Shown here: in pieces, positions 1-64,000 of the stretch
How the letters are laid out: the number at the start of each line of letters is the position of its first letter
How positions within the stretch are numbered: position 1 is the stretch's first letter
The notes under the pieces: generated by a model
Told to the model about the DNA's origin: nothing
The model's database searches: none
What the model saw: the letters and a program-made list of their open reading frames with translations, nothing else
From: Chloroflexi bacterium CFX3
GTDB taxonomy: Bacteria; Chloroflexota; Anaerolineae; Aggregatilineales; UBA2796
Assembly: GCA_030263685.1 (NCBI GenBank)
Contig: SZPJ01000003.1
Span: 336,073-400,072, forward strand
Length of the DNA: 64,000 nucleotides
Direction of reading: 5' to 3'
Made by a program: the position numbers and the translations under genes

Positions 1-1022
1 TCGATGTTCACCTCTGTGCTGGCGAGGTATTCCATCACCATTGCAGTTTCTTTGGGATGCTTGGTGCCAGCGAAGGCAACAATTGCCGTGCCGCCGGGCA
101 TTCCACCGCAGATACCGGTCTGCCCGCATGGCTGCGGCACAGCGCGCCACTCGAAGGCATCGGCGATCTCTTGGGTGAAGGCAGAAATCTGCCAACTGCC
201 GCTGTAATAGAAGACCAATTCGCCATTCACAAAGTACTCTTTAGCAGCACGGTAAGCGCCGCCGCCGCCAATCCAGACTTCAGGTGGCGTCAAGCCTTCG
301 TCGTGCCAGCGCTTCATCTCCAGCGCGAAGGCGCGGAAGCCTTCCGAATCCACCGTAAAGCGCCCAGTTGCAGGATCGAGAATTTGCGCGCCATAGCTCA
401 TCATTGGACCAAAGGCGCGGTGACCCGAACGGTCAATGGCAATGGCATACGGTGTGTTGGTCGCTTTTGCCACTTCGGTAGCCAGTGCGATCCACTCTGC
501 CCATGTAGTCTCATCGCCCTCAGGCACTGCAACACCTGCTTGCTCAAAGAGGGTGACATTGATGAACGGCCCGCCAATGCCCACGGAGCGCGGGAAGCCG
601 TAAATGCCCTTGTCTTCACCGCCCGGCACGCGCAGCCAGGTCAGGAAGGACTCAGGGTAGTTCGCCTCGAACGCCTCAGCGTCTGCCAGCAGTGGGCGCA
701 GGTCAAGGTATCTGCCTTGGAAACGCCCAAGCTGCGTGATGCTGGCCATATCCGGCGGCGTGCCACCTTCAATGTTTGCCTGAAGCGTGTTGTGCAGATC
801 GCTGAAACCGACCACATCCAAGGTCACCTTGATGCCGGGATTTGCCGCCTCAAATTTGTCGAGGGCGGCGCGGTAAACTTCGCCTTCGTTGCCATCGTTA
901 TACCACAAGATGCGAAGCTCGACGGTTTGGGCGCTGACGGATGTGCCAAGCGCACCGAACAGGAGGGCTGCCACCATCAGCAGCGCCAAGAGACGGAAGG
1001 TTTTGCGGGAGACAGAAAACAT
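1..1022 (-). CDS. ABC transporter substrate-binding protein (extracellular solute-binding family 1, sugar-type), 3'-partial. It runs off the window start.
   Basis: Reverse-strand translation from the ATG at 1022 gives 'MFSVSRKTFRLLALLMVAALLFGALGTSVSAQTVELRILWYNDGNEGEVYRAALDKFEAANPGIKVTLDVVGFSDLHNTLQANIEGGTPPDMASITQLGRFQGRYLDLRPLL...'. That is a signal peptide followed by a typical family-1 SBP fold. The GAAGGTGA RBS sits 6 nt upstream. The + strand ORF 57..1097 is its antisense shadow. Confidence 0.75.
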   Translation of the reverse strand, partial: MFSVSRKTFRLLALLMVAALLFGALGTSVSAQTVELRILWYNDGNEGEVYRAALDKFEAANPGIKVTLDVVGFSDLHNTLQANIEGGTPPDMASITQLGRFQGRYLDLRPLLADAEAFEANYPESFLTWLRVPGGEDKGIYGFPRSVGIGGPFINVTLFEQAGVAVPEGDETTWAEWIALATEVAKATNTPYAIAIDRSGHRAFGPMMSYGAQILDPATGRFTVDSEGFRAFALEMKRWHDEGLTPPEVWIGGGGAYRAAKEYFVNGELVFYYSGSWQISAFTQEIADAFEWRAVPQPCGQTGICGGMPGGTAIVAFAGTKHPKETAMVMEYLASTEVNI

Positions 1023-1212
1023 TTTGATCACCTTCTATACGTAAACGAAAAATTTTCGGAGCGGCGACAGCATGTGCTGTACTGTGAAAATATATAGCAC
1101 GCAACGCGTTTGGCTGCAACATTTGGGCGCAACAACCCCTAGCTTGCGCTGTTACGTTTAGTTCGTACACTAGGCAGTGTGCCGAACACCCACAAGCAAC
1201 GCGAGGTGACCA

Positions 1213-2142
1213 ATGCCCATCGAAAACCTGACTACAGAAGAATATCGCCGTTTGGTGAAGATCATGGCGGATATGCACGCTTGGCAGAGCATTCAGCAGC
1301 GCCAAGCGAACATGGAGATGGCAGGGCTGGAGCGCTTTAAGCGCCGTGTAGATTTTAATACGCCTGCTGATGTGTTTTCAGGATTGTTTGTGAGTGACCT
1401 TAGGCAGTTTGGCAGCCTAGAGGGCGAACCTGCTCTTGCCCGCTTGGTGCGCCACCTTGTAACCTTGCTTGGCGAAGGCGATGATCGCACCTTCCTAGAA
1501 AGCCTGCTGGGCAACTATGTGCAGCCACCCGATGCGCCAACGGCTGTGCTGCGTTCGGGTACAAACACGATCCTCTTTCTGAGCGCCAACCCACAACACG
1601 ATCTCGCCCTTGATAAAGAAATGCGCCTTGTGGAGCGTGCCATTCAACGTGCAAGCCGCCGCGATAAGTTCAACCTTGAAAAACAGACCGATCTGCACCT
1701 CAAGGATGTTCAAGAGCATCTACTGCGCTTTCAGCCGCACATCGTCCACTTTGCAGGGCATGGCGATAACGCTGGCAGCCTTGCGGTGCAGGGCGAAGGC
1801 GGCGCCATCGTCAGCGTGCCGATCACGGCGCTGCGCGAGACATTTGCGATCCTGCACGATAACATTCGCCTTGTCGTGCTGAACGCTTGTTGGTCGCAGC
1901 CGTTGGCAGCGGCACTAGCTGAGGTGGTGGATTGTGTGGTTGGCATGAGTGCTGAAATCACGGATGAGGCGGCGTGCGACTTTTCAGAGGCGTTCTACTA
2001 TGCGCTTGCCAGCGGCAGAAGTGTGCATGAGGCGTTCGCGCTAGGCGTCAATGCGCTTGACTTGCAACGGCTGCGCGCCTCAGCAGTGCCACACCTAACC
2101 TCGAAAGCGGGCGTGAACCCTGATCAAATCTATTTTGCCTAG
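1213..2142 (+). CDS. CHAT-domain (caspase-like Cys protease) protein with an N-terminal ~120-aa helical EAD/death-like domain
   Basis: His motif 'IVHFAGHGDNAG' and Cys motif 'RLVVLNACWSQP' are in the spacing and context typical of the CHAT/caspase His-Cys dyad. The N-terminal 120 aa are a separate helical module. A GAGGTGA RBS lies 5 nt before the ATG. Confidence 0.6.
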   Translation: MPIENLTTEEYRRLVKIMADMHAWQSIQQRQANMEMAGLERFKRRVDFNTPADVFSGLFVSDLRQFGSLEGEPALARLVRHLVTLLGEGDDRTFLESLLGNYVQPPDAPTAVLRSGTNTILFLSANPQHDLALDKEMRLVERAIQRASRRDKFNLEKQTDLHLKDVQEHLLRFQPHIVHFAGHGDNAGSLAVQGEGGAIVSVPITALRETFAILHDNIRLVVLNACWSQPLAAALAEVVDCVVGMSAEITDEAACDFSEAFYYALASGRSVHEAFALGVNALDLQRLRASAVPHLTSKAGVNPDQIYFA

Positions 2143-2277
2143 CGTTTGTGCAAATCGCACAAAGCGCGTCTATTTCCCTGCTTTCTGAATTAGGCGTAGA
2201 ATGTGATCACGCTGCACAGTTTTCCCCGTGCAGCGTGTTTCGTATCCGAGTGCCTGAACAAGGGATAAAGCGAATGT

Positions 2278-2967
2278 ATGAGTTCTTTCACAGTGAGTAC
2301 GCTTGCGCGCCGTTATGCGAAATCAGCAGTTATAGCCCAGCCCGCTGATGTGCGTGGCTGGGGTCTTTTTGCAGAGGCGGCGTTCGCAGCCGGCGAGCCG
2401 CTTTTTTGGGTAGATATCCACAACCGCGCACACAGCCACGTCCTCCACCAACACGAGGCCTTTGGCGAGTGTGATCCACGCTCTGTAACGCTGCTGCCGC
2501 AGGTTGCCTTTTGTTTCACCGCCGAACAACCGCTTTACTATGTTAATCATGCGTGCGACGCCAACAGCGGCTTCATCAACTGGGGCAGCTTGGAAGATGG
2601 CAAGCTGTGCTTTGCCGCCTTCCGTGACATTGCGCGTGGTGAGCAAATCACGGCGGATTATTCAGCGCTGACGCCTAAAGGTGATGGTTCGCCGCACGGC
2701 GATGCGTGGCAGATGTCCTGCTTATGCGGTCAGGCGGTCTGCCGCCACCTGATCGAAGGCTTTGATCGGCTTGCCATAGGCGATCAGAAGCGTTTCGCCC
2801 TCACCGAAAGCCCGCCCTACGGTCGGGTGATCGCCCACATCCTAGCCGAGTCGCCGCGTGCAGTGGAGGATTTATGCCTTGCTGCGCCGCACCACTTCAG
2901 GCACTATCAGGCGGCACTTGCCGAACAGCAAGCCCTTGCCGCCTACTTCAAAGCGCGGCTTGGTTAA
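2278..2967 (+). CDS. SET-domain protein (putative protein-lysine methyltransferase)
   Basis: N-terminal 'VRGWGLFAEAAFAAGEPL' matches the SET-N GWG motif. 'YVNHACDANS' matches the NHSCxPN core motif. 'EQITADYS' matches the ELTxDY motif. Post-SET cysteines appear at 'CLCGQAVCRH'. Confidence 0.7.
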   Translation: MSSFTVSTLARRYAKSAVIAQPADVRGWGLFAEAAFAAGEPLFWVDIHNRAHSHVLHQHEAFGECDPRSVTLLPQVAFCFTAEQPLYYVNHACDANSGFINWGSLEDGKLCFAAFRDIARGEQITADYSALTPKGDGSPHGDAWQMSCLCGQAVCRHLIEGFDRLAIGDQKRFALTESPPYGRVIAHILAESPRAVEDLCLAAPHHFRHYQAALAEQQALAAYFKARLG

Positions 2968-3041
2968 CGAGATAGACTTCGCAGGGCATGAGTCAGCTAT
3001 CGCTCGCCCAACACGCTTCCTTAGCACCGCCGCGCCTTTTT

Positions 3042-3070
3042 TTGACAACCACACAGGCGCGGCTTAAAAT
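3042..3070 (+). promoter_or_regulatory. Sigma-70-type promoter candidate for the EF-G paralog: TTGACA-17 nt-TAAAAT
   Basis: Near-consensus -35 TTGACA (3042-3047) and -10 TAAAAT (3065-3070) with a 17-nt spacer. The -35 is flanked by the 8-bp inverted repeat GCCGCGCC/GGCGCGGC. A ~125-nt leader precedes the ATG at 3197. Confidence 0.4.
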
Positions 3071-3196
3071 TCGGTTAATGGTCAGCATGAACGCCGCACA
3101 TATGCCTCTCTGAAAAGGCATTTTCAGGGCTAGTTCGTGCTATCTGAATAAGTAACCTTTAGCGAAAGGGAAATCGCCGCATTTTTGGCGAACGCT

Positions 3197-5278
3197 ATGA
3201 AAGAGTATACCACCGAATTTATACGCAACGTGGCATTGGTTGGGCATCAGGGTGCGGGTAAAACCAGCCTGACCGAGGCGCTGCTCTTTACGGCAGGCAA
3301 CACCACACGCATGGGCAAGATCGCCGATGGCACCACCATTTCCGATTATGATGAAGACGAAAAAACGCGCCAGCTTTCCATCAGCACTGCCCTTGTGCCA
3401 ATCGAGTTCCAAGATCATAAGATCAACCTACTCGACACACCCGGCTACACCGATTTTCAAGGTGAGGTGAAAAATGCCGTGCGCGTCTGCGATTCTGTGC
3501 TGGTCGTGGTGGATGCTGTTCACGGTCCTGAAGTCGGCACGGAGCTGGCCTGGCAGTTTGCCGATGAATTTAACCAGCCCTTATTAGTGGTCATCAACAA
3601 GATCAACCGTGAGAACGCCAGCTTTCAGCGCACATTGGAAGCGCTGCATGTGCGCTTCCCAGAATATAAATTTGTGCCAGTGCTGCTGCCGATTGGCGAA
3701 GGCGCAGCCTTCCAAGGCGTGATCAATGTGCTAACCCAAAAGGCATACTACGGCGCAGGCGCAGAGCGCAGCGAACCGCCTGCCGAGATGCTCGCCCAGA
3801 TTGAGCAGGCACATCTCGCCCTGATTGAGGCGGCGGCAGAGGCAAGCAACGAACTGGTCGAGAAGTATTTCGAGACGCAGACGCTCAGCTTTGAGGAAAT
3901 TCGTGACGGAATGCGGATGGCTGCCCGTGACGCCGACCTGAAAACCGTCCCCGTGCTGGTTGCCAGCGGTGAGCTGAACATCGGCACCTACCCGATCCTT
4001 GAGGCGCTTTTGGTCTACGTCTCGCCGCCTTCACAGCGCCGTGTGGCGCTGGCAGGCAAGCCTGATGAAGAAGTGCAGTTCCTTGATCGTCCACAATCGG
4101 ACGATAAACCGCTTGGTGCGTTCGTTTTTAAGACCGTCTTTGATCGCTTCGTTGGCACCCTGAACTACTTCCGCATTTTCAGCGGCAAACTGGAGAGCGG
4201 ACATACCTATTTCAACGCCGAAAAAGGGCAGGAAGAGCGGCTTGGGCAGCTTTTGGTGATGCGCGGCAAGGAGCAAATCTCTGTGCCTGTGCTGCACGCC
4301 GGCGATATTGGCGCAGTGGCAAAGCTGAGCGCTACGCAAACCGGTGATACGCTCTCCACTAAAGAGAAGCCGCTCATCATCCGCAAGCCCACTTACCCTG
4401 ATCCGATCTATTCGGTTGCCCTTGAGCCAAAGACGCAGGCAGATGGCACCAAGATGGGAACGGCGCTGACGCAGCTTGTGCAGGCAGACCCGACCTTGCG
4501 CTGGCGGCAAGATCCAGATACCAAGCAGGTGGTGCTTTCAGGCATGGGCGATATTCATATCGCAGTTGCCATTGGGCGTGCCGAACGCACAGGTGTTGGC
4601 TTGAACATCTCTGTGCCAAAAGTGCCGTACCGCGAGACGATCACCAAGACTAGCACCGCCATGTACCGCCATAAGAAGCAGACCGGCGGCGCAGGGCAGT
4701 TTGGTGAGGTGCATCTGCGCCTAGAGCCGCTGCCCGAAGGCGGCTATGAATATGTCAATGAAGTGGTTGGCGGCGCAATCTCGCACTCATTCATCCCATC
4801 CATCGAGAAGGGCGTGCGCTCGGTGATGGATCAGGGTGTGTTGGCAGGCTGCCCAATTGTGAACGTGAAAGTTGCTGTTGTGGATGGCAAGATGCACCCT
4901 GTTGACTCGAAGGATATTGCCTTCCAGATCGCCGGGCGTGAGGCATTCAAAGAGGCGTTCATGCAAGGGGCACCATCCCTGCAAGAGCCGATTATGAGTG
5001 TGCGCGTCGTAGTGCCAGAAGAAAACATGGGCGATGTGATCAGCGATCTGACCACACGGCGCGGGCGCGTGCTGGGTATGGATACCGAGAAGGGGCGCAG
5101 TGTGGTCACCGCGCACGTGCCGCTTGCCGAAATGCAGCGCTACAGTAATGATCTGCGCTCTATGACGGGCGGGCGCGGCGTCTATACCATGTCCTTTGAG
5201 CGCTACGAGACCGTGCCAAGCCACGTTGCACAGCCGATCATTGCCAGCTATAAGGCAGAGGCAAGCAACGACGCTTAA
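3197..5278 (+). CDS. Elongation factor G paralog (EF-G2-like translational GTPase)
   Basis: G1 'VGHQGAGKTSLTEALL', 'DTPGYTDF', 'NKINRE' and the full five-domain EF-G length. The N-terminus 'MKEYTTEFIRNVALVGH' is typical of the EF-G2 subfamily. An alternative TTG start lies at 3185. Confidence 0.85.
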   Translation: MKEYTTEFIRNVALVGHQGAGKTSLTEALLFTAGNTTRMGKIADGTTISDYDEDEKTRQLSISTALVPIEFQDHKINLLDTPGYTDFQGEVKNAVRVCDSVLVVVDAVHGPEVGTELAWQFADEFNQPLLVVINKINRENASFQRTLEALHVRFPEYKFVPVLLPIGEGAAFQGVINVLTQKAYYGAGAERSEPPAEMLAQIEQAHLALIEAAAEASNELVEKYFETQTLSFEEIRDGMRMAARDADLKTVPVLVASGELNIGTYPILEALLVYVSPPSQRRVALAGKPDEEVQFLDRPQSDDKPLGAFVFKTVFDRFVGTLNYFRIFSGKLESGHTYFNAEKGQEERLGQLLVMRGKEQISVPVLHAGDIGAVAKLSATQTGDTLSTKEKPLIIRKPTYPDPIYSVALEPKTQADGTKMGTALTQLVQADPTLRWRQDPDTKQVVLSGMGDIHIAVAIGRAERTGVGLNISVPKVPYRETITKTSTAMYRHKKQTGGAGQFGEVHLRLEPLPEGGYEYVNEVVGGAISHSFIPSIEKGVRSVMDQGVLAGCPIVNVKVAVVDGKMHPVDSKDIAFQIAGREAFKEAFMQGAPSLQEPIMSVRVVVPEENMGDVISDLTTRRGRVLGMDTEKGRSVVTAHVPLAEMQRYSNDLRSMTGGRGVYTMSFERYETVPSHVAQPIIASYKAEASNDA

Positions 5279-5307
5279 AAGGACTGCCTAGGCATCTCAC
5301 AAACACT

Positions 5308-5349
5308 GCGGCGGATGGAAGACTTTCCCATCCGCCGCATTTTGTTTTG
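5308..5349. terminator. Intrinsic terminator hairpin (11-bp GC stem GCGGCGGATGG/CCATCCGCCGC followed by a T-run), between convergent genes
   Basis: Stem 5308-5318 pairs with 5328-5338, followed by ATTTTGTTTT. It sits between the EF-G paralog (+) and the TadE-like gene (-). Confidence 0.5.
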
Positions 5350-5415
5350 GTGTGTCTTGTTGTGTGAGCGCTTCAAGCTGATCAAGAGATGACCAGCTTG
5401 AGCGCTTATTGGTCG

Positions 5416-8127
5416 TTAGTTCCCGCAGAAGGGGAAGCACGAGTCGTCTGGCAGGGTTGCCGTTGGTGGCGGCGTCGCTGTTGCCACAGGTGGCGGTGTG
5501 TTGGTTGCCAACTGTGTTGGTGTGCGCGTTGGTGTGTTGGTGCGCGTTGGTGTGTTGGACGGCGTGCGCGTTGGCGTGCGCGTCGGCGTGTTGGAGGGTA
5601 TTGGCGTGATGGATGGCGTCGGCGTGCGCGACGGCGTCAGCGTTGGCGTACGTGTATTGGTTGGCGTGCGCGTCGCTGATGGTGTAAAGGTTGCTGTGTT
5701 GGTCGGCGTGCGCGACGGTGTGAAGGTGCGCGTTGGTGTGTTGGTGCGCGATGCCGTTGGTGTGATGGACGGCGTGAAGGTGCGCGACGGCGTCTGCGTG
5801 ATCGTCGGCGTGTTAGTTGGCGTGCGCGTTGGTGTGCGCGTCGGCGTGTTCGACGGCGTGAAGGTGCGCGACGGCGTGAAGGTCTGCGATGGTGTGAAGG
5901 TGCGCGACGGCGTCAGGGTCAGGGTTGGCGTCGTGGTGAAGGTGCGCGATGGCGTCAGGGTGTTGGTTGCCGTGCCGATAGGCGTTGCCGCCGGCGGCAA
6001 CGTGATCACGCAGCCGTTATCGAGCAGCACCGACGAGCCGTTGAAGTCCGAGACGAACACCAAGCCTGGGAACTGCGATTGCAAGTTCTGGTTAGTGCCA
6101 TCAAAGTCCACCCAGACGGCGTGCGAAGTGCCGACATCAATCGAGGGCGAAGTGCGCCACTCAGCGTCGGTAGAGCGCCCAACCGTGGGCGAGCCTGTCT
6201 CGCCGGGATTCTTCTCCCACATCACCACCGTATCTGTGGCGAAGGCGTTCGCGCCTTTTGCCGCCATGCGCGGTAACGACATGCCGACAAAGTATTGTTT
6301 CCAGAACATATCAAAGCCGACGATGGAGACGGGACGGTTGTAGGCAAGGTCGTTGTGGGCAAACTGGAAGCGCACCACACCGAAGGTCTGGAAGGTGACG
6401 AAGGTAAACGAGTAGAGCGCGCAGTTTGGCGCAGTGGTTGGCGTTGGGCTTGGCGGCGTTGCCGTCGGAATGCCTGTGTAGCGCACCACGCAGCGCTGAC
6501 CGCCGCCTGTGCCGTCCTCGGTGAGTGTGATCTCAAGTTCGGTGAAGTCGTGCCGTGTGAAGATGGTGTTGAGATCAGCAGGTCCGTTCACAAGGCGCAT
6601 TTGCCAAGTGGTGGTGGTGCCGGTGCCTGGCACTGCACGGTTCACCCAATTGGGCGCTGTGCCGTTCAGCCACACGGGACGGTTGCGGTCGATCACATCG
6701 CCCGAACGCACACGCGGCTGGCTGGTATCGTAATACCAGATATTCGAGGGCTGCGAGCTGATCTTGACCTGATCAGGGTAGATGTTCGGGTAGATTTGGT
6801 TCTCCGTCCACGCTACGCGCATGGACTCGATGAACATCGGCCCTGGGTTGGTATTCTGAATATCCACCTGCACAAGGTTGTTCACAAGGCGCGGATCGCC
6901 AACGAAGCCAACGTTCGTGCAGCTTGGCGTTGCCGAAGGCGTCACCGTCCAAGAGGGCGTCAGCGAAGGCGTTTGGGAGGGTGTTATCGTGCGGGTGGGC
7001 GTCGCCGAGGCTGGACCCGAACCGCCGGGTGTGTTGCTTGGGCGCGGCGTGAAGGTCGGACCGCCAAGGTTAGGCAGTTCCAGCACACGCGCCGAACGGA
7101 AGACCTCGTTGATCATGGTGCGGCGTGCTTCAAGGCGGATGTAAGGTTCATCTACCAACGGCAGCGGCGTGATGAGTGGGTGATTGAAGTAGACAACCAC
7201 TTCCACAAAGTCGCCCGGTCCGCCCGGATCAAACTGATTGACGCCCTGCCGCAAGCTAAGATCGCCGCCGTAATCATTCAGGGCATTCATATCCACGCCG
7301 CCGAACTCGATGACTTCGTTGATCGTGCAGAGGCGGATGCCTTCTGCCTGATAGCCGTAGACTGCTTTGTTAGAGGCAGTGGTAACATGCGCCCGTTCGT
7401 TTTTGTAGCGCGGCGCGGTAGAGCTAAAGCGGCCATCGCCCAGCGCAAGGCGCGAACTGCACACAAAGACGTGGAACCAGCCCGACTGTGTGGAGCCATC
7501 GCCGCCCGGCTCAGTGTTGATGCCCGTGCCGGGAATGCGGTACCAGGGCGCTAACGCCAAGCCACCCGCACCCACACGCGCCGCCGTCGTCATGGAGACG
7601 AGGCGCAGCACGTCTTGACGCAGCCAGCGGTGTTCATCAATGCCGGGATCGCAATTAATGCCATTATAGCGAGAAGCGAAAAACGACTCATCATCAGGAC
7701 CCGGCGAAGGACCGGCAAACTGATCAAAATGGAAGCGGTCGCCATTGATGGTTGTGCCGGTTGGGTTGAAGGCACCGAACTGATCGCCAAAGCGGCACGG
7801 CACGCCGTCACCACTTTGCCCAGTCCCGCCTGTGCCATCTGCCCATGGGTCCAGCACATTGTTGGGAATGTGCGGCGTCCATGGGTTATCAATGTTGTTG
7901 AAAAGCTGCTGATCATAGCGCCCGGTGACGCCATAACGGGCAGCAGCGCGAGCAGCATTTTGGATGGTCAGCCACGCTTGAAAGATGCGCCCAAACTCGA
8001 TGATGCCCCAGATCAACATGAGCAGAATTGGCAGGGTCAGTGCGAATTCCACTAAGGTTTGCCCTCTGCGACGGGCGCGTTTCGTCGCAGAGGGTGGGGT
8101 GTTGGATTGGCGGCGAAGATTGAACAT
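5416..8127 (-). CDS. TadE-like pseudopilin-family protein, 903 aa, with a large extracellular region and a C-terminal Pro/Thr-rich repeat tail
   Basis: N-terminus '[29 protein letters not shown]' is a TadE-type TM segment. The C-terminal ~190 aa are (T/S)P(T/S)(R/N)T repeats ending '[10 protein letters not shown]'. A GGGGGA RBS precedes the start. Confidence 0.6.
5455..5995. repeat. Degenerate 6/9/18-nt tandem repeat tract, coding for the PT-rich tail
   Basis: Reiterated GGCGTGCGCGTTGGTGTG-type units on the + strand encode TPTRTPT... on the - strand. Confidence 0.6.
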
Positions 8128-8148
8128 AGCCGTAGAGTCCCCCTAAAG

Positions 8149-10797
8149 TTAACGCGAAAGCCGTGTGAATAAGCGCCCTGCAATTTCAGTGAAGGCATCA
8201 TTCACGGCACGAATATCCTTAGCAAACCAGAACTGACCGCAGCTTGTGCGTGCGGCATTTTCATAGGTTGCATCACCTGGGTTGGCAACGCGCAGCGCGC
8301 CGTTGCTATAGTCATACTGCGCGCACGGATCCGGCGGCTTGGATGGGTCTACGATGGTACGCCCATCTTGCACAACCAAATAGCGCGAGTCGCCTGTGGG
8401 CGGGAAGTAACGCTCTGTGCCAAGCATGGTTTGCATTTGGGCAAGGGTTGGGCGTGTGGCGCGGTACCATGCCTGCAAGTGGTTATCAATCACGCCGTTA
8501 TCGCCTGCATCAGCCATATAGCGCAGCACCTTAATGCCAAGAATGTTCTCGCCAATGTTGGTAAGCTGCCCCTGGGCATTCTTCTGGGCGAAGAAGATGG
8601 TGAACATGGCGATGAAGTTGCCCTTCTGAACAGCGCTGAACTCGATCAAGCCTGCAAAGTCCGCCTGATCGCGGGTGTAGTCATCAGGGTCATAGCGCTC
8701 ATCGCAGCGCCCGCCGTTCAGGTTCAAGCGCCCAAAGTCATCCATGCAGAAATGGCGTGTATCGGGATGTCCATCAAGGCATTCGGGCAGGGCAGGCTCA
8801 CCACGCCAACCAACGGGATTGCCGTCCGCACCCAGCAAGCTATCCCACCAGAAAGGCTTGGTGTCGTTGGCGGTACACTGCGGCAGCACCGGTCCTAAAC
8901 CGCTGTTGGTCGGGTTGTTCGGGCCTTCGTTCTGGTTGTTGGCAGTGCAGAAGGTGTACCACGGGCAGAAGCCAAAGCTGGCGCGGTAGGTGCCATCTTC
9001 ATACTGGGACTGTCCCCACGGGATCGTCTCAGGTCCGCTAGCAGGGGGCCAGCCATTCTCCGGCACACAGAACTGCGGTTCGCGCCCTGCCTTCGGGTCG
9101 AGGAAGAAGTTATCCTGACCGTCAATGACGCTATCCCCGTTATAGTCTTGGAAGTAGCGGCAGTAACGAATGATCTCTTCAGGCGAGAGGTCGCTCGGCT
9201 TCCAGGTGCCAGGCCCTGAAATGCCGCTGCCGGCTGGGACTGCCAGCCAATTCAGGTTAGAGCTGCCAGTCCCTGTTGACTGCCCACTGCCCAAGAAGAA
9301 GCGGTAGTCGGGTGTGCGGTTGGGATAACCATCGGTCAGCAGCACCATCACCCAAACTGCCTCACGGCGGATGTAGTTCGGGTTCACCAACTCAGCACGT
9401 GCCTGAAAGACGCCGCCGCCCATGTTCGTATCGTTACACTGCACTTGCGTCCAGTAATTGCGTACACGGCGGAAGTTCACATAGTCAGGGTCACGGATAG
9501 GTTGCGTGGTGTAGCACTGGCGCGGGCTTTGCCGTCCGGTCATGTTCACCGAGACGCCGACCTTTTCATTCAGGGTCTGCACGGCGGTGATCTTATCCAC
9601 GATGAACGGTGGCGCTGCCTGCTCTTCGGCACGGGTGGCAAAAACGCCTGCTTTCACCGTCCTGACCTCAGCACTGAAGGTGACCAATACCAAGCGGTCG
9701 CCGCGCACAAAGTCTAGGCGTTTGATGAAGCGGCGGGCGGCATCGCGCACCTGCTTAAAGGGTTGGCAGATCAGGTCGCTAAAATTGTTGTCGGGCAAGC
9801 CGCTCAACACACGCGAGGCAGCGCCAAAGCCTAGCTCAGGGTGCGTGGCATTGGTCATGATCAGCGCCTGTGGCAGACTTGGGTTATCGTAGATGTACCA
9901 ATTCATGCGATCATAGTCGCCGCTGGCAGGTGGTGTAAGCTGTGTGGTCGGATCATTGCAGCAGCCCGCCCACGCATAGTTGGAGGCGTAGTTCACCTCG
10001 CTACCCAAAAAGGTTGGGTCAGCGTACCAACACTCGCGGCGAATGGCAGGCGAACCGAGATACATACCCGTATCAGGGACCGGAGGCTCAGGGCGGGCAT
10101 CCGCCGCATCGCCAGGCGTCGTTTTGTAGGGGTAGGGTTGCAGCCCTAGGCTGGTGAATGGCTCAAAGGCGCGCAGATTCTCGCGGTTATCGGTCTGCCC
10201 GGATGGGATGGCGTAGGTGCGCTGCGCGTAGTAGGTCTCGGTGGACATGGATAGCGAGGTATCAATCACCAGCGCCACGTCCAACACAGCCGTCTGCGAG
10301 ACGGAACTCGCCTCTAGGATGACTTCCGGACCCCAGATCAGGGAGAGGAAGGTCGTTGGTGAGCGCATTTGGGCGGTCACACGCACCAATTTCTGTGGAT
10401 CAGGGCGGCACAGTTCCGAAGGCGGCACCTTGTTCAAAAGCGCCGGCAGCGGGTCTGAGCCGGGATTGGCGCGCACATAGTCTGCCATCTCGGTCTCGCA
10501 GGTATCCACAAAAACAGTGCTAACATCAATGTTGCCCTGCAACTGGATGAACTGCTGAGCGGCTGCTACAAGCGTGCGGTAGTCTGTGCCTTCGCGCACC
10601 TGCCCTGCCGCCGCGATGGCAGCCGCGTCTACGGCGCGTGTAAGGGCGCTGTAGCGCACCAACATCAAGCCGACATCTACGGCGATGCCCACAAAGGCAA
10701 TTAAGCCGATGAACGCAACTGCCACAATCAGCAAAGATTGCCCATTGCGGCTGCGGCGGTTCATCAGGCGGACGAATTGGCTAAAAGATGACTGCAT
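8149..10797 (-). CDS. TadG-like pilus-associated protein with a von Willebrand factor A domain, 882 aa
   Basis: N-terminus 'LLIVAVAFIGLIAFVGIAVDVGLMLVRYSALTRAVDAAAIAAAG' is of the Tad/TadG type. The MIDAS motif 'LVIDTSLSMS' (DxSxS) follows. Confidence 0.65.
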   Translation of the reverse strand: MQSSFSQFVRLMNRRSRNGQSLLIVAVAFIGLIAFVGIAVDVGLMLVRYSALTRAVDAAAIAAAGQVREGTDYRTLVAAAQQFIQLQGNIDVSTVFVDTCETEMADYVRANPGSDPLPALLNKVPPSELCRPDPQKLVRVTAQMRSPTTFLSLIWGPEVILEASSVSQTAVLDVALVIDTSLSMSTETYYAQRTYAIPSGQTDNRENLRAFEPFTSLGLQPYPYKTTPGDAADARPEPPVPDTGMYLGSPAIRRECWYADPTFLGSEVNYASNYAWAGCCNDPTTQLTPPASGDYDRMNWYIYDNPSLPQALIMTNATHPELGFGAASRVLSGLPDNNFSDLICQPFKQVRDAARRFIKRLDFVRGDRLVLVTFSAEVRTVKAGVFATRAEEQAAPPFIVDKITAVQTLNEKVGVSVNMTGRQSPRQCYTTQPIRDPDYVNFRRVRNYWTQVQCNDTNMGGGVFQARAELVNPNYIRREAVWVMVLLTDGYPNRTPDYRFFLGSGQSTGTGSSNLNWLAVPAGSGISGPGTWKPSDLSPEEIIRYCRYFQDYNGDSVIDGQDNFFLDPKAGREPQFCVPENGWPPASGPETIPWGQSQYEDGTYRASFGFCPWYTFCTANNQNEGPNNPTNSGLGPVLPQCTANDTKPFWWDSLLGADGNPVGWRGEPALPECLDGHPDTRHFCMDDFGRLNLNGGRCDERYDPDDYTRDQADFAGLIEFSAVQKGNFIAMFTIFFAQKNAQGQLTNIGENILGIKVLRYMADAGDNGVIDNHLQAWYRATRPTLAQMQTMLGTERYFPPTGDSRYLVVQDGRTIVDPSKPPDPCAQYDYSNGALRVANPGDATYENAARTSCGQFWFAKDIRAVNDAFTEIAGRLFTRLSR

Positions 10798-10824
10798 CGA
10801 GTCTGCCTCCTTTCTTCTGCCGTT

Positions 10825-12021
10825 CTATTCTTCAGGTGTGGCAGTTGCCTGCGCGCCGGGCGCAGGGAAAAAGCCGAAAACGTGAAAGACGGGATCGTTG
10901 GCAAGCGAGCCATCCGCACCGCTGAAGAAGCCGCCGCCGAAGAGCGCCGCAATCGGTTGGAAGAAGCGCGGGTGATACTGCCAATACATCTCCACCAACA
11001 CCAAACCGCCGTTCGGACGGTAGACTTCTAGACCAGTGGTGGAAAGTGTGAGGTTCAACCGTGTTTCGACATCCTGCACCGTGAACTTTGAGCCTAAGCA
11101 GTAGTTATTGGGATCGCTGTTGTTATAGGTACCAATGGCGTTGCCGGTAAAGACAAAGCCGCGGATGCCTTGCGAAACGGTGGTGATATGCTCGCGTGGG
11201 TCGTCATAGCGCGGGTCGCCAACGGTGAGACCGTAGCCGAGTTCGTCAATATCGGCAGGGCGGCCAGTCCGCCACATTGAATAGACATCCGGCGTTTTGT
11301 AGTCAAACGGGTCACGGTTATCGCCGCCGCCTTCGGTGGTGGTGCAGTAGCGGTTATCACGTGGATAGCGCCCGGTTACGCGCATGTAGAGGCGGTTGCT
11401 CGGCACTGTTGGACCGAACGTCCCACCTGTCACCGATCCTTTGAAAGGTTTGTTGAAATCCATCATGGTGTATGAAAAGGCAGAGACGACAATATCATTC
11501 TTGGTAAATTCGGCGGTGCGGTCAGGGTTGCCGGGCGGAATGTCACCATCCCCACCCCATGGGCGCGCATCCTCAAATTCCATCGGATACATGCTCAAGA
11601 TGATCTGGCAGACCACTGCATCAAAGAAGCCGTAATTGCCCTCAGGACCGACCGTGTAGTTATAGAGTGCGGCGTTCGGTCCACGCGGCACGCGCCGATT
11701 TTGGTTGATGTTATCGCCCAAGTTGTACAGGTGGCTGACGCCGTCGGACGGCACAAAGGTATCGCAATCAAGGCGATTATAGTTGCGCGTATCCGCATCA
11801 TTCCAAAAGACCGGGCTCAGGTTAGCACCCCGACGCCCTGCCTCGCGCACAAGGTCTAGCATGGTTAAATAATAGTTCATGGCAAAGCCCATCTCTGCCA
11901 AGCCCAACACCATCAAGATGAGGATCGGGAAGGTGATCGCCGATTCGACGATGCTCTGCCCTTTGGCGCCGCTTGGCTTCCCATCTAAGATGTTGATTAT
12001 TTTTCCCCACGTTTTTCGCAT
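10825..12021 (-). CDS. TadE-like pseudopilin-family protein, 398 aa
   Basis: N-terminus 'GQSIVESAITFPILILMVLGLAEMGFAMNYY' is a TadE-type TM segment. It is the first gene of three co-directional, tightly spaced genes. Confidence 0.6.
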   Translation of the reverse strand: MRKTWGKIINILDGKPSGAKGQSIVESAITFPILILMVLGLAEMGFAMNYYLTMLDLVREAGRRGANLSPVFWNDADTRNYNRLDCDTFVPSDGVSHLYNLGDNINQNRRVPRGPNAALYNYTVGPEGNYGFFDAVVCQIILSMYPMEFEDARPWGGDGDIPPGNPDRTAEFTKNDIVVSAFSYTMMDFNKPFKGSVTGGTFGPTVPSNRLYMRVTGRYPRDNRYCTTTEGGGDNRDPFDYKTPDVYSMWRTGRPADIDELGYGLTVGDPRYDDPREHITTVSQGIRGFVFTGNAIGTYNNSDPNNYCLGSKFTVQDVETRLNLTLSTTGLEVYRPNGGLVLVEMYWQYHPRFFQPIAALFGGGFFSGADGSLANDPVFHVFGFFPAPGAQATATPEE

Positions 12022-12244
12022 AGGTATCCCTCAAAAGCTGCTGTCGGCATTGGCGTTGCTGCCCTCGCCACCACGCGGATTTTTGCCTGAATAGAGTACC
12101 GCTGCAAACATCATACCACAGGGCGCGTAAAGGGCGTTGTCGTAAAATGTAGGGAGTCTGTAAGGATTTGTAGGCTTCCCAATCATTCGTTTAAGTACCG
12201 TTTGTGCAAGGCAAGAGCAGTGTTGCCAACTTTACGGCGGAACG

Positions 12245-12260
12245 TGGTAAAATAGCAGCC
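12245..12260 (+). promoter_or_regulatory. Extended -10 promoter (TGgTAAAAT) with the inferred transcription start at or beside the ATG, implying a leaderless mRNA
   Basis: TG at 12245-46 and TAAAAT at 12248-53. The GT2 ATG at 12261 lies only 7 nt after the -10, and there is no Shine-Dalgarno sequence. Confidence 0.35.
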
Positions 12261-13175
12261 ATGACCAACCAAGAACTTACCCAACAGGCAGCGGTTGTCG
12301 CTCATGCGCCGCTAATCGCCGTCATTCCCGCCTTCAACGAAGATCGATTCATTGCCAGCGTGGTGATCAAAGCGCGCCGCCACGTTGATCAGGTGTTGGT
12401 GGTGGACGATGGCTCGCAGGATGAGACGGCGTGGCTTGCTGAATGCGCCGGCGCAGAGGTCATCCGCCAAGCCAACGGCGGCAAGGCAGCCGCCCTCAAC
12501 ACAGGCTTGGCAGCCGCACAGAGGCGTGGTGCCGCCGCAGTCGTGCTGCTGGATGGCGATGGGCAGCACAATCCGAACGATATTCCGCGCCTGCTGGCAC
12601 CCATTCAAGCAGGCGCGGCGGATTTGGTGGTCGGTTCGCGCTTTATGGGCTTGCCAAGCAACACGCCGCGCTGGCGGATCGTTGGGCAGCACGCCCTGAC
12701 CGCTATCACGAATGCTGCCTCTGGCGTGCCACTCTCAGATTCACAGAGCGGCTTTCGGGCGCTTTCGCAGCGGGCGCTGAACCTGATGAATTTCACGTCG
12801 CTGGGCTTCTCGGTCGAATCCGAGATGCAGTTCTTGCTGCGGAAACACAGCTTGCAGGCGCTTGAAGTGCCGATCAGTGTGAACTATGATGAGAAGCCGA
12901 AGCGCAATCCATTCGCGCACGGCTTGCAAGTCCTCACGGGTGTTTTGCGTTTGGTCGGGCAGCACCGCCCGTTGTTCTTCTTCGGCGTGGCGGGCGCGCT
13001 CTCCATCCTGATCGGCTTGGTATTGGGCGCCAATGTGGTTGCCACTTACAACACCTATTCATCACTCGCGCTTGGCACCGCCCTGATCGCTATTACCTTC
13101 TGCTTGATCGGTGTCTTTGCCATCTTCACCGGTGTGATCCTGCACACCATCCGTGCTTATATGACTGAGCGCTAG
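12261..13175 (+). CDS. GT2-family glycosyltransferase (polyprenol-phosphate mannose/glucose synthase-like) with C-terminal TM helices
   Basis: 'IAVIPAFNEDRFI', 'VLVVDDGSQDET' and 'VLLDGDGQH' (the DxD region). The C-terminal hydrophobic helices are typical of DPM1/GtrB-like enzymes. Confidence 0.8.
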   Translation: MTNQELTQQAAVVAHAPLIAVIPAFNEDRFIASVVIKARRHVDQVLVVDDGSQDETAWLAECAGAEVIRQANGGKAAALNTGLAAAQRRGAAAVVLLDGDGQHNPNDIPRLLAPIQAGAADLVVGSRFMGLPSNTPRWRIVGQHALTAITNAASGVPLSDSQSGFRALSQRALNLMNFTSLGFSVESEMQFLLRKHSLQALEVPISVNYDEKPKRNPFAHGLQVLTGVLRLVGQHRPLFFFGVAGALSILIGLVLGANVVATYNTYSSLALGTALIAITFCLIGVFAIFTGVILHTIRAYMTER

Positions 13176-13834
13176 AAGTTGCCCGCCGCCTGATGCGCCT
13201 GCCTAATCGGTTCGGGCAAGCGGTAGCGTGTTGTACATGCCATAACAATTTGGCGGGCGCTCTCCAGATCAATCAGATGCCCAACCGAGACGTAAAGCGG
13301 CTTGACATTGCTGCGCGTCCGCAGCACAACGCCGATCACTTCGCCTTTGTCGTGTAGGGCGGCGTAGCTGCCGCGCCCGTGTGGCGGCTCAACATAAGTG
13401 CCAATGTAGGGCGTTTTGCCACAACCGATGCTTGGTTTGTTCAGCCACAAGCCCATGTGGCAGGCAATCCCAAAGCGGCGCGGATGAATTTTGCCCATGC
13501 CATCGAACAGGAACACATCCGGTGTGTGGCGGAGCAGCGCAAACGCCTTAAGCAGCACCGGCGCTTCACGGAAGCTGAGCAAGCCGCTAATGTATGGGAA
13601 GGGCGTTTCAAGCTGCGCAGTAACTGTTTCGATCACCTTGAGCGCGGGAAAATTCAGCACGACGACCGCTGCCTGCGAGAGGTTATCCTTCACGCTAACA
13701 TCCACACCTGCCACAGAGCCCACCGCTTCCAGCGGCAGCGGCAGCCTATCCACCACTTGGGCTGCCAAACGGCGCTGAAGATCGACAGCTTGGTTTGGCG
13801 TCAGCGCCCACTCGTGCAGAGTCCGAATCTCCAC
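13172..13834 (-). CDS. nfi: Endonuclease V (deoxyinosine 3' endonuclease)
   Basis: 'VAGVDVS', 'YISGLLSFREAP' and 'LFDGMGKIHPRRFGIACHMGL' are EndoV motifs, and the length is 220 aa. Confidence 0.85.
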   Translation of the reverse strand: MEIRTLHEWALTPNQAVDLQRRLAAQVVDRLPLPLEAVGSVAGVDVSVKDNLSQAAVVVLNFPALKVIETVTAQLETPFPYISGLLSFREAPVLLKAFALLRHTPDVFLFDGMGKIHPRRFGIACHMGLWLNKPSIGCGKTPYIGTYVEPPHGRGSYAALHDKGEVIGVVLRTRSNVKPLYVSVGHLIDLESARQIVMACTTRYRLPEPIRQAHQAAGNF

Positions 13835-13837
13835 GCG

Positions 13838-16555
13838 CTAGTTTTCCTCTGCCAGCCATTGGCGCGCCATGCCTGCCAAATCTGCCAGCGGTGCGCGCCG
13901 AATGGTGCTTGGCGGCAAACTGTCAAGGAAGGTTTGCGCGTAATCGCGGCTGGTCATGCGCTTATCAAGGATGACCACCACGCTGCGTGCTGCCCTGCCT
14001 TCGATCAGCCTGCCGATTGCCTGCCGAAAGCGCAGTACAGCCGATGGCACAGCGTAATGTTGGAAGGCATTTTCGTAGCCTTCGCCACGTGCCACAAAGA
14101 GCGGATCGTTTGGCACGGCGAACGGCAAGCGTGTCAGCAGCACAGCGCGCAAGTCGTCCTCATGAAAGGCGACATCATCCCAGACGCCGCGCACGCCAAG
14201 CAACACGGCTTTTTCGCCCAACGCACGGAAGTTTTCGAGCAGGGCGCTCTGGCTGGTGCCATCCGATTGATCCAACACGCTGATGTTGCCCAGCTTCAGG
14301 CGTGCGGCGATGTTCTGCGCGGATTGCCGCAACTGCGTAAAGCTGCTGAACAGACCGAGCAGGCGCCCATTGGTGGCAACTGCCAACTCGATGACGGCGC
14401 GCTCAAGGTAGCGTGCGTAGCGCTCACCTTCGGTTGGCTCTGGTGCATCGGTCGGCAGGAAGATCAAGGCACTGCGAGACTCAGCACTGGCACTGGGCAA
14501 AACCTGAGTAGCGGTCAGCGGCGGCAGCCCAAGCCGTTCCCGCAAATAGCTGAAATCGCCGCCAACGCGCAAGGCTGACCCTGTGATCAGCGCGGCATCC
14601 AACGTTTGCCACAAGTGCGTTTGCAGCAGTGCGCCGGGTTGCAAAGGCGCGCTGTGCAGCGTCAGCCGATTGGCACGCTCAGGGTCGGTGCTGATTTCCG
14701 CCCAAAAGACGAACTCTGGGCGCTGTCCGCTGATGCAAAGTTCCAGCAAGCTGTGCAGACGCCGCACAGTATGGGCAGCGCCTTCCGTGCGATAGGCGAG
14801 ATCGCGCGGCAGCCCGTATTTTTCATGGTAGATCACCAGTTGCTTTGCCAACTGCCCTAGCGCTTCGGCAATCGCTTCAGTGAACTGGCTGAGGATGCTC
14901 CACGCGGCGCGCACTTGCCCAAAGGCTGCCTTGCCGCGCAGATCGTTAGTGAGGCGAATGTTTAGCGCATAGTCGCTTGGGCGCGAGTCTGTGGTTGCCT
15001 CCAGAAAAGCCTGTAGCGCACGGAACAAGCTATCCAAGTGGTAGGGTACTTGGGTCGCAGCGTCGGCAAGGTTGCTGCAAAAGCGCGTCAGCTGACCATC
15101 TGCCTTTGGCGGCAAACTGCCTTTGGCGGCTGCCAACACATCACCGATCAAGCCGCGCTGTGCGTTGTTAATTTCTGCCAACTGCCGCTTGATGCGGGCT
15201 GCATCAAGGCGTATGTGTTGGCTTTCGGTGGCAAGGTCTTCCAACAGATTTGCCTCATCCGCCACAAGGTGCCTAACGTTCGGCAAGAGTGGATCGTGTC
15301 CGCTGCTCTCGGCTGCCAACGTGCCGTGATCCACGATGATCAGGTGTGCGGCGGCTGCCTGCTGCCGATCACGGTGCATTGGGCAAGTGCCGCCCATCTG
15401 CGTTTGGCAGCGCGCCACAGTGCAGTTTTCTGCCTCTGCGTTCAACTGCGCCCATGCCACATACTCACCGCCGCCGCGTATGGAAGGTTGCTCGGCGTGC
15501 GCGGTGCCGCCCTCTGCCAACCAAATTAGCGTTTTTGCCAGCAGGCGCAGCTCTTCGACGGTCTGCACACCTTGCCGCCGCAAAATGGCAAGCCGCGATG
15601 GACAGAGATATTCGGCACGGCGGCGCAAAAACTGAGCGCGCAGATTAGGGTAAGCGGCTTGCAGGGCGGGCAGATCGCGCTCGCGCAGGCGTTGGCGGAA
15701 TGTTTCGCCGCCATGCGCGATGACCAACGGCGTGCCGTGCCGCATTGCCCACTGCGCGGCCGCCTCAAGGTAGGGCGGCGCTTGGTCGGTGCTGGGCGGC
15801 GTTTCTAACATCAGGAGTTGGTGTGCGTTGAAGGTGGCGCTGATCAGCTCAGGGATAGCATCCGTTGCTGGGATTAGATCGGGCTGCGGCGCAAGCGGTG
15901 CTGGCTCAGGTGCAGCGCGGAACGCCTCTGCCAGCGGATCAGCAAGGCTCAACGGATCGGTACGGCGTTCGCGCAAGGCTGCCTCAAAGGGCAGTTTACC
16001 ACGCCAATTCAGGTTTGCCGCCAAGCGTGCGATCTCACGCAGTAAGCTGATCGGCAGCGCCACCAACTTTTGCCACAAGGCATGATACAGCCGTCCGCTG
16101 GCAACGGCATCGGTCAGGGCGCGGTGATAGTCGCCTTCCGGTGCGATGTCGAAGACCTGCATCAGTGCGTTGAGGTTATAGCGGCTGGCAGTCGGCAGCA
16201 GGACGGACGCCAATTCGTAGGTATCTACTGCCTGATTTTCGGTCAGCACCTTCTGTTTGTGCAAAAAGCGCAGGTCAAACTCGACGTTATGCCCAACCAG
16301 CACCGCGTCAGCGACGAATGCGGTCAAAGCGGGCAACACTTGGGCAATTTTCGGTGCGCCGATCATATCTTCATTGCGAATGCCAGTGATGTCGGTGACG
16401 CGGGCGGGAATGGTGACGGAAGGGTTGACCAATGTGCTATAGGTTTCGATCATCTCGCCGTCGCGGAATTTTGCCGCGCCAATCTCGATGATCTGCGCGT
16501 CGGCAGGGTCGAGTCCGGTCGTCTCAAGGTCAAGGGCGACCAATATACCGCGCAT
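13838..16555 (-). CDS. dinG: DinG-family ATP-dependent helicase with an N-terminal DnaQ-like 3'-5' exonuclease (DEDDh) domain
   Basis: Exonuclease motifs Exo I 'LDLETTGLD', Exo II 'GHNVEFDLRFL' and Exo III 'YHRALTDAVA' are followed by an ~700-aa SF2 helicase body with a DinG-like C-terminus. The start is placed at 'MRGILVALD' (16555), not at the ORF-track start (16648). Confidence 0.8.
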   Translation of the reverse strand: MRGILVALDLETTGLDPADAQIIEIGAAKFRDGEMIETYSTLVNPSVTIPARVTDITGIRNEDMIGAPKIAQVLPALTAFVADAVLVGHNVEFDLRFLHKQKVLTENQAVDTYELASVLLPTASRYNLNALMQVFDIAPEGDYHRALTDAVASGRLYHALWQKLVALPISLLREIARLAANLNWRGKLPFEAALRERRTDPLSLADPLAEAFRAAPEPAPLAPQPDLIPATDAIPELISATFNAHQLLMLETPPSTDQAPPYLEAAAQWAMRHGTPLVIAHGGETFRQRLRERDLPALQAAYPNLRAQFLRRRAEYLCPSRLAILRRQGVQTVEELRLLAKTLIWLAEGGTAHAEQPSIRGGGEYVAWAQLNAEAENCTVARCQTQMGGTCPMHRDRQQAAAAHLIIVDHGTLAAESSGHDPLLPNVRHLVADEANLLEDLATESQHIRLDAARIKRQLAEINNAQRGLIGDVLAAAKGSLPPKADGQLTRFCSNLADAATQVPYHLDSLFRALQAFLEATTDSRPSDYALNIRLTNDLRGKAAFGQVRAAWSILSQFTEAIAEALGQLAKQLVIYHEKYGLPRDLAYRTEGAAHTVRRLHSLLELCISGQRPEFVFWAEISTDPERANRLTLHSAPLQPGALLQTHLWQTLDAALITGSALRVGGDFSYLRERLGLPPLTATQVLPSASAESRSALIFLPTDAPEPTEGERYARYLERAVIELAVATNGRLLGLFSSFTQLRQSAQNIAARLKLGNISVLDQSDGTSQSALLENFRALGEKAVLLGVRGVWDDVAFHEDDLRAVLLTRLPFAVPNDPLFVARGEGYENAFQHYAVPSAVLRFRQAIGRLIEGRAARSVVVILDKRMTSRDYAQTFLDSLPPSTIRRAPLADLAGMARQWLAEEN

Positions 16556-16660
16556 AGCGACTTGTATCCGTTCTAGCCGAGCAAGGGCGCGGCATAAGCA
16601 TATATGAAAAACGCCGTGCAGTATAGCACGGCGCACTACACAGGGCAATTTCAGGGCGAT

Positions 16661-17047
16661 TTAGGCTTGCAGGGGTTCAGCGCGGCAGTAGGCAAGCGCT
16701 TCTTCTGCGGTGGCGAAAACTTTTGCCATTTCAAAGCTGCCATACTGCCGTTGGGTGATGGCTTGGGCAGCCAACTCAACGAACTTCCCTGAGCCGATAA
16801 TCACAAAGCGCACAGGAATGCTGCCGAAACTTTGCCGTAATGTGCTGAGGGACTGTACCAAGATATCAAAGGTGATCGGAAATTCGCGTGCATCGTTGAT
16901 CGTATAAAACGGCTTGCCTTGTACTTGCTGGGAAAAAGCGATGATGGCAGCGCCGGCGGTTTGCAAATCTAGATCAGGATCAACGGGCATCTGATAGCGT
17001 AGGAATAGGATGTGTTCATCAACGTTTTGTTCAATCGCAACGGGCAT
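16661..17047 (-). CDS. Small α/β protein (128 aa), copy 1 of 3 tandem paralogs; STAS-like or receiver-like fold, function unknown
   Basis: Strong AGGAGG RBS. The C-terminus 'KVFATAEEALAYC' is STAS-like. It is paralogous to the two upstream ORFs. Confidence 0.6.
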   Translation of the reverse strand: MPVAIEQNVDEHILFLRYQMPVDPDLDLQTAGAAIIAFSQQVQGKPFYTINDAREFPITFDILVQSLSTLRQSFGSIPVRFVIIGSGKFVELAAQAITQRQYGSFEMAKVFATAEEALAYCRAEPLQA

Positions 17048-17078
17048 GTTTAAGCCTCCTTTTATAAGGCAGATTAGG

Positions 17079-17465
17079 CTAGGAAGGTTTTGTCAGTTCA
17101 GCGTGGCAGTAGGCAAGCGCTTCTTCTTCGGTGGCAAACACTTTTGCCACCTCAAAACTGCCATACTGCCGTTGGGCAACGGCTTGGGCAGCCAACTCAA
17201 CGAACTTCCCTGAGCCAATGACCACAAAGCGCACCGGAATGCCCACCAGTGAACGGCGCACCAAATCCAGCCCTTCAGTAACAGTGTCGAAGGTCAGGTC
17301 AAATTCGCGCACGTCAGCAATTACGAAGAAAACGCCTTGCACCTGATGCGAAAACGCGATAATTGACTGAATAACGTTCGCTACGTCGCGCTCAGGATCA
17401 ACAGGGTTTACGTAGCGCGCCATCAAAATACCCGTCTGGACGTTCGGCTCAATCTGAATAGGCAA
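17079..17465 (-). CDS. Small α/β protein (128 aa), copy 2 of 3 tandem paralogs
   Basis: TTG start with a GGAAGGA RBS. About 60% aa identity to copy 1. 'VRFVVIGSGKFVELAAQAVAQRQYGSFEVAKVFATEEEALAYC'. Confidence 0.6.
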   Translation of the reverse strand: MPIQIEPNVQTGILMARYVNPVDPERDVANVIQSIIAFSHQVQGVFFVIADVREFDLTFDTVTEGLDLVRRSLVGIPVRFVVIGSGKFVELAAQAVAQRQYGSFEVAKVFATEEEALAYCHAELTKPS

Positions 17466-17497
17466 TTGGATGTTCCTTCCGCTTACAATTTCGGTAG

Positions 17498-17917
17498 TTA
17501 ATCAGACTTCTGAAGCTCCGAACGGCAATAGGCAAGCGCTTCTTCTTCGGTGGCAAGGGCGCGGGCTGCCTCACAGCCGCCACACTGCTTTTGCGGGATG
17601 GCACGGTTGCCCATCTCGACCAGTTCACTATCGCCGATGGTCACGAAGCGCATCGGCACTTGCGCCAAAGAGCGGCGCACCATGTCCAAACCGTCTACCA
17701 TTGCGTCAAAGGTGATCGGGATACCGCGCAAATCCGAGACGGCAAAGAAGGTTGAGCGCACCTCCGTAGCGAAATCGGCAATGGCTTGCACAACATTCTC
17801 AGCGCCGCTAAGCGGCATCTGGTAGCGTAGGACTAAAATACGTTCGTCAACATTTGGCTCAATCTGAATAGGTACACACCCTTTCACTAGGAAACGAAGG
17901 CTGTGTATACAGTACAA
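17498..17917 (-). CDS. Small α/β protein (~130-139 aa), copy 3 of 3 tandem paralogs, the most divergent
   Basis: 'PIQIEPNVDERILVLRYQMP...ALATEEEALAYC'. It carries a CGGC motif in place of YGSF. The start is ambiguous: TTG at 17917 with an AAAGG RBS, or GTG at 17887. Confidence 0.55.
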   Translation of the reverse strand: MYCIHSLRFLVKGCVPIQIEPNVDERILVLRYQMPLSGAENVVQAIADFATEVRSTFFAVSDLRGIPITFDAMVDGLDMVRRSLAQVPMRFVTIGDSELVEMGNRAIPQKQCGGCEAARALATEEEALAYCRSELQKSD

Positions 17918-18020
17918 CAGCCTTTCTGTGAAAGTACATTACATTCGCTAAATTGTGAGGGAACTGTGATGTATTGGCGCGCAATACTTCTCTTAGTGCG
18001 CCGATATAGGCGGGCTATGA

Positions 18021-19064
18021 TTAGTGGGCGCGTGTGGCGCGCCGTGCTGCCAAGCCAACGATCAGGTTTGCCAGCAGTGCTTGCAGCAGCACATAGCCTA
18101 AGAATGCCAAGCCAATGAAGATGCCGTAATCGTAATCTGCCCACATGCGCTGCACATAGGGCAAATGGAGCGCAGTCAAGCCTAGATCGCCTTCTGCAAT
18201 GCCGAAGAACACACCTAGCCAGCCGAGCGTCGGTGACGGTGCGTTGCCGGCGAAAGAAGCATTCAGCGCGCCGAACGGACTCAAAGTGAGGGCTGAAGCG
18301 CCCACCCACAGCGCCCAACCCGTGATCAGGATGCGTCCTACCACCAAGCCGGACTGCCCTAGCGCACTGCTCAGCCGCGTGCGCGCCAAGGTGCCGATCA
18401 ACATGCCAAGCGCGGCGTCGAAGGCGAGCGCCGTAAAAGGTGCGATCAAGGCTGCCGTCATGCCCAAAGCAGTGATAATTATGCCGCTAGTCACACCGAT
18501 AGACTCGGCCATATCTCGCGCTAGATACGGCTCACCAAACGGGACAGTGCCGCCGATCAGAATGTCAATATATTTACCTTGAAAGGTGGTCAGGTCGTAG
18601 AGCGCGATCAAGATAAAGAGGATGCGTGCCAGCGTCAGAATGATTAGAACAGGCAGCAGGCGGTAAAAGGCGGCTGCCCAACGCGCTTTCATGGTCAGCA
18701 GCGCGCCATCGGTGGTGATCTTGAGCGTATCCCATGTCTGTTGGCGTTCTTCCGTGGCAATCACGCCAATGGTGGCGCTCATCGCCACAAGGCGCATCAG
18801 AAGTTGCAGTGCGATCAACGCCCAGTAGAGCGTCAGGTAAATGGCATCAAAGCGGTTGGCAGTTTCGATGGGCTGTGTGCCAAAGCGTGTGGCAATTATC
18901 CAGCCGCCCAGCGGCAGCAGTGCAATCAGAAAAGCAATGCTCAGCCAGCGCAAAATTTGGTTGCCGCGTGAGGTGCGCCGCCCTTCGCGCAAGAGCAGAT
19001 AGCGCATAATGGGATGGTCGGGGCGGGCAAAGGCGGGCAATTGAGCGTAAAACCGTCGCAGCAT
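18021..19064 (-). CDS. Polytopic integral membrane protein, function unknown
   Basis: Eight or more hydrophobic helices over 347 aa. It lies directly upstream of, and co-directional with, the paralog triplet (gap ~100 nt). Confidence 0.5.
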   Translation of the reverse strand: MLRRFYAQLPAFARPDHPIMRYLLLREGRRTSRGNQILRWLSIAFLIALLPLGGWIIATRFGTQPIETANRFDAIYLTLYWALIALQLLMRLVAMSATIGVIATEERQQTWDTLKITTDGALLTMKARWAAAFYRLLPVLIILTLARILFILIALYDLTTFQGKYIDILIGGTVPFGEPYLARDMAESIGVTSGIIITALGMTAALIAPFTALAFDAALGMLIGTLARTRLSSALGQSGLVVGRILITGWALWVGASALTLSPFGALNASFAGNAPSPTLGWLGVFFGIAEGDLGLTALHLPYVQRMWADYDYGIFIGLAFLGYVLLQALLANLIVGLAARRATRAH

Positions 19065-19293
19065 AGCTTAGAGCCTCGATCTCTTTGAGTGTGCTAGGCA
19101 GCATTGTACCCATAATCTACCGAAAGGCGAAAATCGCCGTGCGGGGCGGGCTTTAAGGTAAGGCAAATCTTTTGGGCTTGTTATGGGCGATTCGCACAAT
19201 ATTGTCAGGATAGACCACACCCTTTACGCTCCGTTTTTGCGCCGCACTGCCAAGTTGGGTAGGATTGCCCACGCTTACCATAAGGAGTCTACA

Positions 19294-19866
19294 GTGGCAA
19301 AAGTACACGAGCAGATTACCGACGAGCTGCGCGCTTGGATTGAGCAGCAGCGCCTTTTTTTTGTTGCCAGCGCACCCCTAACTGCCGATGGGCATATCAA
19401 CCTCTCGCCCAAAGGGCATGACTGCTTGCGCGTGCTGGACGCACATACCGTTGGCTACTTAGACTTGACCGGCAGCGGCAACGAGACTTCTGCCCACATT
19501 TTGGAGAATGGACGCCTAACCCTGATGTGGTGCGCCTTTGAAGGTGCGCCGCGTATTCTGCGCCTTTTTGGGCGTGGCGAGGTCGTGCTGCGCGATACAC
19601 CGCGTTGGGCAGCCCTTGCGCCGCATTTTCCACTGGCAAGCGATGTCGGTGCGCGCCAAATCGTGCTGAACCATGTGGAGCGCGTGCAGACTTCGTGCGG
19701 CTTTGCCGTGCCGCTTTTCACTTATGAGGGTGAGCGCGATGCCCTTCGCAAGTGGTCAGCAGTGAAAGGCGAGGCAGGCGTTAGCGCCTATTGGGAAGAA
19801 AAGAACGTGCAGAGCATAGACGGCTTGCCAACGCCCTTAGGACAACACATCAGCAGCGAGGCATAG
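19294..19866 (+). CDS. Pyridoxamine 5'-phosphate oxidase-like FMN-binding split-barrel protein
   Basis: 'RLFFVASAPLTADGHINLSPKG' and 'GRLTLMWCAFEG' are PNPOx-family patterns. The GTG start has an AAGGAG RBS 6 nt upstream. Confidence 0.65.
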   Translation: MAKVHEQITDELRAWIEQQRLFFVASAPLTADGHINLSPKGHDCLRVLDAHTVGYLDLTGSGNETSAHILENGRLTLMWCAFEGAPRILRLFGRGEVVLRDTPRWAALAPHFPLASDVGARQIVLNHVERVQTSCGFAVPLFTYEGERDALRKWSAVKGEAGVSAYWEEKNVQSIDGLPTPLGQHISSEA

Positions 19867-19881
19867 CCGAAGGACGCGGGC

Positions 19882-20772
19882 ATGGCATTTGAAGTCGTTC
19901 AGCTTGCCGAAGGCTGCTACCACCTGCAAAGCGGCGCCAACGTCGGTGTGCTGGTGCAGGGCGATCAGGCGCTTGTAATTGATGCCGGCTTAGATGATGA
20001 TTTGGGCAAGCGCATCAAGCGGACGTTGGAGTCGCTTGGTGTGCGGCTTGGCGCGCTGATCCTGACGCACGGTCACGCTGATCACTTCGGCGGGGCTGCC
20101 TATCTACGGCGGGTGCTGCCGCCTTTTCCTGTCTATGCGCCACACCTGGAAGCAGCTTTTATCAGCAATCCCGCTTTAGAGGGCATCATGCTCTCGGCGG
20201 GCGCGGCGCCGATTGATCAATTGAAGGGCAAATTCACGCTGGCACAGCCTTGCCCTGTAGATCACCTGCTTGAGGTGGGCAGACTGGGCTTGCTCGGCAT
20301 TGATGTGGAGATCGTGCCGTTAGCAGGGCATTCGCCGAACCAAATCGGCGTGCGCTATGGGAATATCCTGTTCAGCGCCGATGCTTTTCTGCCCATCCCA
20401 ACCTTGCAGAAATATCCCGTGCAGTTCACAGTGCATATGGGGCAAGCACTGGAGACGCTGGAACGGCTGAACGCACTGGAGGGTGTGCTGTTTGCGCCCG
20501 GACACGGCACGCACCTAACCGATGCACGGGAGACCATCGCTGCCAACGGTGCTGCTTTGCGCCGCGTGATCGAGACGACCGCCGCGCAGTTACGCGCCGC
20601 ACCTGCCAACGACGGCACGCTCACACAGCAGGTTTGCGCTGCGCTCGGTGATCGGTTGCCGAACGCGGTTAGCTACGGGCTGGCGCGGGCAGCGGTGCAG
20701 GCGGCGTTGGTCTACCTTTATGAGCAAGGGCAGGCTGAAATCACGGCGGGCGGCGCCTGGCGGCTGAAATGA
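19882..20772 (+). CDS. MBL-fold metallo-hydrolase
   Basis: 'ILTHGHADHFGG' is the HxHxDH motif, with downstream His/Asp ligands ('AGHSP', 'PGHG'). Confidence 0.8.
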   Translation: MAFEVVQLAEGCYHLQSGANVGVLVQGDQALVIDAGLDDDLGKRIKRTLESLGVRLGALILTHGHADHFGGAAYLRRVLPPFPVYAPHLEAAFISNPALEGIMLSAGAAPIDQLKGKFTLAQPCPVDHLLEVGRLGLLGIDVEIVPLAGHSPNQIGVRYGNILFSADAFLPIPTLQKYPVQFTVHMGQALETLERLNALEGVLFAPGHGTHLTDARETIAANGAALRRVIETTAAQLRAAPANDGTLTQQVCAALGDRLPNAVSYGLARAAVQAALVYLYEQGQAEITAGGAWRLK

Positions 20773-20895
20773 AGGCGGGCATAGGCTGATCCGCTGACAA
20801 GAACGCGCCTGATTGTTACACGGATACCTTGCACAGACGCGGCAAGGCATATCTGCCCAGTGTCTTATCAAGCGAGAAGGCGATATGGGTTGCCT

Positions 20896-21366
20896 CTAGC
20901 CTTCGTCTTCGCGCCCTGCCCGATAGCGTGAATCTACGGCGTTCATCTTGGCAACTTTCGGCGCAGAGCGCCCGCCGGCAAACTCAGAGGCAAGCCATGC
21001 TTCAAGGATGCTCTTGGCAAGTTCCGCGCCGATCACGCGTGCGCCCATCGTGATGACCTGAGCATCGTTGCTTTTGCGCGCACGCTCTGCCGAGTAGGTA
21101 TCGTGGCAGAGGGCAGCACGCACATTCGGCACTTTGTTGGCAGTGATGCACATGCCGATGCCTGTCCCGCACACCAAAATGGCGCGCTCTGCCTCACCTT
21201 TGGAGACAGCCATTGCCACTTGCTCGGCAATATCGGGATAATCCACAGGATCGGTGCTGTGAACACCAAAATCCTGCACTTCTATCTCAGGTTTGCCGCG
21301 CAAGAATTCGCGCACCACGTCCAGCAGCGGCAGCCCTGCTTCATCACAGCCAATGGCGATTTTCAT
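20896..21366 (-). CDS. rpiB: Ribose-5-phosphate isomerase B
   Basis: 'MKIAIGCDEAG' and 'ILVCGTGIGMCITANK' are RpiB/LacAB motifs. The start is at MKIAIG, not at the upstream ORF-track start. Confidence 0.85.
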   Translation of the reverse strand: MKIAIGCDEAGLPLLDVVREFLRGKPEIEVQDFGVHSTDPVDYPDIAEQVAMAVSKGEAERAILVCGTGIGMCITANKVPNVRAALCHDTYSAERARKSNDAQVITMGARVIGAELAKSILEAWLASEFAGGRSAPKVAKMNAVDSRYRAGREDEG

Positions 21367-21404
21367 AGCCAAAATACCACCCTCTAAGACCAAGTAACCG
21401 TACT

Positions 21405-22556
21405 TTAACCACCCACCGTCTCGCTGATCAGGCGATCCATCACCAAGCGGAACGCCTCATCGCTGGTACAGCCATCATCCAACGCCTGATAGTAAGTTGC
21501 CAATTGGCGGTCGGCGCTGGTGCCGTTCTGCAAAATGTGCCGCACATATTCTACCTCGCGCCGTGTGCCTAGTCCATCTAGCACATCGTCCACAAAGGTC
21601 AGTGTTTCTTCCCACAGTTGGGCAATTGGCACAGGTTTGCCAAGCCCAAAGTCAATCAGTTCACCCTCAATGCCATAGCGCTGAGCGCGCCACTTGTTCT
21701 CGCGCAGCAGTTCAGTGCGGTAGAGCCGCCATGATTGGTTCTGGGCGCGCAGCTTGAGCAGCTTCACCACCAACGCTTGAATGACCGCCGTAATGCAGAC
21801 CGCCTCATCCACCGTGCTGCATACATCTGGCACGCGCACTTCAAGCGTCCCCACCCGTGGATTAGGGCGCACGTCCCACCAAATGCGGGATGGGTCTTTG
21901 CCGCCGCCCTTGCTGAGTGAGCCGGCGTTGGCAAAAACATCTACCATGCGGTCGTATTCTTCATAGCTGCTGAAGACGGGCGGAATACCCGTGCGCGGCA
22001 AATTCTCAAAGACCACGCAGCGGTAGCTCTTTAAGCCGGTGTTGCGCCCGTGCCAAAAGGGCGAACTGGTGGAAAGCGCCAAGATTTGCGGCAGAAAATA
22101 GCGGAGCTGATTCATCACATCAATGAGCAGAGCGCGTGCCTCGTCCGTCTCGCCAAAGCCGAGATGGATATGCATCCCAAAGATGACCAAACGGCGCGCC
22201 ACATACTGCATATCGGTCGCTAATTCACTGTAGCGCTCGCCTTCGCTGATCTCTTGCTCATGCACTTCGGAGAATGGGTGTGTGGCAGCCGCCACAATGC
22301 GCTTGCCGAATGCCTCTGCCGCCGCGTTCACGCCGCGCCGTAGGTGGATCAACTGCTCGCGCACTTCGCTCACAGTATGGCAGATGCCCGTCGCAATCTC
22401 GATCTGTGATTGCATGAATTCCGCCTTCACCTGATCGCCAAGCGTTTGGCGGCTGCGCGCCAGCACGTCGCGCACAGCAGGCGAAAGCGCCCGCGTTTGC
22501 GCGTCTATGATCATATATTCTTCTTCGACGCCAAGCGTAAGCGGTGGACGAAACAT
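21405..22556 (-). CDS. Glutamate--cysteine ligase family 2 (YbdK-type carboxylate-amine ligase)
   Basis: 'LTLGVEEEYMIID' and 'FGMHIHLG' are GCS2 motifs. A GGGAG RBS precedes the start. The stop lies 11 nt before the rpiB start, suggesting an operon. Confidence 0.8.
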   Translation of the reverse strand: MFRPPLTLGVEEEYMIIDAQTRALSPAVRDVLARSRQTLGDQVKAEFMQSQIEIATGICHTVSEVREQLIHLRRGVNAAAEAFGKRIVAAATHPFSEVHEQEISEGERYSELATDMQYVARRLVIFGMHIHLGFGETDEARALLIDVMNQLRYFLPQILALSTSSPFWHGRNTGLKSYRCVVFENLPRTGIPPVFSSYEEYDRMVDVFANAGSLSKGGGKDPSRIWWDVRPNPRVGTLEVRVPDVCSTVDEAVCITAVIQALVVKLLKLRAQNQSWRLYRTELLRENKWRAQRYGIEGELIDFGLGKPVPIAQLWEETLTFVDDVLDGLGTRREVEYVRHILQNGTSADRQLATYYQALDDGCTSDEAFRLVMDRLISETVGG

Positions 22557-22648
22557 AGCGCGGCTGCTCCCGAAAACTGCATATAGCACTTGGCAGATTG
22601 TAGCGCGTTTGCAGAAAATTCCCTAGCACGGCGCCCGCCGCAGCCTCT

Positions 22649-22677
22649 CTAGACAAGCGCCCGCCTTTTTGCTACAA
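22649..22677 (+). promoter_or_regulatory. Promoter candidate TAGACA-17 nt-TACAAT upstream of rpsT
   Basis: The hexamers have the correct 17-nt spacing, about 45 nt upstream of the rpsT TTG start. Confidence 0.35.
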
Positions 22678-22722
22678 TGCAGCACACTAAAACGCTGTTC
22701 GATCACCCATATAGGGAGCTTA

Positions 22723-23010
22723 GAGAGACCATTGGCTAATCATAAGTCTGCCATTAAGCGGATTCGCGTGAATAAACGCCGCCGCACCGAGAACCGTCTG
22801 CACGTCAGCCGCACGCGCACCAAGCTGCGCCAAGCCCGCGAAAGCCTCGCCAGCGGCGATTATCAGGCTGCCCGTGAAGCAACACTGACCGCCATCCGCG
22901 TGTTGGACAAGGCAGTTAGCAGCGGTATTTTGCACCGCAACAATGCCGCCCGCCGTAAAAGCCGCCTGATGGCACGCCTCAACGCGCTTGAAGCCGCTCA
23001 TAAAGCCTAA
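22723..23010 (+). CDS. rpsT: 30S ribosomal protein S20
   Basis: 'ANHKSAIKRIRVNKRRRTENR' is the S20 N-terminus. TTG start with a GGGAG RBS; ~95 aa. Confidence 0.85.
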   Translation, partial: ERPLANHKSAIKRIRVNKRRRTENRLHVSRTRTKLRQARESLASGDYQAAREATLTAIRVLDKAVSSGILHRNNAARRKSRLMARLNALEAAHKA

Positions 23011-23047
23011 ATTTCGCCGTTTTCGCCTGCGCTATGCGGAGTATCGT

Positions 23048-24223
23048 TTGAGCAAAGTTGCCAACCTCGCTGCGACCCCTGCCTTCAGCGCGCTGCGTGC
23101 GGCACTCCAAGCGCATCAGGCATCCCTCCTTGAGGAAGCGATCACCATCCAGCAGATCGCTGCCCCAACCTTTGAAGAAGCGCAGCGCGCCGCCTATGTG
23201 CAGGCGCGCTTTGCTGCGTTGCCCGCCCTTGATCCCAGCAGCATCAGCACGGATGCATTGCTGAATGTGTATGCCTGCCTGCGCGGCAGCGATCCGCGCC
23301 GTCCAGCGTTGCTGGTCAGCGCGCATACGGATACGGTCTTCCAGCGCGAAACGCCCTTAACGGTTACCCAAACGACGGATACGATCTGCGCGCCCGGCAT
23401 TGGGGATAACAGCCTTGGCGTGGCAGCCCTGCTTAAGGCGGCGGAACTGCTCTGCCAAAACGGGGTGCGCCTGCCCGCCGATGTGTGGTTTGTGGCAAAC
23501 AGCCGCGAAGAAGGACTGGGCAACCTAGACGGCATTCGGGCAGTCTATCAGCGTTTGGGCAGCCAGCTTGGCAGCGCCATCGTGATTGAAGGCATGGCGC
23601 TTGGGCATGTCTACATCGGCGGCATTGCCGTGCGGCGCTTGCAGATTAGCTGCCACACGGCGGGCGGGCATAGCTGGCTGCATTTTGGGCGACCAAGCGC
23701 CATTCACAACCTGATGCGGCTTGGTGCACAAATCAGTGCGCTGCGCCCACCCGAAGCACCGCGCACCACCTATAACATTGGCGTGATCGAAGGCGGGCGT
23801 TCGGTGAACACCATTGCCGCAGATGCCTCGCTGCTGCTCGATATGCGCTCTGAGACACGCGATGGGCTGGCAGCGCTAGAGCGCAGCGTGCGAAACCTGA
23901 TCGAGCAGAACCGTATGCCGGACGTGCGTTTTGAGGTGGCGACCGTTGGAGACCGTCCCTCTGGCAGCATTCCGCGCAGCCATCCGCTGGCAGCACTGGC
24001 GGAAGAAACGCTTGGCTATCTGGGCATTGTGCCAGTCTTTGAGCATGGCAGCACGGATGCAAACGTCCTCTTGGCGGAAGGCTTGCCAACCATCACCATT
24101 GGCATCACACGCGGCGGCAACGCACACCGTGATGACGAATTTATCGAGACTGCGCCCATTCCAGAGGGCATGTGGCAACTTTTGCTGCTGATCGGTGCGG
24201 CAGCAGATTTACCCAGCGCCTAA
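23048..24223 (+). CDS. M20-family metallopeptidase (ArgE/DapE/acetylornithine deacetylase-like)
   Basis: 'LLVSAHTDTV', 'GIGDNSLGVAAL' and 'FVANSREEG' are M20 metal-binding motifs. The start is uncertain: TTG at 23048 with a GGAG RBS, while the ORF track extends to 22988 and overlaps rpsT. Confidence 0.7.
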   Translation: MSKVANLAATPAFSALRAALQAHQASLLEEAITIQQIAAPTFEEAQRAAYVQARFAALPALDPSSISTDALLNVYACLRGSDPRRPALLVSAHTDTVFQRETPLTVTQTTDTICAPGIGDNSLGVAALLKAAELLCQNGVRLPADVWFVANSREEGLGNLDGIRAVYQRLGSQLGSAIVIEGMALGHVYIGGIAVRRLQISCHTAGGHSWLHFGRPSAIHNLMRLGAQISALRPPEAPRTTYNIGVIEGGRSVNTIAADASLLLDMRSETRDGLAALERSVRNLIEQNRMPDVRFEVATVGDRPSGSIPRSHPLAALAEETLGYLGIVPVFEHGSTDANVLLAEGLPTITIGITRGGNAHRDDEFIETAPIPEGMWQLLLLIGAAADLPSA

Positions 24224-24299
24224 ACTGCAACGCGCCCTGTGAGGGGGAACACAAGGCGCGCTGCTGCGGTTGATTCAAAGGTGGATTGGGCGTGTGCTG

Positions 24300-25778
24300 T
24301 TAATCCATGCTGTTCACGAAAACGTCCTGACGCTGCGGCGCTTCGCGCTCGAATTCGCCAAGGTTAATGCGGCTAAGGATGAACAACGTCACCACAAAGC
24401 CAACGCTCTGGATCAAATATACGCTGCCATAGGCAACTGCCTTGTTGCCGCCCACAAAGACCAGCGCCACATCAAAGAGGATGCCGCCTAAGGCGACGCC
24501 TGAGCCACGCGCCAACGTCGAGGCGACCGTCCACAAGGCGAGGTAAAGCCCGGCCCCCCAAACACGGGTCATCGCCATCATCAGGCCGAGCGTGCCAACT
24601 GTCCACATGCCTAACCCCAAGCCCATCGTCACCAAACCGATGGTCACCAACGGGCGAATGTGCAGCACTGCACAGAAGGTGAACATCACAAAGGTGATGA
24701 TGAGCATGATGACGCCCCAGCGCGAGAGCGATATATTGTTCACCCGCTGCGGAAAGCGGCGCCCAGCGAACAAGCTCAGCACGATTGATAGCAAGGTCAT
24801 GCTGCCCCAGTAGGCAGAAAAGCGGTTCGTCGTTGCCAGCGGCATCCCGAATACTTCGCCGGCAAATGGCTCCAGCAGCACATCTTGCGCGTAAAACAAA
24901 GCGGTGGTCATCAGCAGGAACAGGAAGAACAAGCGTGTTTGGCGGCTTGCCCACACCTGCCTAATCGTCTGCCAAAAGGGCGTGGCTGCCTCAGGTGTGC
25001 CGTCAGTGCGCTGCTTAATCGGCGTTTCTTCGCCAATGAGCGAGAACACCCACAAGCCCATCATCACCGCTGGCGCAATCAGCATCAGCGAGAGGAAGCC
25101 ATCCCGCGAATATTCTGGCAGCAAGCGGCTGTACAGCACACCGGAGACGGCAAAGCCAAGGATCAGGAAGAACCAAATCACGCTGACGGCACGAGTACGC
25201 TGATGAGCAGGTGTGCGGTCATGCACCAACGATAGGAAGGTGGTGCTGCTGAAGGTTGAGCCAACGCTGAACAGCACGAGGGAAACCACCACACCCAGCC
25301 AGCCGAGCGCACTGCCTGCATTAGTGGTAACGGTAATGTTCATCCGTTCCAGCGAAAAATCGCGCAGCCATGGATTATAGCCGCCGGCAAGCTCCAGAGT
25401 CGAGATACCTAACAGCACATAGCTGAGCGCCATGACCAACCTGCCGCCCCACACATAGGGTAAGCGCTGATAGCCGCGCCAATTGGTGACATCAGAGCGC
25501 CGTCCAACCCAAATCGAGAGCGGCGCAAGGAAGTAGCGCAGTGCCAACAGCAGCGCGATTGGCGTTGCCGCAAAGCCTAGTTCCTTGATCATGATGCGAT
25601 TCCAGACGCCGGACGCCAAAATATCGGCAAGCGACGAGCCAATGTGGAAGGTCCCGATCTTGAGATTACGCAGCATGGTAAGGTCGCGCGGGCTGCTCTC
25701 GGCGCGTTCGGCAACTTGTTCAAGCGGCGGCGTGGCAACCTCAAGCGGTGCAGCACGGCTGTTCAGTTCTGCTTGCAT
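24300..25778 (-). CDS. MFS transporter of the PucC/LhaA (BCD, bacteriochlorophyll-delivery) family
   Basis: N-terminus 'MLRNLKIGTFHIGSSLADILASGVWNRIMIKELGFAATPIALLLALRYFLAPLSIWVGRRSDVTNWRGYQRLPYVWGG' matches the PucC-family signature region. It has about 12 TM segments. Confidence 0.6.
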   Translation of the reverse strand: MQAELNSRAAPLEVATPPLEQVAERAESSPRDLTMLRNLKIGTFHIGSSLADILASGVWNRIMIKELGFAATPIALLLALRYFLAPLSIWVGRRSDVTNWRGYQRLPYVWGGRLVMALSYVLLGISTLELAGGYNPWLRDFSLERMNITVTTNAGSALGWLGVVVSLVLFSVGSTFSSTTFLSLVHDRTPAHQRTRAVSVIWFFLILGFAVSGVLYSRLLPEYSRDGFLSLMLIAPAVMMGLWVFSLIGEETPIKQRTDGTPEAATPFWQTIRQVWASRQTRLFFLFLLMTTALFYAQDVLLEPFAGEVFGMPLATTNRFSAYWGSMTLLSIVLSLFAGRRFPQRVNNISLSRWGVIMLIITFVMFTFCAVLHIRPLVTIGLVTMGLGLGMWTVGTLGLMMAMTRVWGAGLYLALWTVASTLARGSGVALGGILFDVALVFVGGNKAVAYGSVYLIQSVGFVVTLFILSRINLGEFEREAPQRQDVFVNSMD

Positions 25779-25945
25779 AGGGTGAGAATCCTATAAAATC
25801 TACCAAAACCTAAGATATGTGCAGATTTTAGAGATTTATGGAGACTTTGGCAAGTGCAACTTGTCATCTGAAAAAGATGAGGATGCGCTGATTGTGGTTT
25901 AAGTGTGGACTGCGGATTGCCCAAAGGCGTACCTTCCACGCATAA

Positions 25946-26968
25946 TTGAGGGCGAGAGGGAGACTTTTCCGCATGAGCAATTCGCAGTCCGTACCGCCTG
26001 CGCCAACCTTACGCGGCGCATTGTGGCTTTACCTTGCCGCCTTGATCGGCACCGCGCTGATCGTGATCGGTTTGCAGGGCGCTATTCGCAGCCTTTCGCT
26101 GCTGCGCCTGATCGCGGCGTTCTTAGCGGTTGGTGTGCCGCTCTTCATCGCTGCCTTTGCGCTGCGCCTGCCCATCGCCGCCAGTTTTGGGCGCTCGCCG
26201 CGCCTGCTGCACCTTGCCGCTGCCATCCTGATCGGCGTGTTGGCGTGGCTGCCTGCCAGTTGGCTGACCTTTGCCGCCAATTACGCCTTGGATGCCGCCG
26301 TTGGCTTTTTGCCGCCGCCGCCTGCTGTCACAGAGGGTGTGTTGCCTTTCGCGGCGGTCATTCAGCTTGGCATTGTGGTGCCAACCTTGCAAGGCGCGCT
26401 TTTTTGGGCATACCTTCAGCGCAATGCAAAAGGGCTGGGCGCCAATGGCGCGGCACTGTTGGTAGCGGCGCTTTATGGATTGTTCGCGCTGGTCAGCACG
26501 GAGTTTGGTTACGCAGGCATCGTTGGCGCGCTGCTGATCGGGCTGCTGGCAGCCTTCACGACGCGCTATACCGAGTCGGCATGGGGTGGCATTGCAGTGG
26601 GTTGGGGCTACAGCCTCATGCGCCCACTGCTGGAAAACACGCCGCTAGAGGCAGAATTGTTCACGGCGCTTGGCACGGATTTGTTCGGCGGTGCGTGGTT
26701 ACTGGCTTTTGGCGGCGGCGCCTTTGCGGCGCTGTTCATCTTGCAGATGCTGCGTGCCTTTTACAGCGCACCGCCGCAACCAGACTCAGGGCGCGCGCCG
26801 TCAATGGGGCGTGCTTGGCAGGTGCCGTTGGTGATCACCTTGCTGATCTGCCTGCTGATCGGCTATAGCGAGTTTGCCTTGCGCGCACAAAATGCCGTAC
26901 CTGTGGCGCCGGCACCTGCTGATGAAGGCTCCACAGTGGTGCCAATCCGCCCGACTGCGGCGCCCTAG
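25946..26968 (+). CDS. Integral membrane protein, possibly a degenerate CPBP (CAAX-protease/Abi-like)
   Basis: Multiple TM helices. The motifs that would correspond to EExxxR, FxxxH and HxxxN are not conserved. The start may be at M10 (25973). Confidence 0.4.
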   Translation: MRARGRLFRMSNSQSVPPAPTLRGALWLYLAALIGTALIVIGLQGAIRSLSLLRLIAAFLAVGVPLFIAAFALRLPIAASFGRSPRLLHLAAAILIGVLAWLPASWLTFAANYALDAAVGFLPPPPAVTEGVLPFAAVIQLGIVVPTLQGALFWAYLQRNAKGLGANGAALLVAALYGLFALVSTEFGYAGIVGALLIGLLAAFTTRYTESAWGGIAVGWGYSLMRPLLENTPLEAELFTALGTDLFGGAWLLAFGGGAFAALFILQMLRAFYSAPPQPDSGRAPSMGRAWQVPLVITLLICLLIGYSEFALRAQNAVPVAPAPADEGSTVVPIRPTAAP

Positions 26969-27034
26969 CCAAGTTCACCATAGCCAAATGCCACGCCGTG
27001 GCGTATACTAGGTGTGTTTGCACGGAGGTGTGCC

Positions 27035-27151
27035 ATGAAGGTTAGACCATCGGTGCGGAAGATGTGCGCCAAATGCCGTTTTGTGCGTCGGCGCGGTTAT
27101 CTGTATGTGATCTGCCCTGTTGATCCAAAGCACAAGCAGCGTCAGGGCTGA
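27035..27151 (+). CDS. rpmJ: 50S ribosomal protein L36, zinc-ribbon (C+) form
   Basis: '[37 protein letters not shown]' has the CxxC...C...H zinc ligands. A GGAGG RBS lies 6 nt upstream. It is too short for the >=60-aa ORF track. The frame is consistent with the antisense ORF 27008..27193 in the track. Confidence 0.75.
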
Positions 27152-27220
27152 TCGGCACCACCCTAACAATATGGATCGACAGAAAACGGGCAACTTTCGC
27201 CCGTTTTTTGTCGTTGCCGG

Positions 27221-29083
27221 CTAAGCATTCACCTGTGCAGCATCCTCAGCGGCGGCATCATCCGCAGCCGCAAATTGGCGCTGGTGCAATGCCGTATAAA
27301 CGCCATCTCGCGCTAAGAGTTCGGCGTGTGTGCCATCCTCCACAATGCGCCCACCTTTCATCACCAAGATGCGATCCGCCTCACGGATGGTACTCAACCG
27401 ATGTGCGATCACAAGGCTGGTGCGTTCGCGGAGCATTTGCCGCAAGCCCTGCTGGATGAGTTCTTCCGTCTCGCTATCAATATTGCTGGTTGCCTCGTCC
27501 AGCACCAAAATGCCCTCAGGGCTGTGCAGCAGGGCGCGTGCCAACGCCAGCAATTGGCGCTGACCTTGCGAAAGGTTACCGCCGCCGGGCAGCAGCACAT
27601 GATCGTAGCCGCCTGCCAAACGCTCGATGAACGGCGCCGCGCAAGCAACCTCAGCGGCGGCGCGCATCTGAGCATCGGTGATCTTTGGGTTGAACAGGCG
27701 CAGATTATCCGCCACCGTGCCGTTGAAGCAGTACGGACTCTGCGGCACGACGGCAACCATCCGCCGCAAGTCGCCAAAGGCGATCTGGCGAACATCCACG
27801 CCGTCAATCAGAATGCGCCCTTTGACCACATCGTAGAAACGCGCCAACAAGCCCGCCAACGATGTCTTGCCGGCGCCCGTCGCGCCGACGATTGCCACAA
27901 ACTGCCCGCTTGGGATGTGCAGATCAATGCCGCGCAGCACCGGCGCGCCTTCTTCATAGTGAAAATGGACGCCCTCAAAGCGCACGTCACCGCGCACGGC
28001 TGTGATCGGCGTCGGCTGCTCAGGCTCGGTGAGCGTTGGCTCAACACGCAGCATCCGCGCAATGCGCTCGCCGGCCGCCAGTGCCGTTTGAATCTGTGCG
28101 AATTGTTCAGCAAGGTTCAGGATCGGATCAAAGCTGCGCTGTTGATACTGAATGAAGGCGATCAGCGTGCCAAGCGTTGCCCAGCCCGCCAAGACGCCCG
28201 ATCCGCCGCCATACAGCACCATCCCTAAACCGATAGCCGTCATCAACTGCAAAATTGAGGCGTAGACCGTGTACTGATCGCGCAGCCGCATATGCGTATC
28301 GCGCCGTGTGCTGTTCAGCGACTCGAATTCTTGAAAGCTGAGTTGCTGCCTGCCAAAAAGCTGCACCACCAACATGCCGTTGAACTGCTCATTTAGAAAA
28401 GCGAGTGTATCGGCAACCAAGCGGTGCAAAAAGCTGGACGTGCGCCGAATTTGGTTGCGGAAGAAAGCAGTCGCCGCCGTCATCACAGGCAGCACTGCCA
28501 GCGCAATCAACGCCAACTGCCAATTGATTACAAACATCGTGATAACAATGCTCACCAACAGCACAAGGCTGCTCACCACCATGATGAAGCTGGTCGAGAC
28601 CAACTCGGTGAGGGCTTCCACATCGTTGGAGAGCCGTGCCACAATCTGCCCAACCGGCGTTGTATTAAAGTAGCGCATATCTTGGCGCAGAATGTGTTCA
28701 AACAAGCGTTGGCGTAAGTTCAGCAGCGCCGATTGCCCAACCGTCTGCAATAGGTAGAGGTAGGCAAAGCGCAGCGCAAAGACGAGCAAAATTGAGCTGA
28801 AGTAGATGACGCCGAGCGGAATTAAGCCGCTTAAATCGCCCCTTGTGATCGGATCATCCACTGCCAACTGAATCAGGTAAGGCGGCAGCAGCGAAAGCCC
28901 TGTGACGATCAGCAGCAAGGTGAACACGATAATCAACTGCCGCCAATAGGGACGCAAGAACTGCCCAAGCATCCACAGCAAGTAACGGTCAGTGATCTTG
29001 ACGGTTGCAGCAGCCTCAGCAGGCGCAGCGTTTGGCGGTCGAATCACGGCTGAATGCTCCAACTTAGACGGGCTAACAATCAT
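27221..29083 (-). CDS. ABC exporter, fused TMD-NBD (MsbA/multidrug type)
   Basis: Six TM helices, then Walker A 'GATGAGKTS', signature 'LSQGQRQLLALARAL' and Walker B 'ILVLDEATS'. Confidence 0.85.
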   Translation of the reverse strand: MIVSPSKLEHSAVIRPPNAAPAEAAATVKITDRYLLWMLGQFLRPYWRQLIIVFTLLLIVTGLSLLPPYLIQLAVDDPITRGDLSGLIPLGVIYFSSILLVFALRFAYLYLLQTVGQSALLNLRQRLFEHILRQDMRYFNTTPVGQIVARLSNDVEALTELVSTSFIMVVSSLVLLVSIVITMFVINWQLALIALAVLPVMTAATAFFRNQIRRTSSFLHRLVADTLAFLNEQFNGMLVVQLFGRQQLSFQEFESLNSTRRDTHMRLRDQYTVYASILQLMTAIGLGMVLYGGGSGVLAGWATLGTLIAFIQYQQRSFDPILNLAEQFAQIQTALAAGERIARMLRVEPTLTEPEQPTPITAVRGDVRFEGVHFHYEEGAPVLRGIDLHIPSGQFVAIVGATGAGKTSLAGLLARFYDVVKGRILIDGVDVRQIAFGDLRRMVAVVPQSPYCFNGTVADNLRLFNPKITDAQMRAAAEVACAAPFIERLAGGYDHVLLPGGGNLSQGQRQLLALARALLHSPEGILVLDEATSNIDSETEELIQQGLRQMLRERTSLVIAHRLSTIREADRILVMKGGRIVEDGTHAELLARDGVYTALHQRQFAAADDAAAEDAAQVNA

Positions 29084-29154
29084 AACGCCAAATGCCGTAT
29101 AGGGCGAATCAGGCTATGATCTGCCTACCGATAACGAGACGAGTGTATAGCCAT

Positions 29155-30003
29155 ATGGTCGGCAAAATCATCCTCATCACGGGCGCAACCAACGGCATCG
29201 GCAAAGCTGCGGCGGGCGCACTTGCCAAACAGGGCGCGCACGTCCTGATCGTTGGGCGCAATTCGCAAAAGTGCGCTGAGACCGTTGCAGAGATTCGGCG
29301 CAACACGGGCAATCAGGCGGTGGAAGCATTCACGGCGGATTTATCATCTATGGCAGAGGTGCGCCGCCTTGCTGATCAGGTGAAGGCAGCCTATTCGCGC
29401 CTTCACGTCTTGCTGAACAACGCTGGCGCCTATTATGCCACGCGCCAAATGAGTGCCGATGGCTACGAGATGAGCTTTGCGCTCAACCACCTGAGCTACT
29501 TCTACCTGACGGTGCTGCTGCTCGATCTGTTGAAGGCAAGCGCGCCGTCGCGCATCATCAACGTCTCATCAAGCGCGCATATGTTTGCCAAGCTCAACCT
29601 GACCGATCCGCACAATCCGAAACGCTATAACGGACTCCGCATTTATGGCGAAACCAAACTGGCAAACCTTGCCTTCACCTATGCACTGGCACGCCGCTTG
29701 CAAGGCACAGGTGTCACAGCCAATGCCATGCATCCTGGTCTGGTGCGAACAGGCTTTGGTCACAACACCAACGGTTTGATGACGCAGATATTCAGTGTGT
29801 TACAGCGCTTCGGGCTAACGCCAGAGCAGGGCGCCGATACAGCCGTGTATCTGGCATCCTCACCTGAAGTGGAAGGCGTCACGGGCAAATATTTCACTAA
29901 GCGACAGGCAATCGCAAGCAGCCGCGCCGCTCACGACCAACAAACGGGCGAGGCACTTTGGGCGCTCAGCGAACGGCTGATCGCCGAGAAACAGCCCGCC
30001 TAA
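29155..30003 (+). CDS. SDR-family oxidoreductase (retinol dehydrogenase/WWOX-like)
   Basis: 'KIILITGATNGIGKAAA' is the Rossmann TGxxxGIG motif, followed by 'NNAG' and a 'YGETK'-like catalytic YxxxK. The start is at MVGK, not the ORF-track 29092. Confidence 0.8.
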   Translation: MVGKIILITGATNGIGKAAAGALAKQGAHVLIVGRNSQKCAETVAEIRRNTGNQAVEAFTADLSSMAEVRRLADQVKAAYSRLHVLLNNAGAYYATRQMSADGYEMSFALNHLSYFYLTVLLLDLLKASAPSRIINVSSSAHMFAKLNLTDPHNPKRYNGLRIYGETKLANLAFTYALARRLQGTGVTANAMHPGLVRTGFGHNTNGLMTQIFSVLQRFGLTPEQGADTAVYLASSPEVEGVTGKYFTKRQAIASSRAAHDQQTGEALWALSERLIAEKQPA

Positions 30004-30015
30004 AAACACCTTGCG

Positions 30016-30696
30016 TTAAGCGTTTGCCGATTGGGCGCGGGCGGATTCGATAAGGCGCTTGATGTGATCCGTGAGCAGATGAATTGCCACATCGTTGTAG
30101 CCACCTTCTGGCACAATCATATCGGCGTAGCGCTTGCTTGGCTCTACAAAGTCGAGGTGCATTGGGCGCACGGACTCAAGGTATTGATGAATAATTGACT
30201 CAACCGTGCGTCCGCGCTCGCTCACATCGCGCTCTAGGCGGCGGATGAAGCGAATATCGGCATCGGCATCCACAAAAATACGCACATCAAATTGATCGCG
30301 CAGGGCGGCATCGGCAAAAATTAAAATGCCTTCCACCAGCACAATCGGGGCAGGGTGGACTGTGCGCGTTTGTGTGCTGCGGCTGTGTGTGCTGAAGTCG
30401 TAAACGGGGATTTGGGCGGGAATACCTTGCCGAAGCTGCATAATATGCTGTACCAGCAGGCTTGTTTCAAGGGCATCTGGGTGATCAAAGTTGACGATCT
30501 CGCCGCCAATGCGCGGAATGGCATCAAAATCGCGGTAATAGGCATCGTGCGGCAGGCAGGCGATGTTCTGTTCGCCAATTGCCGCCAGAATGCGCTGGGC
30601 AACGGTGGTCTTGCCCGAACCGCTGCCGCCTGCCACACCAATCACGACGGTGCGGCGCTGATCGGAAGCTGCCGAATCAGGGTTCACGCTATACAC
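30016..30696 (-). CDS. udk: Uridine kinase
   Basis: 'VIGVAGGSGSGKTTVA' P-loop, 'DAYY' and 'NFDHPDA' are uridine/cytidine kinase motifs. Confidence 0.85.
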   Translation of the reverse strand: MYSVNPDSAASDQRRTVVIGVAGGSGSGKTTVAQRILAAIGEQNIACLPHDAYYRDFDAIPRIGGEIVNFDHPDALETSLLVQHIMQLRQGIPAQIPVYDFSTHSRSTQTRTVHPAPIVLVEGILIFADAALRDQFDVRIFVDADADIRFIRRLERDVSERGRTVESIIHQYLESVRPMHLDFVEPSKRYADMIVPEGGYNDVAIHLLTDHIKRLIESARAQSANA

Positions 30697-30989
30697 TCCT
30701 TTTGTTTCTATGGGTGCGGTGGTCTACCTTATGCGCTGCGAAGAGCGAGCAGCCAGCATAAGTGTGGGTGCTTTCACAATGCGATGAATTTTAACATTGA
30801 GCCGTGCCGCGCACAACTGCGCTTTTGGGTGGCATGGTGCAGATCAAGGGTAGGGGCTGCTAAAAGTGTACGAATCGCCCGTAATAAGCGGAGCATTTAC
30901 TCTGCGCGCTCAATTCCGCCACGCAAGTCACCACGCCGCTCAAGGGCGTGGTGAAAAATATGACGATGCCGATTGTGCGTGGGCGGGCT

Positions 30990-33011
30990 TTATCCCTCGT
31001 TCGCTTCAGCGGTGTGTTCGCCGTTGCGTCCGCTTGGCGCGGACTGGCTTAGGCCGCTCAGGATGCTATCGCGCAGGCGGCGAATTTCATCGGAGGCAGC
31101 GCCATTTGCCGCAGTGCCTTCCCCAACCGGCACACCTAGCTTTTCCGAGAGCAAGAGCATCATCAGCCCTTCAAAGGCGCTGTATGAGCTGCTGCCGTTG
31201 TCCACGCCGCCAGTGGTCACGACCATGCGCGGCACCACCTCAATGCCAGCGTTTTCAATGGCTTGGCTGAAGCGCTCCAATGCCTGTTGCAGCACTTGGA
31301 ATTGCGGCCCGCCGTAGGCACGCACCTGCTCCTCAACGGCGATGGCACGGGCGATACCAATGCGTGCATCACGCTCTGCCTCTGCTTCAGAGATTGCCTT
31401 GATCTTCGCCGCCTCTTGCAGTGAGCGCTGATAAGATGCCTTACCTTCATTGCTCTGAATGGTGATGCTGATCTCAGATTCGGTGAGGGCAGTCTGCTGC
31501 TTGGCGATTGCCTCTGCTTGGCGCAGTTCGCGCTCTTTGGCGGCTGCCTGCTGCTTGCGGTTGTAGGTTTCGATCTGCTCAATGGCGATCTGGCGATCAC
31601 GCAGTTGGGCAAGGATTTCTTCGATCTTGCGGTCATTGGCGGAAGAAGCAGGCGTGCCGATCAGCACTTCTTCCAACTCTAGGTTGTAGTGTGCGAAACG
31701 ATCCTGCATCTCTTGTGAGGATTGCTGCTGAATTTGGCTGCGCTCTTGGATGAGCTGGATCAGGGTGCGCGTCTGCCCGATGTTTTTGAAGTAAGCAGCA
31801 ACCATTGGGTCAAGCGTCTGATCAACCAACTTTTTAATGTCGCCAAAGCGCTGAATGACCAACGGCGCTTTGCGGTAGTCAATGTGCATCACGACGGAAA
31901 GCGGCAGCACAGGCTCAAAGGCATCTTTGGTGATCAGTTCAATTGCCGAGAGGTTTTCGTCAAAGCGATGTGTGCCAACCTCATCCTTATTCCACTTCAA
32001 GATGATGTTGGTGGTCGGCACCATGATCACCTGCCCAGCGTAGGTGTTGAAGGCGTATTTGCCCGGCATCAGCGGCTCGCTCCACACGCCTTTTTCGCCG
32101 CGCTGGACGAGTTCACCATGCTTGTACTCACCACCGGAGAGATCGTCGCCGCGAGAGCCAGCGTAGGAAACCACCACGCCTACATAGCCAACCTCAACCA
32201 CAGTTTTGTTAATGACCTCAACAGTGGCGAACAAGCGGTTAATGTAGTAGGTGCCTTCCACAATCACCTGAAGTTGGCGTCCGCGCCTGCCACCGGCGCG
32301 CAAGAACTTCTCTGGGTCTTGGAAGTTGTTATGATACGTCGCGTGATCGTCGGGTTCTGTGCCAACCGTTGGCGCGATGATGGCATCTTGCTCAAGGGCG
32401 GGACCATCGTGGACGGTCACGATGCCGACTTTGTCATCCGTACCCTTGATGACGACCGGACGGAATGCCTCGCGCTCGCGCAGCAAGCCTGCCATGCGCT
32501 TGAAGATCGCCTCTTCCTCACGGCTGATAGGCAGATAGTACAAGCCGTCTTCCGCAAAGACGACGAAAAGCACCAAATTCAGCGCGTAGGTGCCTTCGCG
32601 CAAAATTTCGCGCTGCGGTCCGCGCTGACCGCCATTCTTAAGGAAACCTTCGACATCTTGAAAGGTCTTGCCCTCTGGCACGACATTGGCAAGCGCCTGT
32701 GTTGGTGAAAGCGGAATGCCATCCCGCGCAAAGACGTAGCCAATCTGCCCTTGTGGAATAGTGACCAACGGCACAAGATGCACCTTGTATTGAATGGGCA
32801 TCAGCCAAGACAGACCACCACGCAGCACATTGGGTTGGTAGCCCGCTTCCTTGTTCAGCGCGATGAAGGTATCCGCCTTCACAGAGCCTTTGGTGGCAAA
32901 ACGCTTTTCCACAATGCCAACACGGTTATTTGGCACGTAGCGCACGCCTGAAATCAGGAACACAAGCACACTGCCTACCGTGATCAGCAGCACTATAAAG
33001 AGAAATTCCAT
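30990..33011 (-). CDS. Flotillin-like SPFH/band-7 protein
   Basis: N-terminal TM, the SPFH domain, and a long Ala/Glu/Gln-rich coiled coil ('AAAKERELRQAEAIAKQQTALTE...') over 673 aa. Confidence 0.8.
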   Translation of the reverse strand: MEFLFIVLLITVGSVLVFLISGVRYVPNNRVGIVEKRFATKGSVKADTFIALNKEAGYQPNVLRGGLSWLMPIQYKVHLVPLVTIPQGQIGYVFARDGIPLSPTQALANVVPEGKTFQDVEGFLKNGGQRGPQREILREGTYALNLVLFVVFAEDGLYYLPISREEEAIFKRMAGLLREREAFRPVVIKGTDDKVGIVTVHDGPALEQDAIIAPTVGTEPDDHATYHNNFQDPEKFLRAGGRRGRQLQVIVEGTYYINRLFATVEVINKTVVEVGYVGVVVSYAGSRGDDLSGGEYKHGELVQRGEKGVWSEPLMPGKYAFNTYAGQVIMVPTTNIILKWNKDEVGTHRFDENLSAIELITKDAFEPVLPLSVVMHIDYRKAPLVIQRFGDIKKLVDQTLDPMVAAYFKNIGQTRTLIQLIQERSQIQQQSSQEMQDRFAHYNLELEEVLIGTPASSANDRKIEEILAQLRDRQIAIEQIETYNRKQQAAAKERELRQAEAIAKQQTALTESEISITIQSNEGKASYQRSLQEAAKIKAISEAEAERDARIGIARAIAVEEQVRAYGGPQFQVLQQALERFSQAIENAGIEVVPRMVVTTGGVDNGSSSYSAFEGLMMLLLSEKLGVPVGEGTAANGAASDEIRRLRDSILSGLSQSAPSGRNGEHTAEANEG

Positions 33012-33155
33012 GCCGCAATCCTCCGCTTACGATGAGCGACAGCCTCATCATACCGCGAAACGGGCGCAACCGATCCTCTCAAAAAATAGGGGTTGATGGC
33101 TCTCTGCAAGCAAACAAAAAAGGCGCTTTACTGCGCCTGGGGTGCATCTATGCTG

Positions 33156-33229
33156 TGGGTCGTAGAAGACTCGAACTTCTGACCTCGTCGATGTCAACGA
33201 CGCGCTCTAACCAACTGAGCTAACGACCC
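33156..33229 (-). tRNA. tRNA-Val (anticodon GAC)
   Basis: The reverse complement folds as a cloverleaf: acceptor GGGTCGT/ACGACCC, D-arm GCTC-AGTTGGTTA-GAGC, anticodon stem CGTCG with loop TTGACAT, variable loop AGGTC and T-arm AGAAG-TTCGAGT-CTTCT. The CCA is not encoded. Confidence 0.85.
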
Positions 33230-33422
33230 ATCTTGTGAAGTGTATTATAAAGCAGGGCAACGGGCTTGGCAAGAGGCAACCACACCTACCATAAAAAACG
33301 CTCAGACTATTGAAAAACTATAAATTTACCGCAAAACTTTTTGAACAGGCTTGCCTTGCTCACAAAGTAGGCATAAGATGTGGCAGGATAGCTCGCAATT
33401 CTAGAGAGGGAACAGCAACCCT

Positions 33423-33782
33423 ATGCGTAAGTTGGCGGCTTGTCTTGTTGTCTTGATGTTGGTAGTCGGCTTCACCATTCCCTTCCAGAGTGCCTCTGCT
33501 GACGCATATGTGAAATTCGCAGAACTCACTTGTAGCTCATTTAAAGCCGTTGGCTCATCCGACGCACCGTATGTAATCCTCTTTGTCTACGAATACAACA
33601 CAGCTCAGGTGTATTGGGTAGCGCTTCCCGTCATTGATGGCAGTTATGGCGGTAAAGTTGTGTTCCCCGAACAACAGCCCGGAACAATGATTGATTACTA
33701 CGTCTGGGGCGCACCTGAGCCTGACTACAACTCATTCGACCGCGGCGCCTACTACAATACCCTCATCCCCTGCACAATCTAG
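33423..33782 (+). CDS. Small secreted protein (119 aa, signal peptide), function unknown
   Basis: 'MRKLAACLVVLMLVVGFTIPFQSASA' is a signal peptide. The coding region and the 190 nt upstream are visibly AT-richer than the flanks. A candidate promoter TTGCCT-17-TAAGAT lies upstream. Confidence 0.5.
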   Translation: MRKLAACLVVLMLVVGFTIPFQSASADAYVKFAELTCSSFKAVGSSDAPYVILFVYEYNTAQVYWVALPVIDGSYGGKVVFPEQQPGTMIDYYVWGAPEPDYNSFDRGAYYNTLIPCTI

Positions 33783-33804
33783 TTGCCTTGCTGATAAGAT
33801 GCGT

Positions 33805-33831
33805 CAGAGGCGGTCAAGTTGACCGCCTCTG
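33805..33831. terminator. Perfect 11-bp hairpin (CAGAGGCGGTC-AAGTT-GACCGCCTCTG) between convergent genes; candidate bidirectional terminator
   Basis: It lies between the stop of the secreted ORF (+) and the stop of nuoI (-). Confidence 0.4.
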
Positions 33832-33840
33832 TGCGTGCAT

Positions 33841-34335
33841 CTATTTCGGGTCTTCCATATCCGGGATGGAGCGCGTGTAGACGCCCGGCTCAACCGTCTG
33901 CGGTGTGCCTTGCACGCCTTCCGCGGGCGCGTCAATCAGCATATCTTTGGTGTAAATCGCATCACGGCGGTTGGTGAAGCTCAGCTGATGATCATGCTCC
34001 AGCACAATCGCCTGTGTTGGGCAGGCATCTTCGCAATAGCCGCAGAAAATGCAGCGCAGCATGTTGATCTCATAGGTCTTGGCGTAGCGCTCACCCGGCG
34101 AGTAGCGCTCCTCGTCGGTATTCTCAGCCGCCTCTACCCAGATCGCATCGGCAGGGCAGGCCGCCGCGCACAGCGAACAGCCAATGCAGCGCTCTAAGCC
34201 ATTCTCGTAGCGTTTCAGGTGATGGCGTCCCTTAAAGCGCTCCCGCACGGGACGTTCTATCTCAGGGTAGCTCACCGTCACAGGTTCTGTGCCAACGTGC
34301 TTAATGGTCGTCAGCAAGCCCTTGATAATGTTCAT
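33841..34335 (-). CDS. nuoI: NADH-quinone oxidoreductase subunit I
   Basis: Two CxxCxxCxxxCP 4Fe-4S motifs ('CIGCSLCAAACP', 'CIFCGYCEDACP'). Confidence 0.9.
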   Translation of the reverse strand: MNIIKGLLTTIKHVGTEPVTVSYPEIERPVRERFKGRHHLKRYENGLERCIGCSLCAAACPADAIWVEAAENTDEERYSPGERYAKTYEINMLRCIFCGYCEDACPTQAIVLEHDHQLSFTNRRDAIYTKDMLIDAPAEGVQGTPQTVEPGVYTRSIPDMEDPK

Positions 34336-34426
34336 TTACAGACCTCTCCTCAGCCCAAACCGACTCGTCTAAATTCAGGAAGCCTCACAGTCAGGTAACC
34401 ATGAGGCATTTGCTCAGGTTTAACCG

Positions 34427-35771
34427 CTAATTGCCGCCCGACTTCGTGTCGTCAAGGCGCACAGCGCGCTGCACATTCCGCAATTGGCGCAGGCCGCCAT
34501 TGAACAGCCACACCGGAATCATCAGCAGAATGCCGACCGCGCTCACAATTTGGAAGCCGAGACTGCGCCGTTCAAGCGCCACTTCTTCCACACGCGAAGG
34601 CGCTTCATCGTCACCAGCGCGCCCTTGCATCATCACCGCACCGACCACAATCGTCACAATGGCACCACATATCCAAGCGAAGGTGCCAGCCGCTTGCCCA
34701 AAGGCATCGCCTGCCAACACAGCGACTGCCGTCCAGCCGGCAGCCACCAGCGCCAACGGAAACAGCACCTTCCAGCCCAGCGCCATCAAGCGGTCGTAGC
34801 GGATGCGCGGCAGCGTTGCACGCAGCCAGATCATGCCCATCAGGAATAGGATGACCTTCACGCCGAACACAATCGGACCCAAGATCGGGATTTGGTCAAC
34901 CAAGATGAAGTGATAGCCGCCGAAAAAGAGCGCCACAGCCACCACGCTGACCGAGATCATGCTGATGTATTCCGCCATGAAGAACAGGGCGAACTTCATG
35001 CCGCTGTATTCCGTGTGATAGCCGGCGGTCAGCTCTTGCTCTGCTTCGGGCAGGTCAAACGGCGCACGGTTTACCTCTGCCAGCAGCGCCACAAGCAAAA
35101 TAATCGCCGCAACAGGATTCTGGAAAACATACCAGCCCAAGATGGAAGGCGTCGCTTGTGAGTCCACAATCGTTTGCAGGCTCATCGAGCCAGTCACAAT
35201 AATCGGGATGGACATGCTGACGCCTAGGCTCAGTTCATAGCTAACCATCTGTGCTGAAGCGCGTAAGCCGCCCAACATGGAATACTTGTTGTTGCTTGCC
35301 CAGCCCGCCAACACAATGCCATAGCTGCCCAAGCTGAACCATGCCAGCATGAACAGAATGCCTACGTTTACATCGGTCAAGCCCAGCGGCACACGGTACC
35401 ACAAGCCGTCAAACCACGGGATGAGGATGGGCGGACCAAGCGGCACAACTGCCACCACCATAATTGCCGGGATCACTTTCAAGACGGGCGCAATCCAGAA
35501 GATAACGCGATCCGCGCTGCTTGGCGTCACGTCTTCTTTGAAGAATAGCTTGATGGCGTCGGCAATCGGAAACAGCAAGCCCAATGGACCTGCGCGATTC
35601 GGACCGAGCCGATCTTGAATGAAGGCGATAAAACGGCGCTCCAGCAGCGTGGTGTAGGCAAAGCCCGTCAGCAGTGTGATGAAGATCAACAAGCTGATAA
35701 CCACAGCACGGATCACGCCGCAGCCGCCCGAAGCGGCGCAGTCTATGATCAGGTTTGGATCGATGTTAAAC
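34427..35771 (-). CDS. nuoH: NADH-quinone oxidoreductase subunit H
   Basis: 'FIAFIQDRLGPNRAGPLGLLFPIADAIKLFFKED' is NuoH/ND1. The start is at MFNIDP, overlapping the nuoG stop by a few nt. Confidence 0.9.
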
Positions 35772-38246
35772 ATGCTCTGCGACCTGCACTTTCTCCACAG
35801 TGGCGCTGACTGGCACATCAGGCAGCACGGCGCCCAAATTACGCGCCACCAACACGGCACCTTTCGGCACGCTGACCGCAATACGCGCCTTCAAGGCGAC
35901 GGCGCCGCTCGCTAGGCGCACTTCCACAATCTCGCCCTCGCTGATGCCAAGCGCTTTAGCATCTTCCCAGTTTAGCAGCGCATAAGGCGCCGGAATGTGT
36001 GAATGCAGCAGCGCCGCACTGGCGGCAAAGGTTGGCTTGCGGTCATAGAGTTCCGTGATCGGCACAATCAGCAGTTCACCCTTGCCCACCTTAGGCAGTT
36101 TGGCAGCCTTCACTTTCTCCGCCTTCACCGTCTCGCCACGCTCAGCGGCAGTTGCCCACTGCACGCCTAGCCCGCCTTTGTTATCGTAGGCTGTGCCGCC
36201 ATAGTAGAGGTCAGCGCCGCCCACATCCGGGAACTGCTTTTCGACCTTTGCCAAAGTCGGGTAGCTCATTTGGGCGTAGATTGGCACGTTTTGCGTGATG
36301 CTCTGCATGACTGCTGCCGCTGAAAGTTTTGGCTTTGCGCCGCCCAGCAGCTTGCCAAGTTCGGCAAAGGCACGCCAGTCAGGGCGTGTATGCTCAAGCG
36401 GCGTTTGCGCGGTGTAGAAACGCTGCACACGGCGCTCACCGTTGGTGAATGTGCCATCGCGCTCAGCGAAACTTTGGCGCGGCAGCACAACATCTGCCTG
36501 CTGTGCGGTTGCCGTCAGGAACAGCTCCGAGACGACGAGGAAGGTATCCTTGCGCGCTTGCAAGGCGGCTGCGCTCAGCGCGTCACTGCCGATCAAGTCG
36601 GCATCGGCAAGCAACAGCACCTTAGGCAGCTGCTCAAGCAAGGACTCGGTCGCTTCTGCCGAATAGCCTAGATCAAAAGCACCCTGCGTGTTAGCGCCTG
36701 CCCACACACCGATCAAGCCGTTGTTAGGCTTGCCATAATGCCCTGTCTCGATCAGCTTGTTGGCAGCCGCCTGCATCAGGGCAGCGTGCGCGGCGCGATC
36801 CATCCCTTCACCACCTGCGAGGAGGATGACATTGGTCAGCCCATCAAGGTTCAGGGCGTTCAGGGCATCCACTTCGCCGCCATAATTCGGGCGGATGATG
36901 TCACCCTTGCCCTTCACAAAACGATCCAGCTCCGTGTAGCGCGCATTGATGGTGATCAGGCGCACACCGCGATCTGCGGCAACTTTGGCGCGCAAATACC
37001 AGATGGGCGCTTCTTCTTCAAGGTCGGTGGCAACCACAACAATCGCGTCGCCCTTACCCAAATCCTTGAAGTTTGTGCCAACGCCCACACCAACGGCTGC
37101 CACCTGTGCTGCGCCCGTCAAGCGGTAGGGATAGACGCCTAGCTGCGCGCCGCCAACATGCTGCACCAATTGGCGCAGTTCCCACAAGTCCTCGTTGGAG
37201 AGCATTCCGCCAGCAATCGCGCCGACGCTGGTGCCGGCTGCCTGCATTTGCTCCGCGATGACACTCAGCGCCTTTTCCCATGTGGCAGGCACCAGTTTTC
37301 CGTTGTGGCGCACCAGTGGACGGCTCAGGCGCTCGGCATGGCGTGCGTGGTGATGCCCAAAGCGCCCTTTGTCGCAAATCCACGTCTCGTTCACGCCCTC
37401 ATGCTGGCGCGGCATAATGCGCTTCACAACGATCTTGCCGCCGGCTTCACGGTCTAGGCGCGTGCTGGCACTGGTGTTGCAGCCAACGGGGCAGTGTGGG
37501 CAAAGGCTTGGCACTTCGGTGAGTTCCCACGGGCGTGCGCCAAAGCGGAAATCAGCAGTGGTGAGCGCGCCGACGGGACAAATATCAGTGGTGTTGCCGC
37601 TGAAGTAGGTATCGAAAGGTGGATTGCTGGTCGTCACGATCTGGAGGCGGCGTCCGCGCTCGTGGAAGGCAAGCACTGCATCGCCCACATATTCTTCTTG
37701 GAAGCGCGTGCAGCGCGCACACTGAATGCAGCGCTCACGGTCGAGGAAGATCAGATCGCCCAGTGGATAGTGCTTGGCAAGGTGCATCTTCTCATCAAAG
37801 ACGAAACGGCTTTCGCCTGCACCGTGCTGCATGGTCAGGTTTTGCAGTGGACACTCGCCGCCTTTATCGCAAACAGGGCAATCTAACGGGTGGCTGGTCA
37901 GGATGAACTCGATAATGTCATCGCGGGCAACCTTCACTGCCTCCGTGGTCGTCCGCATGGTCATGCCGTCAGTGACGGTCTGCGTGCAGGCAGTGGCAAG
38001 TTTAGGTTGCCAACGCACCTTGAGTTTGCCGTTTTCGTCGGTCAGAAATTCGCCACTGGCGCGATCTATCTCAACCTGACCCAGTTCAACGAGGCACATG
38101 CGACACATGCCGACAGGTGCTAATTTAGGATGATAGCAAAAGACGGGAACATCATTCCCATGCAACTTTGCCGCATCCACAAGGTTCATGCCCTTCGGGA
38201 CGCGGTATTCAACGTCATCAATAAACAGGCGAACAGTGTCAACCAT
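35766..38246 (-). CDS. nuoG: NADH-quinone oxidoreductase subunit G (long form)
   Basis: N-terminal 2Fe-2S and 4Fe-4S motifs ('CYHPKLAPVGMCRMCLVE', 'HPLDCPVCDKGGECPLQ', 'CIQCARCTRF') are followed by a molybdopterin-like domain. The start is at MVDTV (38246). Confidence 0.9.
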   Translation of the reverse strand: MVDTVRLFIDDVEYRVPKGMNLVDAAKLHGNDVPVFCYHPKLAPVGMCRMCLVELGQVEIDRASGEFLTDENGKLKVRWQPKLATACTQTVTDGMTMRTTTEAVKVARDDIIEFILTSHPLDCPVCDKGGECPLQNLTMQHGAGESRFVFDEKMHLAKHYPLGDLIFLDRERCIQCARCTRFQEEYVGDAVLAFHERGRRLQIVTTSNPPFDTYFSGNTTDICPVGALTTADFRFGARPWELTEVPSLCPHCPVGCNTSASTRLDREAGGKIVVKRIMPRQHEGVNETWICDKGRFGHHHARHAERLSRPLVRHNGKLVPATWEKALSVIAEQMQAAGTSVGAIAGGMLSNEDLWELRQLVQHVGGAQLGVYPYRLTGAAQVAAVGVGVGTNFKDLGKGDAIVVVATDLEEEAPIWYLRAKVAADRGVRLITINARYTELDRFVKGKGDIIRPNYGGEVDALNALNLDGLTNVILLAGGEGMDRAAHAALMQAAANKLIETGHYGKPNNGLIGVWAGANTQGAFDLGYSAEATESLLEQLPKVLLLADADLIGSDALSAAALQARKDTFLVVSELFLTATAQQADVVLPRQSFAERDGTFTNGERRVQRFYTAQTPLEHTRPDWRAFAELGKLLGGAKPKLSAAAVMQSITQNVPIYAQMSYPTLAKVEKQFPDVGGADLYYGGTAYDNKGGLGVQWATAAERGETVKAEKVKAAKLPKVGKGELLIVPITELYDRKPTFAASAALLHSHIPAPYALLNWEDAKALGISEGEIVEVRLASGAVALKARIAVSVPKGAVLVARNLGAVLPDVPVSATVEKVQVAEHV

Positions 38247-38640
38247 GAAAGTGTGCCTCCGTCTCTGGATTGTATACATCACGCTTTATCTGCACGTTTT
38301 CCACCAACATCAAGCCATATTTGCCAAGTGCCTTAAGTTGATCGAACACTGTGCGCGCACCTAGCTCACGGATGCTCTCACGAAGTGTTGCATCGTGAAC
38401 ATTGATGGTGTGAATATCTATTTGGTATGGGTAGACTTCAAACACAAGGTCGCCATCATTCTGAAGTGTGTGCGTGCCTAAGGCAAGCGCCCAACCCTGA
38501 TCAGAACGCAACGCCCGAAATGCGATATGGGAATTATCCTGAACAGGCTGCCATGTGATGCCAAGCAGTGTGCTAAGCTCCTCAGCAAACACATCAAGCG
38601 GTGTTTGGGCTTGAATAAAGATTGACAGGTCTCTAGACAT
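38239..38640 (-). CDS. Hypothetical 133-aa protein embedded in the nuo operon. Its stop overlaps the nuoG start as ATGGTTGA.
   Basis: Intact ORF with no recognisable motif. It overlaps the nuoG start by 8 nt, indicating translational coupling. Confidence 0.5.
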   Translation of the reverse strand: MSRDLSIFIQAQTPLDVFAEELSTLLGITWQPVQDNSHIAFRALRSDQGWALALGTHTLQNDGDLVFEVYPYQIDIHTINVHDATLRESIRELGARTVFDQLKALGKYGLMLVENVQIKRDVYNPETEAHFHG

Positions 38641-38733
38641 TAGGTTTCATCACTTCCTGCCACAGGGCTAAAATGGTGACTCACATCAAAAGAGTTTCCA
38701 ACTACACGCAACACATCTAGTTTACCCTCAATA

Positions 38734-39069
38734 TTATTGCACCCCTGAGATGCGCCGAAAAGCACGTTCAATCTCTAGTTCATCAAGTGCTGTACCACGC
38801 ACATCTAGAATAATGTGTCGCGCCTGTCCACCACCTCTTAACGCTTGCTGAACGCAGTTTAGGATAGTTTTACTGGTCGGGCTGGCAGCTAACCGCTTAA
38901 ACTCAGTCGGTACACCATCCACAAGAGCATCAGGGTGACGTCCATCCCCTGTTTCTGGTAGTGCTTTTACATGACATCCTCGTTCAACAAGATATATTGC
39001 CAAAGCTCGTTCATCTTCTGAGAACGCCCGTTCAGACTCGTCAATTGTACCTTGCAGTGGTAGCATCAC
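38734..39069 (-). CDS. Hypothetical 111-aa protein with a PD-(D/E)xK-like motif; small Hjc/YraN-like nuclease fold (tentative)
   Basis: 'RGCHVKALPETGDGRHPDALVDGVPTEFKRL' resembles the Gly-rich loop ... PD ... ExK arrangement of small restriction-endonuclease-fold proteins. Its start overlaps the upstream stop as ATGA. Confidence 0.45.
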   Translation of the reverse strand: MMLPLQGTIDESERAFSEDERALAIYLVERGCHVKALPETGDGRHPDALVDGVPTEFKRLAASPTSKTILNCVQQALRGGGQARHIILDVRGTALDELEIERAFRRISGVQ

Positions 39070-39578
39070 ACACTCTGTGTGCAGCGCCGCAGCCCTTCTA
39101 GGGCGCGTTCTGCCAGAATGCTGTGAATGTAGCCCCAGTCCGTCTCACCCGCCGCCGAAATCAGATGTAAGCCCCTCTGAAAATCTTCGGCTGCCGCCAC
39201 CTGATCGCCGTAGTCGAGCAGTGCCTCGCCGCGCAGCACATAGTTTATCGGATTATCGGGCGCGGCGGAAATCGCAAGTTCTAAGGCAAGGATGCGCTCC
39301 GTTAAATTATTTGCCCGTGCGGCTTGCCACCAACTCCGTTTCTTTGGCTTCTCTGCTTCATCCTCTAAAGCGACATCGGTTGGGACGGCGAATACGTCAG
39401 GCGCTAGCCATGCCTCCGAAAGTTCGGCTGGCACTTCAGGCGCACGCGCAGACTCGGTCAGATTTTCCGCCGAGTCCACCTCAGCCGCACGCCTTTCGCT
39501 GCTAGTCTCCATCCGCGGTGAATCGGCATCTTCGTTGGAGTCGGTTGATGTTGGCAGATTGCGTTCGACTTCAGACAT
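39066..39578 (-). CDS. Hypothetical 170-aa protein: acidic, low-complexity N-terminal half plus a C-terminal TPR-like helical hairpin
   Basis: N-terminus 'STDSNEDADSPRMETSSERRAAEVDSAENLTESARAPEVPAELSE' is rich in D/E/S. The C-terminus 'NYVLRGEALLDYGDQVAAAEDFQRGLHL' is TPR-like. It lies 61 nt downstream of the nuoF stop. Confidence 0.5.
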   Translation of the reverse strand: MSEVERNLPTSTDSNEDADSPRMETSSERRAAEVDSAENLTESARAPEVPAELSEAWLAPDVFAVPTDVALEDEAEKPKKRSWWQAARANNLTERILALELAISAAPDNPINYVLRGEALLDYGDQVAAAEDFQRGLHLISAAGETDWGYIHSILAERALEGLRRCTQSV

Positions 39579-39639
39579 GAGCTAATCCTTAAAGCAGGGC
39601 GCGGCGTAACACGCCCTGCTGTTATGCATAGCGAATTGC

Positions 39640-40953
39640 CTAGTCACCGGCGACGGCAGCCGCCTCAGCCGCTGGTTTGCGGGCAGGTGCTTTGGTGGCT
39701 GGCACGGGCTTGGCTGGCTCTACATAGGCGTAGAACTCATCACGCCAATACTTCAGGGCGCTCAGCACTGGGCTGGTGGCAAAATCGCCTAGCGCGCATA
39801 GGCTTTTGCCCTGCATTTGGACAGCCACCGACTCAATCAGGGCAACATCTGCCTTGGTTGCCGTCTTGTGATAGATTGCCGAGAGGCGCTGTTCCAGCCA
39901 GTAGGTGCCTTCGCGGCAGGGCGTGCATTTGCCGCAGCTTTCATGGCGGAAGAACTTGATCATCTTCAGGGCTGCCCAAACCATATCGGTATCTTCATCC
40001 AAGATGATGACCGACGCCGAACCAAGTGTTGAGCCAAGCGCGGCAACGTCTTCATAGGTCAGTGGCGTATCCAGCACTTTGTCCGTGGCAGGCAGCAGCG
40101 GACCTGAAGCACCGCTGGGCAGAATTGCCTTTAACTGCTTGCCATCGCGCACGCCGCCCGCCAGTTCGATCAGTTGGCGGAAGGTGCTGCCAAGCGGCAG
40201 TTCATAGTTGCCGGGCTTGGCAATATGCCCACTCATGCAGAAGATTTTCGGCCCGGGCGATTTTTCCGTGCCGATGCTCTTATACCACGCCGCGCCGTTC
40301 ACGATGATCGGCGGCACATTGGCGAGAGTCTCCACATTATTGATGACCGTTGGGCGTGCGTACAAGCCCGCCACCGCTGGGAACGGCGGACGCACACGCG
40401 GCTGCCCAAGTTTGCCCTCAATGCTGTTGAGCATGGCACTTTCTTCGCCGCAGATATAGGCGCCGGCGCCCCAGTGTACGTAAATTTCACAGCCCCAGTC
40501 CGCGCCGCCGATTTTTTCACCGACCCAGCCGCCTGCCCGTGCCTTCTCAACCTCGCGCTCGATGTTGAAGCCAATATCCCAGAACTCGCCGCGCACATAG
40601 ATGTAGATGGCGCTTGCCTGAATAGCATAGGCGCAGATCAGCGCACCTTCGATCAGTTGTTGCGTATTCTTCTCTAGGATTTGGCGATCCTTGAAGGTGC
40701 CCGGCTCAGATTCATCAGCGTTGACGACCACATATTTCGGGCCTTCCACCTCTGGCACGAACGACCACTTCATGCCCGCCGAGAAGCCTGCACCGCCGCG
40801 CCCACGCAAGTTGGACTCTTTCACGAGGGCGATCACCTCTTTGGGTGACATGCTCAGTGCTTTCTTCAGTCCTTCATAGCCGCCGTGCTGCACGTAAACA
40901 TCATACGTGCCAATATCGGCGATCTCTTGGTCACGCAGCAAAATGTTCGCCAT
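39640..40953 (-). CDS. nuoF: NADH-quinone oxidoreductase subunit F
   Basis: The NADH/FMN-binding region 'GRGGAGFSAGMKW', the 'CGKCTPCREG' 4Fe-4S motif, and a length of 437 aa. Confidence 0.9.
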   Translation of the reverse strand: MANILLRDQEIADIGTYDVYVQHGGYEGLKKALSMSPKEVIALVKESNLRGRGGAGFSAGMKWSFVPEVEGPKYVVVNADESEPGTFKDRQILEKNTQQLIEGALICAYAIQASAIYIYVRGEFWDIGFNIEREVEKARAGGWVGEKIGGADWGCEIYVHWGAGAYICGEESAMLNSIEGKLGQPRVRPPFPAVAGLYARPTVINNVETLANVPPIIVNGAAWYKSIGTEKSPGPKIFCMSGHIAKPGNYELPLGSTFRQLIELAGGVRDGKQLKAILPSGASGPLLPATDKVLDTPLTYEDVAALGSTLGSASVIILDEDTDMVWAALKMIKFFRHESCGKCTPCREGTYWLEQRLSAIYHKTATKADVALIESVAVQMQGKSLCALGDFATSPVLSALKYWRDEFYAYVEPAKPVPATKAPARKPAAEAAAVAGD

Positions 40954-40959
40954 GATTTT

Positions 40960-41547
40960 TTATAATCCCTCTCCACCCAACTCATCATTGTCTGTGTTGT
41001 CTGTGTCTGTTTTGGCTAACTCAGCGTGTTCTTCAAGCAGGCTTGCCGGCGGTGCGTCTTCCGGTGTGGGTACCTCTAAGGGCGGCGGATTGGCGGCAAG
41101 CGCCAAGCTGAACGCCACCAGTCCACTGAATAACATCAGGCTGAAGCCGCAGACTGCCACCATCGCACCGTTATAGAGCGCCATGCTGCCCGCATAGCCC
41201 ATCCCAAGCAGCGCCATCAGCATCACACCGATCAACGCGCCGCGTCTGCCGCGCCGCCACGCCACTGCTGCACTGCCCACACCGATCAGCAGCACAGGAT
41301 AGATCAGCGCATCGCTCACCAAGCCACCTGTATCGCGCTGCTCTAGGCGCAGCACCAAGCGCTGCGGGTGCGTCATGGTAACCCATGCGGCATCCTCACC
41401 GCGTGGCGAACGCCACTGCATCAGCGTGAGGGCGAGCAGCGCCAGTGCCGCACCCATGAAGGCCAGCAGCAGCAAACCACGCAGCGACTCAAGGGCTGGC
41501 GGGTGCTGTGCTGCCTCAGGCATCGGGATGATCGCGTTTTGTGACAT
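40960..41547 (-). CDS. Hypothetical 4-TM membrane protein embedded between nuoE and nuoF
   Basis: Four hydrophobic helices and an acidic C-terminal tail 'TDTDNTDNDELGGEGL'. Its stop lies 6 nt before the nuoF start. It overlaps the upstream GNAT gene by 32 nt. Confidence 0.5.
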   Translation of the reverse strand: MSQNAIIPMPEAAQHPPALESLRGLLLLAFMGAALALLALTLMQWRSPRGEDAAWVTMTHPQRLVLRLEQRDTGGLVSDALIYPVLLIGVGSAAVAWRRGRRGALIGVMLMALLGMGYAGSMALYNGAMVAVCGFSLMLFSGLVAFSLALAANPPPLEVPTPEDAPPASLLEEHAELAKTDTDNTDNDELGGEGL

Positions 41548-41941
41548 AGTAAATTTGCTCCACGCGATAGCCTGCCTTCTGAAAGAGCGCTAGGCTGGCC
41601 GCATTGTGATGTTCGATTAAGGCGGCGTGAATTTCTAGGTTAAGCCCACGCAAATGTGCCTCTGCTGCCTGAATGAGCGCCATGCCCACGCCGCGCCGCT
41701 GAAAAGCTGGCAACACCGCTAAACGGTTTATCCAGCCCTTGCGCCCGTCCTGTGTAACCAGTGCCACGCCGACCAGTTGATCGTCAGCATAAGCGCCGAG
41801 AGCAGCCTGCCCGTTTGCCTGCTGCTGTGCGAAGCGTTCACGGCTATCGCGCCCTGTATGGCGCACCGTGAGTGCGGCAGCTTGCCACACGCCGATGATG
41901 GCATCATAGTCTGCGGTGCTGAGTAGACGCACGGTAAGCAT
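41516..41941 (-). CDS. GNAT-family N-acetyltransferase
   Basis: 'LAVLPAFQRRGVGMALIQAAE' is acetyl-CoA-binding motif A (Q/RxxGxG/A). 141 aa. It lies 11 nt downstream of the nuoE stop. Confidence 0.75.
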   Translation of the reverse strand: MLTVRLLSTADYDAIIGVWQAAALTVRHTGRDSRERFAQQQANGQAALGAYADDQLVGVALVTQDGRKGWINRLAVLPAFQRRGVGMALIQAAEAHLRGLNLEIHAALIEHHNAASLALFQKAGYRVEQIYYVTKRDHPDA

Positions 41942-41952
41942 GGTCGGCTATG

Positions 41953-42453
41953 TTAATCGCCGCTTGGCTGCGCTTCAGCGGCTGCTTCGGCGCGCCACTG
42001 CTCCAGCAGCGCCTTCATCTTCTCCATGTCCAGATGTTCCACAAAGCGGAAATTGCATTGGAGCATTGGCGCACGGTCGCAAGCGGCAAGGCACATCACA
42101 TGCTCAACGGTGAACAAGCCGTCGGGTGTGGTGCCGCCTTCTTCAATGCCGAGATGTTCAAGCAAATCGTGGTGGAACTTATCCGCGCCGACTAAGGCAC
42201 AAGGCAGGTCAGTGCAGACTTGCAGCCAATATTTGCCCTTGGGCGTCTCGCGGTACATGGTGTAGAAGCCCGCGATGGATTTGACCTGTGTTGGGTCAAT
42301 CTCGCACAAGTCCGCCACGTCGTTAATGCCTTCGGGCGAAACATAGCCGTAATGCTCTTGGGCAAGGTAGAGCAGCGGCATAATTGCCGAACGCTTATCG
42401 GGATATTTGGCGAAAATCTTAGCGATTTGCTCTGCGTATTTCTCTTTTAGCAC
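41953..42453 (-). CDS. nuoE: NADH-quinone oxidoreductase subunit E
   Basis: The thioredoxin-like 2Fe-2S cysteines ('CTDLPCAL', 'CLAACDRAP') and a length of 166 aa. Confidence 0.9.
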   Translation of the reverse strand: MLKEKYAEQIAKIFAKYPDKRSAIMPLLYLAQEHYGYVSPEGINDVADLCEIDPTQVKSIAGFYTMYRETPKGKYWLQVCTDLPCALVGADKFHHDLLEHLGIEEGGTTPDGLFTVEHVMCLAACDRAPMLQCNFRFVEHLDMEKMKALLEQWRAEAAAEAQPSGD

Positions 42454-42500
42454 GGTTTATTCATCCTGATTGCTGGTGTGCTGCGCAACGCCTTCTCAAA

Positions 42501-42758
42501 TTATCCTGCATCGCTGCCGTGTTGTGCAATTAGTTCATCCAGAGCGCTTTCGCCGACTACAACACCACTGCTGTGGAAGCGCTCCACCTCGATTTGACCA
42601 TCTTCAAAAAACTCGACTTCCCAACGCTCGCCCGGCACACTGATGGTCACCATAATTGAATCGCGCACATGCTCTAGACGATACCAAATGTGATGTGTAT
42701 CCAACTGATCCAAAAAGGAAAGTACCTTACCAAGCGCACTTTGTATGCCTATGCTCAT
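42501..42758 (-). CDS. Hypothetical 85-aa protein embedded between nuoD and nuoE
   Basis: No recognisable motif. Its start overlaps the stop of the upstream 68-aa ORF by 4 nt. Confidence 0.4.
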   Translation of the reverse strand: MSIGIQSALGKVLSFLDQLDTHHIWYRLEHVRDSIMVTISVPGERWEVEFFEDGQIEVERFHSSGVVVGESALDELIAQHGSDAG

Positions 42759-42961
42759 TTGTCGAATCTCCGATCTGTTAACAACTTACGGATTGTTCGA
42801 TAACCGGGCAAGCCATTACGCACACCGCGTTCAATGTCTTCCCAAGTCATCTCTTGAAGATCGTCCCAACTCGGCGAGCCTGCTTCAAGAGGAGCATTTT
42901 TAATGCTCCCCTTTTTGCGCTTCAAAATCTCAATGACCTTTTCTTTCGGATCAGGTGACAC
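42755..42961 (-). CDS. Hypothetical 68-aa basic/acidic protein embedded between nuoD and nuoE
   Basis: 'MSPDPKEKVIEILKRKKGSIKNAPLEAGSPSWDDLQEMTWEDIERGV...'. It starts 8 nt after the nuoD stop. Confidence 0.4.
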   Translation of the reverse strand: MSPDPKEKVIEILKRKKGSIKNAPLEAGSPSWDDLQEMTWEDIERGVRNGLPGYRTIRKLLTDRRFDK

Positions 42962-42969
42962 GGCTCAGG

Positions 42970-44250
42970 CTACCGATCACAGTCGCCCAGCACAATATCC
43001 ACACTGCCAATGATACCAACCAAATCAGCCAGCATACCATCTTTAGCCATCTTCGGGATAGCGCCCATAGTATGCACATAAGAAGGCGTGCGGAAATGCA
43101 CACGGTGCGGACGGTTGCCACCATCACTGCTCAGGAAGCAGCTTAGCTCACCCCGCGGACTCTCAATCGAGACGTATACCTCGCCTTCGGGCAGGCTGAA
43201 GCCTTCCGTCCACAGCTTGAAGTGGTGGATGACCGCTTCCATGCTGCGCCCTAGCTCCGAGCGCGGCGGCGGCACATACTTACGGTTATTGCTGCGGAAG
43301 GCGGCGGGCGCTTTCTCCAAACGCGCCAACGCCTGATTGATAATCCGCACCGATTGGTAGAGTTCCTTCATGCGGATGTAGAAGCGATCATAGACATCGC
43401 CATGTTCACCGAGCGGCACATCAAACTGGTAGGTCTCGTAGCCCATGTAGGGCATCGCCTTGCGGATATCCCAGTTTACGCCGCTCCCGCGCAAGGTAGG
43501 TCCTGTGCAGCCGTAGGCGAGCGCGTCCTCAGGCGTAATGACGCCAATGCCTTGTGTGCGGTCAATCCACAGCGGATTATTGACCAGGAGTGTTTCGTAC
43601 TCTTCGATCTTGGCAGGGAAGTAATCCATGAACGCCTTCACCGCCGGGATAAATTCGGCTGGCACATCGCGCCACAAGCCGCCCGGACGGAAATAGGTAC
43701 TCATCATGCGCTGCCCACTGACCATCTCGAAAATATCGAGGATCATCTCCCGCTCGCGCATGGCGTAGAGAAAGACGCTCATAGCGCCCATATCAAGGCA
43801 GTGTGTGCCAAGCCACACCAAATGGCTGTTGATGCGCGTTAGCTCTGCCAGCAGCACGCGCACAATCTGAGCGCGCTCTGGCACGTCTAGCTCGGCAATC
43901 TTCTCGATAGCAAGGCAGTACACCAAGTTGTTACCCATCGGGTTCAGGTAGTCCATACGATCAGTCATGGTGATTGCCTGCTCGTAAGTCTTGGACTCCA
44001 TGCTCTTTTCAATACCGGTGTGCAGGTAGCCTACATCCGGAATGCAGCTTACAACCGTCTCGCCATCCAGTTCCAGCAGCAGGCGCAGCACACCGTGCGT
44101 GCTAGGGTGCTGCGGACCCATGTTCAAGAGCATTGTTTCGCCCGTCAGCGCACGCGGCGAAACCAACCCTTGCAGCTCTTGGACGGTGCCTTCCCACTCG
44201 GTGACGCCGGTGCTATGCCCGGTGCTGTTTAATAAAGGACGCTCACTCAT
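42970..44250 (-). CDS. nuoD: NADH-quinone oxidoreductase subunit D
   Basis: 49-kDa subunit features: 'GPQHPSTHGVLRL', 'RMDYLNPM' and a length of 426 aa. Confidence 0.9.
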   Translation of the reverse strand: MSERPLLNSTGHSTGVTEWEGTVQELQGLVSPRALTGETMLLNMGPQHPSTHGVLRLLLELDGETVVSCIPDVGYLHTGIEKSMESKTYEQAITMTDRMDYLNPMGNNLVYCLAIEKIAELDVPERAQIVRVLLAELTRINSHLVWLGTHCLDMGAMSVFLYAMREREMILDIFEMVSGQRMMSTYFRPGGLWRDVPAEFIPAVKAFMDYFPAKIEEYETLLVNNPLWIDRTQGIGVITPEDALAYGCTGPTLRGSGVNWDIRKAMPYMGYETYQFDVPLGEHGDVYDRFYIRMKELYQSVRIINQALARLEKAPAAFRSNNRKYVPPPRSELGRSMEAVIHHFKLWTEGFSLPEGEVYVSIESPRGELSCFLSSDGGNRPHRVHFRTPSYVHTMGAIPKMAKDGMLADLVGIIGSVDIVLGDCDR

Positions 44251-44284
44251 GGCAATCTTTTCCTCATCGCGGCTCGGTTAGGCG

Positions 44285-44812
44285 TTATTCGGTGGCGCGT
44301 GGCTTCAGGCGTTCAATATCATCATAGTTGAAGCTGAACTGCACTTGTTCATAGCCAAGTGGATAATCTTTGCGCTGTGGATGACCATCCCAATCTTCGG
44401 GCATTAAGACGCGGCGCAGGCTTGGATGCCCTTCAAAGATGATGCCCATCATGTCGTATGCCTCACGTTCTTCCCAATCGGCAGATGCCCACACAGAGGT
44501 GACGCTTGGCAAGCGCGGATCATCACCCGAAATGTATGCTTTCAGGCGCAGGCGGCGCGTGTAGAGCATTGAATACAGGTGATAGCACAGCGCAAAGCGC
44601 GGCTCTTTCGGGAAGTAATCCACTGCCGTGATGTCCGAGAGGAAAATATATTCAAGCCCTTCCGTATCGCGGAAGAACTGGCAGACTTCCACAATGCGCT
44701 GTGGGTCTACGATAATGGTCGTCTCGCCGCGAAATTCCACCACGTCAAGCACAGCGTCTTTTAGGGTCAGCTTTGCCAAATCAACAGGATCAAGTGGTTG
44801 TTGCATGTTCAC
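44285..44812 (-). CDS. nuoC: NADH-quinone oxidoreductase subunit C
   Basis: 30-kDa subunit fold: '[24 protein letters not shown]'. Confidence 0.9.
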
Positions 44813-44862
44813 CTTGCCTCATGGATAAAGAATGGGCGGCTTGAACCGCCCAAGGGAATGCG

Positions 44863-45345
44863 CTATGCCCAATCCGCAATGCGCTGCGTCTTAATCTTCT
44901 CGTGCAGTGTCATGATGCCGTGAATGAGTTGCTCCGGGCGTGGTGGGCAGCCTGCCACATAGACATCTACCGGCACGATCTCATCCACGCCTTGCACGAT
45001 GGCATAGTTGTTAAAGATGCCGCCGCATGAAGCGCAATCGCCCATCGAGATCACATACTTAGGATCGGGCATTTGGTCGTAGAGCTGGCGCAGCACCGGC
45101 GCCATTTTCCGCGTGACGCGCCCTGCCACAATCATCAAGTCGCTCTGGCGCGGCGATGGGCGCATCAGCTCCATGCCAAAGCGCGAAAGGTCGTACACCG
45201 ATGCCTGCGTACTCATCATTTCAATCGCACAGCACGCCAAACCAAACAGCATGGGCCACATGCTCTTGGTGCGTCCCCAGTTGATGGCTGCTTCCAGTGT
45301 GGTGGTCACCACACCCAGATTGCCCAGTTTGCCCGCTACTCCCAT
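44863..45345 (-). CDS. nuoB: NADH-quinone oxidoreductase subunit B
   Basis: '[10 protein letters not shown]', 'GDCASCGG' and 'GCPPRPE' are the 4Fe-4S N2 cluster motifs. Confidence 0.9.
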
Positions 45346-45692
45346 TCCAAGGCTCCCTTACGCCAAGCGTAATAATGTCCAATTTCCAGCACGATAATGA
45401 ACACCAACATCGCCAAGAATGCTGCAAAGCCAACCTCGCGCACGACGACGGCGAAAGGTAGGAAGAACATCACCTCAATATCAAACAGGATGAACAGCAC
45501 CGCCACCAAGTAAAACTTGATCGGCAACCGCCGCATTGCGGGACCAATTGCCACCATGCCGCTTTCGTATGGCTCTAGTTTGCGTGCCGTTGGGCGAAAC
45601 GGACCCAAAATACGCGAAATGAACACCACAATGATGCCGACAACGGTCGTGATAAGCAGGAGTATAGCGACAGGCGCGTATTGATCTAACAC
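45336..45692 (-). CDS. nuoA: NADH-quinone oxidoreductase subunit A
   Basis: 118 aa and three TM helices. 'KLEPYESGM' is the NuoA/ND3 motif. Confidence 0.9.
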
Positions 45693-45918
45693 AGCGTCTT
45701 CACCTCATAGGTTGGCTAACCGAGCATATTTGAGAAAAATAGAACAATCTCTATAATAAGCATAACATGCGTGAAAAAAAAAGCAAACCGCATTTTCACT
45801 TCTGCCAATTTTATCCCAAAGCGCCGATCTGAACAACACGCCCTTCATGCCCAAATGTGTGGTAGACTTTAGCGCAATTTGGAAAAACGTGCTGCAAGCG
45901 CGTGCTGAGGCGTAAACA

Positions 45919-47151
45919 ATGATTAGAATGCTGCACTTTGCCGATTTTCACTTGGGCATGGAAAACTATGGGCGCGTGGATGCCGAAAGCGGCTTGAACA
46001 GCCGTGTGCGCGACTTTCTGAAGCGCCTTGATGAGGTTTTTCACTACGCACGCCACAATGAGGTTGATCTGGTCGTCTTTGCGGGCGATGCCTTCAAGAA
46101 CCGCACACCCAACCCAACCTTACAGCGTGAATTTGCACGGCGCATCCGCCAAATGAGTGATTATTGCCCCGTCGTGCTGTTGGTTGGCAACCACGATTTG
46201 GCAGCCACCGTCACCCGCGCTTCTAGCCTAGAGATTTACGATACGCTGGCGGTGCCGGGCGTTGTGCTAGGCGATGACTATAACTTGCACACCATCCCGA
46301 CCAAAAGCGGCACCGCTTATATCGGCACTGCGCCTTATCCTGTCAAAGCGCGCATCCTTGATGACAAGGAAGCGTACACGCGCACTGTGCAAGAGGCGGA
46401 TGATTATTTCAAGCTCACCATCAGCCAAATGCTGACGGAACTGGCTGATAAAGCGCGCCAAGCACCTGATGGTGCGCCGCGTGTGCTGGTTGGGCATTTC
46501 ACAGTTGGCGGCGCACGCTTTGGCAGTGAGCGCGAGGTAATGCTCGGCAGCGATGTGATGGTCTCGCTTGGCGATCTGGACGATTCGGCGTGGGACTATG
46601 TGGCGCTTGGGCATATTCACAAGCACCAGTGCCTGACCAACGGCAAGCGCACGCCAATTGTCTACAGCGGCAGCCTAGAGCGCATAGACTTTGGCGAGGA
46701 AGGCGAGCCGAAAGGTTTCTGCTGGGTGGAATTGGAACGCGGGCAGACGCGCTGGCGGTTCCAAACGGTTGGCAGTCGTCCCTTTCTGACCTTGCGCGCC
46801 GATTTGCGTGAAAGCCCTGATCCGATGGGTGAAGCGCTGAACGTTATCTACCGTGCAGATGTTGAGGGCGCTATCGTGCGGATGTACCTTCAACTGGATG
46901 CCGAAGATGAAGGGCGTGTGGAAAGCCGCCGCCTCTACGCTGCCCTGTATGAGCGTGGCGCGAATATGGTCACCACAATTAAGAAGGAGATCGCACGTGA
47001 AGATCGAGCGCGTTTAGGCGATTTGCCCGAAAGCCTAACGCCGCTTCAGTTGGTAGAACGCTATTTTGCAGCACGTGGCACCAGCCGCGAACGCACCGAG
47101 CAATTATTAGAGCGCGCCAAGAGCATTTTTGAACAAGCCGACTGGTCATAA
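45919..47151 (+). CDS. SbcD/Mre11-family metallophosphoesterase (DNA-repair exonuclease)
   Basis: 'MLHFADFHLG', 'VVFAGDAFKNRTP' and 'LLVGNHD' are calcineurin-like phosphoesterase motifs in the SbcD arrangement. No sbcC gene is adjacent. Confidence 0.75.
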   Translation: MIRMLHFADFHLGMENYGRVDAESGLNSRVRDFLKRLDEVFHYARHNEVDLVVFAGDAFKNRTPNPTLQREFARRIRQMSDYCPVVLLVGNHDLAATVTRASSLEIYDTLAVPGVVLGDDYNLHTIPTKSGTAYIGTAPYPVKARILDDKEAYTRTVQEADDYFKLTISQMLTELADKARQAPDGAPRVLVGHFTVGGARFGSEREVMLGSDVMVSLGDLDDSAWDYVALGHIHKHQCLTNGKRTPIVYSGSLERIDFGEEGEPKGFCWVELERGQTRWRFQTVGSRPFLTLRADLRESPDPMGEALNVIYRADVEGAIVRMYLQLDAEDEGRVESRRLYAALYERGANMVTTIKKEIAREDRARLGDLPESLTPLQLVERYFAARGTSRERTEQLLERAKSIFEQADWS

Positions 47152-47161
47152 CGCCTAAACG

Positions 47162-48796
47162 ATGCGCCGCACACTGCCGCCTTCACGCCTGATCGTCCTC
47201 GCCCTGATGCTATTTGCCTTCTTGGCGGCAGCGCACATTAGCCGTGCCGTTCTGGAGCGCCTGCCACGCCTTGAAGATGAGTTTGCCTACCTGTATCAGG
47301 CGCGGATTTTTGCCGGTGGGCAGGCATGGGTCGAACGGCAAGAGCCTGTCAAAGTCTTTTGGCAGCCCTTCCTCTTACAGCCAGAAGAAACGCCGGATGG
47401 CGTTTATCGGCGCTTTGGCAAATATACGCCAGGCTGGTCGCTGGTGCTGACGCTTGGCGTGTGGCTTGAGCAAGAATGGCTGATCAACGCCTTCCTTGCC
47501 ATGCTGAACGTCGGGCTAATTTACCGTTTGGGGCGCGAAATTTTCGATGAGGCGGTTGGTGTGGTCGCGGCACTGCTCTTGGCAATCAGCCCGACGGCAC
47601 TCATCTTAAACGCCACGCTGATGAGCCACACGTGGGCGCTTTTTGCCGCCTTAGGCTTTGCCTACGCCTATTGGCGCACCACACGACATGGGCGCGGGCT
47701 GTATGTCTGGGCAGCCTGTGGCGGCGTGCTGATTGGCGCGCTAATTTGCACGCGCCCACTGACTGCCTTGGCGATAGCCTCGCCCGTGGCGCTGCATGTG
47801 TTGTGGCGTCTATTCAGCGAGCGGCGGCACTTTCGCCGTAATCTCTCGGCGTGGGCGCTGATGGCAGCCTGTGCGCTGCCGGTGGCAAGCCTGTGGTTAT
47901 TCTTCAACTATCAATGGACGGGCAATCCGTTTGCGAACACTTACACCATGTATTGGGCGTATGATAAGGTTGGCTTTGGTGAAGGCTATGGGCTGAATCG
48001 CGGTGGGCATACGCTTACATGGGGCTGGCGCAACATGCGTGCCGATCTTGCCTTCTGGTTTCGGGATACGTTTGGGATCACGCTCCACACAGAGGTTGAG
48101 CAGTATCTGCGGCAAAACTTAGGCTATGGCATTGGCGTTGGTCTGAGCTGGCTGCCGATAGCCTTTGGCTTGTTGGCAGGGCGCAAGCAACTGTGGATAT
48201 GGCTCACTTTCGGTTTCTTCGCGGCGTTGGTGGTGAGCGGCTTGTTCTACTGGATCGGGTCATCGGTGCATGGTGGCGCGGTCTACAGCGTGCGTTACTA
48301 TTATGAAGGCATTTTCGGCGCGTGCCTTGTGGCTGCTTATGGTGTGGTGGCATGGCTGCGGACTCTGCCTGAGCGCTGGGTCGGCTATCTGGTGCTGAGC
48401 GTTGCCTGCGCCGCCAGCCTGATCGGATACACGCCTGCCCGTCTGCGCGAACCGCTGCCGCCCAACTGGGAAAACGGCTTGTACGGCTTCAACAACATCA
48501 GCCGCGCCCAACTGTCTGCCATAGATGCGCTGCGCGCTCAGCTTGGCGCACCTGATCAACCTGTTTTGATCATTGTGCTGAAACGCGAGGATGCCAGCGA
48601 TAATTGGCGCAATTATGGCGCAACCCTTGCCGCCACTGATCCGTACTTGAAAAGTGATATAATTGTGGCAAGAGTTTTCGATGCCCAAGAAGCGCCCGCT
48701 TTTGTGAGACGCTTTTCCGAGCGATTGGTGTTATATCAGGTAGGTGCAGTAGTGTATGCATCCTTAGCAGAAGCATTGGCTGAAATTGCTGAATGA
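47162..48796 (+). CDS. GT-C-fold glycosyltransferase (GT39/PMT_2 / ArnT-like)
   Basis: An N-terminal TM is followed by the periplasmic-loop 'EDEFAYLYQARIF' acidic motif, and about 12 TM segments over 544 aa. Confidence 0.65.
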   Translation: MRRTLPPSRLIVLALMLFAFLAAAHISRAVLERLPRLEDEFAYLYQARIFAGGQAWVERQEPVKVFWQPFLLQPEETPDGVYRRFGKYTPGWSLVLTLGVWLEQEWLINAFLAMLNVGLIYRLGREIFDEAVGVVAALLLAISPTALILNATLMSHTWALFAALGFAYAYWRTTRHGRGLYVWAACGGVLIGALICTRPLTALAIASPVALHVLWRLFSERRHFRRNLSAWALMAACALPVASLWLFFNYQWTGNPFANTYTMYWAYDKVGFGEGYGLNRGGHTLTWGWRNMRADLAFWFRDTFGITLHTEVEQYLRQNLGYGIGVGLSWLPIAFGLLAGRKQLWIWLTFGFFAALVVSGLFYWIGSSVHGGAVYSVRYYYEGIFGACLVAAYGVVAWLRTLPERWVGYLVLSVACAASLIGYTPARLREPLPPNWENGLYGFNNISRAQLSAIDALRAQLGAPDQPVLIIVLKREDASDNWRNYGATLAATDPYLKSDIIVARVFDAQEAPAFVRRFSERLVLYQVGAVVYASLAEALAEIAE

Positions 48797-48853
48797 TGCA
48801 CCTTGCGCCACCCATGACCTGCCAGAAAGTTTTTAAGAAGGCTACCCTGACCC

Positions 48854-49285
48854 ATGAGCGCGCTACCATTCAGGCAAGAAAAACCCGATCCCAACCGCAC
48901 GCGCATTTTGAAGCTGTTCAATGTGCCGTTTACGCTTGATCCTTATCATGACCGCTTGATCTCGCAGGGCTATGAAGTGGCGAACACTTCTACCTATGCC
49001 GAGGCACTCAACTATGCCCATGAACGCCAGCCCGCGCTCATCATCGTTTATGATGAGACAGACAGCGGCATTGATGCCTTAGAATGGCTGCGCTTACAGC
49101 ATACAGATCGCTTTAGCTGGATGGCAACCACACCCTTGATCATCTTGGCAGATGCCGTGCGTGTGGATATGCTTAAGCATGAAGAACTGCCAGAGCGTGT
49201 GATCGTGCTTCAGCGCCGTGCCGATACGCTCAACCATCTGACGCGCATCGTCAACCACCTTTTGCGCGGCGGTATGCAAGGCTGA
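48854..49285 (+). CDS. Receiver (REC)-like single-domain protein, probably atypical or pseudo-receiver
   Basis: A CheY-like α/β layout ('LIIVYDETDSGIDALEWLR', 'PLIILAD'). The acidic pocket and the conserved Lys are not canonical. Confidence 0.45.
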   Translation: MSALPFRQEKPDPNRTRILKLFNVPFTLDPYHDRLISQGYEVANTSTYAEALNYAHERQPALIIVYDETDSGIDALEWLRLQHTDRFSWMATTPLIILADAVRVDMLKHEELPERVIVLQRRADTLNHLTRIVNHLLRGGMQG

Positions 49286-49319
49286 TCATGCAGGCGGCGC
49301 ATCCTTTAAGATAGGCATT

Positions 49320-51344
49320 ATGTCCATTTTAACCACCACAGGGCTAGGCAAAGCATTCGGCGCAGAGGATATTTTCGGCGGCGTCAGTGTGGAGATTCCA
49401 CACGGCGCCAAGATCGCCTTGGTCGGTCCCAACGGCGCCGGCAAAACAACGCTCATCCGCATTCTGATCGGCATGGAAGAGGCCAGCAGCGGCACGGTTA
49501 GCCATATGCGCGGCTTGCGGATCGGCTTCCTGCCGCAGCGCCCTGAATTGGTGAGCGACCGTCCTTTGTGGGATGAAATGCTGACCGCTTTTGACGATCT
49601 GCGCCGCCTTGAGGCAAACCTGCTCGAAATGGCGCACCAGATCAGTGAAACGCCAAATGATGCCGACCTGCTGGAGCGCTACGGCGCGGCGCAGCACGCC
49701 TTTGAGGCAGGCGGCGGCTACGACTATGAGACGCGCATCAAGCAGGTTTTGCAGGGCTTGGGCTTTGATGCCGACGATTACCAAAAATCGCTCACCATCC
49801 TGAGCGGTGGGCAGAAAACACGCGCTTTTCTTGCCAAGCTGCTGCTGCAATCGCCTGATTTGCTTGTGCTAGACGAACCAACCAATCACCTTGATATTCA
49901 AGCGGTGGAATGGCTGGAGACCTACCTGAATACATGGCAAGGTGCGCTCTTGGTGGTCAGCCATGATCGCTATTTCATGGATCGCGTCGTCAACACCATT
50001 TGGGAGATGAACTGGGGCAGGCTAGAGACTTACAGCGGCAACTACAGCGCCTATTTGCAGCAACGCCAAGAGCGCTGGGAATATCATCTAAGGCTCTTTG
50101 AGACTGAGAAAGAACGCCTGCTCAGCGAGTTGGATTTCATCAAGCGCAACATCATCCGCGATAGCACCAACGCACGCGCCGTCGGCAAGCTGCGGATTTT
50201 GAGCCGCGAATTGGCGGCCATTGAGCAGCTTGGCTTGGTTGCCTATAAAAACGCAAAGAGTTGGTCGGCAACGGGCGTCGGCGGTGTGCGCCTGTATACC
50301 GTCGCAGAGGCGGAAGCCTCCATCAAGGCGCTCAAGCCGTCCAGCGTGCGCCCGCGTGAGGTGCGAATGCGCCTGAACCTGAAAAGCGGCGGACGCAGCG
50401 GCGATAAGGTGCTGATGACGCAGGATTTGGTGGTTGGCTATACGGCTGACGAGCCACTGCTGCGCGTGCCTGATCTGACGCTCTTTCGCGGTGAGGTGGC
50501 AGCCATCATCGGACCGAACGGCGTCGGCAAATCTACCTTCCTCAAGACGCTGCTCGGCACGCTCAATCCGCTGGCAGGCGAGAGCAAACTCGGCGCGCAG
50601 GTCAAGATCGGTTACTTTGCACAGGCGCACGAGTCGCTGCACGATGAGCGCACCGTGATGGATGAGATTTTCAGCGTGCGCGATATGCCGATCAGCCAAG
50701 CGCGGGACTATCTGGCAAATTTCCTGTTCACGGGCGATGATGTCTTCCGCACCGTTGGGACGCTCAGCGGCGGTGAGCGCGGGCGTGTGGCGTTGGCAAA
50801 ACTGGCGCTTGGCGGCGCAAACCTGCTGCTGCTGGATGAGCCGACCAATCACCTTGATATTCCTGCCCAAGAAGTGCTGCAAGACATGCTGGCACAATTT
50901 GAGGGGACGATTCTGCTAGTCAGCCATGATCGCTATCTGATCAATGCGCTTGCCACACAGATTTGGGCGGCAAGCGCCGGTAAGCTGGACGTTTTCGTGG
51001 GTGATTACAGCGCCTACCTTGCTGAGCGTGAGGCGGCAAAGCTGGCACTGGCTGCTGCAAGCGCCGCGGCACGCCAAGAACGCAAGGCGCAGCAACCCAA
51101 CAACGGCAAGCCCAACGGCAACAAAAGCGGCGGACTCTCGCCGCGTGAGCGTGAACGGCGCGTCGCACAAGTTGAGGCGAGCATCCATCAGTTGGAGGCA
51201 GACCTTGCCCAGATTGAAGCAGATTTGGCAACTGCCAGCGCCAACGGCGAGGTTGACCGTGTGCGTGCGCTTGGCGAGGCATATACTGCCACCCAAACTG
51301 CCCTTGAAGCGCACATGAGCGAGTGGGAAACCTTGTTCGCCTAG
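49320..51344 (+). CDS. ABC-F family ATPase (two NBDs, no TMD; Uup/EttA-like) with a C-terminal coiled coil
   Basis: Two Walker A motifs ('GPNGAGKTTL', 'GPNGVGKSTF'), two signature motifs ('LSGGQKTRA', 'LSGGERGRV') and an inter-domain linker, over 674 aa. Confidence 0.85.
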   Translation: MSILTTTGLGKAFGAEDIFGGVSVEIPHGAKIALVGPNGAGKTTLIRILIGMEEASSGTVSHMRGLRIGFLPQRPELVSDRPLWDEMLTAFDDLRRLEANLLEMAHQISETPNDADLLERYGAAQHAFEAGGGYDYETRIKQVLQGLGFDADDYQKSLTILSGGQKTRAFLAKLLLQSPDLLVLDEPTNHLDIQAVEWLETYLNTWQGALLVVSHDRYFMDRVVNTIWEMNWGRLETYSGNYSAYLQQRQERWEYHLRLFETEKERLLSELDFIKRNIIRDSTNARAVGKLRILSRELAAIEQLGLVAYKNAKSWSATGVGGVRLYTVAEAEASIKALKPSSVRPREVRMRLNLKSGGRSGDKVLMTQDLVVGYTADEPLLRVPDLTLFRGEVAAIIGPNGVGKSTFLKTLLGTLNPLAGESKLGAQVKIGYFAQAHESLHDERTVMDEIFSVRDMPISQARDYLANFLFTGDDVFRTVGTLSGGERGRVALAKLALGGANLLLLDEPTNHLDIPAQEVLQDMLAQFEGTILLVSHDRYLINALATQIWAASAGKLDVFVGDYSAYLAEREAAKLALAAASAAARQERKAQQPNNGKPNGNKSGGLSPRERERRVAQVEASIHQLEADLAQIEADLATASANGEVDRVRALGEAYTATQTALEAHMSEWETLFA

Positions 51345-51395
51345 CGCCGTGCCGCTTAGCATACCCAGATTCACGTTTAGGAGATCATACAGTTC

Positions 51396-52109
51396 ATGAA
51401 GCAACTAACGCTTTTGGCTGCACTTGCCCTGCTCATTGGCGCGTGCAGCAATGTTCAAACCGTGCCAACCAACACACCCGTCATCCCGACGGCGCCTTCC
51501 AGCGCAGATTTTCGTCCCGTGGCTGTTGGTCAAGGGGCGTGCCTTGGCGTGGCAGATCCTGACTTTACGCCGCCTGCCAACCGTCCAACCACGTTGACGG
51601 CGCCCGAAGATCAGAAGATTGATACCAGCAAGACGTACTGCGCCATCCTGACCACTGAGAAAGGGCGCATTGTCATTCAGCTCTACCCACAGGTTGCGCC
51701 GCAGCACGTTAATTCGTTTGTCTACCTAGCGCGCATTGGCTACTACGATAACACCACCTTCCACCGCGTGATCCCGGGCTTTGTGGCGCAAGGCGGCGAT
51801 CCGACAGGGCGCGGCGATGGCGGACCTGACTACCGCCTGCCGCTTGAAGTCAGCCCATTGGTCAGCTATGATCGCGTTGGCGTGCTGGGCATGGCGCGCA
51901 CCAATGATCCGAACTCAGCCGGCAGCCAGTTTTTTATCACCTACGCACCGCAGCCAAACTTGAACCCAAGCGCCCAGAGTGCCGGCTACACCATCTTTGG
52001 GCAAGTGGTGGAAGGCATGGATGTGGCAGAACGCATTACGCCACGCGATCCAAGCCCTAGTGCGCCCACTGGTGACCGCTTGATCTCCGTTCGGATTGTA
52101 GAGCGCTAA
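51396..52109 (+). CDS. Cyclophilin-type peptidyl-prolyl cis-trans isomerase, lipoprotein
   Basis: Lipobox 'LLIGAC'. 'FHRVIPGFVAQGGDPTGRGDGGP' is the cyclophilin core. Confidence 0.85.
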   Translation: MKQLTLLAALALLIGACSNVQTVPTNTPVIPTAPSSADFRPVAVGQGACLGVADPDFTPPANRPTTLTAPEDQKIDTSKTYCAILTTEKGRIVIQLYPQVAPQHVNSFVYLARIGYYDNTTFHRVIPGFVAQGGDPTGRGDGGPDYRLPLEVSPLVSYDRVGVLGMARTNDPNSAGSQFFITYAPQPNLNPSAQSAGYTIFGQVVEGMDVAERITPRDPSPSAPTGDRLISVRIVER

Positions 52110-52133
52110 AGATTCGGGAAAGGCGCGCAGCGT

Positions 52134-53198
52134 ATGACGCTCATCTTCGGCATTGAAACATCCTGTGATGAGACGGCGGCGGCAGTCGTAGAGGCGGCGG
52201 CGGATGGTAAGCTGCGCCTGCGCGCCAACGTGGTTGCCTCTCAGGTAGAGATGCACCGCAAGTATGGCGGTGTCTTTCCTGAGGTGGCAGCCCGAATGCA
52301 CATCGAGACCATTCACGCCGTAGCACGTGAGGCACTGACGGCAGCCGACGTGCAGCCTGCCGATCTGAGTGCGGTTGCCGTCACGCATGGTCCCGGCTTG
52401 GCAGGCTCGCTGCTGGTTGGTGTGAACTTTGCCAAAGGCTTAGCACTGATGTGGGATAAGCCGCTGATCGGCATCAACCATTTAGAAGGGCATCTGTACA
52501 GCCTGTGGCTGAGCGAACACGCCGACTCGCTGCGCTTTCCGTCGGTGTGTCTGTTGGTCAGCGGCGGACACACTGAACTGATCCTGGTGCGCGGTCACGG
52601 CGAGTATACACTGCTCGGCAGCACATTAGACGATGCCGCCGGTGAAGCGTTTGACAAGGTGGCGCGCTTGCTGGGTTTAGGTTATCCCGGTGGACCTGCT
52701 ATTGAACGCACGGCACGGGAAGGCGATCCGAATGCCTATCCATTTACGCTCTCTGATCTGGGTGCAGAACGTCCGTATGCCTTCAGCTTTAGCGGCATTA
52801 AAACCGCGGTGATGCGCGCTGTGCAGCCACAGCCTGCCTATGGCAAGCGCGTGCGCGGTGAGGAATCGCTGCGGGCGGGCAATCTGCGCGAAGGCGTGAA
52901 CATTGCGGATGCGGCTGCCAGCTTTCAGGCGGCGGCGGCTGAGATGTTGGTCGCGCCGACTCTGCGTGCCGCACGCGATCATGGTGCGGCAGCCATTTGG
53001 TTAGCGGGCGGCGTCAGCGCCAATACCTACCTGCGCCAGCAGCTTGTGGCGCGCACCGATCTGCCTGTTTATGCGCCACCACTGGCACTCTGCACGGATA
53101 ATGCAGCTATGATCGCTGCTGCGGGCTGTTTCCGCTACGCCGCGGGGCAACGCGACTCGCTGGCGCTGGATGTGTTGCCAATGCTTGCTTTGGTCTGA
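52134..53198 (+). CDS. tsaD: tRNA N6-adenosine threonylcarbamoyltransferase
   Basis: 'IFGIETSCDETAAAVV', 'HLEGHLYS' and 'VSGGHTEL' are Kae1/TsaD motifs. Confidence 0.9.
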   Translation: MTLIFGIETSCDETAAAVVEAAADGKLRLRANVVASQVEMHRKYGGVFPEVAARMHIETIHAVAREALTAADVQPADLSAVAVTHGPGLAGSLLVGVNFAKGLALMWDKPLIGINHLEGHLYSLWLSEHADSLRFPSVCLLVSGGHTELILVRGHGEYTLLGSTLDDAAGEAFDKVARLLGLGYPGGPAIERTAREGDPNAYPFTLSDLGAERPYAFSFSGIKTAVMRAVQPQPAYGKRVRGEESLRAGNLREGVNIADAAASFQAAAAEMLVAPTLRAARDHGAAAIWLAGGVSANTYLRQQLVARTDLPVYAPPLALCTDNAAMIAAAGCFRYAAGQRDSLALDVLPMLALV

Positions 53199-53286
53199 TC
53201 CGCCCTGCACGCGCTACGTTTGTTGAATCTATCGGTTTGTGGTTAGAATAGCCCTAAGTTTTAACCCTACTTGAATAGGTTTTACA

Positions 53287-55476
<2,190 letters not shown>

Positions 55477-55510
55477 CCTAAGGGCGGTCTGTGTGCCGCC
55501 CTTTTTATGG

Positions 55511-56449
55511 CTAATAGACGTACTGATTCTCTAATTCTTCGCGCAAGCGCAGGTAGCTATCATAGCGGTCCGCGGCGATCTCGCCACGTGCTACAGCGGC
55601 GCGTATGGCGCACTCTGCCTCGTTGATATGCGTGCAATCGCTGAATGGGCAGGCTGGAATAAGCGGCACAAATTCAGGGAAGTAGGCGTCTAGCTCATTT
55701 GGTTCAATGTCCCACAAGCCCAAGCCGCGAATGCCGGGCGTATCCGCCACGTAGCCGCCGTCCGCTAAAGGAATCATCTCGGCGTAGTTGGTGGTGTGCT
55801 TGCCCTTGGTCAGCTTAGCGCTTACCTCACCCACCGCACGCCCTAAGTTCGGCTGAATGGCGTTCAGCAGGCTGCTCTTGCCCACGCCGGAACGCCCTGT
55901 GAAAATAGAGATTTTGCCCATGAGCGTTTGATGCAGCAGCGCTAGTCCGATGTTTGCCGCTGCACTGGTGTAAAGGACGGGATAGCCGATGCGCTCATAA
56001 GTGGCAAAGAGCGCTTTTGCCGCCTCTGCGCCTTCCAAATCAATCTTATTCAGCACGACGACGGCGGGAATAGCTGCTTTTTCGGCTGCGATTAGGCAAC
56101 GGTCTAAAAAGCGTGTGTTCGGGGCAGGGTTAGCAGCAGAACTGACAAAAACAGCCTGATCGCAGTTGGCGATCAGCACTTGTTCACGTTCGGTGGCGGT
56201 GCCGGCATACTCGCTCGGCTCGATGCGCGAAAGTGCCCGTTGGCGCGGCAAAACCTGCTTGATGACGCCGCTGCCATCGGTTAGACGTTCGATGATCACC
56301 TTATCACCGATCACACAGAGTTCGGTTCTTTTGCTGGCCTGCTTCAACGTGCCGCGCAGTTGGCAGGTAATCAGATCAGAAGTGGTTTGTACCCAGTAGA
56401 ATCCGCTTTGTGTCTTTACGACAAGGCCTGGCTCTTCTTGTTTTTGCAT
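55511..56449 (-). CDS. rsgA: Ribosome small-subunit-dependent GTPase A
   Basis: The circularly permuted GTPase 'VVVLNKIDL...GRSGVGKSSLLNAI' and the C-terminal Zn-finger 'CPFSDCTHINEAECAI'. Confidence 0.85.
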   Translation of the reverse strand: MQKQEEPGLVVKTQSGFYWVQTTSDLITCQLRGTLKQASKRTELCVIGDKVIIERLTDGSGVIKQVLPRQRALSRIEPSEYAGTATEREQVLIANCDQAVFVSSAANPAPNTRFLDRCLIAAEKAAIPAVVVLNKIDLEGAEAAKALFATYERIGYPVLYTSAAANIGLALLHQTLMGKISIFTGRSGVGKSSLLNAIQPNLGRAVGEVSAKLTKGKHTTNYAEMIPLADGGYVADTPGIRGLGLWDIEPNELDAYFPEFVPLIPACPFSDCTHINEAECAIRAAVARGEIAADRYDSYLRLREELENQYVY

Positions 56450-56518
56450 ACACCTGTTGTACTTATCTATGCGATATATGGCATAGTAGCACGACTTTGG
56501 TTAGGCGGCAAGCCGCAT

Positions 56519-57544
56519 CTAGACCTCAGGCATCGGCAAGCCCAGCGCCTTATACAGGCGATCTGCCTCAAAAAGATAGCCCGAACCACGCGCACGCACC
56601 GTCATGCGCTGCGAATAGCGTTTCAGGTGCAAGCCAGCAGCATGGAACGCCTGCGCCACATGCAAGCGGCGCGCACGGATACGCGCTGTCTGCAAGGCGC
56701 GATCAAAGGCATCTTGCGCGGCAGCTTGCTGGGAACGATCTGTTTCAAGGGCAACACCTAATGTGAAGTAAAGTGGCGATAGCACGCGCAAATCACCGCC
56801 GTTGCTGATGGCGTTCAAGCCGCTGTAGCAATGCTTCGTCGCCGCCTTGGGCGTGCCTTCGGCAAGCGCAATACGCGCCCGCAACCAGTAATATTCAGAA
56901 GCATACCAGACCAATTCGCGCTCTGTGATTAGCCCATCCGCCTGCTTCATCAGATCAGCGGCGCGGCGCAGTTCGCCCAAGCTAAGCGCTGCGTGCGCTT
57001 GCGTCAGCAAATTCTCGGCGTAGGCGTGCCAAATACCGCCGCTGCGGAAAACAGGCATGGCAGTCACAAGGTAGCGCTGGGCAAGGCTGTAATTGCCCTG
57101 ATCAAGGTGATATTCACGCGCCATAAGGTGCTGCTGCCATGCCACGCCAAGCCCATCACTGCTGCGCTTAAAGAGCAGTTCCGCTTGGGTGAATATCTCG
57201 TGAGCAGCTTGATATTGTCCAACATAACACAGCGCAGCGCCTTGCAGGCTCATCAGATAACCAATCCGATCAAGGGCGTTGCTCTCGCTTGCCAGCTTGA
57301 GCGCACGCTGCAACGTCTCAAGAGCAAGCGCGCCTTCGCCCAGCGCCCAATGCAGCCCGGATAGCTCACAGTGAAGGTCTAGGGCGGCCGCACCATTCAA
57401 CGCCGCTGTTTGCTCCGCTTGGCGTGTTTCGCGGCGCACCTCCAGCTCAGCAGGATGAGTGGCGGGCTGAAAAGGAATGGTGAGTTCCGTCACAAATGGC
57501 ATAGCTTCTATGTTCTCCGCTGTTCTGGCATATGCGCTGCACAT
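56519..57544 (-). CDS. Hypothetical all-helical TPR-like protein
   Basis: Repeated ~34-aa helical hairpins with Ala/Leu/Tyr periodicity. The true start may be at MPFVTEL (57502). Confidence 0.5.
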   Translation of the reverse strand: MCSAYARTAENIEAMPFVTELTIPFQPATHPAELEVRRETRQAEQTAALNGAAALDLHCELSGLHWALGEGALALETLQRALKLASESNALDRIGYLMSLQGAALCYVGQYQAAHEIFTQAELLFKRSSDGLGVAWQQHLMAREYHLDQGNYSLAQRYLVTAMPVFRSGGIWHAYAENLLTQAHAALSLGELRRAADLMKQADGLITERELVWYASEYYWLRARIALAEGTPKAATKHCYSGLNAISNGGDLRVLSPLYFTLGVALETDRSQQAAAQDAFDRALQTARIRARRLHVAQAFHAAGLHLKRYSQRMTVRARGSGYLFEADRLYKALGLPMPEV

Positions 57545-57685
57545 CTGATTTTGTTAAAAATCCATTGACAGATCATGACAAATGCCCACTAAAAGCATGA
57601 CCACGAATCGCCAAACTGTCAAGGGCAAGGCAGCGCGCTGATGTTATAATAGCCTGCTACCACAGATAGAGAGGCGATTTTTGGC

Positions 57686-58729
57686 ATGGATACGATTGAC
57701 CTACGCTCCGACACGGTGACTCACCCAACGCCTGCAATGCGCGCTGCGATGGCAAATGCCCTTGTTGGTGATGATGTTTACGGCGAAGACCCAACCCTAC
57801 ACGCTATCCAAGACTATGCGGCTGACCTGCTCGGTAAAGAAGCCGCGCTTTACCTGCCAACCGCCACCATGAGCAACCTCACCGCACTCTTAACCCATTG
57901 TGCGCGTGGCGAGGAAGTTATCCTCTCTCAAAAATCTCACATTTATCAATATGAACAAGGTGGCGCCTCAGCGCTTGGCGGCATTAGCTACCACCCACTG
58001 CCCGTCAATTTTGATGGCACGCTCAGCCTAGAGGCGATCATCGCTGCCATACGCCCTGATGATCCACACTTCACACGCACGCGCCTAATTTGCCTTGAGA
58101 ACACTGTGCATGGCTGCGGCGGCACGCCCATCACGCCTGACTACACGAATGCCGTTGGTGCCTTGGCACGCCAGCACGGGCTGAAACTCCATATAGACGG
58201 CGCACGGCTGTTCAACGCAGCTGCCGCGCTCAAGGTTGAGCCGCGACAGTTGGTTGCCGCTGCCGATTCAATCCAGTTGTGCCTGAGCAAGGGCTTGTGT
58301 GCGCCGTTGGGTGCCTTGTTGGTCGGCAGCAGAGAGTTTATCGCACAGGCGCTGCGTGTGCGAAAAGTGCTAGGCGGTGGAATGCGGCAGGCAGGCGTCG
58401 TAGCGGCAGCCGGTTTGGTCGCCCTTCAGGATATGCGCGCACGCTTGGCAGACGATCATCACACTGCACAAATGCTTGCCGAAGGCTTGGCAGACATCGA
58501 AGGCGTGCAGGTTGAGCCAGCGCACATCCGCACGAATATGGTCTTTTTCCATCTGCCCAAGGCTGTCGACTCCGCCGCGTTTGTGGCAGAGCTAAAGGCG
58601 CGCAACGTGATCTTGCGCGGCAAATCGCCCTTTCGGCTGGTCACCCATTACTACATCACGCCGCAGCGCGTGCTGTACACACTCCAAGCCATGCGCGAAG
58701 TCTTAGCAGCCTTGCGCGTCGTGGCATAG
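57686..58729 (+). CDS. ltaE: Low-specificity L-threonine aldolase
   Basis: 'IDLRSDTVTHPT', 'DDVYGEDPT' and a PLP-Lys region in a fold-type I layout. 347 aa. Confidence 0.85.
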   Translation: MDTIDLRSDTVTHPTPAMRAAMANALVGDDVYGEDPTLHAIQDYAADLLGKEAALYLPTATMSNLTALLTHCARGEEVILSQKSHIYQYEQGGASALGGISYHPLPVNFDGTLSLEAIIAAIRPDDPHFTRTRLICLENTVHGCGGTPITPDYTNAVGALARQHGLKLHIDGARLFNAAAALKVEPRQLVAAADSIQLCLSKGLCAPLGALLVGSREFIAQALRVRKVLGGGMRQAGVVAAAGLVALQDMRARLADDHHTAQMLAEGLADIEGVQVEPAHIRTNMVFFHLPKAVDSAAFVAELKARNVILRGKSPFRLVTHYYITPQRVLYTLQAMREVLAALRVVA

Positions 58730-58750
58730 GTTTAGGTAAAGGCAGCAGGT

Positions 58751-61700
58751 ATGAAATCAGGCACATTCAGCACATCGCACACCGTCCGCAAGCGCAAACA
58801 GCGGCGGCAGCAACAGCGACGGGCGCAAACGCACGGTCTGTTTGGTGTGGCGGCGATTCTGATGGGCAGTGTGGTTGTGGTAGCTGCACTGGTCACGATT
58901 ATCGGTGTGGTGGCGTTTGTGGGCGTCTATACTTTTTACGCCCGCGATTTGCCACCACCTTCCGAAATCGTCAAGGTGCGCGACCAGTTCGAGACGACCC
59001 TGATTTACGACCGCAGCGGACAAACCGTACTCTACCAAGTCCTTGATCCAAGTGGTGATCGGCAGTACCTCGCCTTTAAGGACATCTCGCCCGATCTCAT
59101 CAACGCGACGATTGCCATTGAAGACCGTAGTTTTTACGAAAACCCCGGCTTTGATGTGCGCGGTATTCTGCGCGCTGTGTGGCTGGCACTCCAAGAAGAC
59201 GCCGTGCAAGGCGGCAGCACCATCACACAACAGTTGGTCAAAAACACCCTCATCCCGCCTGAGGAACGTACCCAGATCACACAAGCGCGCAAGATCAAAG
59301 AGATCATCCTTGCCGCCGAGATTTCGCGCCTCTACAGCAAAGATCAGATTCTAGAATGGTATTTGAACACCAACTTTTACGGCAACCTTGCCTATGGCGT
59401 TGGCACGGCGGCGCGTGTTTACTTCGGCAAATCGGCGCGAGAGCTAACACTTGGCGAGGCGGCGATGTTGGCTGCCATTCCGCAGAATCCGCAGCTTAAT
59501 CCCTTAGATGCACCAACCGCAGCGCGCCAGCGCCAAATTGTGGTGTTAGAAAGTATGGTGATCGGCGGCTTCATCACAGCCGAACAGGCAGAACAGGCTG
59601 CCGCACAGCCGATCATCACCCAACCTTTGGCAGAGCGGTTCGGCATTGTCGCGCCACACTTTTCGATCTTTGCACGCTCACAAGCAGAGTCACTGCTCAA
59701 CGCGCAAGGGCTGGATGGCGCTCGCTTGGTGCTGGGCGGCGGCTTGCGAATCTACACAACGCTTGATCTTGACCTGCATTTTCAGGCAGAGTGTGCCATG
59801 CGCGCTCATGTTGGGCGCCTCAGCGGCGGTGATCCCTCGCTTGTGCCAAATACGGGTGAGGGCAAGATGTGCCTTGCCGCGCAGTATTTGCCCACGCCGC
59901 CTAACCTGCGCCTGAATACGCCGCGCAACGTCACCAACGCGGCAAGTGTGATCATCCGCCCACAGACGGGCGAGATTCTGGCGATGGTTGGCAGCCTTGA
60001 TTATTACAACGGCGGCATTCAGGGGAGCTTTAATGTGGCGGCGCAGGGCTTGCGGCAGCCCGGCTCTGCCTTCAAGCCTTTTGTGTATATGGCTGCCTTC
60101 GCCTCGCCTGAAACGCGCTACACGCCTGCCACAATGCTGCTGGACGTGCCGACTACCTTCAATCAGGATGGTCTTACCTACACACCACGCAACGAAGACG
60201 GGCAGTTTCGCGGCGTGGTAACAGTCCGTGAGGCACTCGCCAATTCCTACAATGTGCCAACAGTGCGCGCCCTGAGCGAGACGACCATTGGACAAGTCAT
60301 CCGTACAGCACGGCAACTCGGCTTGAACACACTCACCCGCCCGCTGGACGAATATGGCTTGGCGCTGGCGCTGGGCAGCGGTGAGGTCACCCTGCTCGAT
60401 CTCACCTACGCCTACACGCCCTTTGCCACGCTTGGCACGATGGCTGGCACGCCTATCGCTAATCCGCGCATGGGCTTCCGCGCCCTTGATCCTGTCGCCA
60501 TTTTGCGGATCGAGGATCGGAGTGGGCGCGTGCTGTGGCAGTTTGACGAGCGCGGCAGCACCTTTGGCAGGCAAAGCGTGCTGCAAGACTCGCTTGCCTA
60601 CCTCATCACCGATATTTTGGCAGATAACGAGGCGCGCCTACCTGCTTTTGGCGCGGGCAATGCCTTGCAGCTTTCGCGCCCTGCTGCCGTGAAAACCGGC
60701 ACGACGAATGATGTGCGTGATGCATGGACAATCGGCTACACGCCCGATCTGGTGGTGGGCGTGTGGGTTGGCAACAACAACAATACGCCGCTAGGTGATG
60801 ACCTTGGCGGTGCAACGGCTGCCGCTCCGATCTGGCACGCCGTGATGGAATACGCGCACCGCCGTGATGGGCTGCCGCCGCGCCGTTGGGAAGCGCCTAA
60901 CGGCATTGTGGAGGCAACCGTTTGCCAGCGCAGCGGCTTGCTACCAACTGCCGATTGCCCCAAAATGAAAGAAATCTTCTACGCGGAAGGCACCTTTAGC
61001 ACTGTGCCAACGCAGCTCGATACCTATTGGCGGCGCTACCGCATCAACGCACGCAACGGACTGCGCGCCACCGCTGATACACCGCCCGAATTGATCGCTG
61101 AGCGCGTCTACTTTGAATATCCGCCGGAGGCGCAGCTTTGGGCGCGCCAAACAGGGCAGCCCTTGCCGCCAACTGAGTATGACTCGGCGCGCACCGCACG
61201 CCTGAGTACGCTGGACGGCAACCTGACCGCGCCGCAGAGTTTAGCGCGGCTGCGCGGCGTGATTGAGGTGCGCGCACGCTTGCCGCAGGGCAAAATCATC
61301 GGCTATCAATTGGAGTATGGTGAGGGCATCAGCCCAGAACGCTGGTTTGCCATCCCTGTAGAAGATATGGCGCTGCGCGGTGAGGATGTGCGCCTTGCCC
61401 GTTGGGATACAAGCGCGCTGGATGGGCTTTACACGCTGCGGCTGGGCATGGTGCTGGATGATCAGCGCTTTCAGGTGCATACGGTGCAGGTGGCGATTGA
61501 TAACCAGCCGCCAAGCGTGCAGTGGCTTTCGCCCGTGCCGAATGATGCCATCAGCGCCAGTGTGGGTGTGGTGCAGTTGGCGCTCAGTGCGACGGATAAC
61601 GTCGAGGTGAGCTATGTGGAGTTCTTCTGGAATGGCACGCCGATTGCCCGTGTTGAGCGCGCACCTTATGTTACGGAATGGCGCATCACCAAGCTGGGCG

Positions 61701-61783
61701 CGCAGTTATTCCATGCGGTGGTGCATGATGTGGCGGGCAACACGCGCCGTTCCGAGACGGTGGAAGTGTTGATTATTGAGTAG
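58751..61783 (+). CDS. Class A penicillin-binding protein (PBP1A-type, transglycosylase plus transpeptidase) with a ~250-aa C-terminal β-rich extension
   Basis: GT51 motifs ('IAIEDRSFYENPGFD', 'GGSTITQQLVKN'), the transpeptidase motifs 'SAFKPF' (SxxK), 'SYN' (SxN) and 'KTGTT', and an N-terminal TM anchor. 1010 aa. Confidence 0.85.
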   Translation: MKSGTFSTSHTVRKRKQRRQQQRRAQTHGLFGVAAILMGSVVVVAALVTIIGVVAFVGVYTFYARDLPPPSEIVKVRDQFETTLIYDRSGQTVLYQVLDPSGDRQYLAFKDISPDLINATIAIEDRSFYENPGFDVRGILRAVWLALQEDAVQGGSTITQQLVKNTLIPPEERTQITQARKIKEIILAAEISRLYSKDQILEWYLNTNFYGNLAYGVGTAARVYFGKSARELTLGEAAMLAAIPQNPQLNPLDAPTAARQRQIVVLESMVIGGFITAEQAEQAAAQPIITQPLAERFGIVAPHFSIFARSQAESLLNAQGLDGARLVLGGGLRIYTTLDLDLHFQAECAMRAHVGRLSGGDPSLVPNTGEGKMCLAAQYLPTPPNLRLNTPRNVTNAASVIIRPQTGEILAMVGSLDYYNGGIQGSFNVAAQGLRQPGSAFKPFVYMAAFASPETRYTPATMLLDVPTTFNQDGLTYTPRNEDGQFRGVVTVREALANSYNVPTVRALSETTIGQVIRTARQLGLNTLTRPLDEYGLALALGSGEVTLLDLTYAYTPFATLGTMAGTPIANPRMGFRALDPVAILRIEDRSGRVLWQFDERGSTFGRQSVLQDSLAYLITDILADNEARLPAFGAGNALQLSRPAAVKTGTTNDVRDAWTIGYTPDLVVGVWVGNNNNTPLGDDLGGATAAAPIWHAVMEYAHRRDGLPPRRWEAPNGIVEATVCQRSGLLPTADCPKMKEIFYAEGTFSTVPTQLDTYWRRYRINARNGLRATADTPPELIAERVYFEYPPEAQLWARQTGQPLPPTEYDSARTARLSTLDGNLTAPQSLARLRGVIEVRARLPQGKIIGYQLEYGEGISPERWFAIPVEDMALRGEDVRLARWDTSALDGLYTLRLGMVLDDQRFQVHTVQVAIDNQPPSVQWLSPVPNDAISASVGVVQLALSATDNVEVSYVEFFWNGTPIARVERAPYVTEWRITKLGAQLFHAVVHDVAGNTRRSETVEVLIIE

Positions 61784-61917
61784 GGGTGGCTGCGACAGAC
61801 CGAAGCAGCCTCGAAAACTTGAAAATAACTTATGAATTTTTCATAAAAATGCTTGACCCAATCTGGAACTTAACCTATGCTTAAAGTTGGCTTGGGGTTT
61901 CTGAGAGGAATTTCATC

Positions 61918-62544
61918 ATGAGCAAAAAATTGTTCGCAGCCATCTTAGCGTTAGCGCTTCTCTTTGGCGGTTTGGCGGTTGGCAGCCCCGTGCTTGCTAA
62001 CCACGAGTGGGAATTGGATTCGGTGACCTGTGTGGGTGGCACCATCTTCGTCGAGGCACGCCACCTCTTTGACACAAGCGCGCCCGGCCTGTGGGTAGAT
62101 GTTTATGTGAACAGCGCCTACTTAACCACCGTTGAATTTTTCGATGACTCCGCGCCGCAGCCGGTTGGCAGCTACACCCTCACCTACTCAAATGCGGCGT
62201 TTGTTACCGGCGCATTCGTGGAACTTGATGGTTATGGGCTATCGGCAACATGCGTTGCTCCAACAGTAGCGGCGCCAGTATTTGCGGGCAAGCCACTGCC
62301 GGCGGGCGCGAATTTGGTATTGTTCTTGGGCGATGAAGCAATCCTTGACGGACCCAACGGCAACCGCATTGGTTTGGTCATGAAGACCTGCAAGACCGAG
62401 TTCGTCGTTGCAGTTAGCCCCGATGGCAAATGGGGACAGCTCTATCAGCAGGGCGGTTGGGTCTCGCTGGCAAACATCCTCGATGTGCCAGAGGCATACG
62501 GGCAACCCGGCTTCCCGATTTACCCACCGTGCGTTGGTAAATAA
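61918..62544 (+). CDS. Secreted protein (208 aa, signal peptide), function unknown
   Basis: 'MSKKLFAAILALALLFGGLAVGSPVLA' is a signal peptide. A GAGAGG RBS precedes the ATG. An AT-rich upstream region carries the ATGAA-TTT-TTCAT inverted repeat. Confidence 0.55.
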   Translation: MSKKLFAAILALALLFGGLAVGSPVLANHEWELDSVTCVGGTIFVEARHLFDTSAPGLWVDVYVNSAYLTTVEFFDDSAPQPVGSYTLTYSNAAFVTGAFVELDGYGLSATCVAPTVAAPVFAGKPLPAGANLVLFLGDEAILDGPNGNRIGLVMKTCKTEFVVAVSPDGKWGQLYQQGGWVSLANILDVPEAYGQPGFPIYPPCVGK

Positions 62545-62647
62545 CACTTCCAGTCGGCTAGGCTAGGTTTGGTGTGAGCGAGGCAACCCCTCGCTCACGC
62601 TGTTTTTGGGTATACTTCGCCGTATCGCCTTTTTGAGAGAGCGGATC

Positions 62648-63649
62648 ATGCTGCGCTTTAGCCTTCGCCTGAATAACGATCTACCCGTGCCTGAATATGT
62701 GCGCCTTGCCCGCGCTGCTGAGGCAGCAGGCTTTGATCAGTTTTGGGTGAGCGATGATCTGTTCCTGCGCGCCGCCTCAGTGATCCTCTCGGCAGTCGCG
62801 GTTGCCACCCAGCGCATTCAAATCGGCACTTGCATTGTCAATCCCTACACGCTGCACGTCGCAGAAATGGCAATGATGGCTGCCACGCTCGATGAACTCT
62901 CAGGCGGGCGCTTTAATCTAGGCATCGCAGCCGGCGCGGCGCAGTTCCTGAAGTGGGTGGGCATTGAGCAAACGCGCCCTATCACCGCACTGCGTGAGGC
63001 GATTCACGCCCTGCGGCTGCTCTTTGGCGGTGAGCGTGCCGCGCTGGATGGGCAGTTTTTGCGCTGGACGGACGAGGCGTATCTGCGTTTTGTGCCGCCG
63101 CGCCGCCACATCCCGATTTATGTGGGCGCCCTCAGCCCGAACATGCTACGCCTGACGGGTGAACTTGCCGATGGCGGTTTGCCGCTGCTCTTTCCGCCCG
63201 AACACTACGCCCGCATCCTGCCCTATGTGCAAGAAGGCTTGGCGCAGGGCGGACGGGCGCTCGAAAGCCTTGATTTGGCAGCCTGTGTATGGTGCAGCAT
63301 CAGTGAGGATCGGGCGGCGGCTGAGTATGCCCTGCGCGAGAAGATCGCCTACTACGGACACGCGCTCAGCCCACTGATTTGGGAAGCACTCGGCGTGCAG
63401 GCTGCCGATTTCGCAGCGATTGAGCAGGCGGCGATGGTTGAAGGCGATTTGAAAAAGGCAGCCGCGTTAGTGACGCCGCCTATGTTGCGAATCGGTATTT
63501 TGGGCGGCGCACGCGATCTGATTGAGCGTCTAGAAGGGCTGGTGGCGCTTGGTGTGCGCCATTTGAGCTTAGGTCCGCCGCTGAGCGATGATCCCTACAC
63601 AATGATTGAACTGGTCGGGCGTGAGGTGATCCCGCACTTTCGGCGCTAG
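62648..63649 (+). CDS. LLM-class (luciferase-like) flavin/F420-dependent oxidoreductase
   Basis: 'FDQFWVSDDLFLR', 'LGIAAGAA' and a TIM-barrel LLM layout. The start is at MLRFSL. Confidence 0.8.
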   Translation: MLRFSLRLNNDLPVPEYVRLARAAEAAGFDQFWVSDDLFLRAASVILSAVAVATQRIQIGTCIVNPYTLHVAEMAMMAATLDELSGGRFNLGIAAGAAQFLKWVGIEQTRPITALREAIHALRLLFGGERAALDGQFLRWTDEAYLRFVPPRRHIPIYVGALSPNMLRLTGELADGGLPLLFPPEHYARILPYVQEGLAQGGRALESLDLAACVWCSISEDRAAAEYALREKIAYYGHALSPLIWEALGVQAADFAAIEQAAMVEGDLKKAAALVTPPMLRIGILGGARDLIERLEGLVALGVRHLSLGPPLSDDPYTMIELVGREVIPHFRR

Positions 63650-63655
63650 ACGCGG

Positions 63656-64000
63656 CTAGGCATCGGCAAGCCATGCGTTCAGGATTTCCTGCGTGCTGCG
63701 GAAGGCAACATCCGGCAAGGTGCGGCGCGTGAACCACTGCGCGTCGGCGGCGTCATCTGCCGCGCATAGTTCACCACCAATCACGCTTGCCTCGTAGATA
63801 ATCACAATGGCATCGTCATAAAGCACGTCTAGTAAGCGCGTGATGTGTATCTGCAAGCCGGTTTCCTCTAATACTTCGCGGGCAGCCGCAAGTTTAGGGT
63901 CTTCGCCGCGATCCACATAGCCAGCGGGCAGCGCCCATTTGCCACGCTCAGGCTCATTGGCGCGCAGCACCAACAGCACTTGTGCGCCCATCCGAATGAA
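63656..64000 (-). CDS. Nudix hydrolase, 5'-partial. The start lies beyond the window end.
   Basis: 'GYVDRGEDPKLAAAREVLEETGL' is the Nudix box GX5EX7REUXEEXGU. Confidence 0.7.
   Translation of the reverse strand, partial: FIRMGAQVLLVLRANEPERGKWALPAGYVDRGEDPKLAAAREVLEETGLQIHITRLLDVLYDDAIVIIYEASVIGGELCAADDAADAQWFTRRTLPDVAFRSTQEILNAWLADA

Follow-up and report, generated by a model that had tools for sequence, protein, structure and literature searches.

On the evidence of structural modelling, three head-to-tail genes at positions 16661-17917 of the DNA analysed here (a stretch of 64,000 nucleotides, called the window) encode small STAS-fold proteins. Their family is a separate, previously undescribed branch of the STAS-fold superfamily, and at the linked loci its genes lie directly after a gene for an ABC-2-type permease-like membrane protein, on the same strand. 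This linkage is confined to one narrow Anaerolineae clade. Our favoured but tentative reading, to which we give a little less than even weight, is that the STAS-like proteins serve a transporter built around this permease as accessory or regulatory subunits on its cytoplasmic side.

An ORF check recovered, on the minus strand, the tandem paralogs that an earlier note had described from the DNA letters. That note's identity estimates of about 60% and 45% also stood: relative to copy 1, amino-acid identity is 61% for copy 2 and 46% for copy 3, with 46 invariant columns in the three-copy alignment. The similarity of the copies is far beyond chance, because each matches the family HMM with an E value between 4e-33 and 4e-40. 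Neighbouring copies are 31-32 nt apart, and the flanks are as had been reported, with a polytopic membrane protein upstream and dinG-nfi downstream, all on the minus strand (Table 1). Copy 1 has a strong Shine-Dalgarno sequence, AAGGAGG, 7 nt upstream of its ATG. Copy 3 has a GTA codon at the ancestral Met and therefore needs an upstream start, either GTG 17887 (129 aa, the start called in L021, which samples the same species independently) or TTG 17917 (139 aa), neither of which has a convincing Shine-Dalgarno sequence. The replacement of YGSF by CGGC in copy 3 is real: this copy reads QKQCGGCE as against QRQYGSFE, so that Tyr101 (97% conserved) and Phe104 are both Cys. The CGGC motif and the lost ancestral Met recur in L021 but are absent from the positional ortholog in L001, which reads QKQYGAFE, and we therefore regard the motif as a species-level novelty and not a family feature.

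Table 1. Features of the window and of loci related to it through the permease or the STAS-like family. Permease identities are to the window permease.
Locus	Feature	Position	Strand	Details
Window	Endonuclease V (nfi)	13172-13834	-	Downstream of array; Pfam
Window	DinG-type RNase_T + Helicase_C_2	13838-16648	-	Downstream of array; Pfam
Window	Terminator-like hairpin	16611-16634	-	9 bp, 7 G-C, 6-nt loop, T-run; pattern scan
Window	STAS-like copy 1 (array position 3)	16661-17047	-	128 aa, ATG start; family HMM E 4e-40
Window	STAS-like copy 2 (array position 2)	17079-17465	-	128 aa, TTG start
Window	STAS-like copy 3 (array position 1)	17498-17917	-	125-aa conserved core; family HMM E 4e-33
Window	ABC-2-type permease-like membrane protein	18021-19064	-	347 aa, polytopic, upstream of array; identity 100%, 3 STAS-like copies after it
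L021	Permease			100%; 2 STAS-like copies after it
L007	Permease			94%; 2 STAS-like copies after it
L001	Permease			94%; 3 STAS-like copies after it
L002	Permease			81%; 1 STAS-like copy after it
L008	Permease			81%; 2 STAS-like copies after it
L010	Permease			77%; 1 STAS-like copy after it
L004	Permease (partial)			76%; 1 STAS-like copy after it
L022	Permease			67%; 0 STAS-like copies after it
L012/13	Permease			52%; 0 STAS-like copies after it
L014	Permease			44%; 0 STAS-like copies after it
L030	Two tandem STAS-like copies	4557-5384
L028	Two STAS-like copies around opposite-strand YceI-like gene	3451-5387		Copies ~1.1 kb apart
L029	Two STAS-like copies around opposite-strand YceI-like gene	150-2086		Copies ~1.1 kb apart
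L015	STAS-like gene + type IV ABC exporter pair	8480-12181
L017	STAS-like gene + type IV ABC exporter pair	6460-10107
L018	STAS-like gene + type IV ABC exporter pair	3419-7009
L025	Divergent Hanks Ser/Thr kinase fused to RskA_C anti-sigma domain, beside STAS-like gene	2163-4382
L024	Divergent Hanks Ser/Thr kinase fused to RskA_C anti-sigma domain, beside STAS-like gene	2-592
L015	STAS-like gene, then YgaP-like TM protein, then ECF sigma factor	6001-7243	One strand

No Pfam or NCBIfam model matched any of the three window proteins, even at E<=1; the permease likewise drew a blank with both, as did all four proteins with PADLOC. Only 10 close clusters, each of 125-128 aa and without a name, emerged from a word-indexed search of 5.8 billion proteins. 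An exhaustive HMM search of 1.84 billion representatives extended the family to 361 clusters at E<=1e-3 (67 at E<=1e-10), nearly always standalone proteins of 125-137 aa. Members came from Anaerolineae or 'Chloroflexi' MAGs or were unclassified, with no other taxonomic label. In an alignment of 147 members, P21, D51, Q98, Q100, Y101, G102 and A116 are near-invariant, and F59 (89%) and G84 (86%) are also conserved, which makes Q-x-Q-Y-G, directly behind helix α3, the signature of the family. The wider family is often multi-copy too (Table 1). One 130-aa member, P0097 (JGI; L015:6001-6393), carries the source label 'queuine/archaeosine tRNA-ribosyltransferase', which is almost certainly spurious because the Pfam TGT model matched one family member only, at E 0.046. 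Some 361 clusters now called 'hypothetical protein', apart from this mislabelled one, could be annotated as STAS-fold.

The structure model, made from copy 2 (128 aa), has the full five-strand, four-helix STAS fold in the order β1-β2-α1-β3-α2-β4-α3-β5-α4, and is superposable on solved STAS domains. The closest folds in a structure search were RsbS, SpoIIAA, RsbR and SiaC, with mostly crotonase-type folds below them and no receiver domain among the matches listed. Foldseek independently placed RsbS first (TM 0.62-0.69), then SLC26A2, SpoIIAA, SiaC and DUF3478, with probability about 1.0; the SiaC match had probability 0.99 and TM about 0.5. A CheY-like receiver (PF00072, with a (βα)5 flavodoxin-like fold, an acidic pocket and a phospho-Asp), which the earlier note had offered as an alternative, is contradicted by both the fold and the HMM evidence. 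The STAS resemblance it had seen holds at the level of fold, in the model and with Foldseek, with hardly a trace at the level of sequence. The PF01740 (STAS) and PF13466 (STAS_2) HMMs matched none of the three window proteins at E<=1 and none of the 147 relatives at E<=0.1, and searching PDB sequences with the close and the broad family profiles returned noise with no STAS chain. Aligning the family profile with hhalign to B. subtilis SpoIIAA and RsbV gave a probability of 5% and an unreliable register. The PF11964 'SpoIIAA-like' model (DUF3478; PDB 2q3l) matched 7 of the 147 relatives faintly, with a best E of 2.8e-4; since the three window proteins and 140 of the 147 relatives miss E 0.1, we consider it a neighbouring, separate family. 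The window family differs from SpoIIAA, RsbV, RsbS and RsbR in lacking a Pfam STAS match or significant profile similarity, in its unconserved acceptor position, in having no cognate kinase, phosphatase or sigma gene nearby, and in its own Q-x-Q-Y-G signature after α3.

Canonical STAS switches are phosphorylated on a Ser or Thr at the N-terminus of α2 (PMC7367683). The remark in the earlier note that no phosphorylatable Ser was obvious is not quite right, for Thr58, in the motif '(I/L)TFD', caps the N-terminus of α2 (residues 59-72 in the model) and is shared by the three window copies and 12 of 13 close homologs. Across the 147 family members, column 58 is T, S, D, N and G in 30, 28, 12, 10 and 7% of cases, respectively, a mix that points to a helix-capping set with no conserved acceptor. 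None of the 40 window genes scanned against Pfam encodes a HATPase_c anti-sigma kinase, PP2C phosphatase or sigma factor; the other window genes, mainly EF-G-like, nuo-cluster and ABC-F-like, were judged by eye. Classic partner switching is therefore possible but unsupported, given the capping pattern and the absence of kinase, phosphatase and sigma genes among those scanned. A survey of copy number and neighbourhood, as proposed in the earlier note, found one to three copies in the linked Chloroflexota loci, and the syntenic loci L001, L002, L004, L010 and L022 lack genes for HATPase_c anti-sigma kinases, PP2C phosphatases and sigma factors. Taken together, the interpretation in that note is supported in part.

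A broader version of the switching idea seems rather doubtful but deserves weighing: the proteins might be partner-switching modules, anti-anti-sigma-like or SiaC-like, that are toggled by phosphorylation of Thr58 and act in trans, on a sigma/anti-sigma pair or some other effector with its gene elsewhere, the permease adjacency being incidental. The fold, closest to RsbS, SpoIIAA, RsbR and SiaC, would fit, as would the retention of Thr58 at the place of the SpoIIAA/RsbS phosphoserine (Ser58), an equivalence drawn from topology and not from superposition. Against this stand the residue mix at column 58, the unmatched STAS and STAS_2 models, the 5% hhalign probability, and the lack of any cognate kinase, phosphatase or sigma gene among the scanned window genes and in the syntenic loci. 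SiaC of the P. aeruginosa SiaABCD system is similar in being a standalone STAS-like protein with a target other than a sigma factor. It shares its locus with the genes for SiaB (its kinase), SiaA (its PP2C phosphatase) and SiaD (the target), and the SiaB-SiaC and SiaD-SiaC pairings are named in the PDB titles of the Foldseek matches; at the window locus, these partners are absent.

Some distant family members do adjoin signalling genes, namely the kinase-RskA_C fusion in L024 and L025 and the sigma factor in L015. L024 and L025 are two contigs of one species, so that the apparent recurrence collapses to one, and signalling neighbours amount to two independent observations in the small sample of ~10 independent contexts (the metagenome scan gave 8 mostly short loci). 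No single partner is conserved across these contexts, and distant members do not have the window-type permease as a neighbour. Three of them adjoin convergent pairs of type IV ABC exporter half-transporters (ABC_membrane + ABC_tran), and in L015 and L017 a homologous membrane protein of ~740-790 aa lies divergently upstream; these large neighbours were considered as kinases and rejected, being GT-C-like membrane proteins. Other distant members lie among metabolic genes.

The membrane protein upstream of the array has a predicted type V fold, with an N-terminal interface helix and a bundle superposable on Wzm, NosY and ABCG. Its family comprises 46 clusters, from Anaerolineae, Aggregatilineales and 'Ca. 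Thermofonsia clade 1', all labelled 'hypothetical', and 30 members matched no Pfam model at E<=0.1, ABC2_membrane-type models included. These ~46 clusters could be annotated as ABC-2-type permease-like. No standalone ABC ATPase gene adjoins the permease in any locus examined; the window has just two ABC ATPases, a fused type IV exporter (27221-29083) and a protein of apparent ABC-F type (49320-51344), the latter called by sequence inspection only. Relatives of the window genome are labelled 'Ca. Thermofonsia clade 1' and Aggregatilineales.

Loci were scanned with HMMs and tblastn for the permease and for STAS-like genes (Table 1). The linkage is restricted to a narrow clade, and STAS-like genes are missing beside the permease homologs of 67, 52 and 44% identity; part of the adjacency could therefore reflect common descent. 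In L022, dinG comes straight after the permease, which gives the array the look of an insertion between two genes that were already neighbours. The surroundings of the pair have been reshuffled: upstream of the permease lie PNPOx (window, L021), MerR (L001, L007) or a 325-aa unknown protein with or without a methylase (L002, L008, L010), and downstream of the array lie DinG-Nfi, ZnuA or other genes. The permease-STAS pair has thus stayed intact while each of its flanks was rearranged independently at least three times.

The dinG-nfi genes were considered as part of the module and rejected: L002, L008, L010 and L004 keep a STAS-like gene and the permease without dinG, L022 has the permease and dinG without a STAS-like gene, and a terminator-like hairpin lies in between. 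This hairpin, 27 nt past the copy 1 stop, has an RNA folding energy of -22.4 kcal/mol (z -2.9 relative to shuffles), and its position suggests that the permease-STAS unit stops short of dinG; like the promoter evidence, the terminator call comes from pattern matching. As listed, dinG starts at TTG 16648 (936 aa), which puts the hairpin, read 16634-16611, inside the supposed extension; the listed ORF is probably over-extended and the real start an ATG near 16555 (MRGILVALDLETTG...), from which the protein matches the 913-aa ortholog in L001. A role in defence, considered because the genes evolve fast and vary in copy number, found no support, the PADLOC scan being empty save for generic DinG/DEDDh helicase homology.

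Window positions 1, 2 and 3 are orthologous by position to positions 1, 2 and 3 of L001 (82, 74 and 88% amino-acid identity, respectively), and the triplication is therefore older than the split between the two. Copy number has continued to change, running 3, 3, 2, 2, 2, 1, 1, 1 across the linked loci; L007 has two position-2-type copies, and L008 gained its second copy independently. All three window copies, copy 3 included, are under purifying selection, with dN/dS of 0.21, 0.25 and 0.19 for positions 1, 2 and 3 against the L001 orthologs; their evolutionary rate is about double that of the permease (0.09) and DinG (0.11).

These data bear on whether the array has any functional link to the permease. 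It is possible, though unlikely, that a mobile, duplicating small gene landed once between the permease and dinG and stayed there by inertia, its copies being redundant or drifting. Such a history would suit the insertion-like appearance of the array beside L022, the readily shifting copy number, and the loss by copy 3 of its ancestral start codon and two signature residues. It sits poorly with dN/dS values of 0.19-0.25 in all three copies, with the persistence of the pair through rearrangement on both sides, and with the operon-like layout, in which the genes share a strand, spacers are 31-133 nt, and a terminator-like hairpin occurs only past the last copy.

Copies 1 and 2 have diverged unevenly along their length. 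Third-position identity between them is 28% in the first 80 alignment columns and 79% in the rest, and dS in the 3' part is 0.31 in the window and 0.06 in L001, whereas the 5' two thirds are saturated (window 16661-17465; L001:8001-8800). Low 3' dS beside saturated 5' parts indicates independent and ongoing gene conversion, in both lineages, of the segment encoding α3, the Q-x-Q-Y-G loop, β5 and α4. In L021 (720-3521; Logan SRR8466086), which is 99.6% identical in nucleotide sequence to window 15841-19600, one ~420-nt repeat unit is missing; the order is permease, copy 3, one hybrid gene and dinG, and the hybrid joins the first 96 residues of copy 2 to the last 32 of copy 1. Either unequal crossover produced this two-copy array as a genuine allele, or the assembly collapsed over the gene-converted segment. 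The array makes a tidy small-gene example of unequal crossover and of segmental conversion parting a conserved from a diverging module.

In the transporter-subunit reading that we favour, the STAS-like genes would be co-transcribed in this Anaerolineae lineage with an orphan type V (ABC-2) ABC-exporter permease, and their products would bind the transporter from the cytoplasmic side, with the permease itself or an ATPase from another locus as the docking site. The C-terminal third (α3, Q-x-Q-Y-G loop, β5, α4), which is conserved and gene-converted, might serve as a common docking module, and the divergent N-terminal two thirds might give each paralog a distinct input or specificity. Both the physical interaction and the regulation of transport are inferred. 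The narrow spread of the linkage, the different neighbours of distant family members and the lack of an adjacent ABC ATPase gene weigh against this reading.

The nearest precedent is MlaB, a STAS protein that binds, stabilises and regulates the ATPase MlaF in the MlaFEDB complex and diverges faster than its partners (PMC7367683). Like MlaB, the window proteins are small, standalone, non-enzymatic STAS-type proteins encoded with an ABC transporter gene, have a Thr at the N-terminus of α2, and evolve faster than the permease; MlaB itself evolves much faster than the subunits of its transporter (PMC7367683). On the other hand, MlaB is a minimal STAS domain without β5 and α4, whereas the window proteins have five strands and four helices; the Mla operon encodes the target ATPase MlaF, whereas no ABC ATPase gene is adjacent here, so that an MlaB-type target is absent from the locus; MlaE is not a type V ABC-2 permease; MlaB is not multi-copy; and sequence similarity is undetectable. 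A second parallel would be the C-terminal STAS domain of the SLC26/SulP anion transporters. That domain is part of the carrier polypeptide, a secondary carrier of UraA-type fold, unlike the window STAS proteins, which are separate gene products present in one to three copies beside an ABC-2-type permease.

In a bolder scheme, which we rate as a distinct long shot, the permease would work without an ATPase: its type V domain would have become a channel or secondary carrier, and interchangeable STAS-fold subunits, one to three in number, would cap its cytoplasmic face and gate it. Here the fast-evolving N-terminal two thirds would be regulatory inputs and the gene-converted C-terminal third a shared docking surface; if true, this would be an ABC-2 analogue of the SLC26-STAS arrangement. 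It is likewise improbable that the proteins bind a small ligand or a lipid or acyl carrier, sensing a metabolite or transporter substrate or handing substrate to the permease: the conserved residues may sit on opposite edges of the sheet, judging by topology, and the neighbourhood points to no specific metabolite.

The sole established case of a standalone STAS protein regulating an ABC transporter is MlaB-MlaF, and the authors of that work asked whether such regulation is more widespread (PMC7367683). If the transporter-subunit reading is correct, the present locus would be a candidate second case, in a different ABC class (type V/ABC-2) and with a phylum-restricted STAS-fold family undescribed in databases. 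STAS domains are versatile switch modules; as the fold is common and the function here unproven, we regard the significance as moderate.

The window holds several other features of interest. Within the NADH dehydrogenase cluster, three small ORFs (38239-39578) lie between NuoG-like (35766-38282) and NuoF-like (39640-40953) genes, the Nuo calls being made by eye; the middle ORF (38734-39069, 111 aa) matches the CdiA_C toxin domain (PF18451, 3e-8), and the small ORFs may be a toxin/immunity insertion. At 1213-2967, a 309-aa protein that combines EAD8 (effector-associated domain 8) with a CHAT protease domain, as is typical of prokaryotic conflict systems, precedes a SET-domain protein. The gene at 24300-25778 encodes a PUCC/BCD-family MFS protein (PF03209, 6e-70), from a family associated with bacteriochlorophyll delivery. 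Lastly, a 903-aa ORF (5416-8127) is TadE-like by its N-terminal sequence and carries a long series of (T/S)P(T/S)xT repeats in its C-terminal part; it adjoins an 882-aa ORF, whose L001 counterpart has a faint VWA match, and a TadE protein at 10825-12021.

What the first reader, a model, noticed from the sequence alone, without database searches (positions are those of the whole stretch)
38239..39578. Three-gene cassette (acidic/TPR-like, PD-(D/E)xK-like, unknown) wedged between nuoF and nuoG
The 170-aa protein has a D/E/S-rich, probably disordered N-terminal half and a C-terminal TPR-like hairpin. The 111-aa protein carries 'GDGRHPDALVDGVPTEFKRL', i.e. a PD...ExK arrangement after a Gly-rich turn as in Hjc/YraN-like mini-nucleases. 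The 133-aa protein has no recognisable features and overlaps the nuoG start. The genes are coupled: ATGA overlap, a 94-nt gap, then an 8-nt overlap. An adaptor, a small nuclease-fold protein and an unknown protein form a combination reminiscent of toxin/immunity or abortive-infection-like modules. They are located here in the middle of a respiratory operon. Alternatively, the nuclease fold may have been co-opted as a structural subunit.
Basis: partly seen in the sequence, partly recalled or inferred. Interest (0 to 1): 0.7.

Follow-up and report, generated by a model that had tools for sequence, protein, structure and literature searches.

The report
Toxin–immunity pair inside Complex I operon
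Between nuoF and nuoG of an Anaerolineae bacterium there are two separate things: a small TPR gene that belongs to the operon in this bacterial class, and an inserted, patchily distributed pair made of a stand-alone CdiA-type nuclease toxin and its immunity protein. It is a familiar kind of selfish or defensive module in an unusual place.

Summary
The three ORFs are real and tightly coupled, but they are not one cassette.

- **The 170-aa gene.** Its C-terminal ~75 aa form a 1.5-repeat TPR. A homologue lies between nuoF and nuoG in 41 of 74 related Anaerolineae species, so it belongs to the operon.
- **The 133-aa ORF.** It is the toxin's cognate partner. A homologue lies directly downstream of related toxin genes in 20 of 21 testable metagenome loci, plus three more looked up by protein identity.

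The pair is an 810-bp, low-GC insertion. It is absent from the closest relatives (NuoF 98% identical) and decayed to pseudogenes in another lineage. It is grafted in so that the immunity ORF ends in the native nuoG leader.

Verdict: a delivery-less toxin–immunity module riding in the nuo operon, not Complex I subunits. It is a new member of a known kind, of moderate interest.

The parts
39066..39578 (-). p170, a lineage-specific nuo-operon gene. It has a variable acidic N-terminal extension and a conserved C-terminal mini-TPR domain.
   Evidence: ORF. tblastn finds a homologue between nuoF and nuoG in 41 of 74 species loci. It is not part of the insertion: it is present in L013 and L014, which lack the toxin pair.
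39075..39305 (-). Conserved 1.5-repeat TPR domain of p170 (about residues 92-168).
   Evidence: In the alignment of 32 homologues, 20 of 32 members hit Pfam TPR_2 at E up to 1 (best 1.7e-4). The profile hits TPR proteins in the PDB; the best is 3ieg_A at E 6.9e-14.
38262..39071 (-). 810-bp insertion relative to the nearest relatives L013 and L014. It replaces the native p170 stop codon and the ~16-nt spacer in front of the nuoG ribosome-binding site (about 19 nt in all).
   Evidence: blastn breakpoints and junction sequences. GC is 0.46-0.49 against 0.56-0.63 in the flanks. GC3 is 0.30 and 0.47 against 0.66-0.71.
38734..39066 (-). Toxin gene T, truncated here to 110-111 aa. It encodes a CdiA_C-family PD-(D/E)xK nuclease domain. 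Putative catalytic residues are E19, D46, E55 and K57.
38735..38735 (-). Frameshift: one extra A (CAATAATATT against CAATATATT). It creates a TAA stop after residue Q110.
   Evidence: Alignment of the window with L001. All of L001-L006 encode the intact 141-aa protein.
38640..38733 (-). Out-of-frame 3' end of the toxin gene (strands β6-β7 of the fold).
   Evidence: Its translation EGKLDVLRVVGNSFDVSHHFSP matches the family profile at E 3.9e-4. Residues 112-130 are conserved in the family. The model places strands at 118-122 and 127-131.
38239..38640 (-). Immunity gene I (133 aa), the cognate partner of the toxin and a member of an uncharacterised family. Its last 7 codons and its stop codon are encoded by the native nuoG leader and first codons.
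   Evidence: Homologues lie directly downstream of related toxin genes in L093-L095 (BLASTP 1e-15 to 3e-8) and in 20 of 21 testable metagenome loci. No Pfam or PDB match. dN/dS is about 0.10. Junction shown.
38244..38260 (-). nuoG ribosome-binding site (GGAGG, 38256-38260) and start codon (ATG, 38244-38246). They lie inside the 3' end of I, with an 8-nt ATGGTTGA overlap.
   Evidence: Sequence. The same leader, GGAGGCACACTTTCATGG, is present in the insert-free relative L014.
39640..40953 (-). nuoF, the upstream flank.
   Evidence: Pfam Complex1_51K, SLBB and NADH_4Fe-4S.
35766..38246 (-). nuoG, the downstream flank. The true start is the ATG at 38246, giving 826 aa.
   Evidence: Pfam domains. 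Public gene calls give 826 aa.

Best explanation
The region holds two unrelated things.

**(1) p170.** This is a small TPR protein that is a lineage-specific member of the Anaerolineae nuo operon. By inference it is an assembly factor or accessory protein of the NADH-dehydrogenase module.

**(2) The T-I pair.** An 810-bp foreign two-gene module replaced the short spacer between p170 and nuoG.
- T (141 aa when intact) is a stand-alone polymorphic-toxin C-terminal domain of the CdiA_C / PD-(D/E)xK family.
- I (133 aa) is its cognate immunity protein.

**Inferred mechanism.** T is a metal-dependent RNase that uses E19, D46, E55 and K57. By analogy with its closest solved relative, the B. pseudomallei 1026b CdiA-CT, it is most likely a tRNase. 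I binds T one-to-one and blocks it.

**Expression.** T has no secretion or delivery domain, so it is not an exported weapon here. The pair has no promoter of its own. It is transcribed with nuo and translated by coupling: TGATG after p170, TAATG between T and I, and ATGGTTGA into nuoG.

**Likely role.** The module most likely persists as a selfish, addiction-like or immunity-providing passenger. Loss of I while T is active would be lethal. A sloppy deletion would also damage nuoG translation. I may additionally protect against the same toxin family delivered by competitors through T5SS, T6SS or T7SS.

**State in this strain.** In the window strain T is truncated by a frameshift that removes the last two β-strands, while I is intact. 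The locus therefore now behaves as an orphan immunity gene.
For: **T identity (shown)**
- Pfam CdiA_C scores above its gathering threshold.
- An HMM search of 1.84 billion representative proteins gives 538 relatives. The domain sits at the extreme C-terminus in 149 of the best 151.
- Carrier proteins include TPS+DUF637 CdiA, RHS, eCIS-core, VgrG-linked and WXG100-like proteins.
- The AF2 model has pLDDT 88 and topology β-α-β-β-β-α-β-α-β-β. This equals the topology listed for Bp1026b CdiA-CT, a Mg2+-dependent tRNA-Ala nuclease (PMC9086364).
- Foldseek top hit is 4g6v_A, E 2.4e-5, TM 0.66-0.70.
- The family profile hits 4g6v_A at E 1.3e-5.
- E19, D46, E55 and K57 are conserved in 139-150 of 151 family members.

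**I as partner (shown)**
- p133 homologues lie immediately downstream of toxin relatives in 3 of 3 loci found by protein look-up.
- The same holds in 20 of 21 testable loci that were retrieved by a toxin pattern alone.

**Insertion (shown)**
- The pair is absent from L013 and L014 (NuoF 98% identical) and from L017-L020.
- It is present in L007 and survives as decayed relics in L016.
- GC and GC3 are low compared with the flanks.

**Selection (shown)**
- dN/dS is about 0.10 for I. For T, pN/pS is 0.18/0.77.

**Frameshift (shown)**.

**Own promoter**: no sigma-70-like promoter on the gene strand within or upstream of the pair.

**p170 (shown)**.
Against: - Nothing was tested biochemically: nuclease activity, toxicity, substrate and T-I binding are all inferred.
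- The AF2 model of I is poor (pLDDT 53), so its fold and any likeness to known CdiI proteins are unknown.
- T has been under purifying selection between two lineages. That is not expected for a mere passenger whose toxin is never used.
- Conversely, T is frameshifted in the window and deleted internally in L016.
- The single extra A could be an assembly error rather than a real mutation.
- The gain/loss history is ambiguous.
- Only 64 kb of the genome was seen, so a full-length toxin gene that could recombine with this module cannot be excluded.
- The role of p170 in Complex I rests on gene position only.
Confidence: 0.8

Rival explanations
1. The pair is a working intracellular toxin-antitoxin or abortive-infection module. 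T is made inside the cell and held in check by a more labile I. When transcription or translation of the nuo operon collapses (phage attack, energy stress), I decays and T cleaves tRNA, arresting growth.
For: - T has its own start codon and sits in a translationally coupled chain, unlike classical orphan cdiA-CT fragments, which lack initiation signals (PMC3150448).
- T has been kept under purifying selection in two lineages.
- 36 of the 151 best family members are 170 aa or shorter.
- The closest non-nuo relatives, L098 and L099, are stand-alone 136-145-aa genes, each followed by a p133-family immunity gene.
- Orphan Rhs toxin/immunity pairs have been shown to act as type II TA modules (PMC7043789).
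Against: - No PADLOC defence model matches any of the three proteins.
- I has no detectable DNA-binding domain, and no promoter of its own was predicted.
- The module has been lost or has decayed in most relatives, and T is truncated in the window strain.
- Only one relative was found among 2.9 million viral contigs, which says nothing either way.
Confidence: 0.2
2. The pair is a decaying, functionless relic of a past horizontal transfer. It is tolerated because it sits harmlessly in an operon and because a clean deletion must preserve the nuoG start.
For: - T is frameshifted in the window.
- T and I are pseudogene relics in L016.
- The pair is absent from 73 of 74 species loci.
- Codon composition is atypical for the host.
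Against: - Six assemblies 99.9% identical to the window keep T intact.
- The L001 and L007 copies differ at saturated synonymous sites, yet keep 71% amino-acid identity and all catalytic residues.
- I is intact in every copy except L016.
Confidence: 0.12
3. The nuclease-fold protein and its partner have been co-opted as structural or accessory subunits of Complex I.
For: - The pair lies inside the nuo operon and is translationally coupled to nuoG.
- The neighbouring TPR gene really is conserved in the operon.
Against: - The pair is absent from relatives whose NuoF is 98% identical, with otherwise collinear operons.
- It is present intact in only two lineages.
- It has a foreign composition.
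- The catalytic residues are fully retained, which is not expected of a structural co-option.
- The same T-I pair occurs in unrelated genomic contexts, such as next to VgrG or next to rplQ.
Confidence: 0.02

Closest known systems
CdiA-CT(II)/CdiI of Burkholderia pseudomallei 1026b (PDB 4G6V), a PD-(D/E)xK tRNase toxin with its immunity protein
   Same: - Same Pfam family (CdiA_C).
- Same β-α-β-β-β-α-β-α-β-β topology.
- The acidic residues have the same spacing: E19/D46/E55 here against E187/D214/D223 there.
- The GQA motif is conserved.
- The immunity gene lies immediately downstream.
   Different: - Only 16-17% sequence identity.
- The lysine sits in the canonical E-x-K position (K57) rather than on the following helix (K242).
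- T is a stand-alone 141-aa protein with no TPS, FHA or entry domains.
- The immunity protein has no detectable sequence similarity to any solved CdiI.
- The host is a Chloroflexota bacterium, and the genes sit in a respiratory operon.
Orphan cdiA-CT/cdiI and rhs-CT/rhsI modules (Poole et al. 2011, PMC3150448)
   Same: - A toxin C-terminal domain plus its immunity gene, detached from any delivery protein.
- The immunity gene is expressible.
- The toxin part is prone to decay.
   Different: - Classical orphans lie in arrays downstream of a full cdiBAI or rhs locus, keep the VENN or pre-toxin junction, and usually lack translation initiation signals.
- This one has a start codon and no pre-toxin remnant.
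- It is embedded in, and translationally coupled to, a housekeeping operon.
[quoted passage not shown] 2020, PMC7043789)
   Same: A delivery-less polymorphic-toxin domain that is produced inside the cell together with its immunity protein.
   Different: - In Salmonella, expression comes from internal promoters within rhs. Here no promoter of its own is evident, and expression would follow the nuo operon.
- No functional data exist for this pair.
Small TPR assembly or chaperone proteins (for p170 only)
   Same: The 1.5-repeat TPR signature is detected by profile.
   Different: - There is no specific family match.
- The protein is defined by its fixed position between nuoF and nuoG in Anaerolineae.
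- Its function has not been tested.

Membership tests
Pfam PF18451 CdiA_C (PD-(D/E)xK polymorphic-toxin C-terminal domain) | Profile HMM score above the curated gathering threshold | tested here: met
   The truncated window protein scores 34.2 bits against a 26.6 cutoff, E 3e-8. The intact allele P0001 carries a precomputed PF18451 hit.
Pfam PF18451 CdiA_C (PD-(D/E)xK polymorphic-toxin C-terminal domain) | PD-(D/E)xK α/β core with structural similarity to solved CdiA-CT tRNases | tested here: met
Pfam PF18451 CdiA_C (PD-(D/E)xK polymorphic-toxin C-terminal domain) | Conserved catalytic E ... D ... E-x-K residues | tested here: met
   E19, D46, E55 and K57 are present here. They are conserved in 139, 150, 150 and 150 of 151 relatives.
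Pfam PF18451 CdiA_C (PD-(D/E)xK polymorphic-toxin C-terminal domain) | RNase (tRNase) activity and growth inhibition | not testable with these tools
   Inferred only from Bp1026b and E479 (PMC9086364).
Polymorphic toxin system (toxin domain at the C-terminus of a delivered protein, immunity gene downstream) | Cognate immunity gene immediately downstream of the toxin domain | tested here: met
   A p133-family ORF lies directly downstream in L093-L095 and in 20 of 21 testable metagenome loci.
Polymorphic toxin system (toxin domain at the C-terminus of a delivered protein, immunity gene downstream) | N-terminal secretion or delivery region (TPS/FHA, RHS, LXG/WXG100, PAAR, etc.) on the same protein | tested here: not met
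   The family domain starts at residue ~5 of the 141-aa protein. Relatives do carry such regions, but this copy does not.
CDI system (cdiBAI) | CdiB transporter and filamentous CdiA encoded at the locus | tested here: not met
   The neighbours are nuo genes. There is no second toxin or immunity copy in the 64-kb window. The rest of the genome was not seen.
Classical orphan cdiA-CT/cdiI module | Lies downstream of a full-length toxin locus, retains the pre-toxin (VENN-type) junction, and lacks initiation signals | tested here: not met
   The module is in the nuo operon. The N-terminus reads MLPLQGTIDESER with no VENN motif. A start codon is present. Criteria are taken from PMC3150448.
Type II toxin-antitoxin system | Autoregulated own promoter, and an antitoxin with a DNA-binding domain | tested here: not met
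   I has no HTH, RHH or AbrB-type Pfam hit. No promoter-like site lies on the gene strand in or before the pair. The consensus scan is crude.
Type II toxin-antitoxin system | Labile antitoxin and intracellular activation of the toxin | not testable with these tools
   Needs protein stability and toxicity assays.
Respiratory Complex I subunit or accessory protein | Co-conservation with nuo genes across the clade | tested here: not met
   For T and I, only 1 of 74 species loci has them, and those are relics. They are absent from relatives with 98%-identical NuoF. For p170 the feature is partly met: 41 of 74 loci.
TPR repeat proteins (p170 C-terminal domain) | Helix-turn-helix TPR signature detectable by profile | tested here: met
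   20 of 32 homologues hit Pfam TPR_2 and 15 of 32 hit TPR_9. The family profile hits TPR structures in the PDB.

The most novel reading that the evidence does not exclude
The position is functional rather than accidental. Because I is wired by translational coupling between the NADH-module genes and nuoG, the pair could act as a sentinel that ties cell survival to continued expression of the Complex I operon. That would be an operon-addiction or abortive-infection switch triggered by a collapse of respiration-gene translation. Alternatively, T could have been tamed into an RNase that processes the long nuo transcript. A second variable two-gene insert (o68/o85) in the same operon would then mark the Anaerolineae nuo operon as a preferred docking site for such modules.
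Probability: 0.08. Interest if true: 0.65.

Novelty: new member of a known kind. Interest (0 to 1): 0.3.

Why it matters
- **Operon embedding.** It shows that a delivery-less polymorphic-toxin/immunity pair can be grafted seamlessly into an essential respiratory operon. The insert supplies the last codon and the stop of the upstream gene, and it borrows the leader of the downstream gene for its own stop. This is a tidy natural example of how selfish modules secure expression and resist deletion.
- **New immunity family.** It defines a previously unannotated immunity family that partners a widespread CdiA_C subfamily used by T5SS, T6SS, T7SS-like and eCIS-associated toxins.
- **Operon-specific genes.** It separates out a conserved TPR gene, and in passing a GNAT gene, specific to Anaerolineae nuo operons. 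These are the better candidates for unknown Complex I accessory factors.
- **Annotation.** It warns against reading operon-embedded small ORFs as subunits.

Tried and rejected
- **Sequence search of the 111-aa ORF against the PDB.** It gave only chance hits. A two-sequence profile also failed. A 38-sequence family profile was needed to reach 4g6v_A.
- **Word-indexed protein searches.** For both T and I they found only the window lineage and one other, so the alignment for I was too shallow.
- **AF2 model of I.** It has pLDDT 53. It was not used for fold search, because matches would be meaningless.
- **Profile of five I homologues against PDB and Pfam.** Nothing above noise.
- **PADLOC and PHROGs.** No meaningful hits for any of the small proteins.
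- **First metagenome scan.** An 8-sequence alignment worked.
- **Viral contigs.** One distant relative only, so a phage vector is not indicated.
- **Hjc/YraN-like mini-nuclease reading.** Rejected. Hjc appears only as a weak Foldseek hit (E 0.26), far below the CdiA-CT match.
- **Single three-gene cassette.** Rejected on the distribution.
- **Recent transfer between the two insert-bearing lineages.** Rejected, because synonymous sites between the two copies are saturated.
- **Gain/loss history.** I could not decide between one ancient insertion with several losses and separate acquisitions.

Full report
**1. Setting**

The window is 99.93% identical to a contig of an Anaerolineae (Chloroflexota) metagenome-assembled genome, GCA_034436575.1. 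Over 20.4 kb the two differ by 13 substitutions and 2 single-base indels. NCBI names the identical 133-aa protein as coming from 'Chloroflexi bacterium CFX4'.

The nuo operon runs on the minus strand: nuoB, C, D, then two small ORFs (o68, o85), nuoE, a GNAT acetyltransferase, a membrane protein (m195), nuoF, the three ORFs of the finding, then nuoG, H and I.

**2. The observation**

- The 8-nt overlap of the 133-aa ORF with nuoG is correct. It reads ATGGTTGA, and the true nuoG start is the ATG at 38246.
- The first junction reads GTGTGATG. It is a GTGA or TGATG overlap, not ATGA.
- The '94-nt gap' is not a gap.

Public gene calls from six independent assemblies of the same organism give a 141-aa protein (P0001). 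It is identical to the window's ORF up to residue 110 and then continues with YIEGKLDVLRVVGNSFDVSHHFSPVAGSDET. Its TAA overlaps the ATG of the 133-aa gene.

The window has one extra A at position 38735. This makes a premature TAA. It is the only protein-changing difference in 20.4 kb, because every encoded protein compared is 100% identical to L001. The out-of-frame tail still matches the family profile. Whether the extra A is a real mutation or an assembly error cannot be told from the sequence.

**3. One gene plus a pair, not a trio**

I fetched nuoF loci from 80 species-representative genomes, all Anaerolineae or related Chloroflexota. I then searched them with every protein of the operon.
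- A homologue of the C-terminal ~75 residues of the 170-aa protein lies between nuoF and nuoG in 41 of 74 loci, down to 62% NuoF identity. The acidic N-terminal half is a variable extension.
- The 141-aa and 133-aa genes are found only in three places: the window lineage, a second lineage known from metagenomes (L007/L008), and, as relics, L016.
- In L007/L008, NuoF is 91% identical, T about 71-74% and I 71%.

The two nearest relatives, L013 and L014 (NuoF 98%), have the 170-aa gene followed by 28-29 nt and then nuoG.

The DNA alignment breaks at window positions 39072 and 38261, which defines an 810-bp insertion (38262-39071). It has GC 0.46-0.49 against 0.56-0.63 around it. Its GC3 is 0.30 (T) and 0.47 (I) against 0.66-0.71 for the nuo genes.

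The graft is seamless.
- The insert supplies the last codon (V170) and the TGA stop of the 170-aa gene.
- The 133-aa ORF runs into the native nuoG leader, GGAGGCACACTTTCATGGTTGA. Its last seven codons and its stop are therefore host sequence.
- This tail is identical in both lineages and is absent from distant family members.

**4. The toxin (T)**

*Family.* The window ORF hits Pfam CdiA_C (PF18451) above threshold. A profile of the two full-length proteins, searched against 1.84 billion representative proteins, found 538 relatives. In 149 of the best 151, the domain sits within 15 residues of the C-terminus of proteins 90-2214 aa long.

*Carrier proteins.* These include a TPS+DUF637 CdiA, an RHS-repeat protein and an eCIS-core protein. 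Among the metagenome loci there are also a VgrG-linked effector, WXG100-like fusions and a PrsW-like fusion. This is the signature of a polymorphic-toxin domain.

*Structure.* An AlphaFold2 model from a 12-sequence alignment has mean pLDDT 88 and topology β-α-β-β-β-α-β-α-β-β.
- Foldseek's only significant PDB hit is the B. pseudomallei 1026b CdiA-CT (4g6v_A, E 2.4e-5, TM 0.66-0.70). Weak hits to restriction enzymes, XPF, Hjc and MUS81 follow.
- A family profile also reaches 4g6v_A by sequence (E 1.3e-5).

*Comparison with Bp1026b.* The review PMC9086364 lists Bp1026b CdiA-CT as a Mg2+-dependent nuclease of tRNA-Ala with the same topology and active-site residues E187, D214, D223 and K242. The spacings E-27-D-9-(D/E) are identical to E19-D46-E55 here. 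The lysine differs: K57 lies in the canonical E-x-K position.

*Effect of the frameshift.* It removes residues 111-141. These include strands 118-122 and 127-131 and the conserved G114, D117, R120 and G123, so the window's copy is probably inactive (inference).

**5. The partner (I)**

The 133-aa protein has no Pfam, NCBIfam, PADLOC or PDB relative. Its AlphaFold model is unreliable (pLDDT 53 from two sequences).

Its role follows from gene linkage.
- Three distant toxin relatives, located by exact-protein look-up in unrelated contexts, are each followed at once by a 115-129-aa gene. One lies beside rplQ/rpoA and one beside HNH and ParE genes.
- These downstream genes are homologous to p133 over their full length (BLASTP 1e-15, 6e-12 and 3e-8).
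- In 23 further metagenome loci retrieved with a toxin peptide pattern alone, a match to the p133-family profile lies directly downstream on the same strand in 20.
- In two of the other three, the contig ends at the toxin's stop.

T and I are therefore a conserved cognate pair in toxin-then-immunity order.

**6. Selection and history**

Between the window lineage and L007, I has dN/dS of about 0.10 and T has pN 0.18 against pS 0.77. Both have been kept as proteins.

L016 carries wreckage of both genes at the same site.
- The toxin has lost its E-x-K to Q-A-R segment.
- The immunity gene has lost its first two thirds.

A neighbour-joining tree of concatenated NuoD-H places the insert-bearing lineages in both subclades of one tight clade, interleaved with insert-free ones.

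In favour of one old insertion followed by repeated loss:
- the same site and an identical right junction;
- saturated synonymous divergence, at least as great as in the flanking genes;
- the relics in L016.

In favour of separate or lateral acquisition:
- a homologous spacer, GGCACATGTYGGAGGCAT, shared by the empty sites of both subclades;
- different left junctions;
- GC3 that is still far from the host's.

I leave this open.

**7. The TPR gene (p170)**

In an alignment of 32 homologues, 20 hit Pfam TPR_2 and 15 hit TPR_9. The family profile hits many TPR structures. The conserved pattern is PDxPxNYxLRGE...G....A..DF...L.......WGY......DRA..GLR.C.

Its fixed position in 41 of 74 operons makes it, rather than the nuclease, the candidate Complex I-associated protein. 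That role is inferred from position only.

**8. Mechanism and role**

*Shown:* family, fold, catalytic motif, partner linkage, insertion, coupling signals and truncation.

*Inferred:*
- T is a metal-dependent RNase, probably a tRNase, and I neutralises it by binding.
- With no delivery domain, no pre-toxin junction and no promoter of its own, the pair is expressed as part of the nuo transcript and acts only inside the cell.
- The most economical reading is a selfish or immunity-providing passenger that gains expression and deletion-resistance from its position. In the window strain it has already lost its toxin.
- A genuine toxin-antitoxin or abortive-infection role is the main rival. It has precedent in orphan Rhs modules (PMC7043789).
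- Co-option into Complex I is excluded by the distribution.

**9. Comparison and novelty**

The toxin is a clear member of a curated family. The pair differs from classical orphan cdiA-CT/cdiI modules, which sit behind a cdi or rhs locus, keep the VENN junction and lack start signals (PMC3150448).

What is unusual is the location and the precision of the graft into a respiratory operon. The immunity family is unannotated. I rate it a new member of a known kind, with interest about 0.3.

Noticed in passing
window 42501-42961 (-): A second variable two-gene insert lies in the same operon, between nuoD and nuoE. It consists of o68 (42755-42961) and o85 (42501-42758), which overlap by 4 nt, with GC 0.47-0.49. 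It is absent from L013 and present in L014 (91% identity). o85-like genes sit at the same position in L026 and L029. No Pfam, PDB, PADLOC or PHROG match. It may be another toxin/antitoxin-like passenger.
   Followed up: partly
window 41516-41941 (-) and 40960-41547 (-): A GNAT acetyltransferase lies between nuoE and nuoF in 37 of 75 related species loci, and a membrane protein (m195) in 18 of 75. Like the TPR gene, these are lineage-specific residents of Anaerolineae nuo operons with unknown roles.
   Followed up: partly
window ~39593-39621 (-), between the nuoF stop and the p170 start: A strong stem-loop (about -27 kcal/mol, perfect 9-11 bp stem, no T-run). L013 and L014 keep it with paired changes on both arms; L016 and L017 have different hairpins at the same position; L007 has none. 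It matches no Rfam family. It could be an intra-operon mRNA stability or processing element.
   Followed up: partly
window 45888: This is the only other indel between the window and the near-identical public contig. It is one T fewer in a T-run, in the region upstream of the nuoA side of the operon.
   Followed up: no
window 33156-33229 (-): A tRNA gene, the only Rfam gathering-threshold hit in the 64-kb window.
   Followed up: no
L098:4977-5782 and L099:4950-5782: The closest non-nuo relatives of the pair (toxin 50% identical, stand-alone 136-145 aa, followed by a 127-aa immunity gene). They sit next to a dynamin-family GTPase locus in metagenome contigs. This shows that delivery-less copies of the pair occur elsewhere.
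   Followed up: partly
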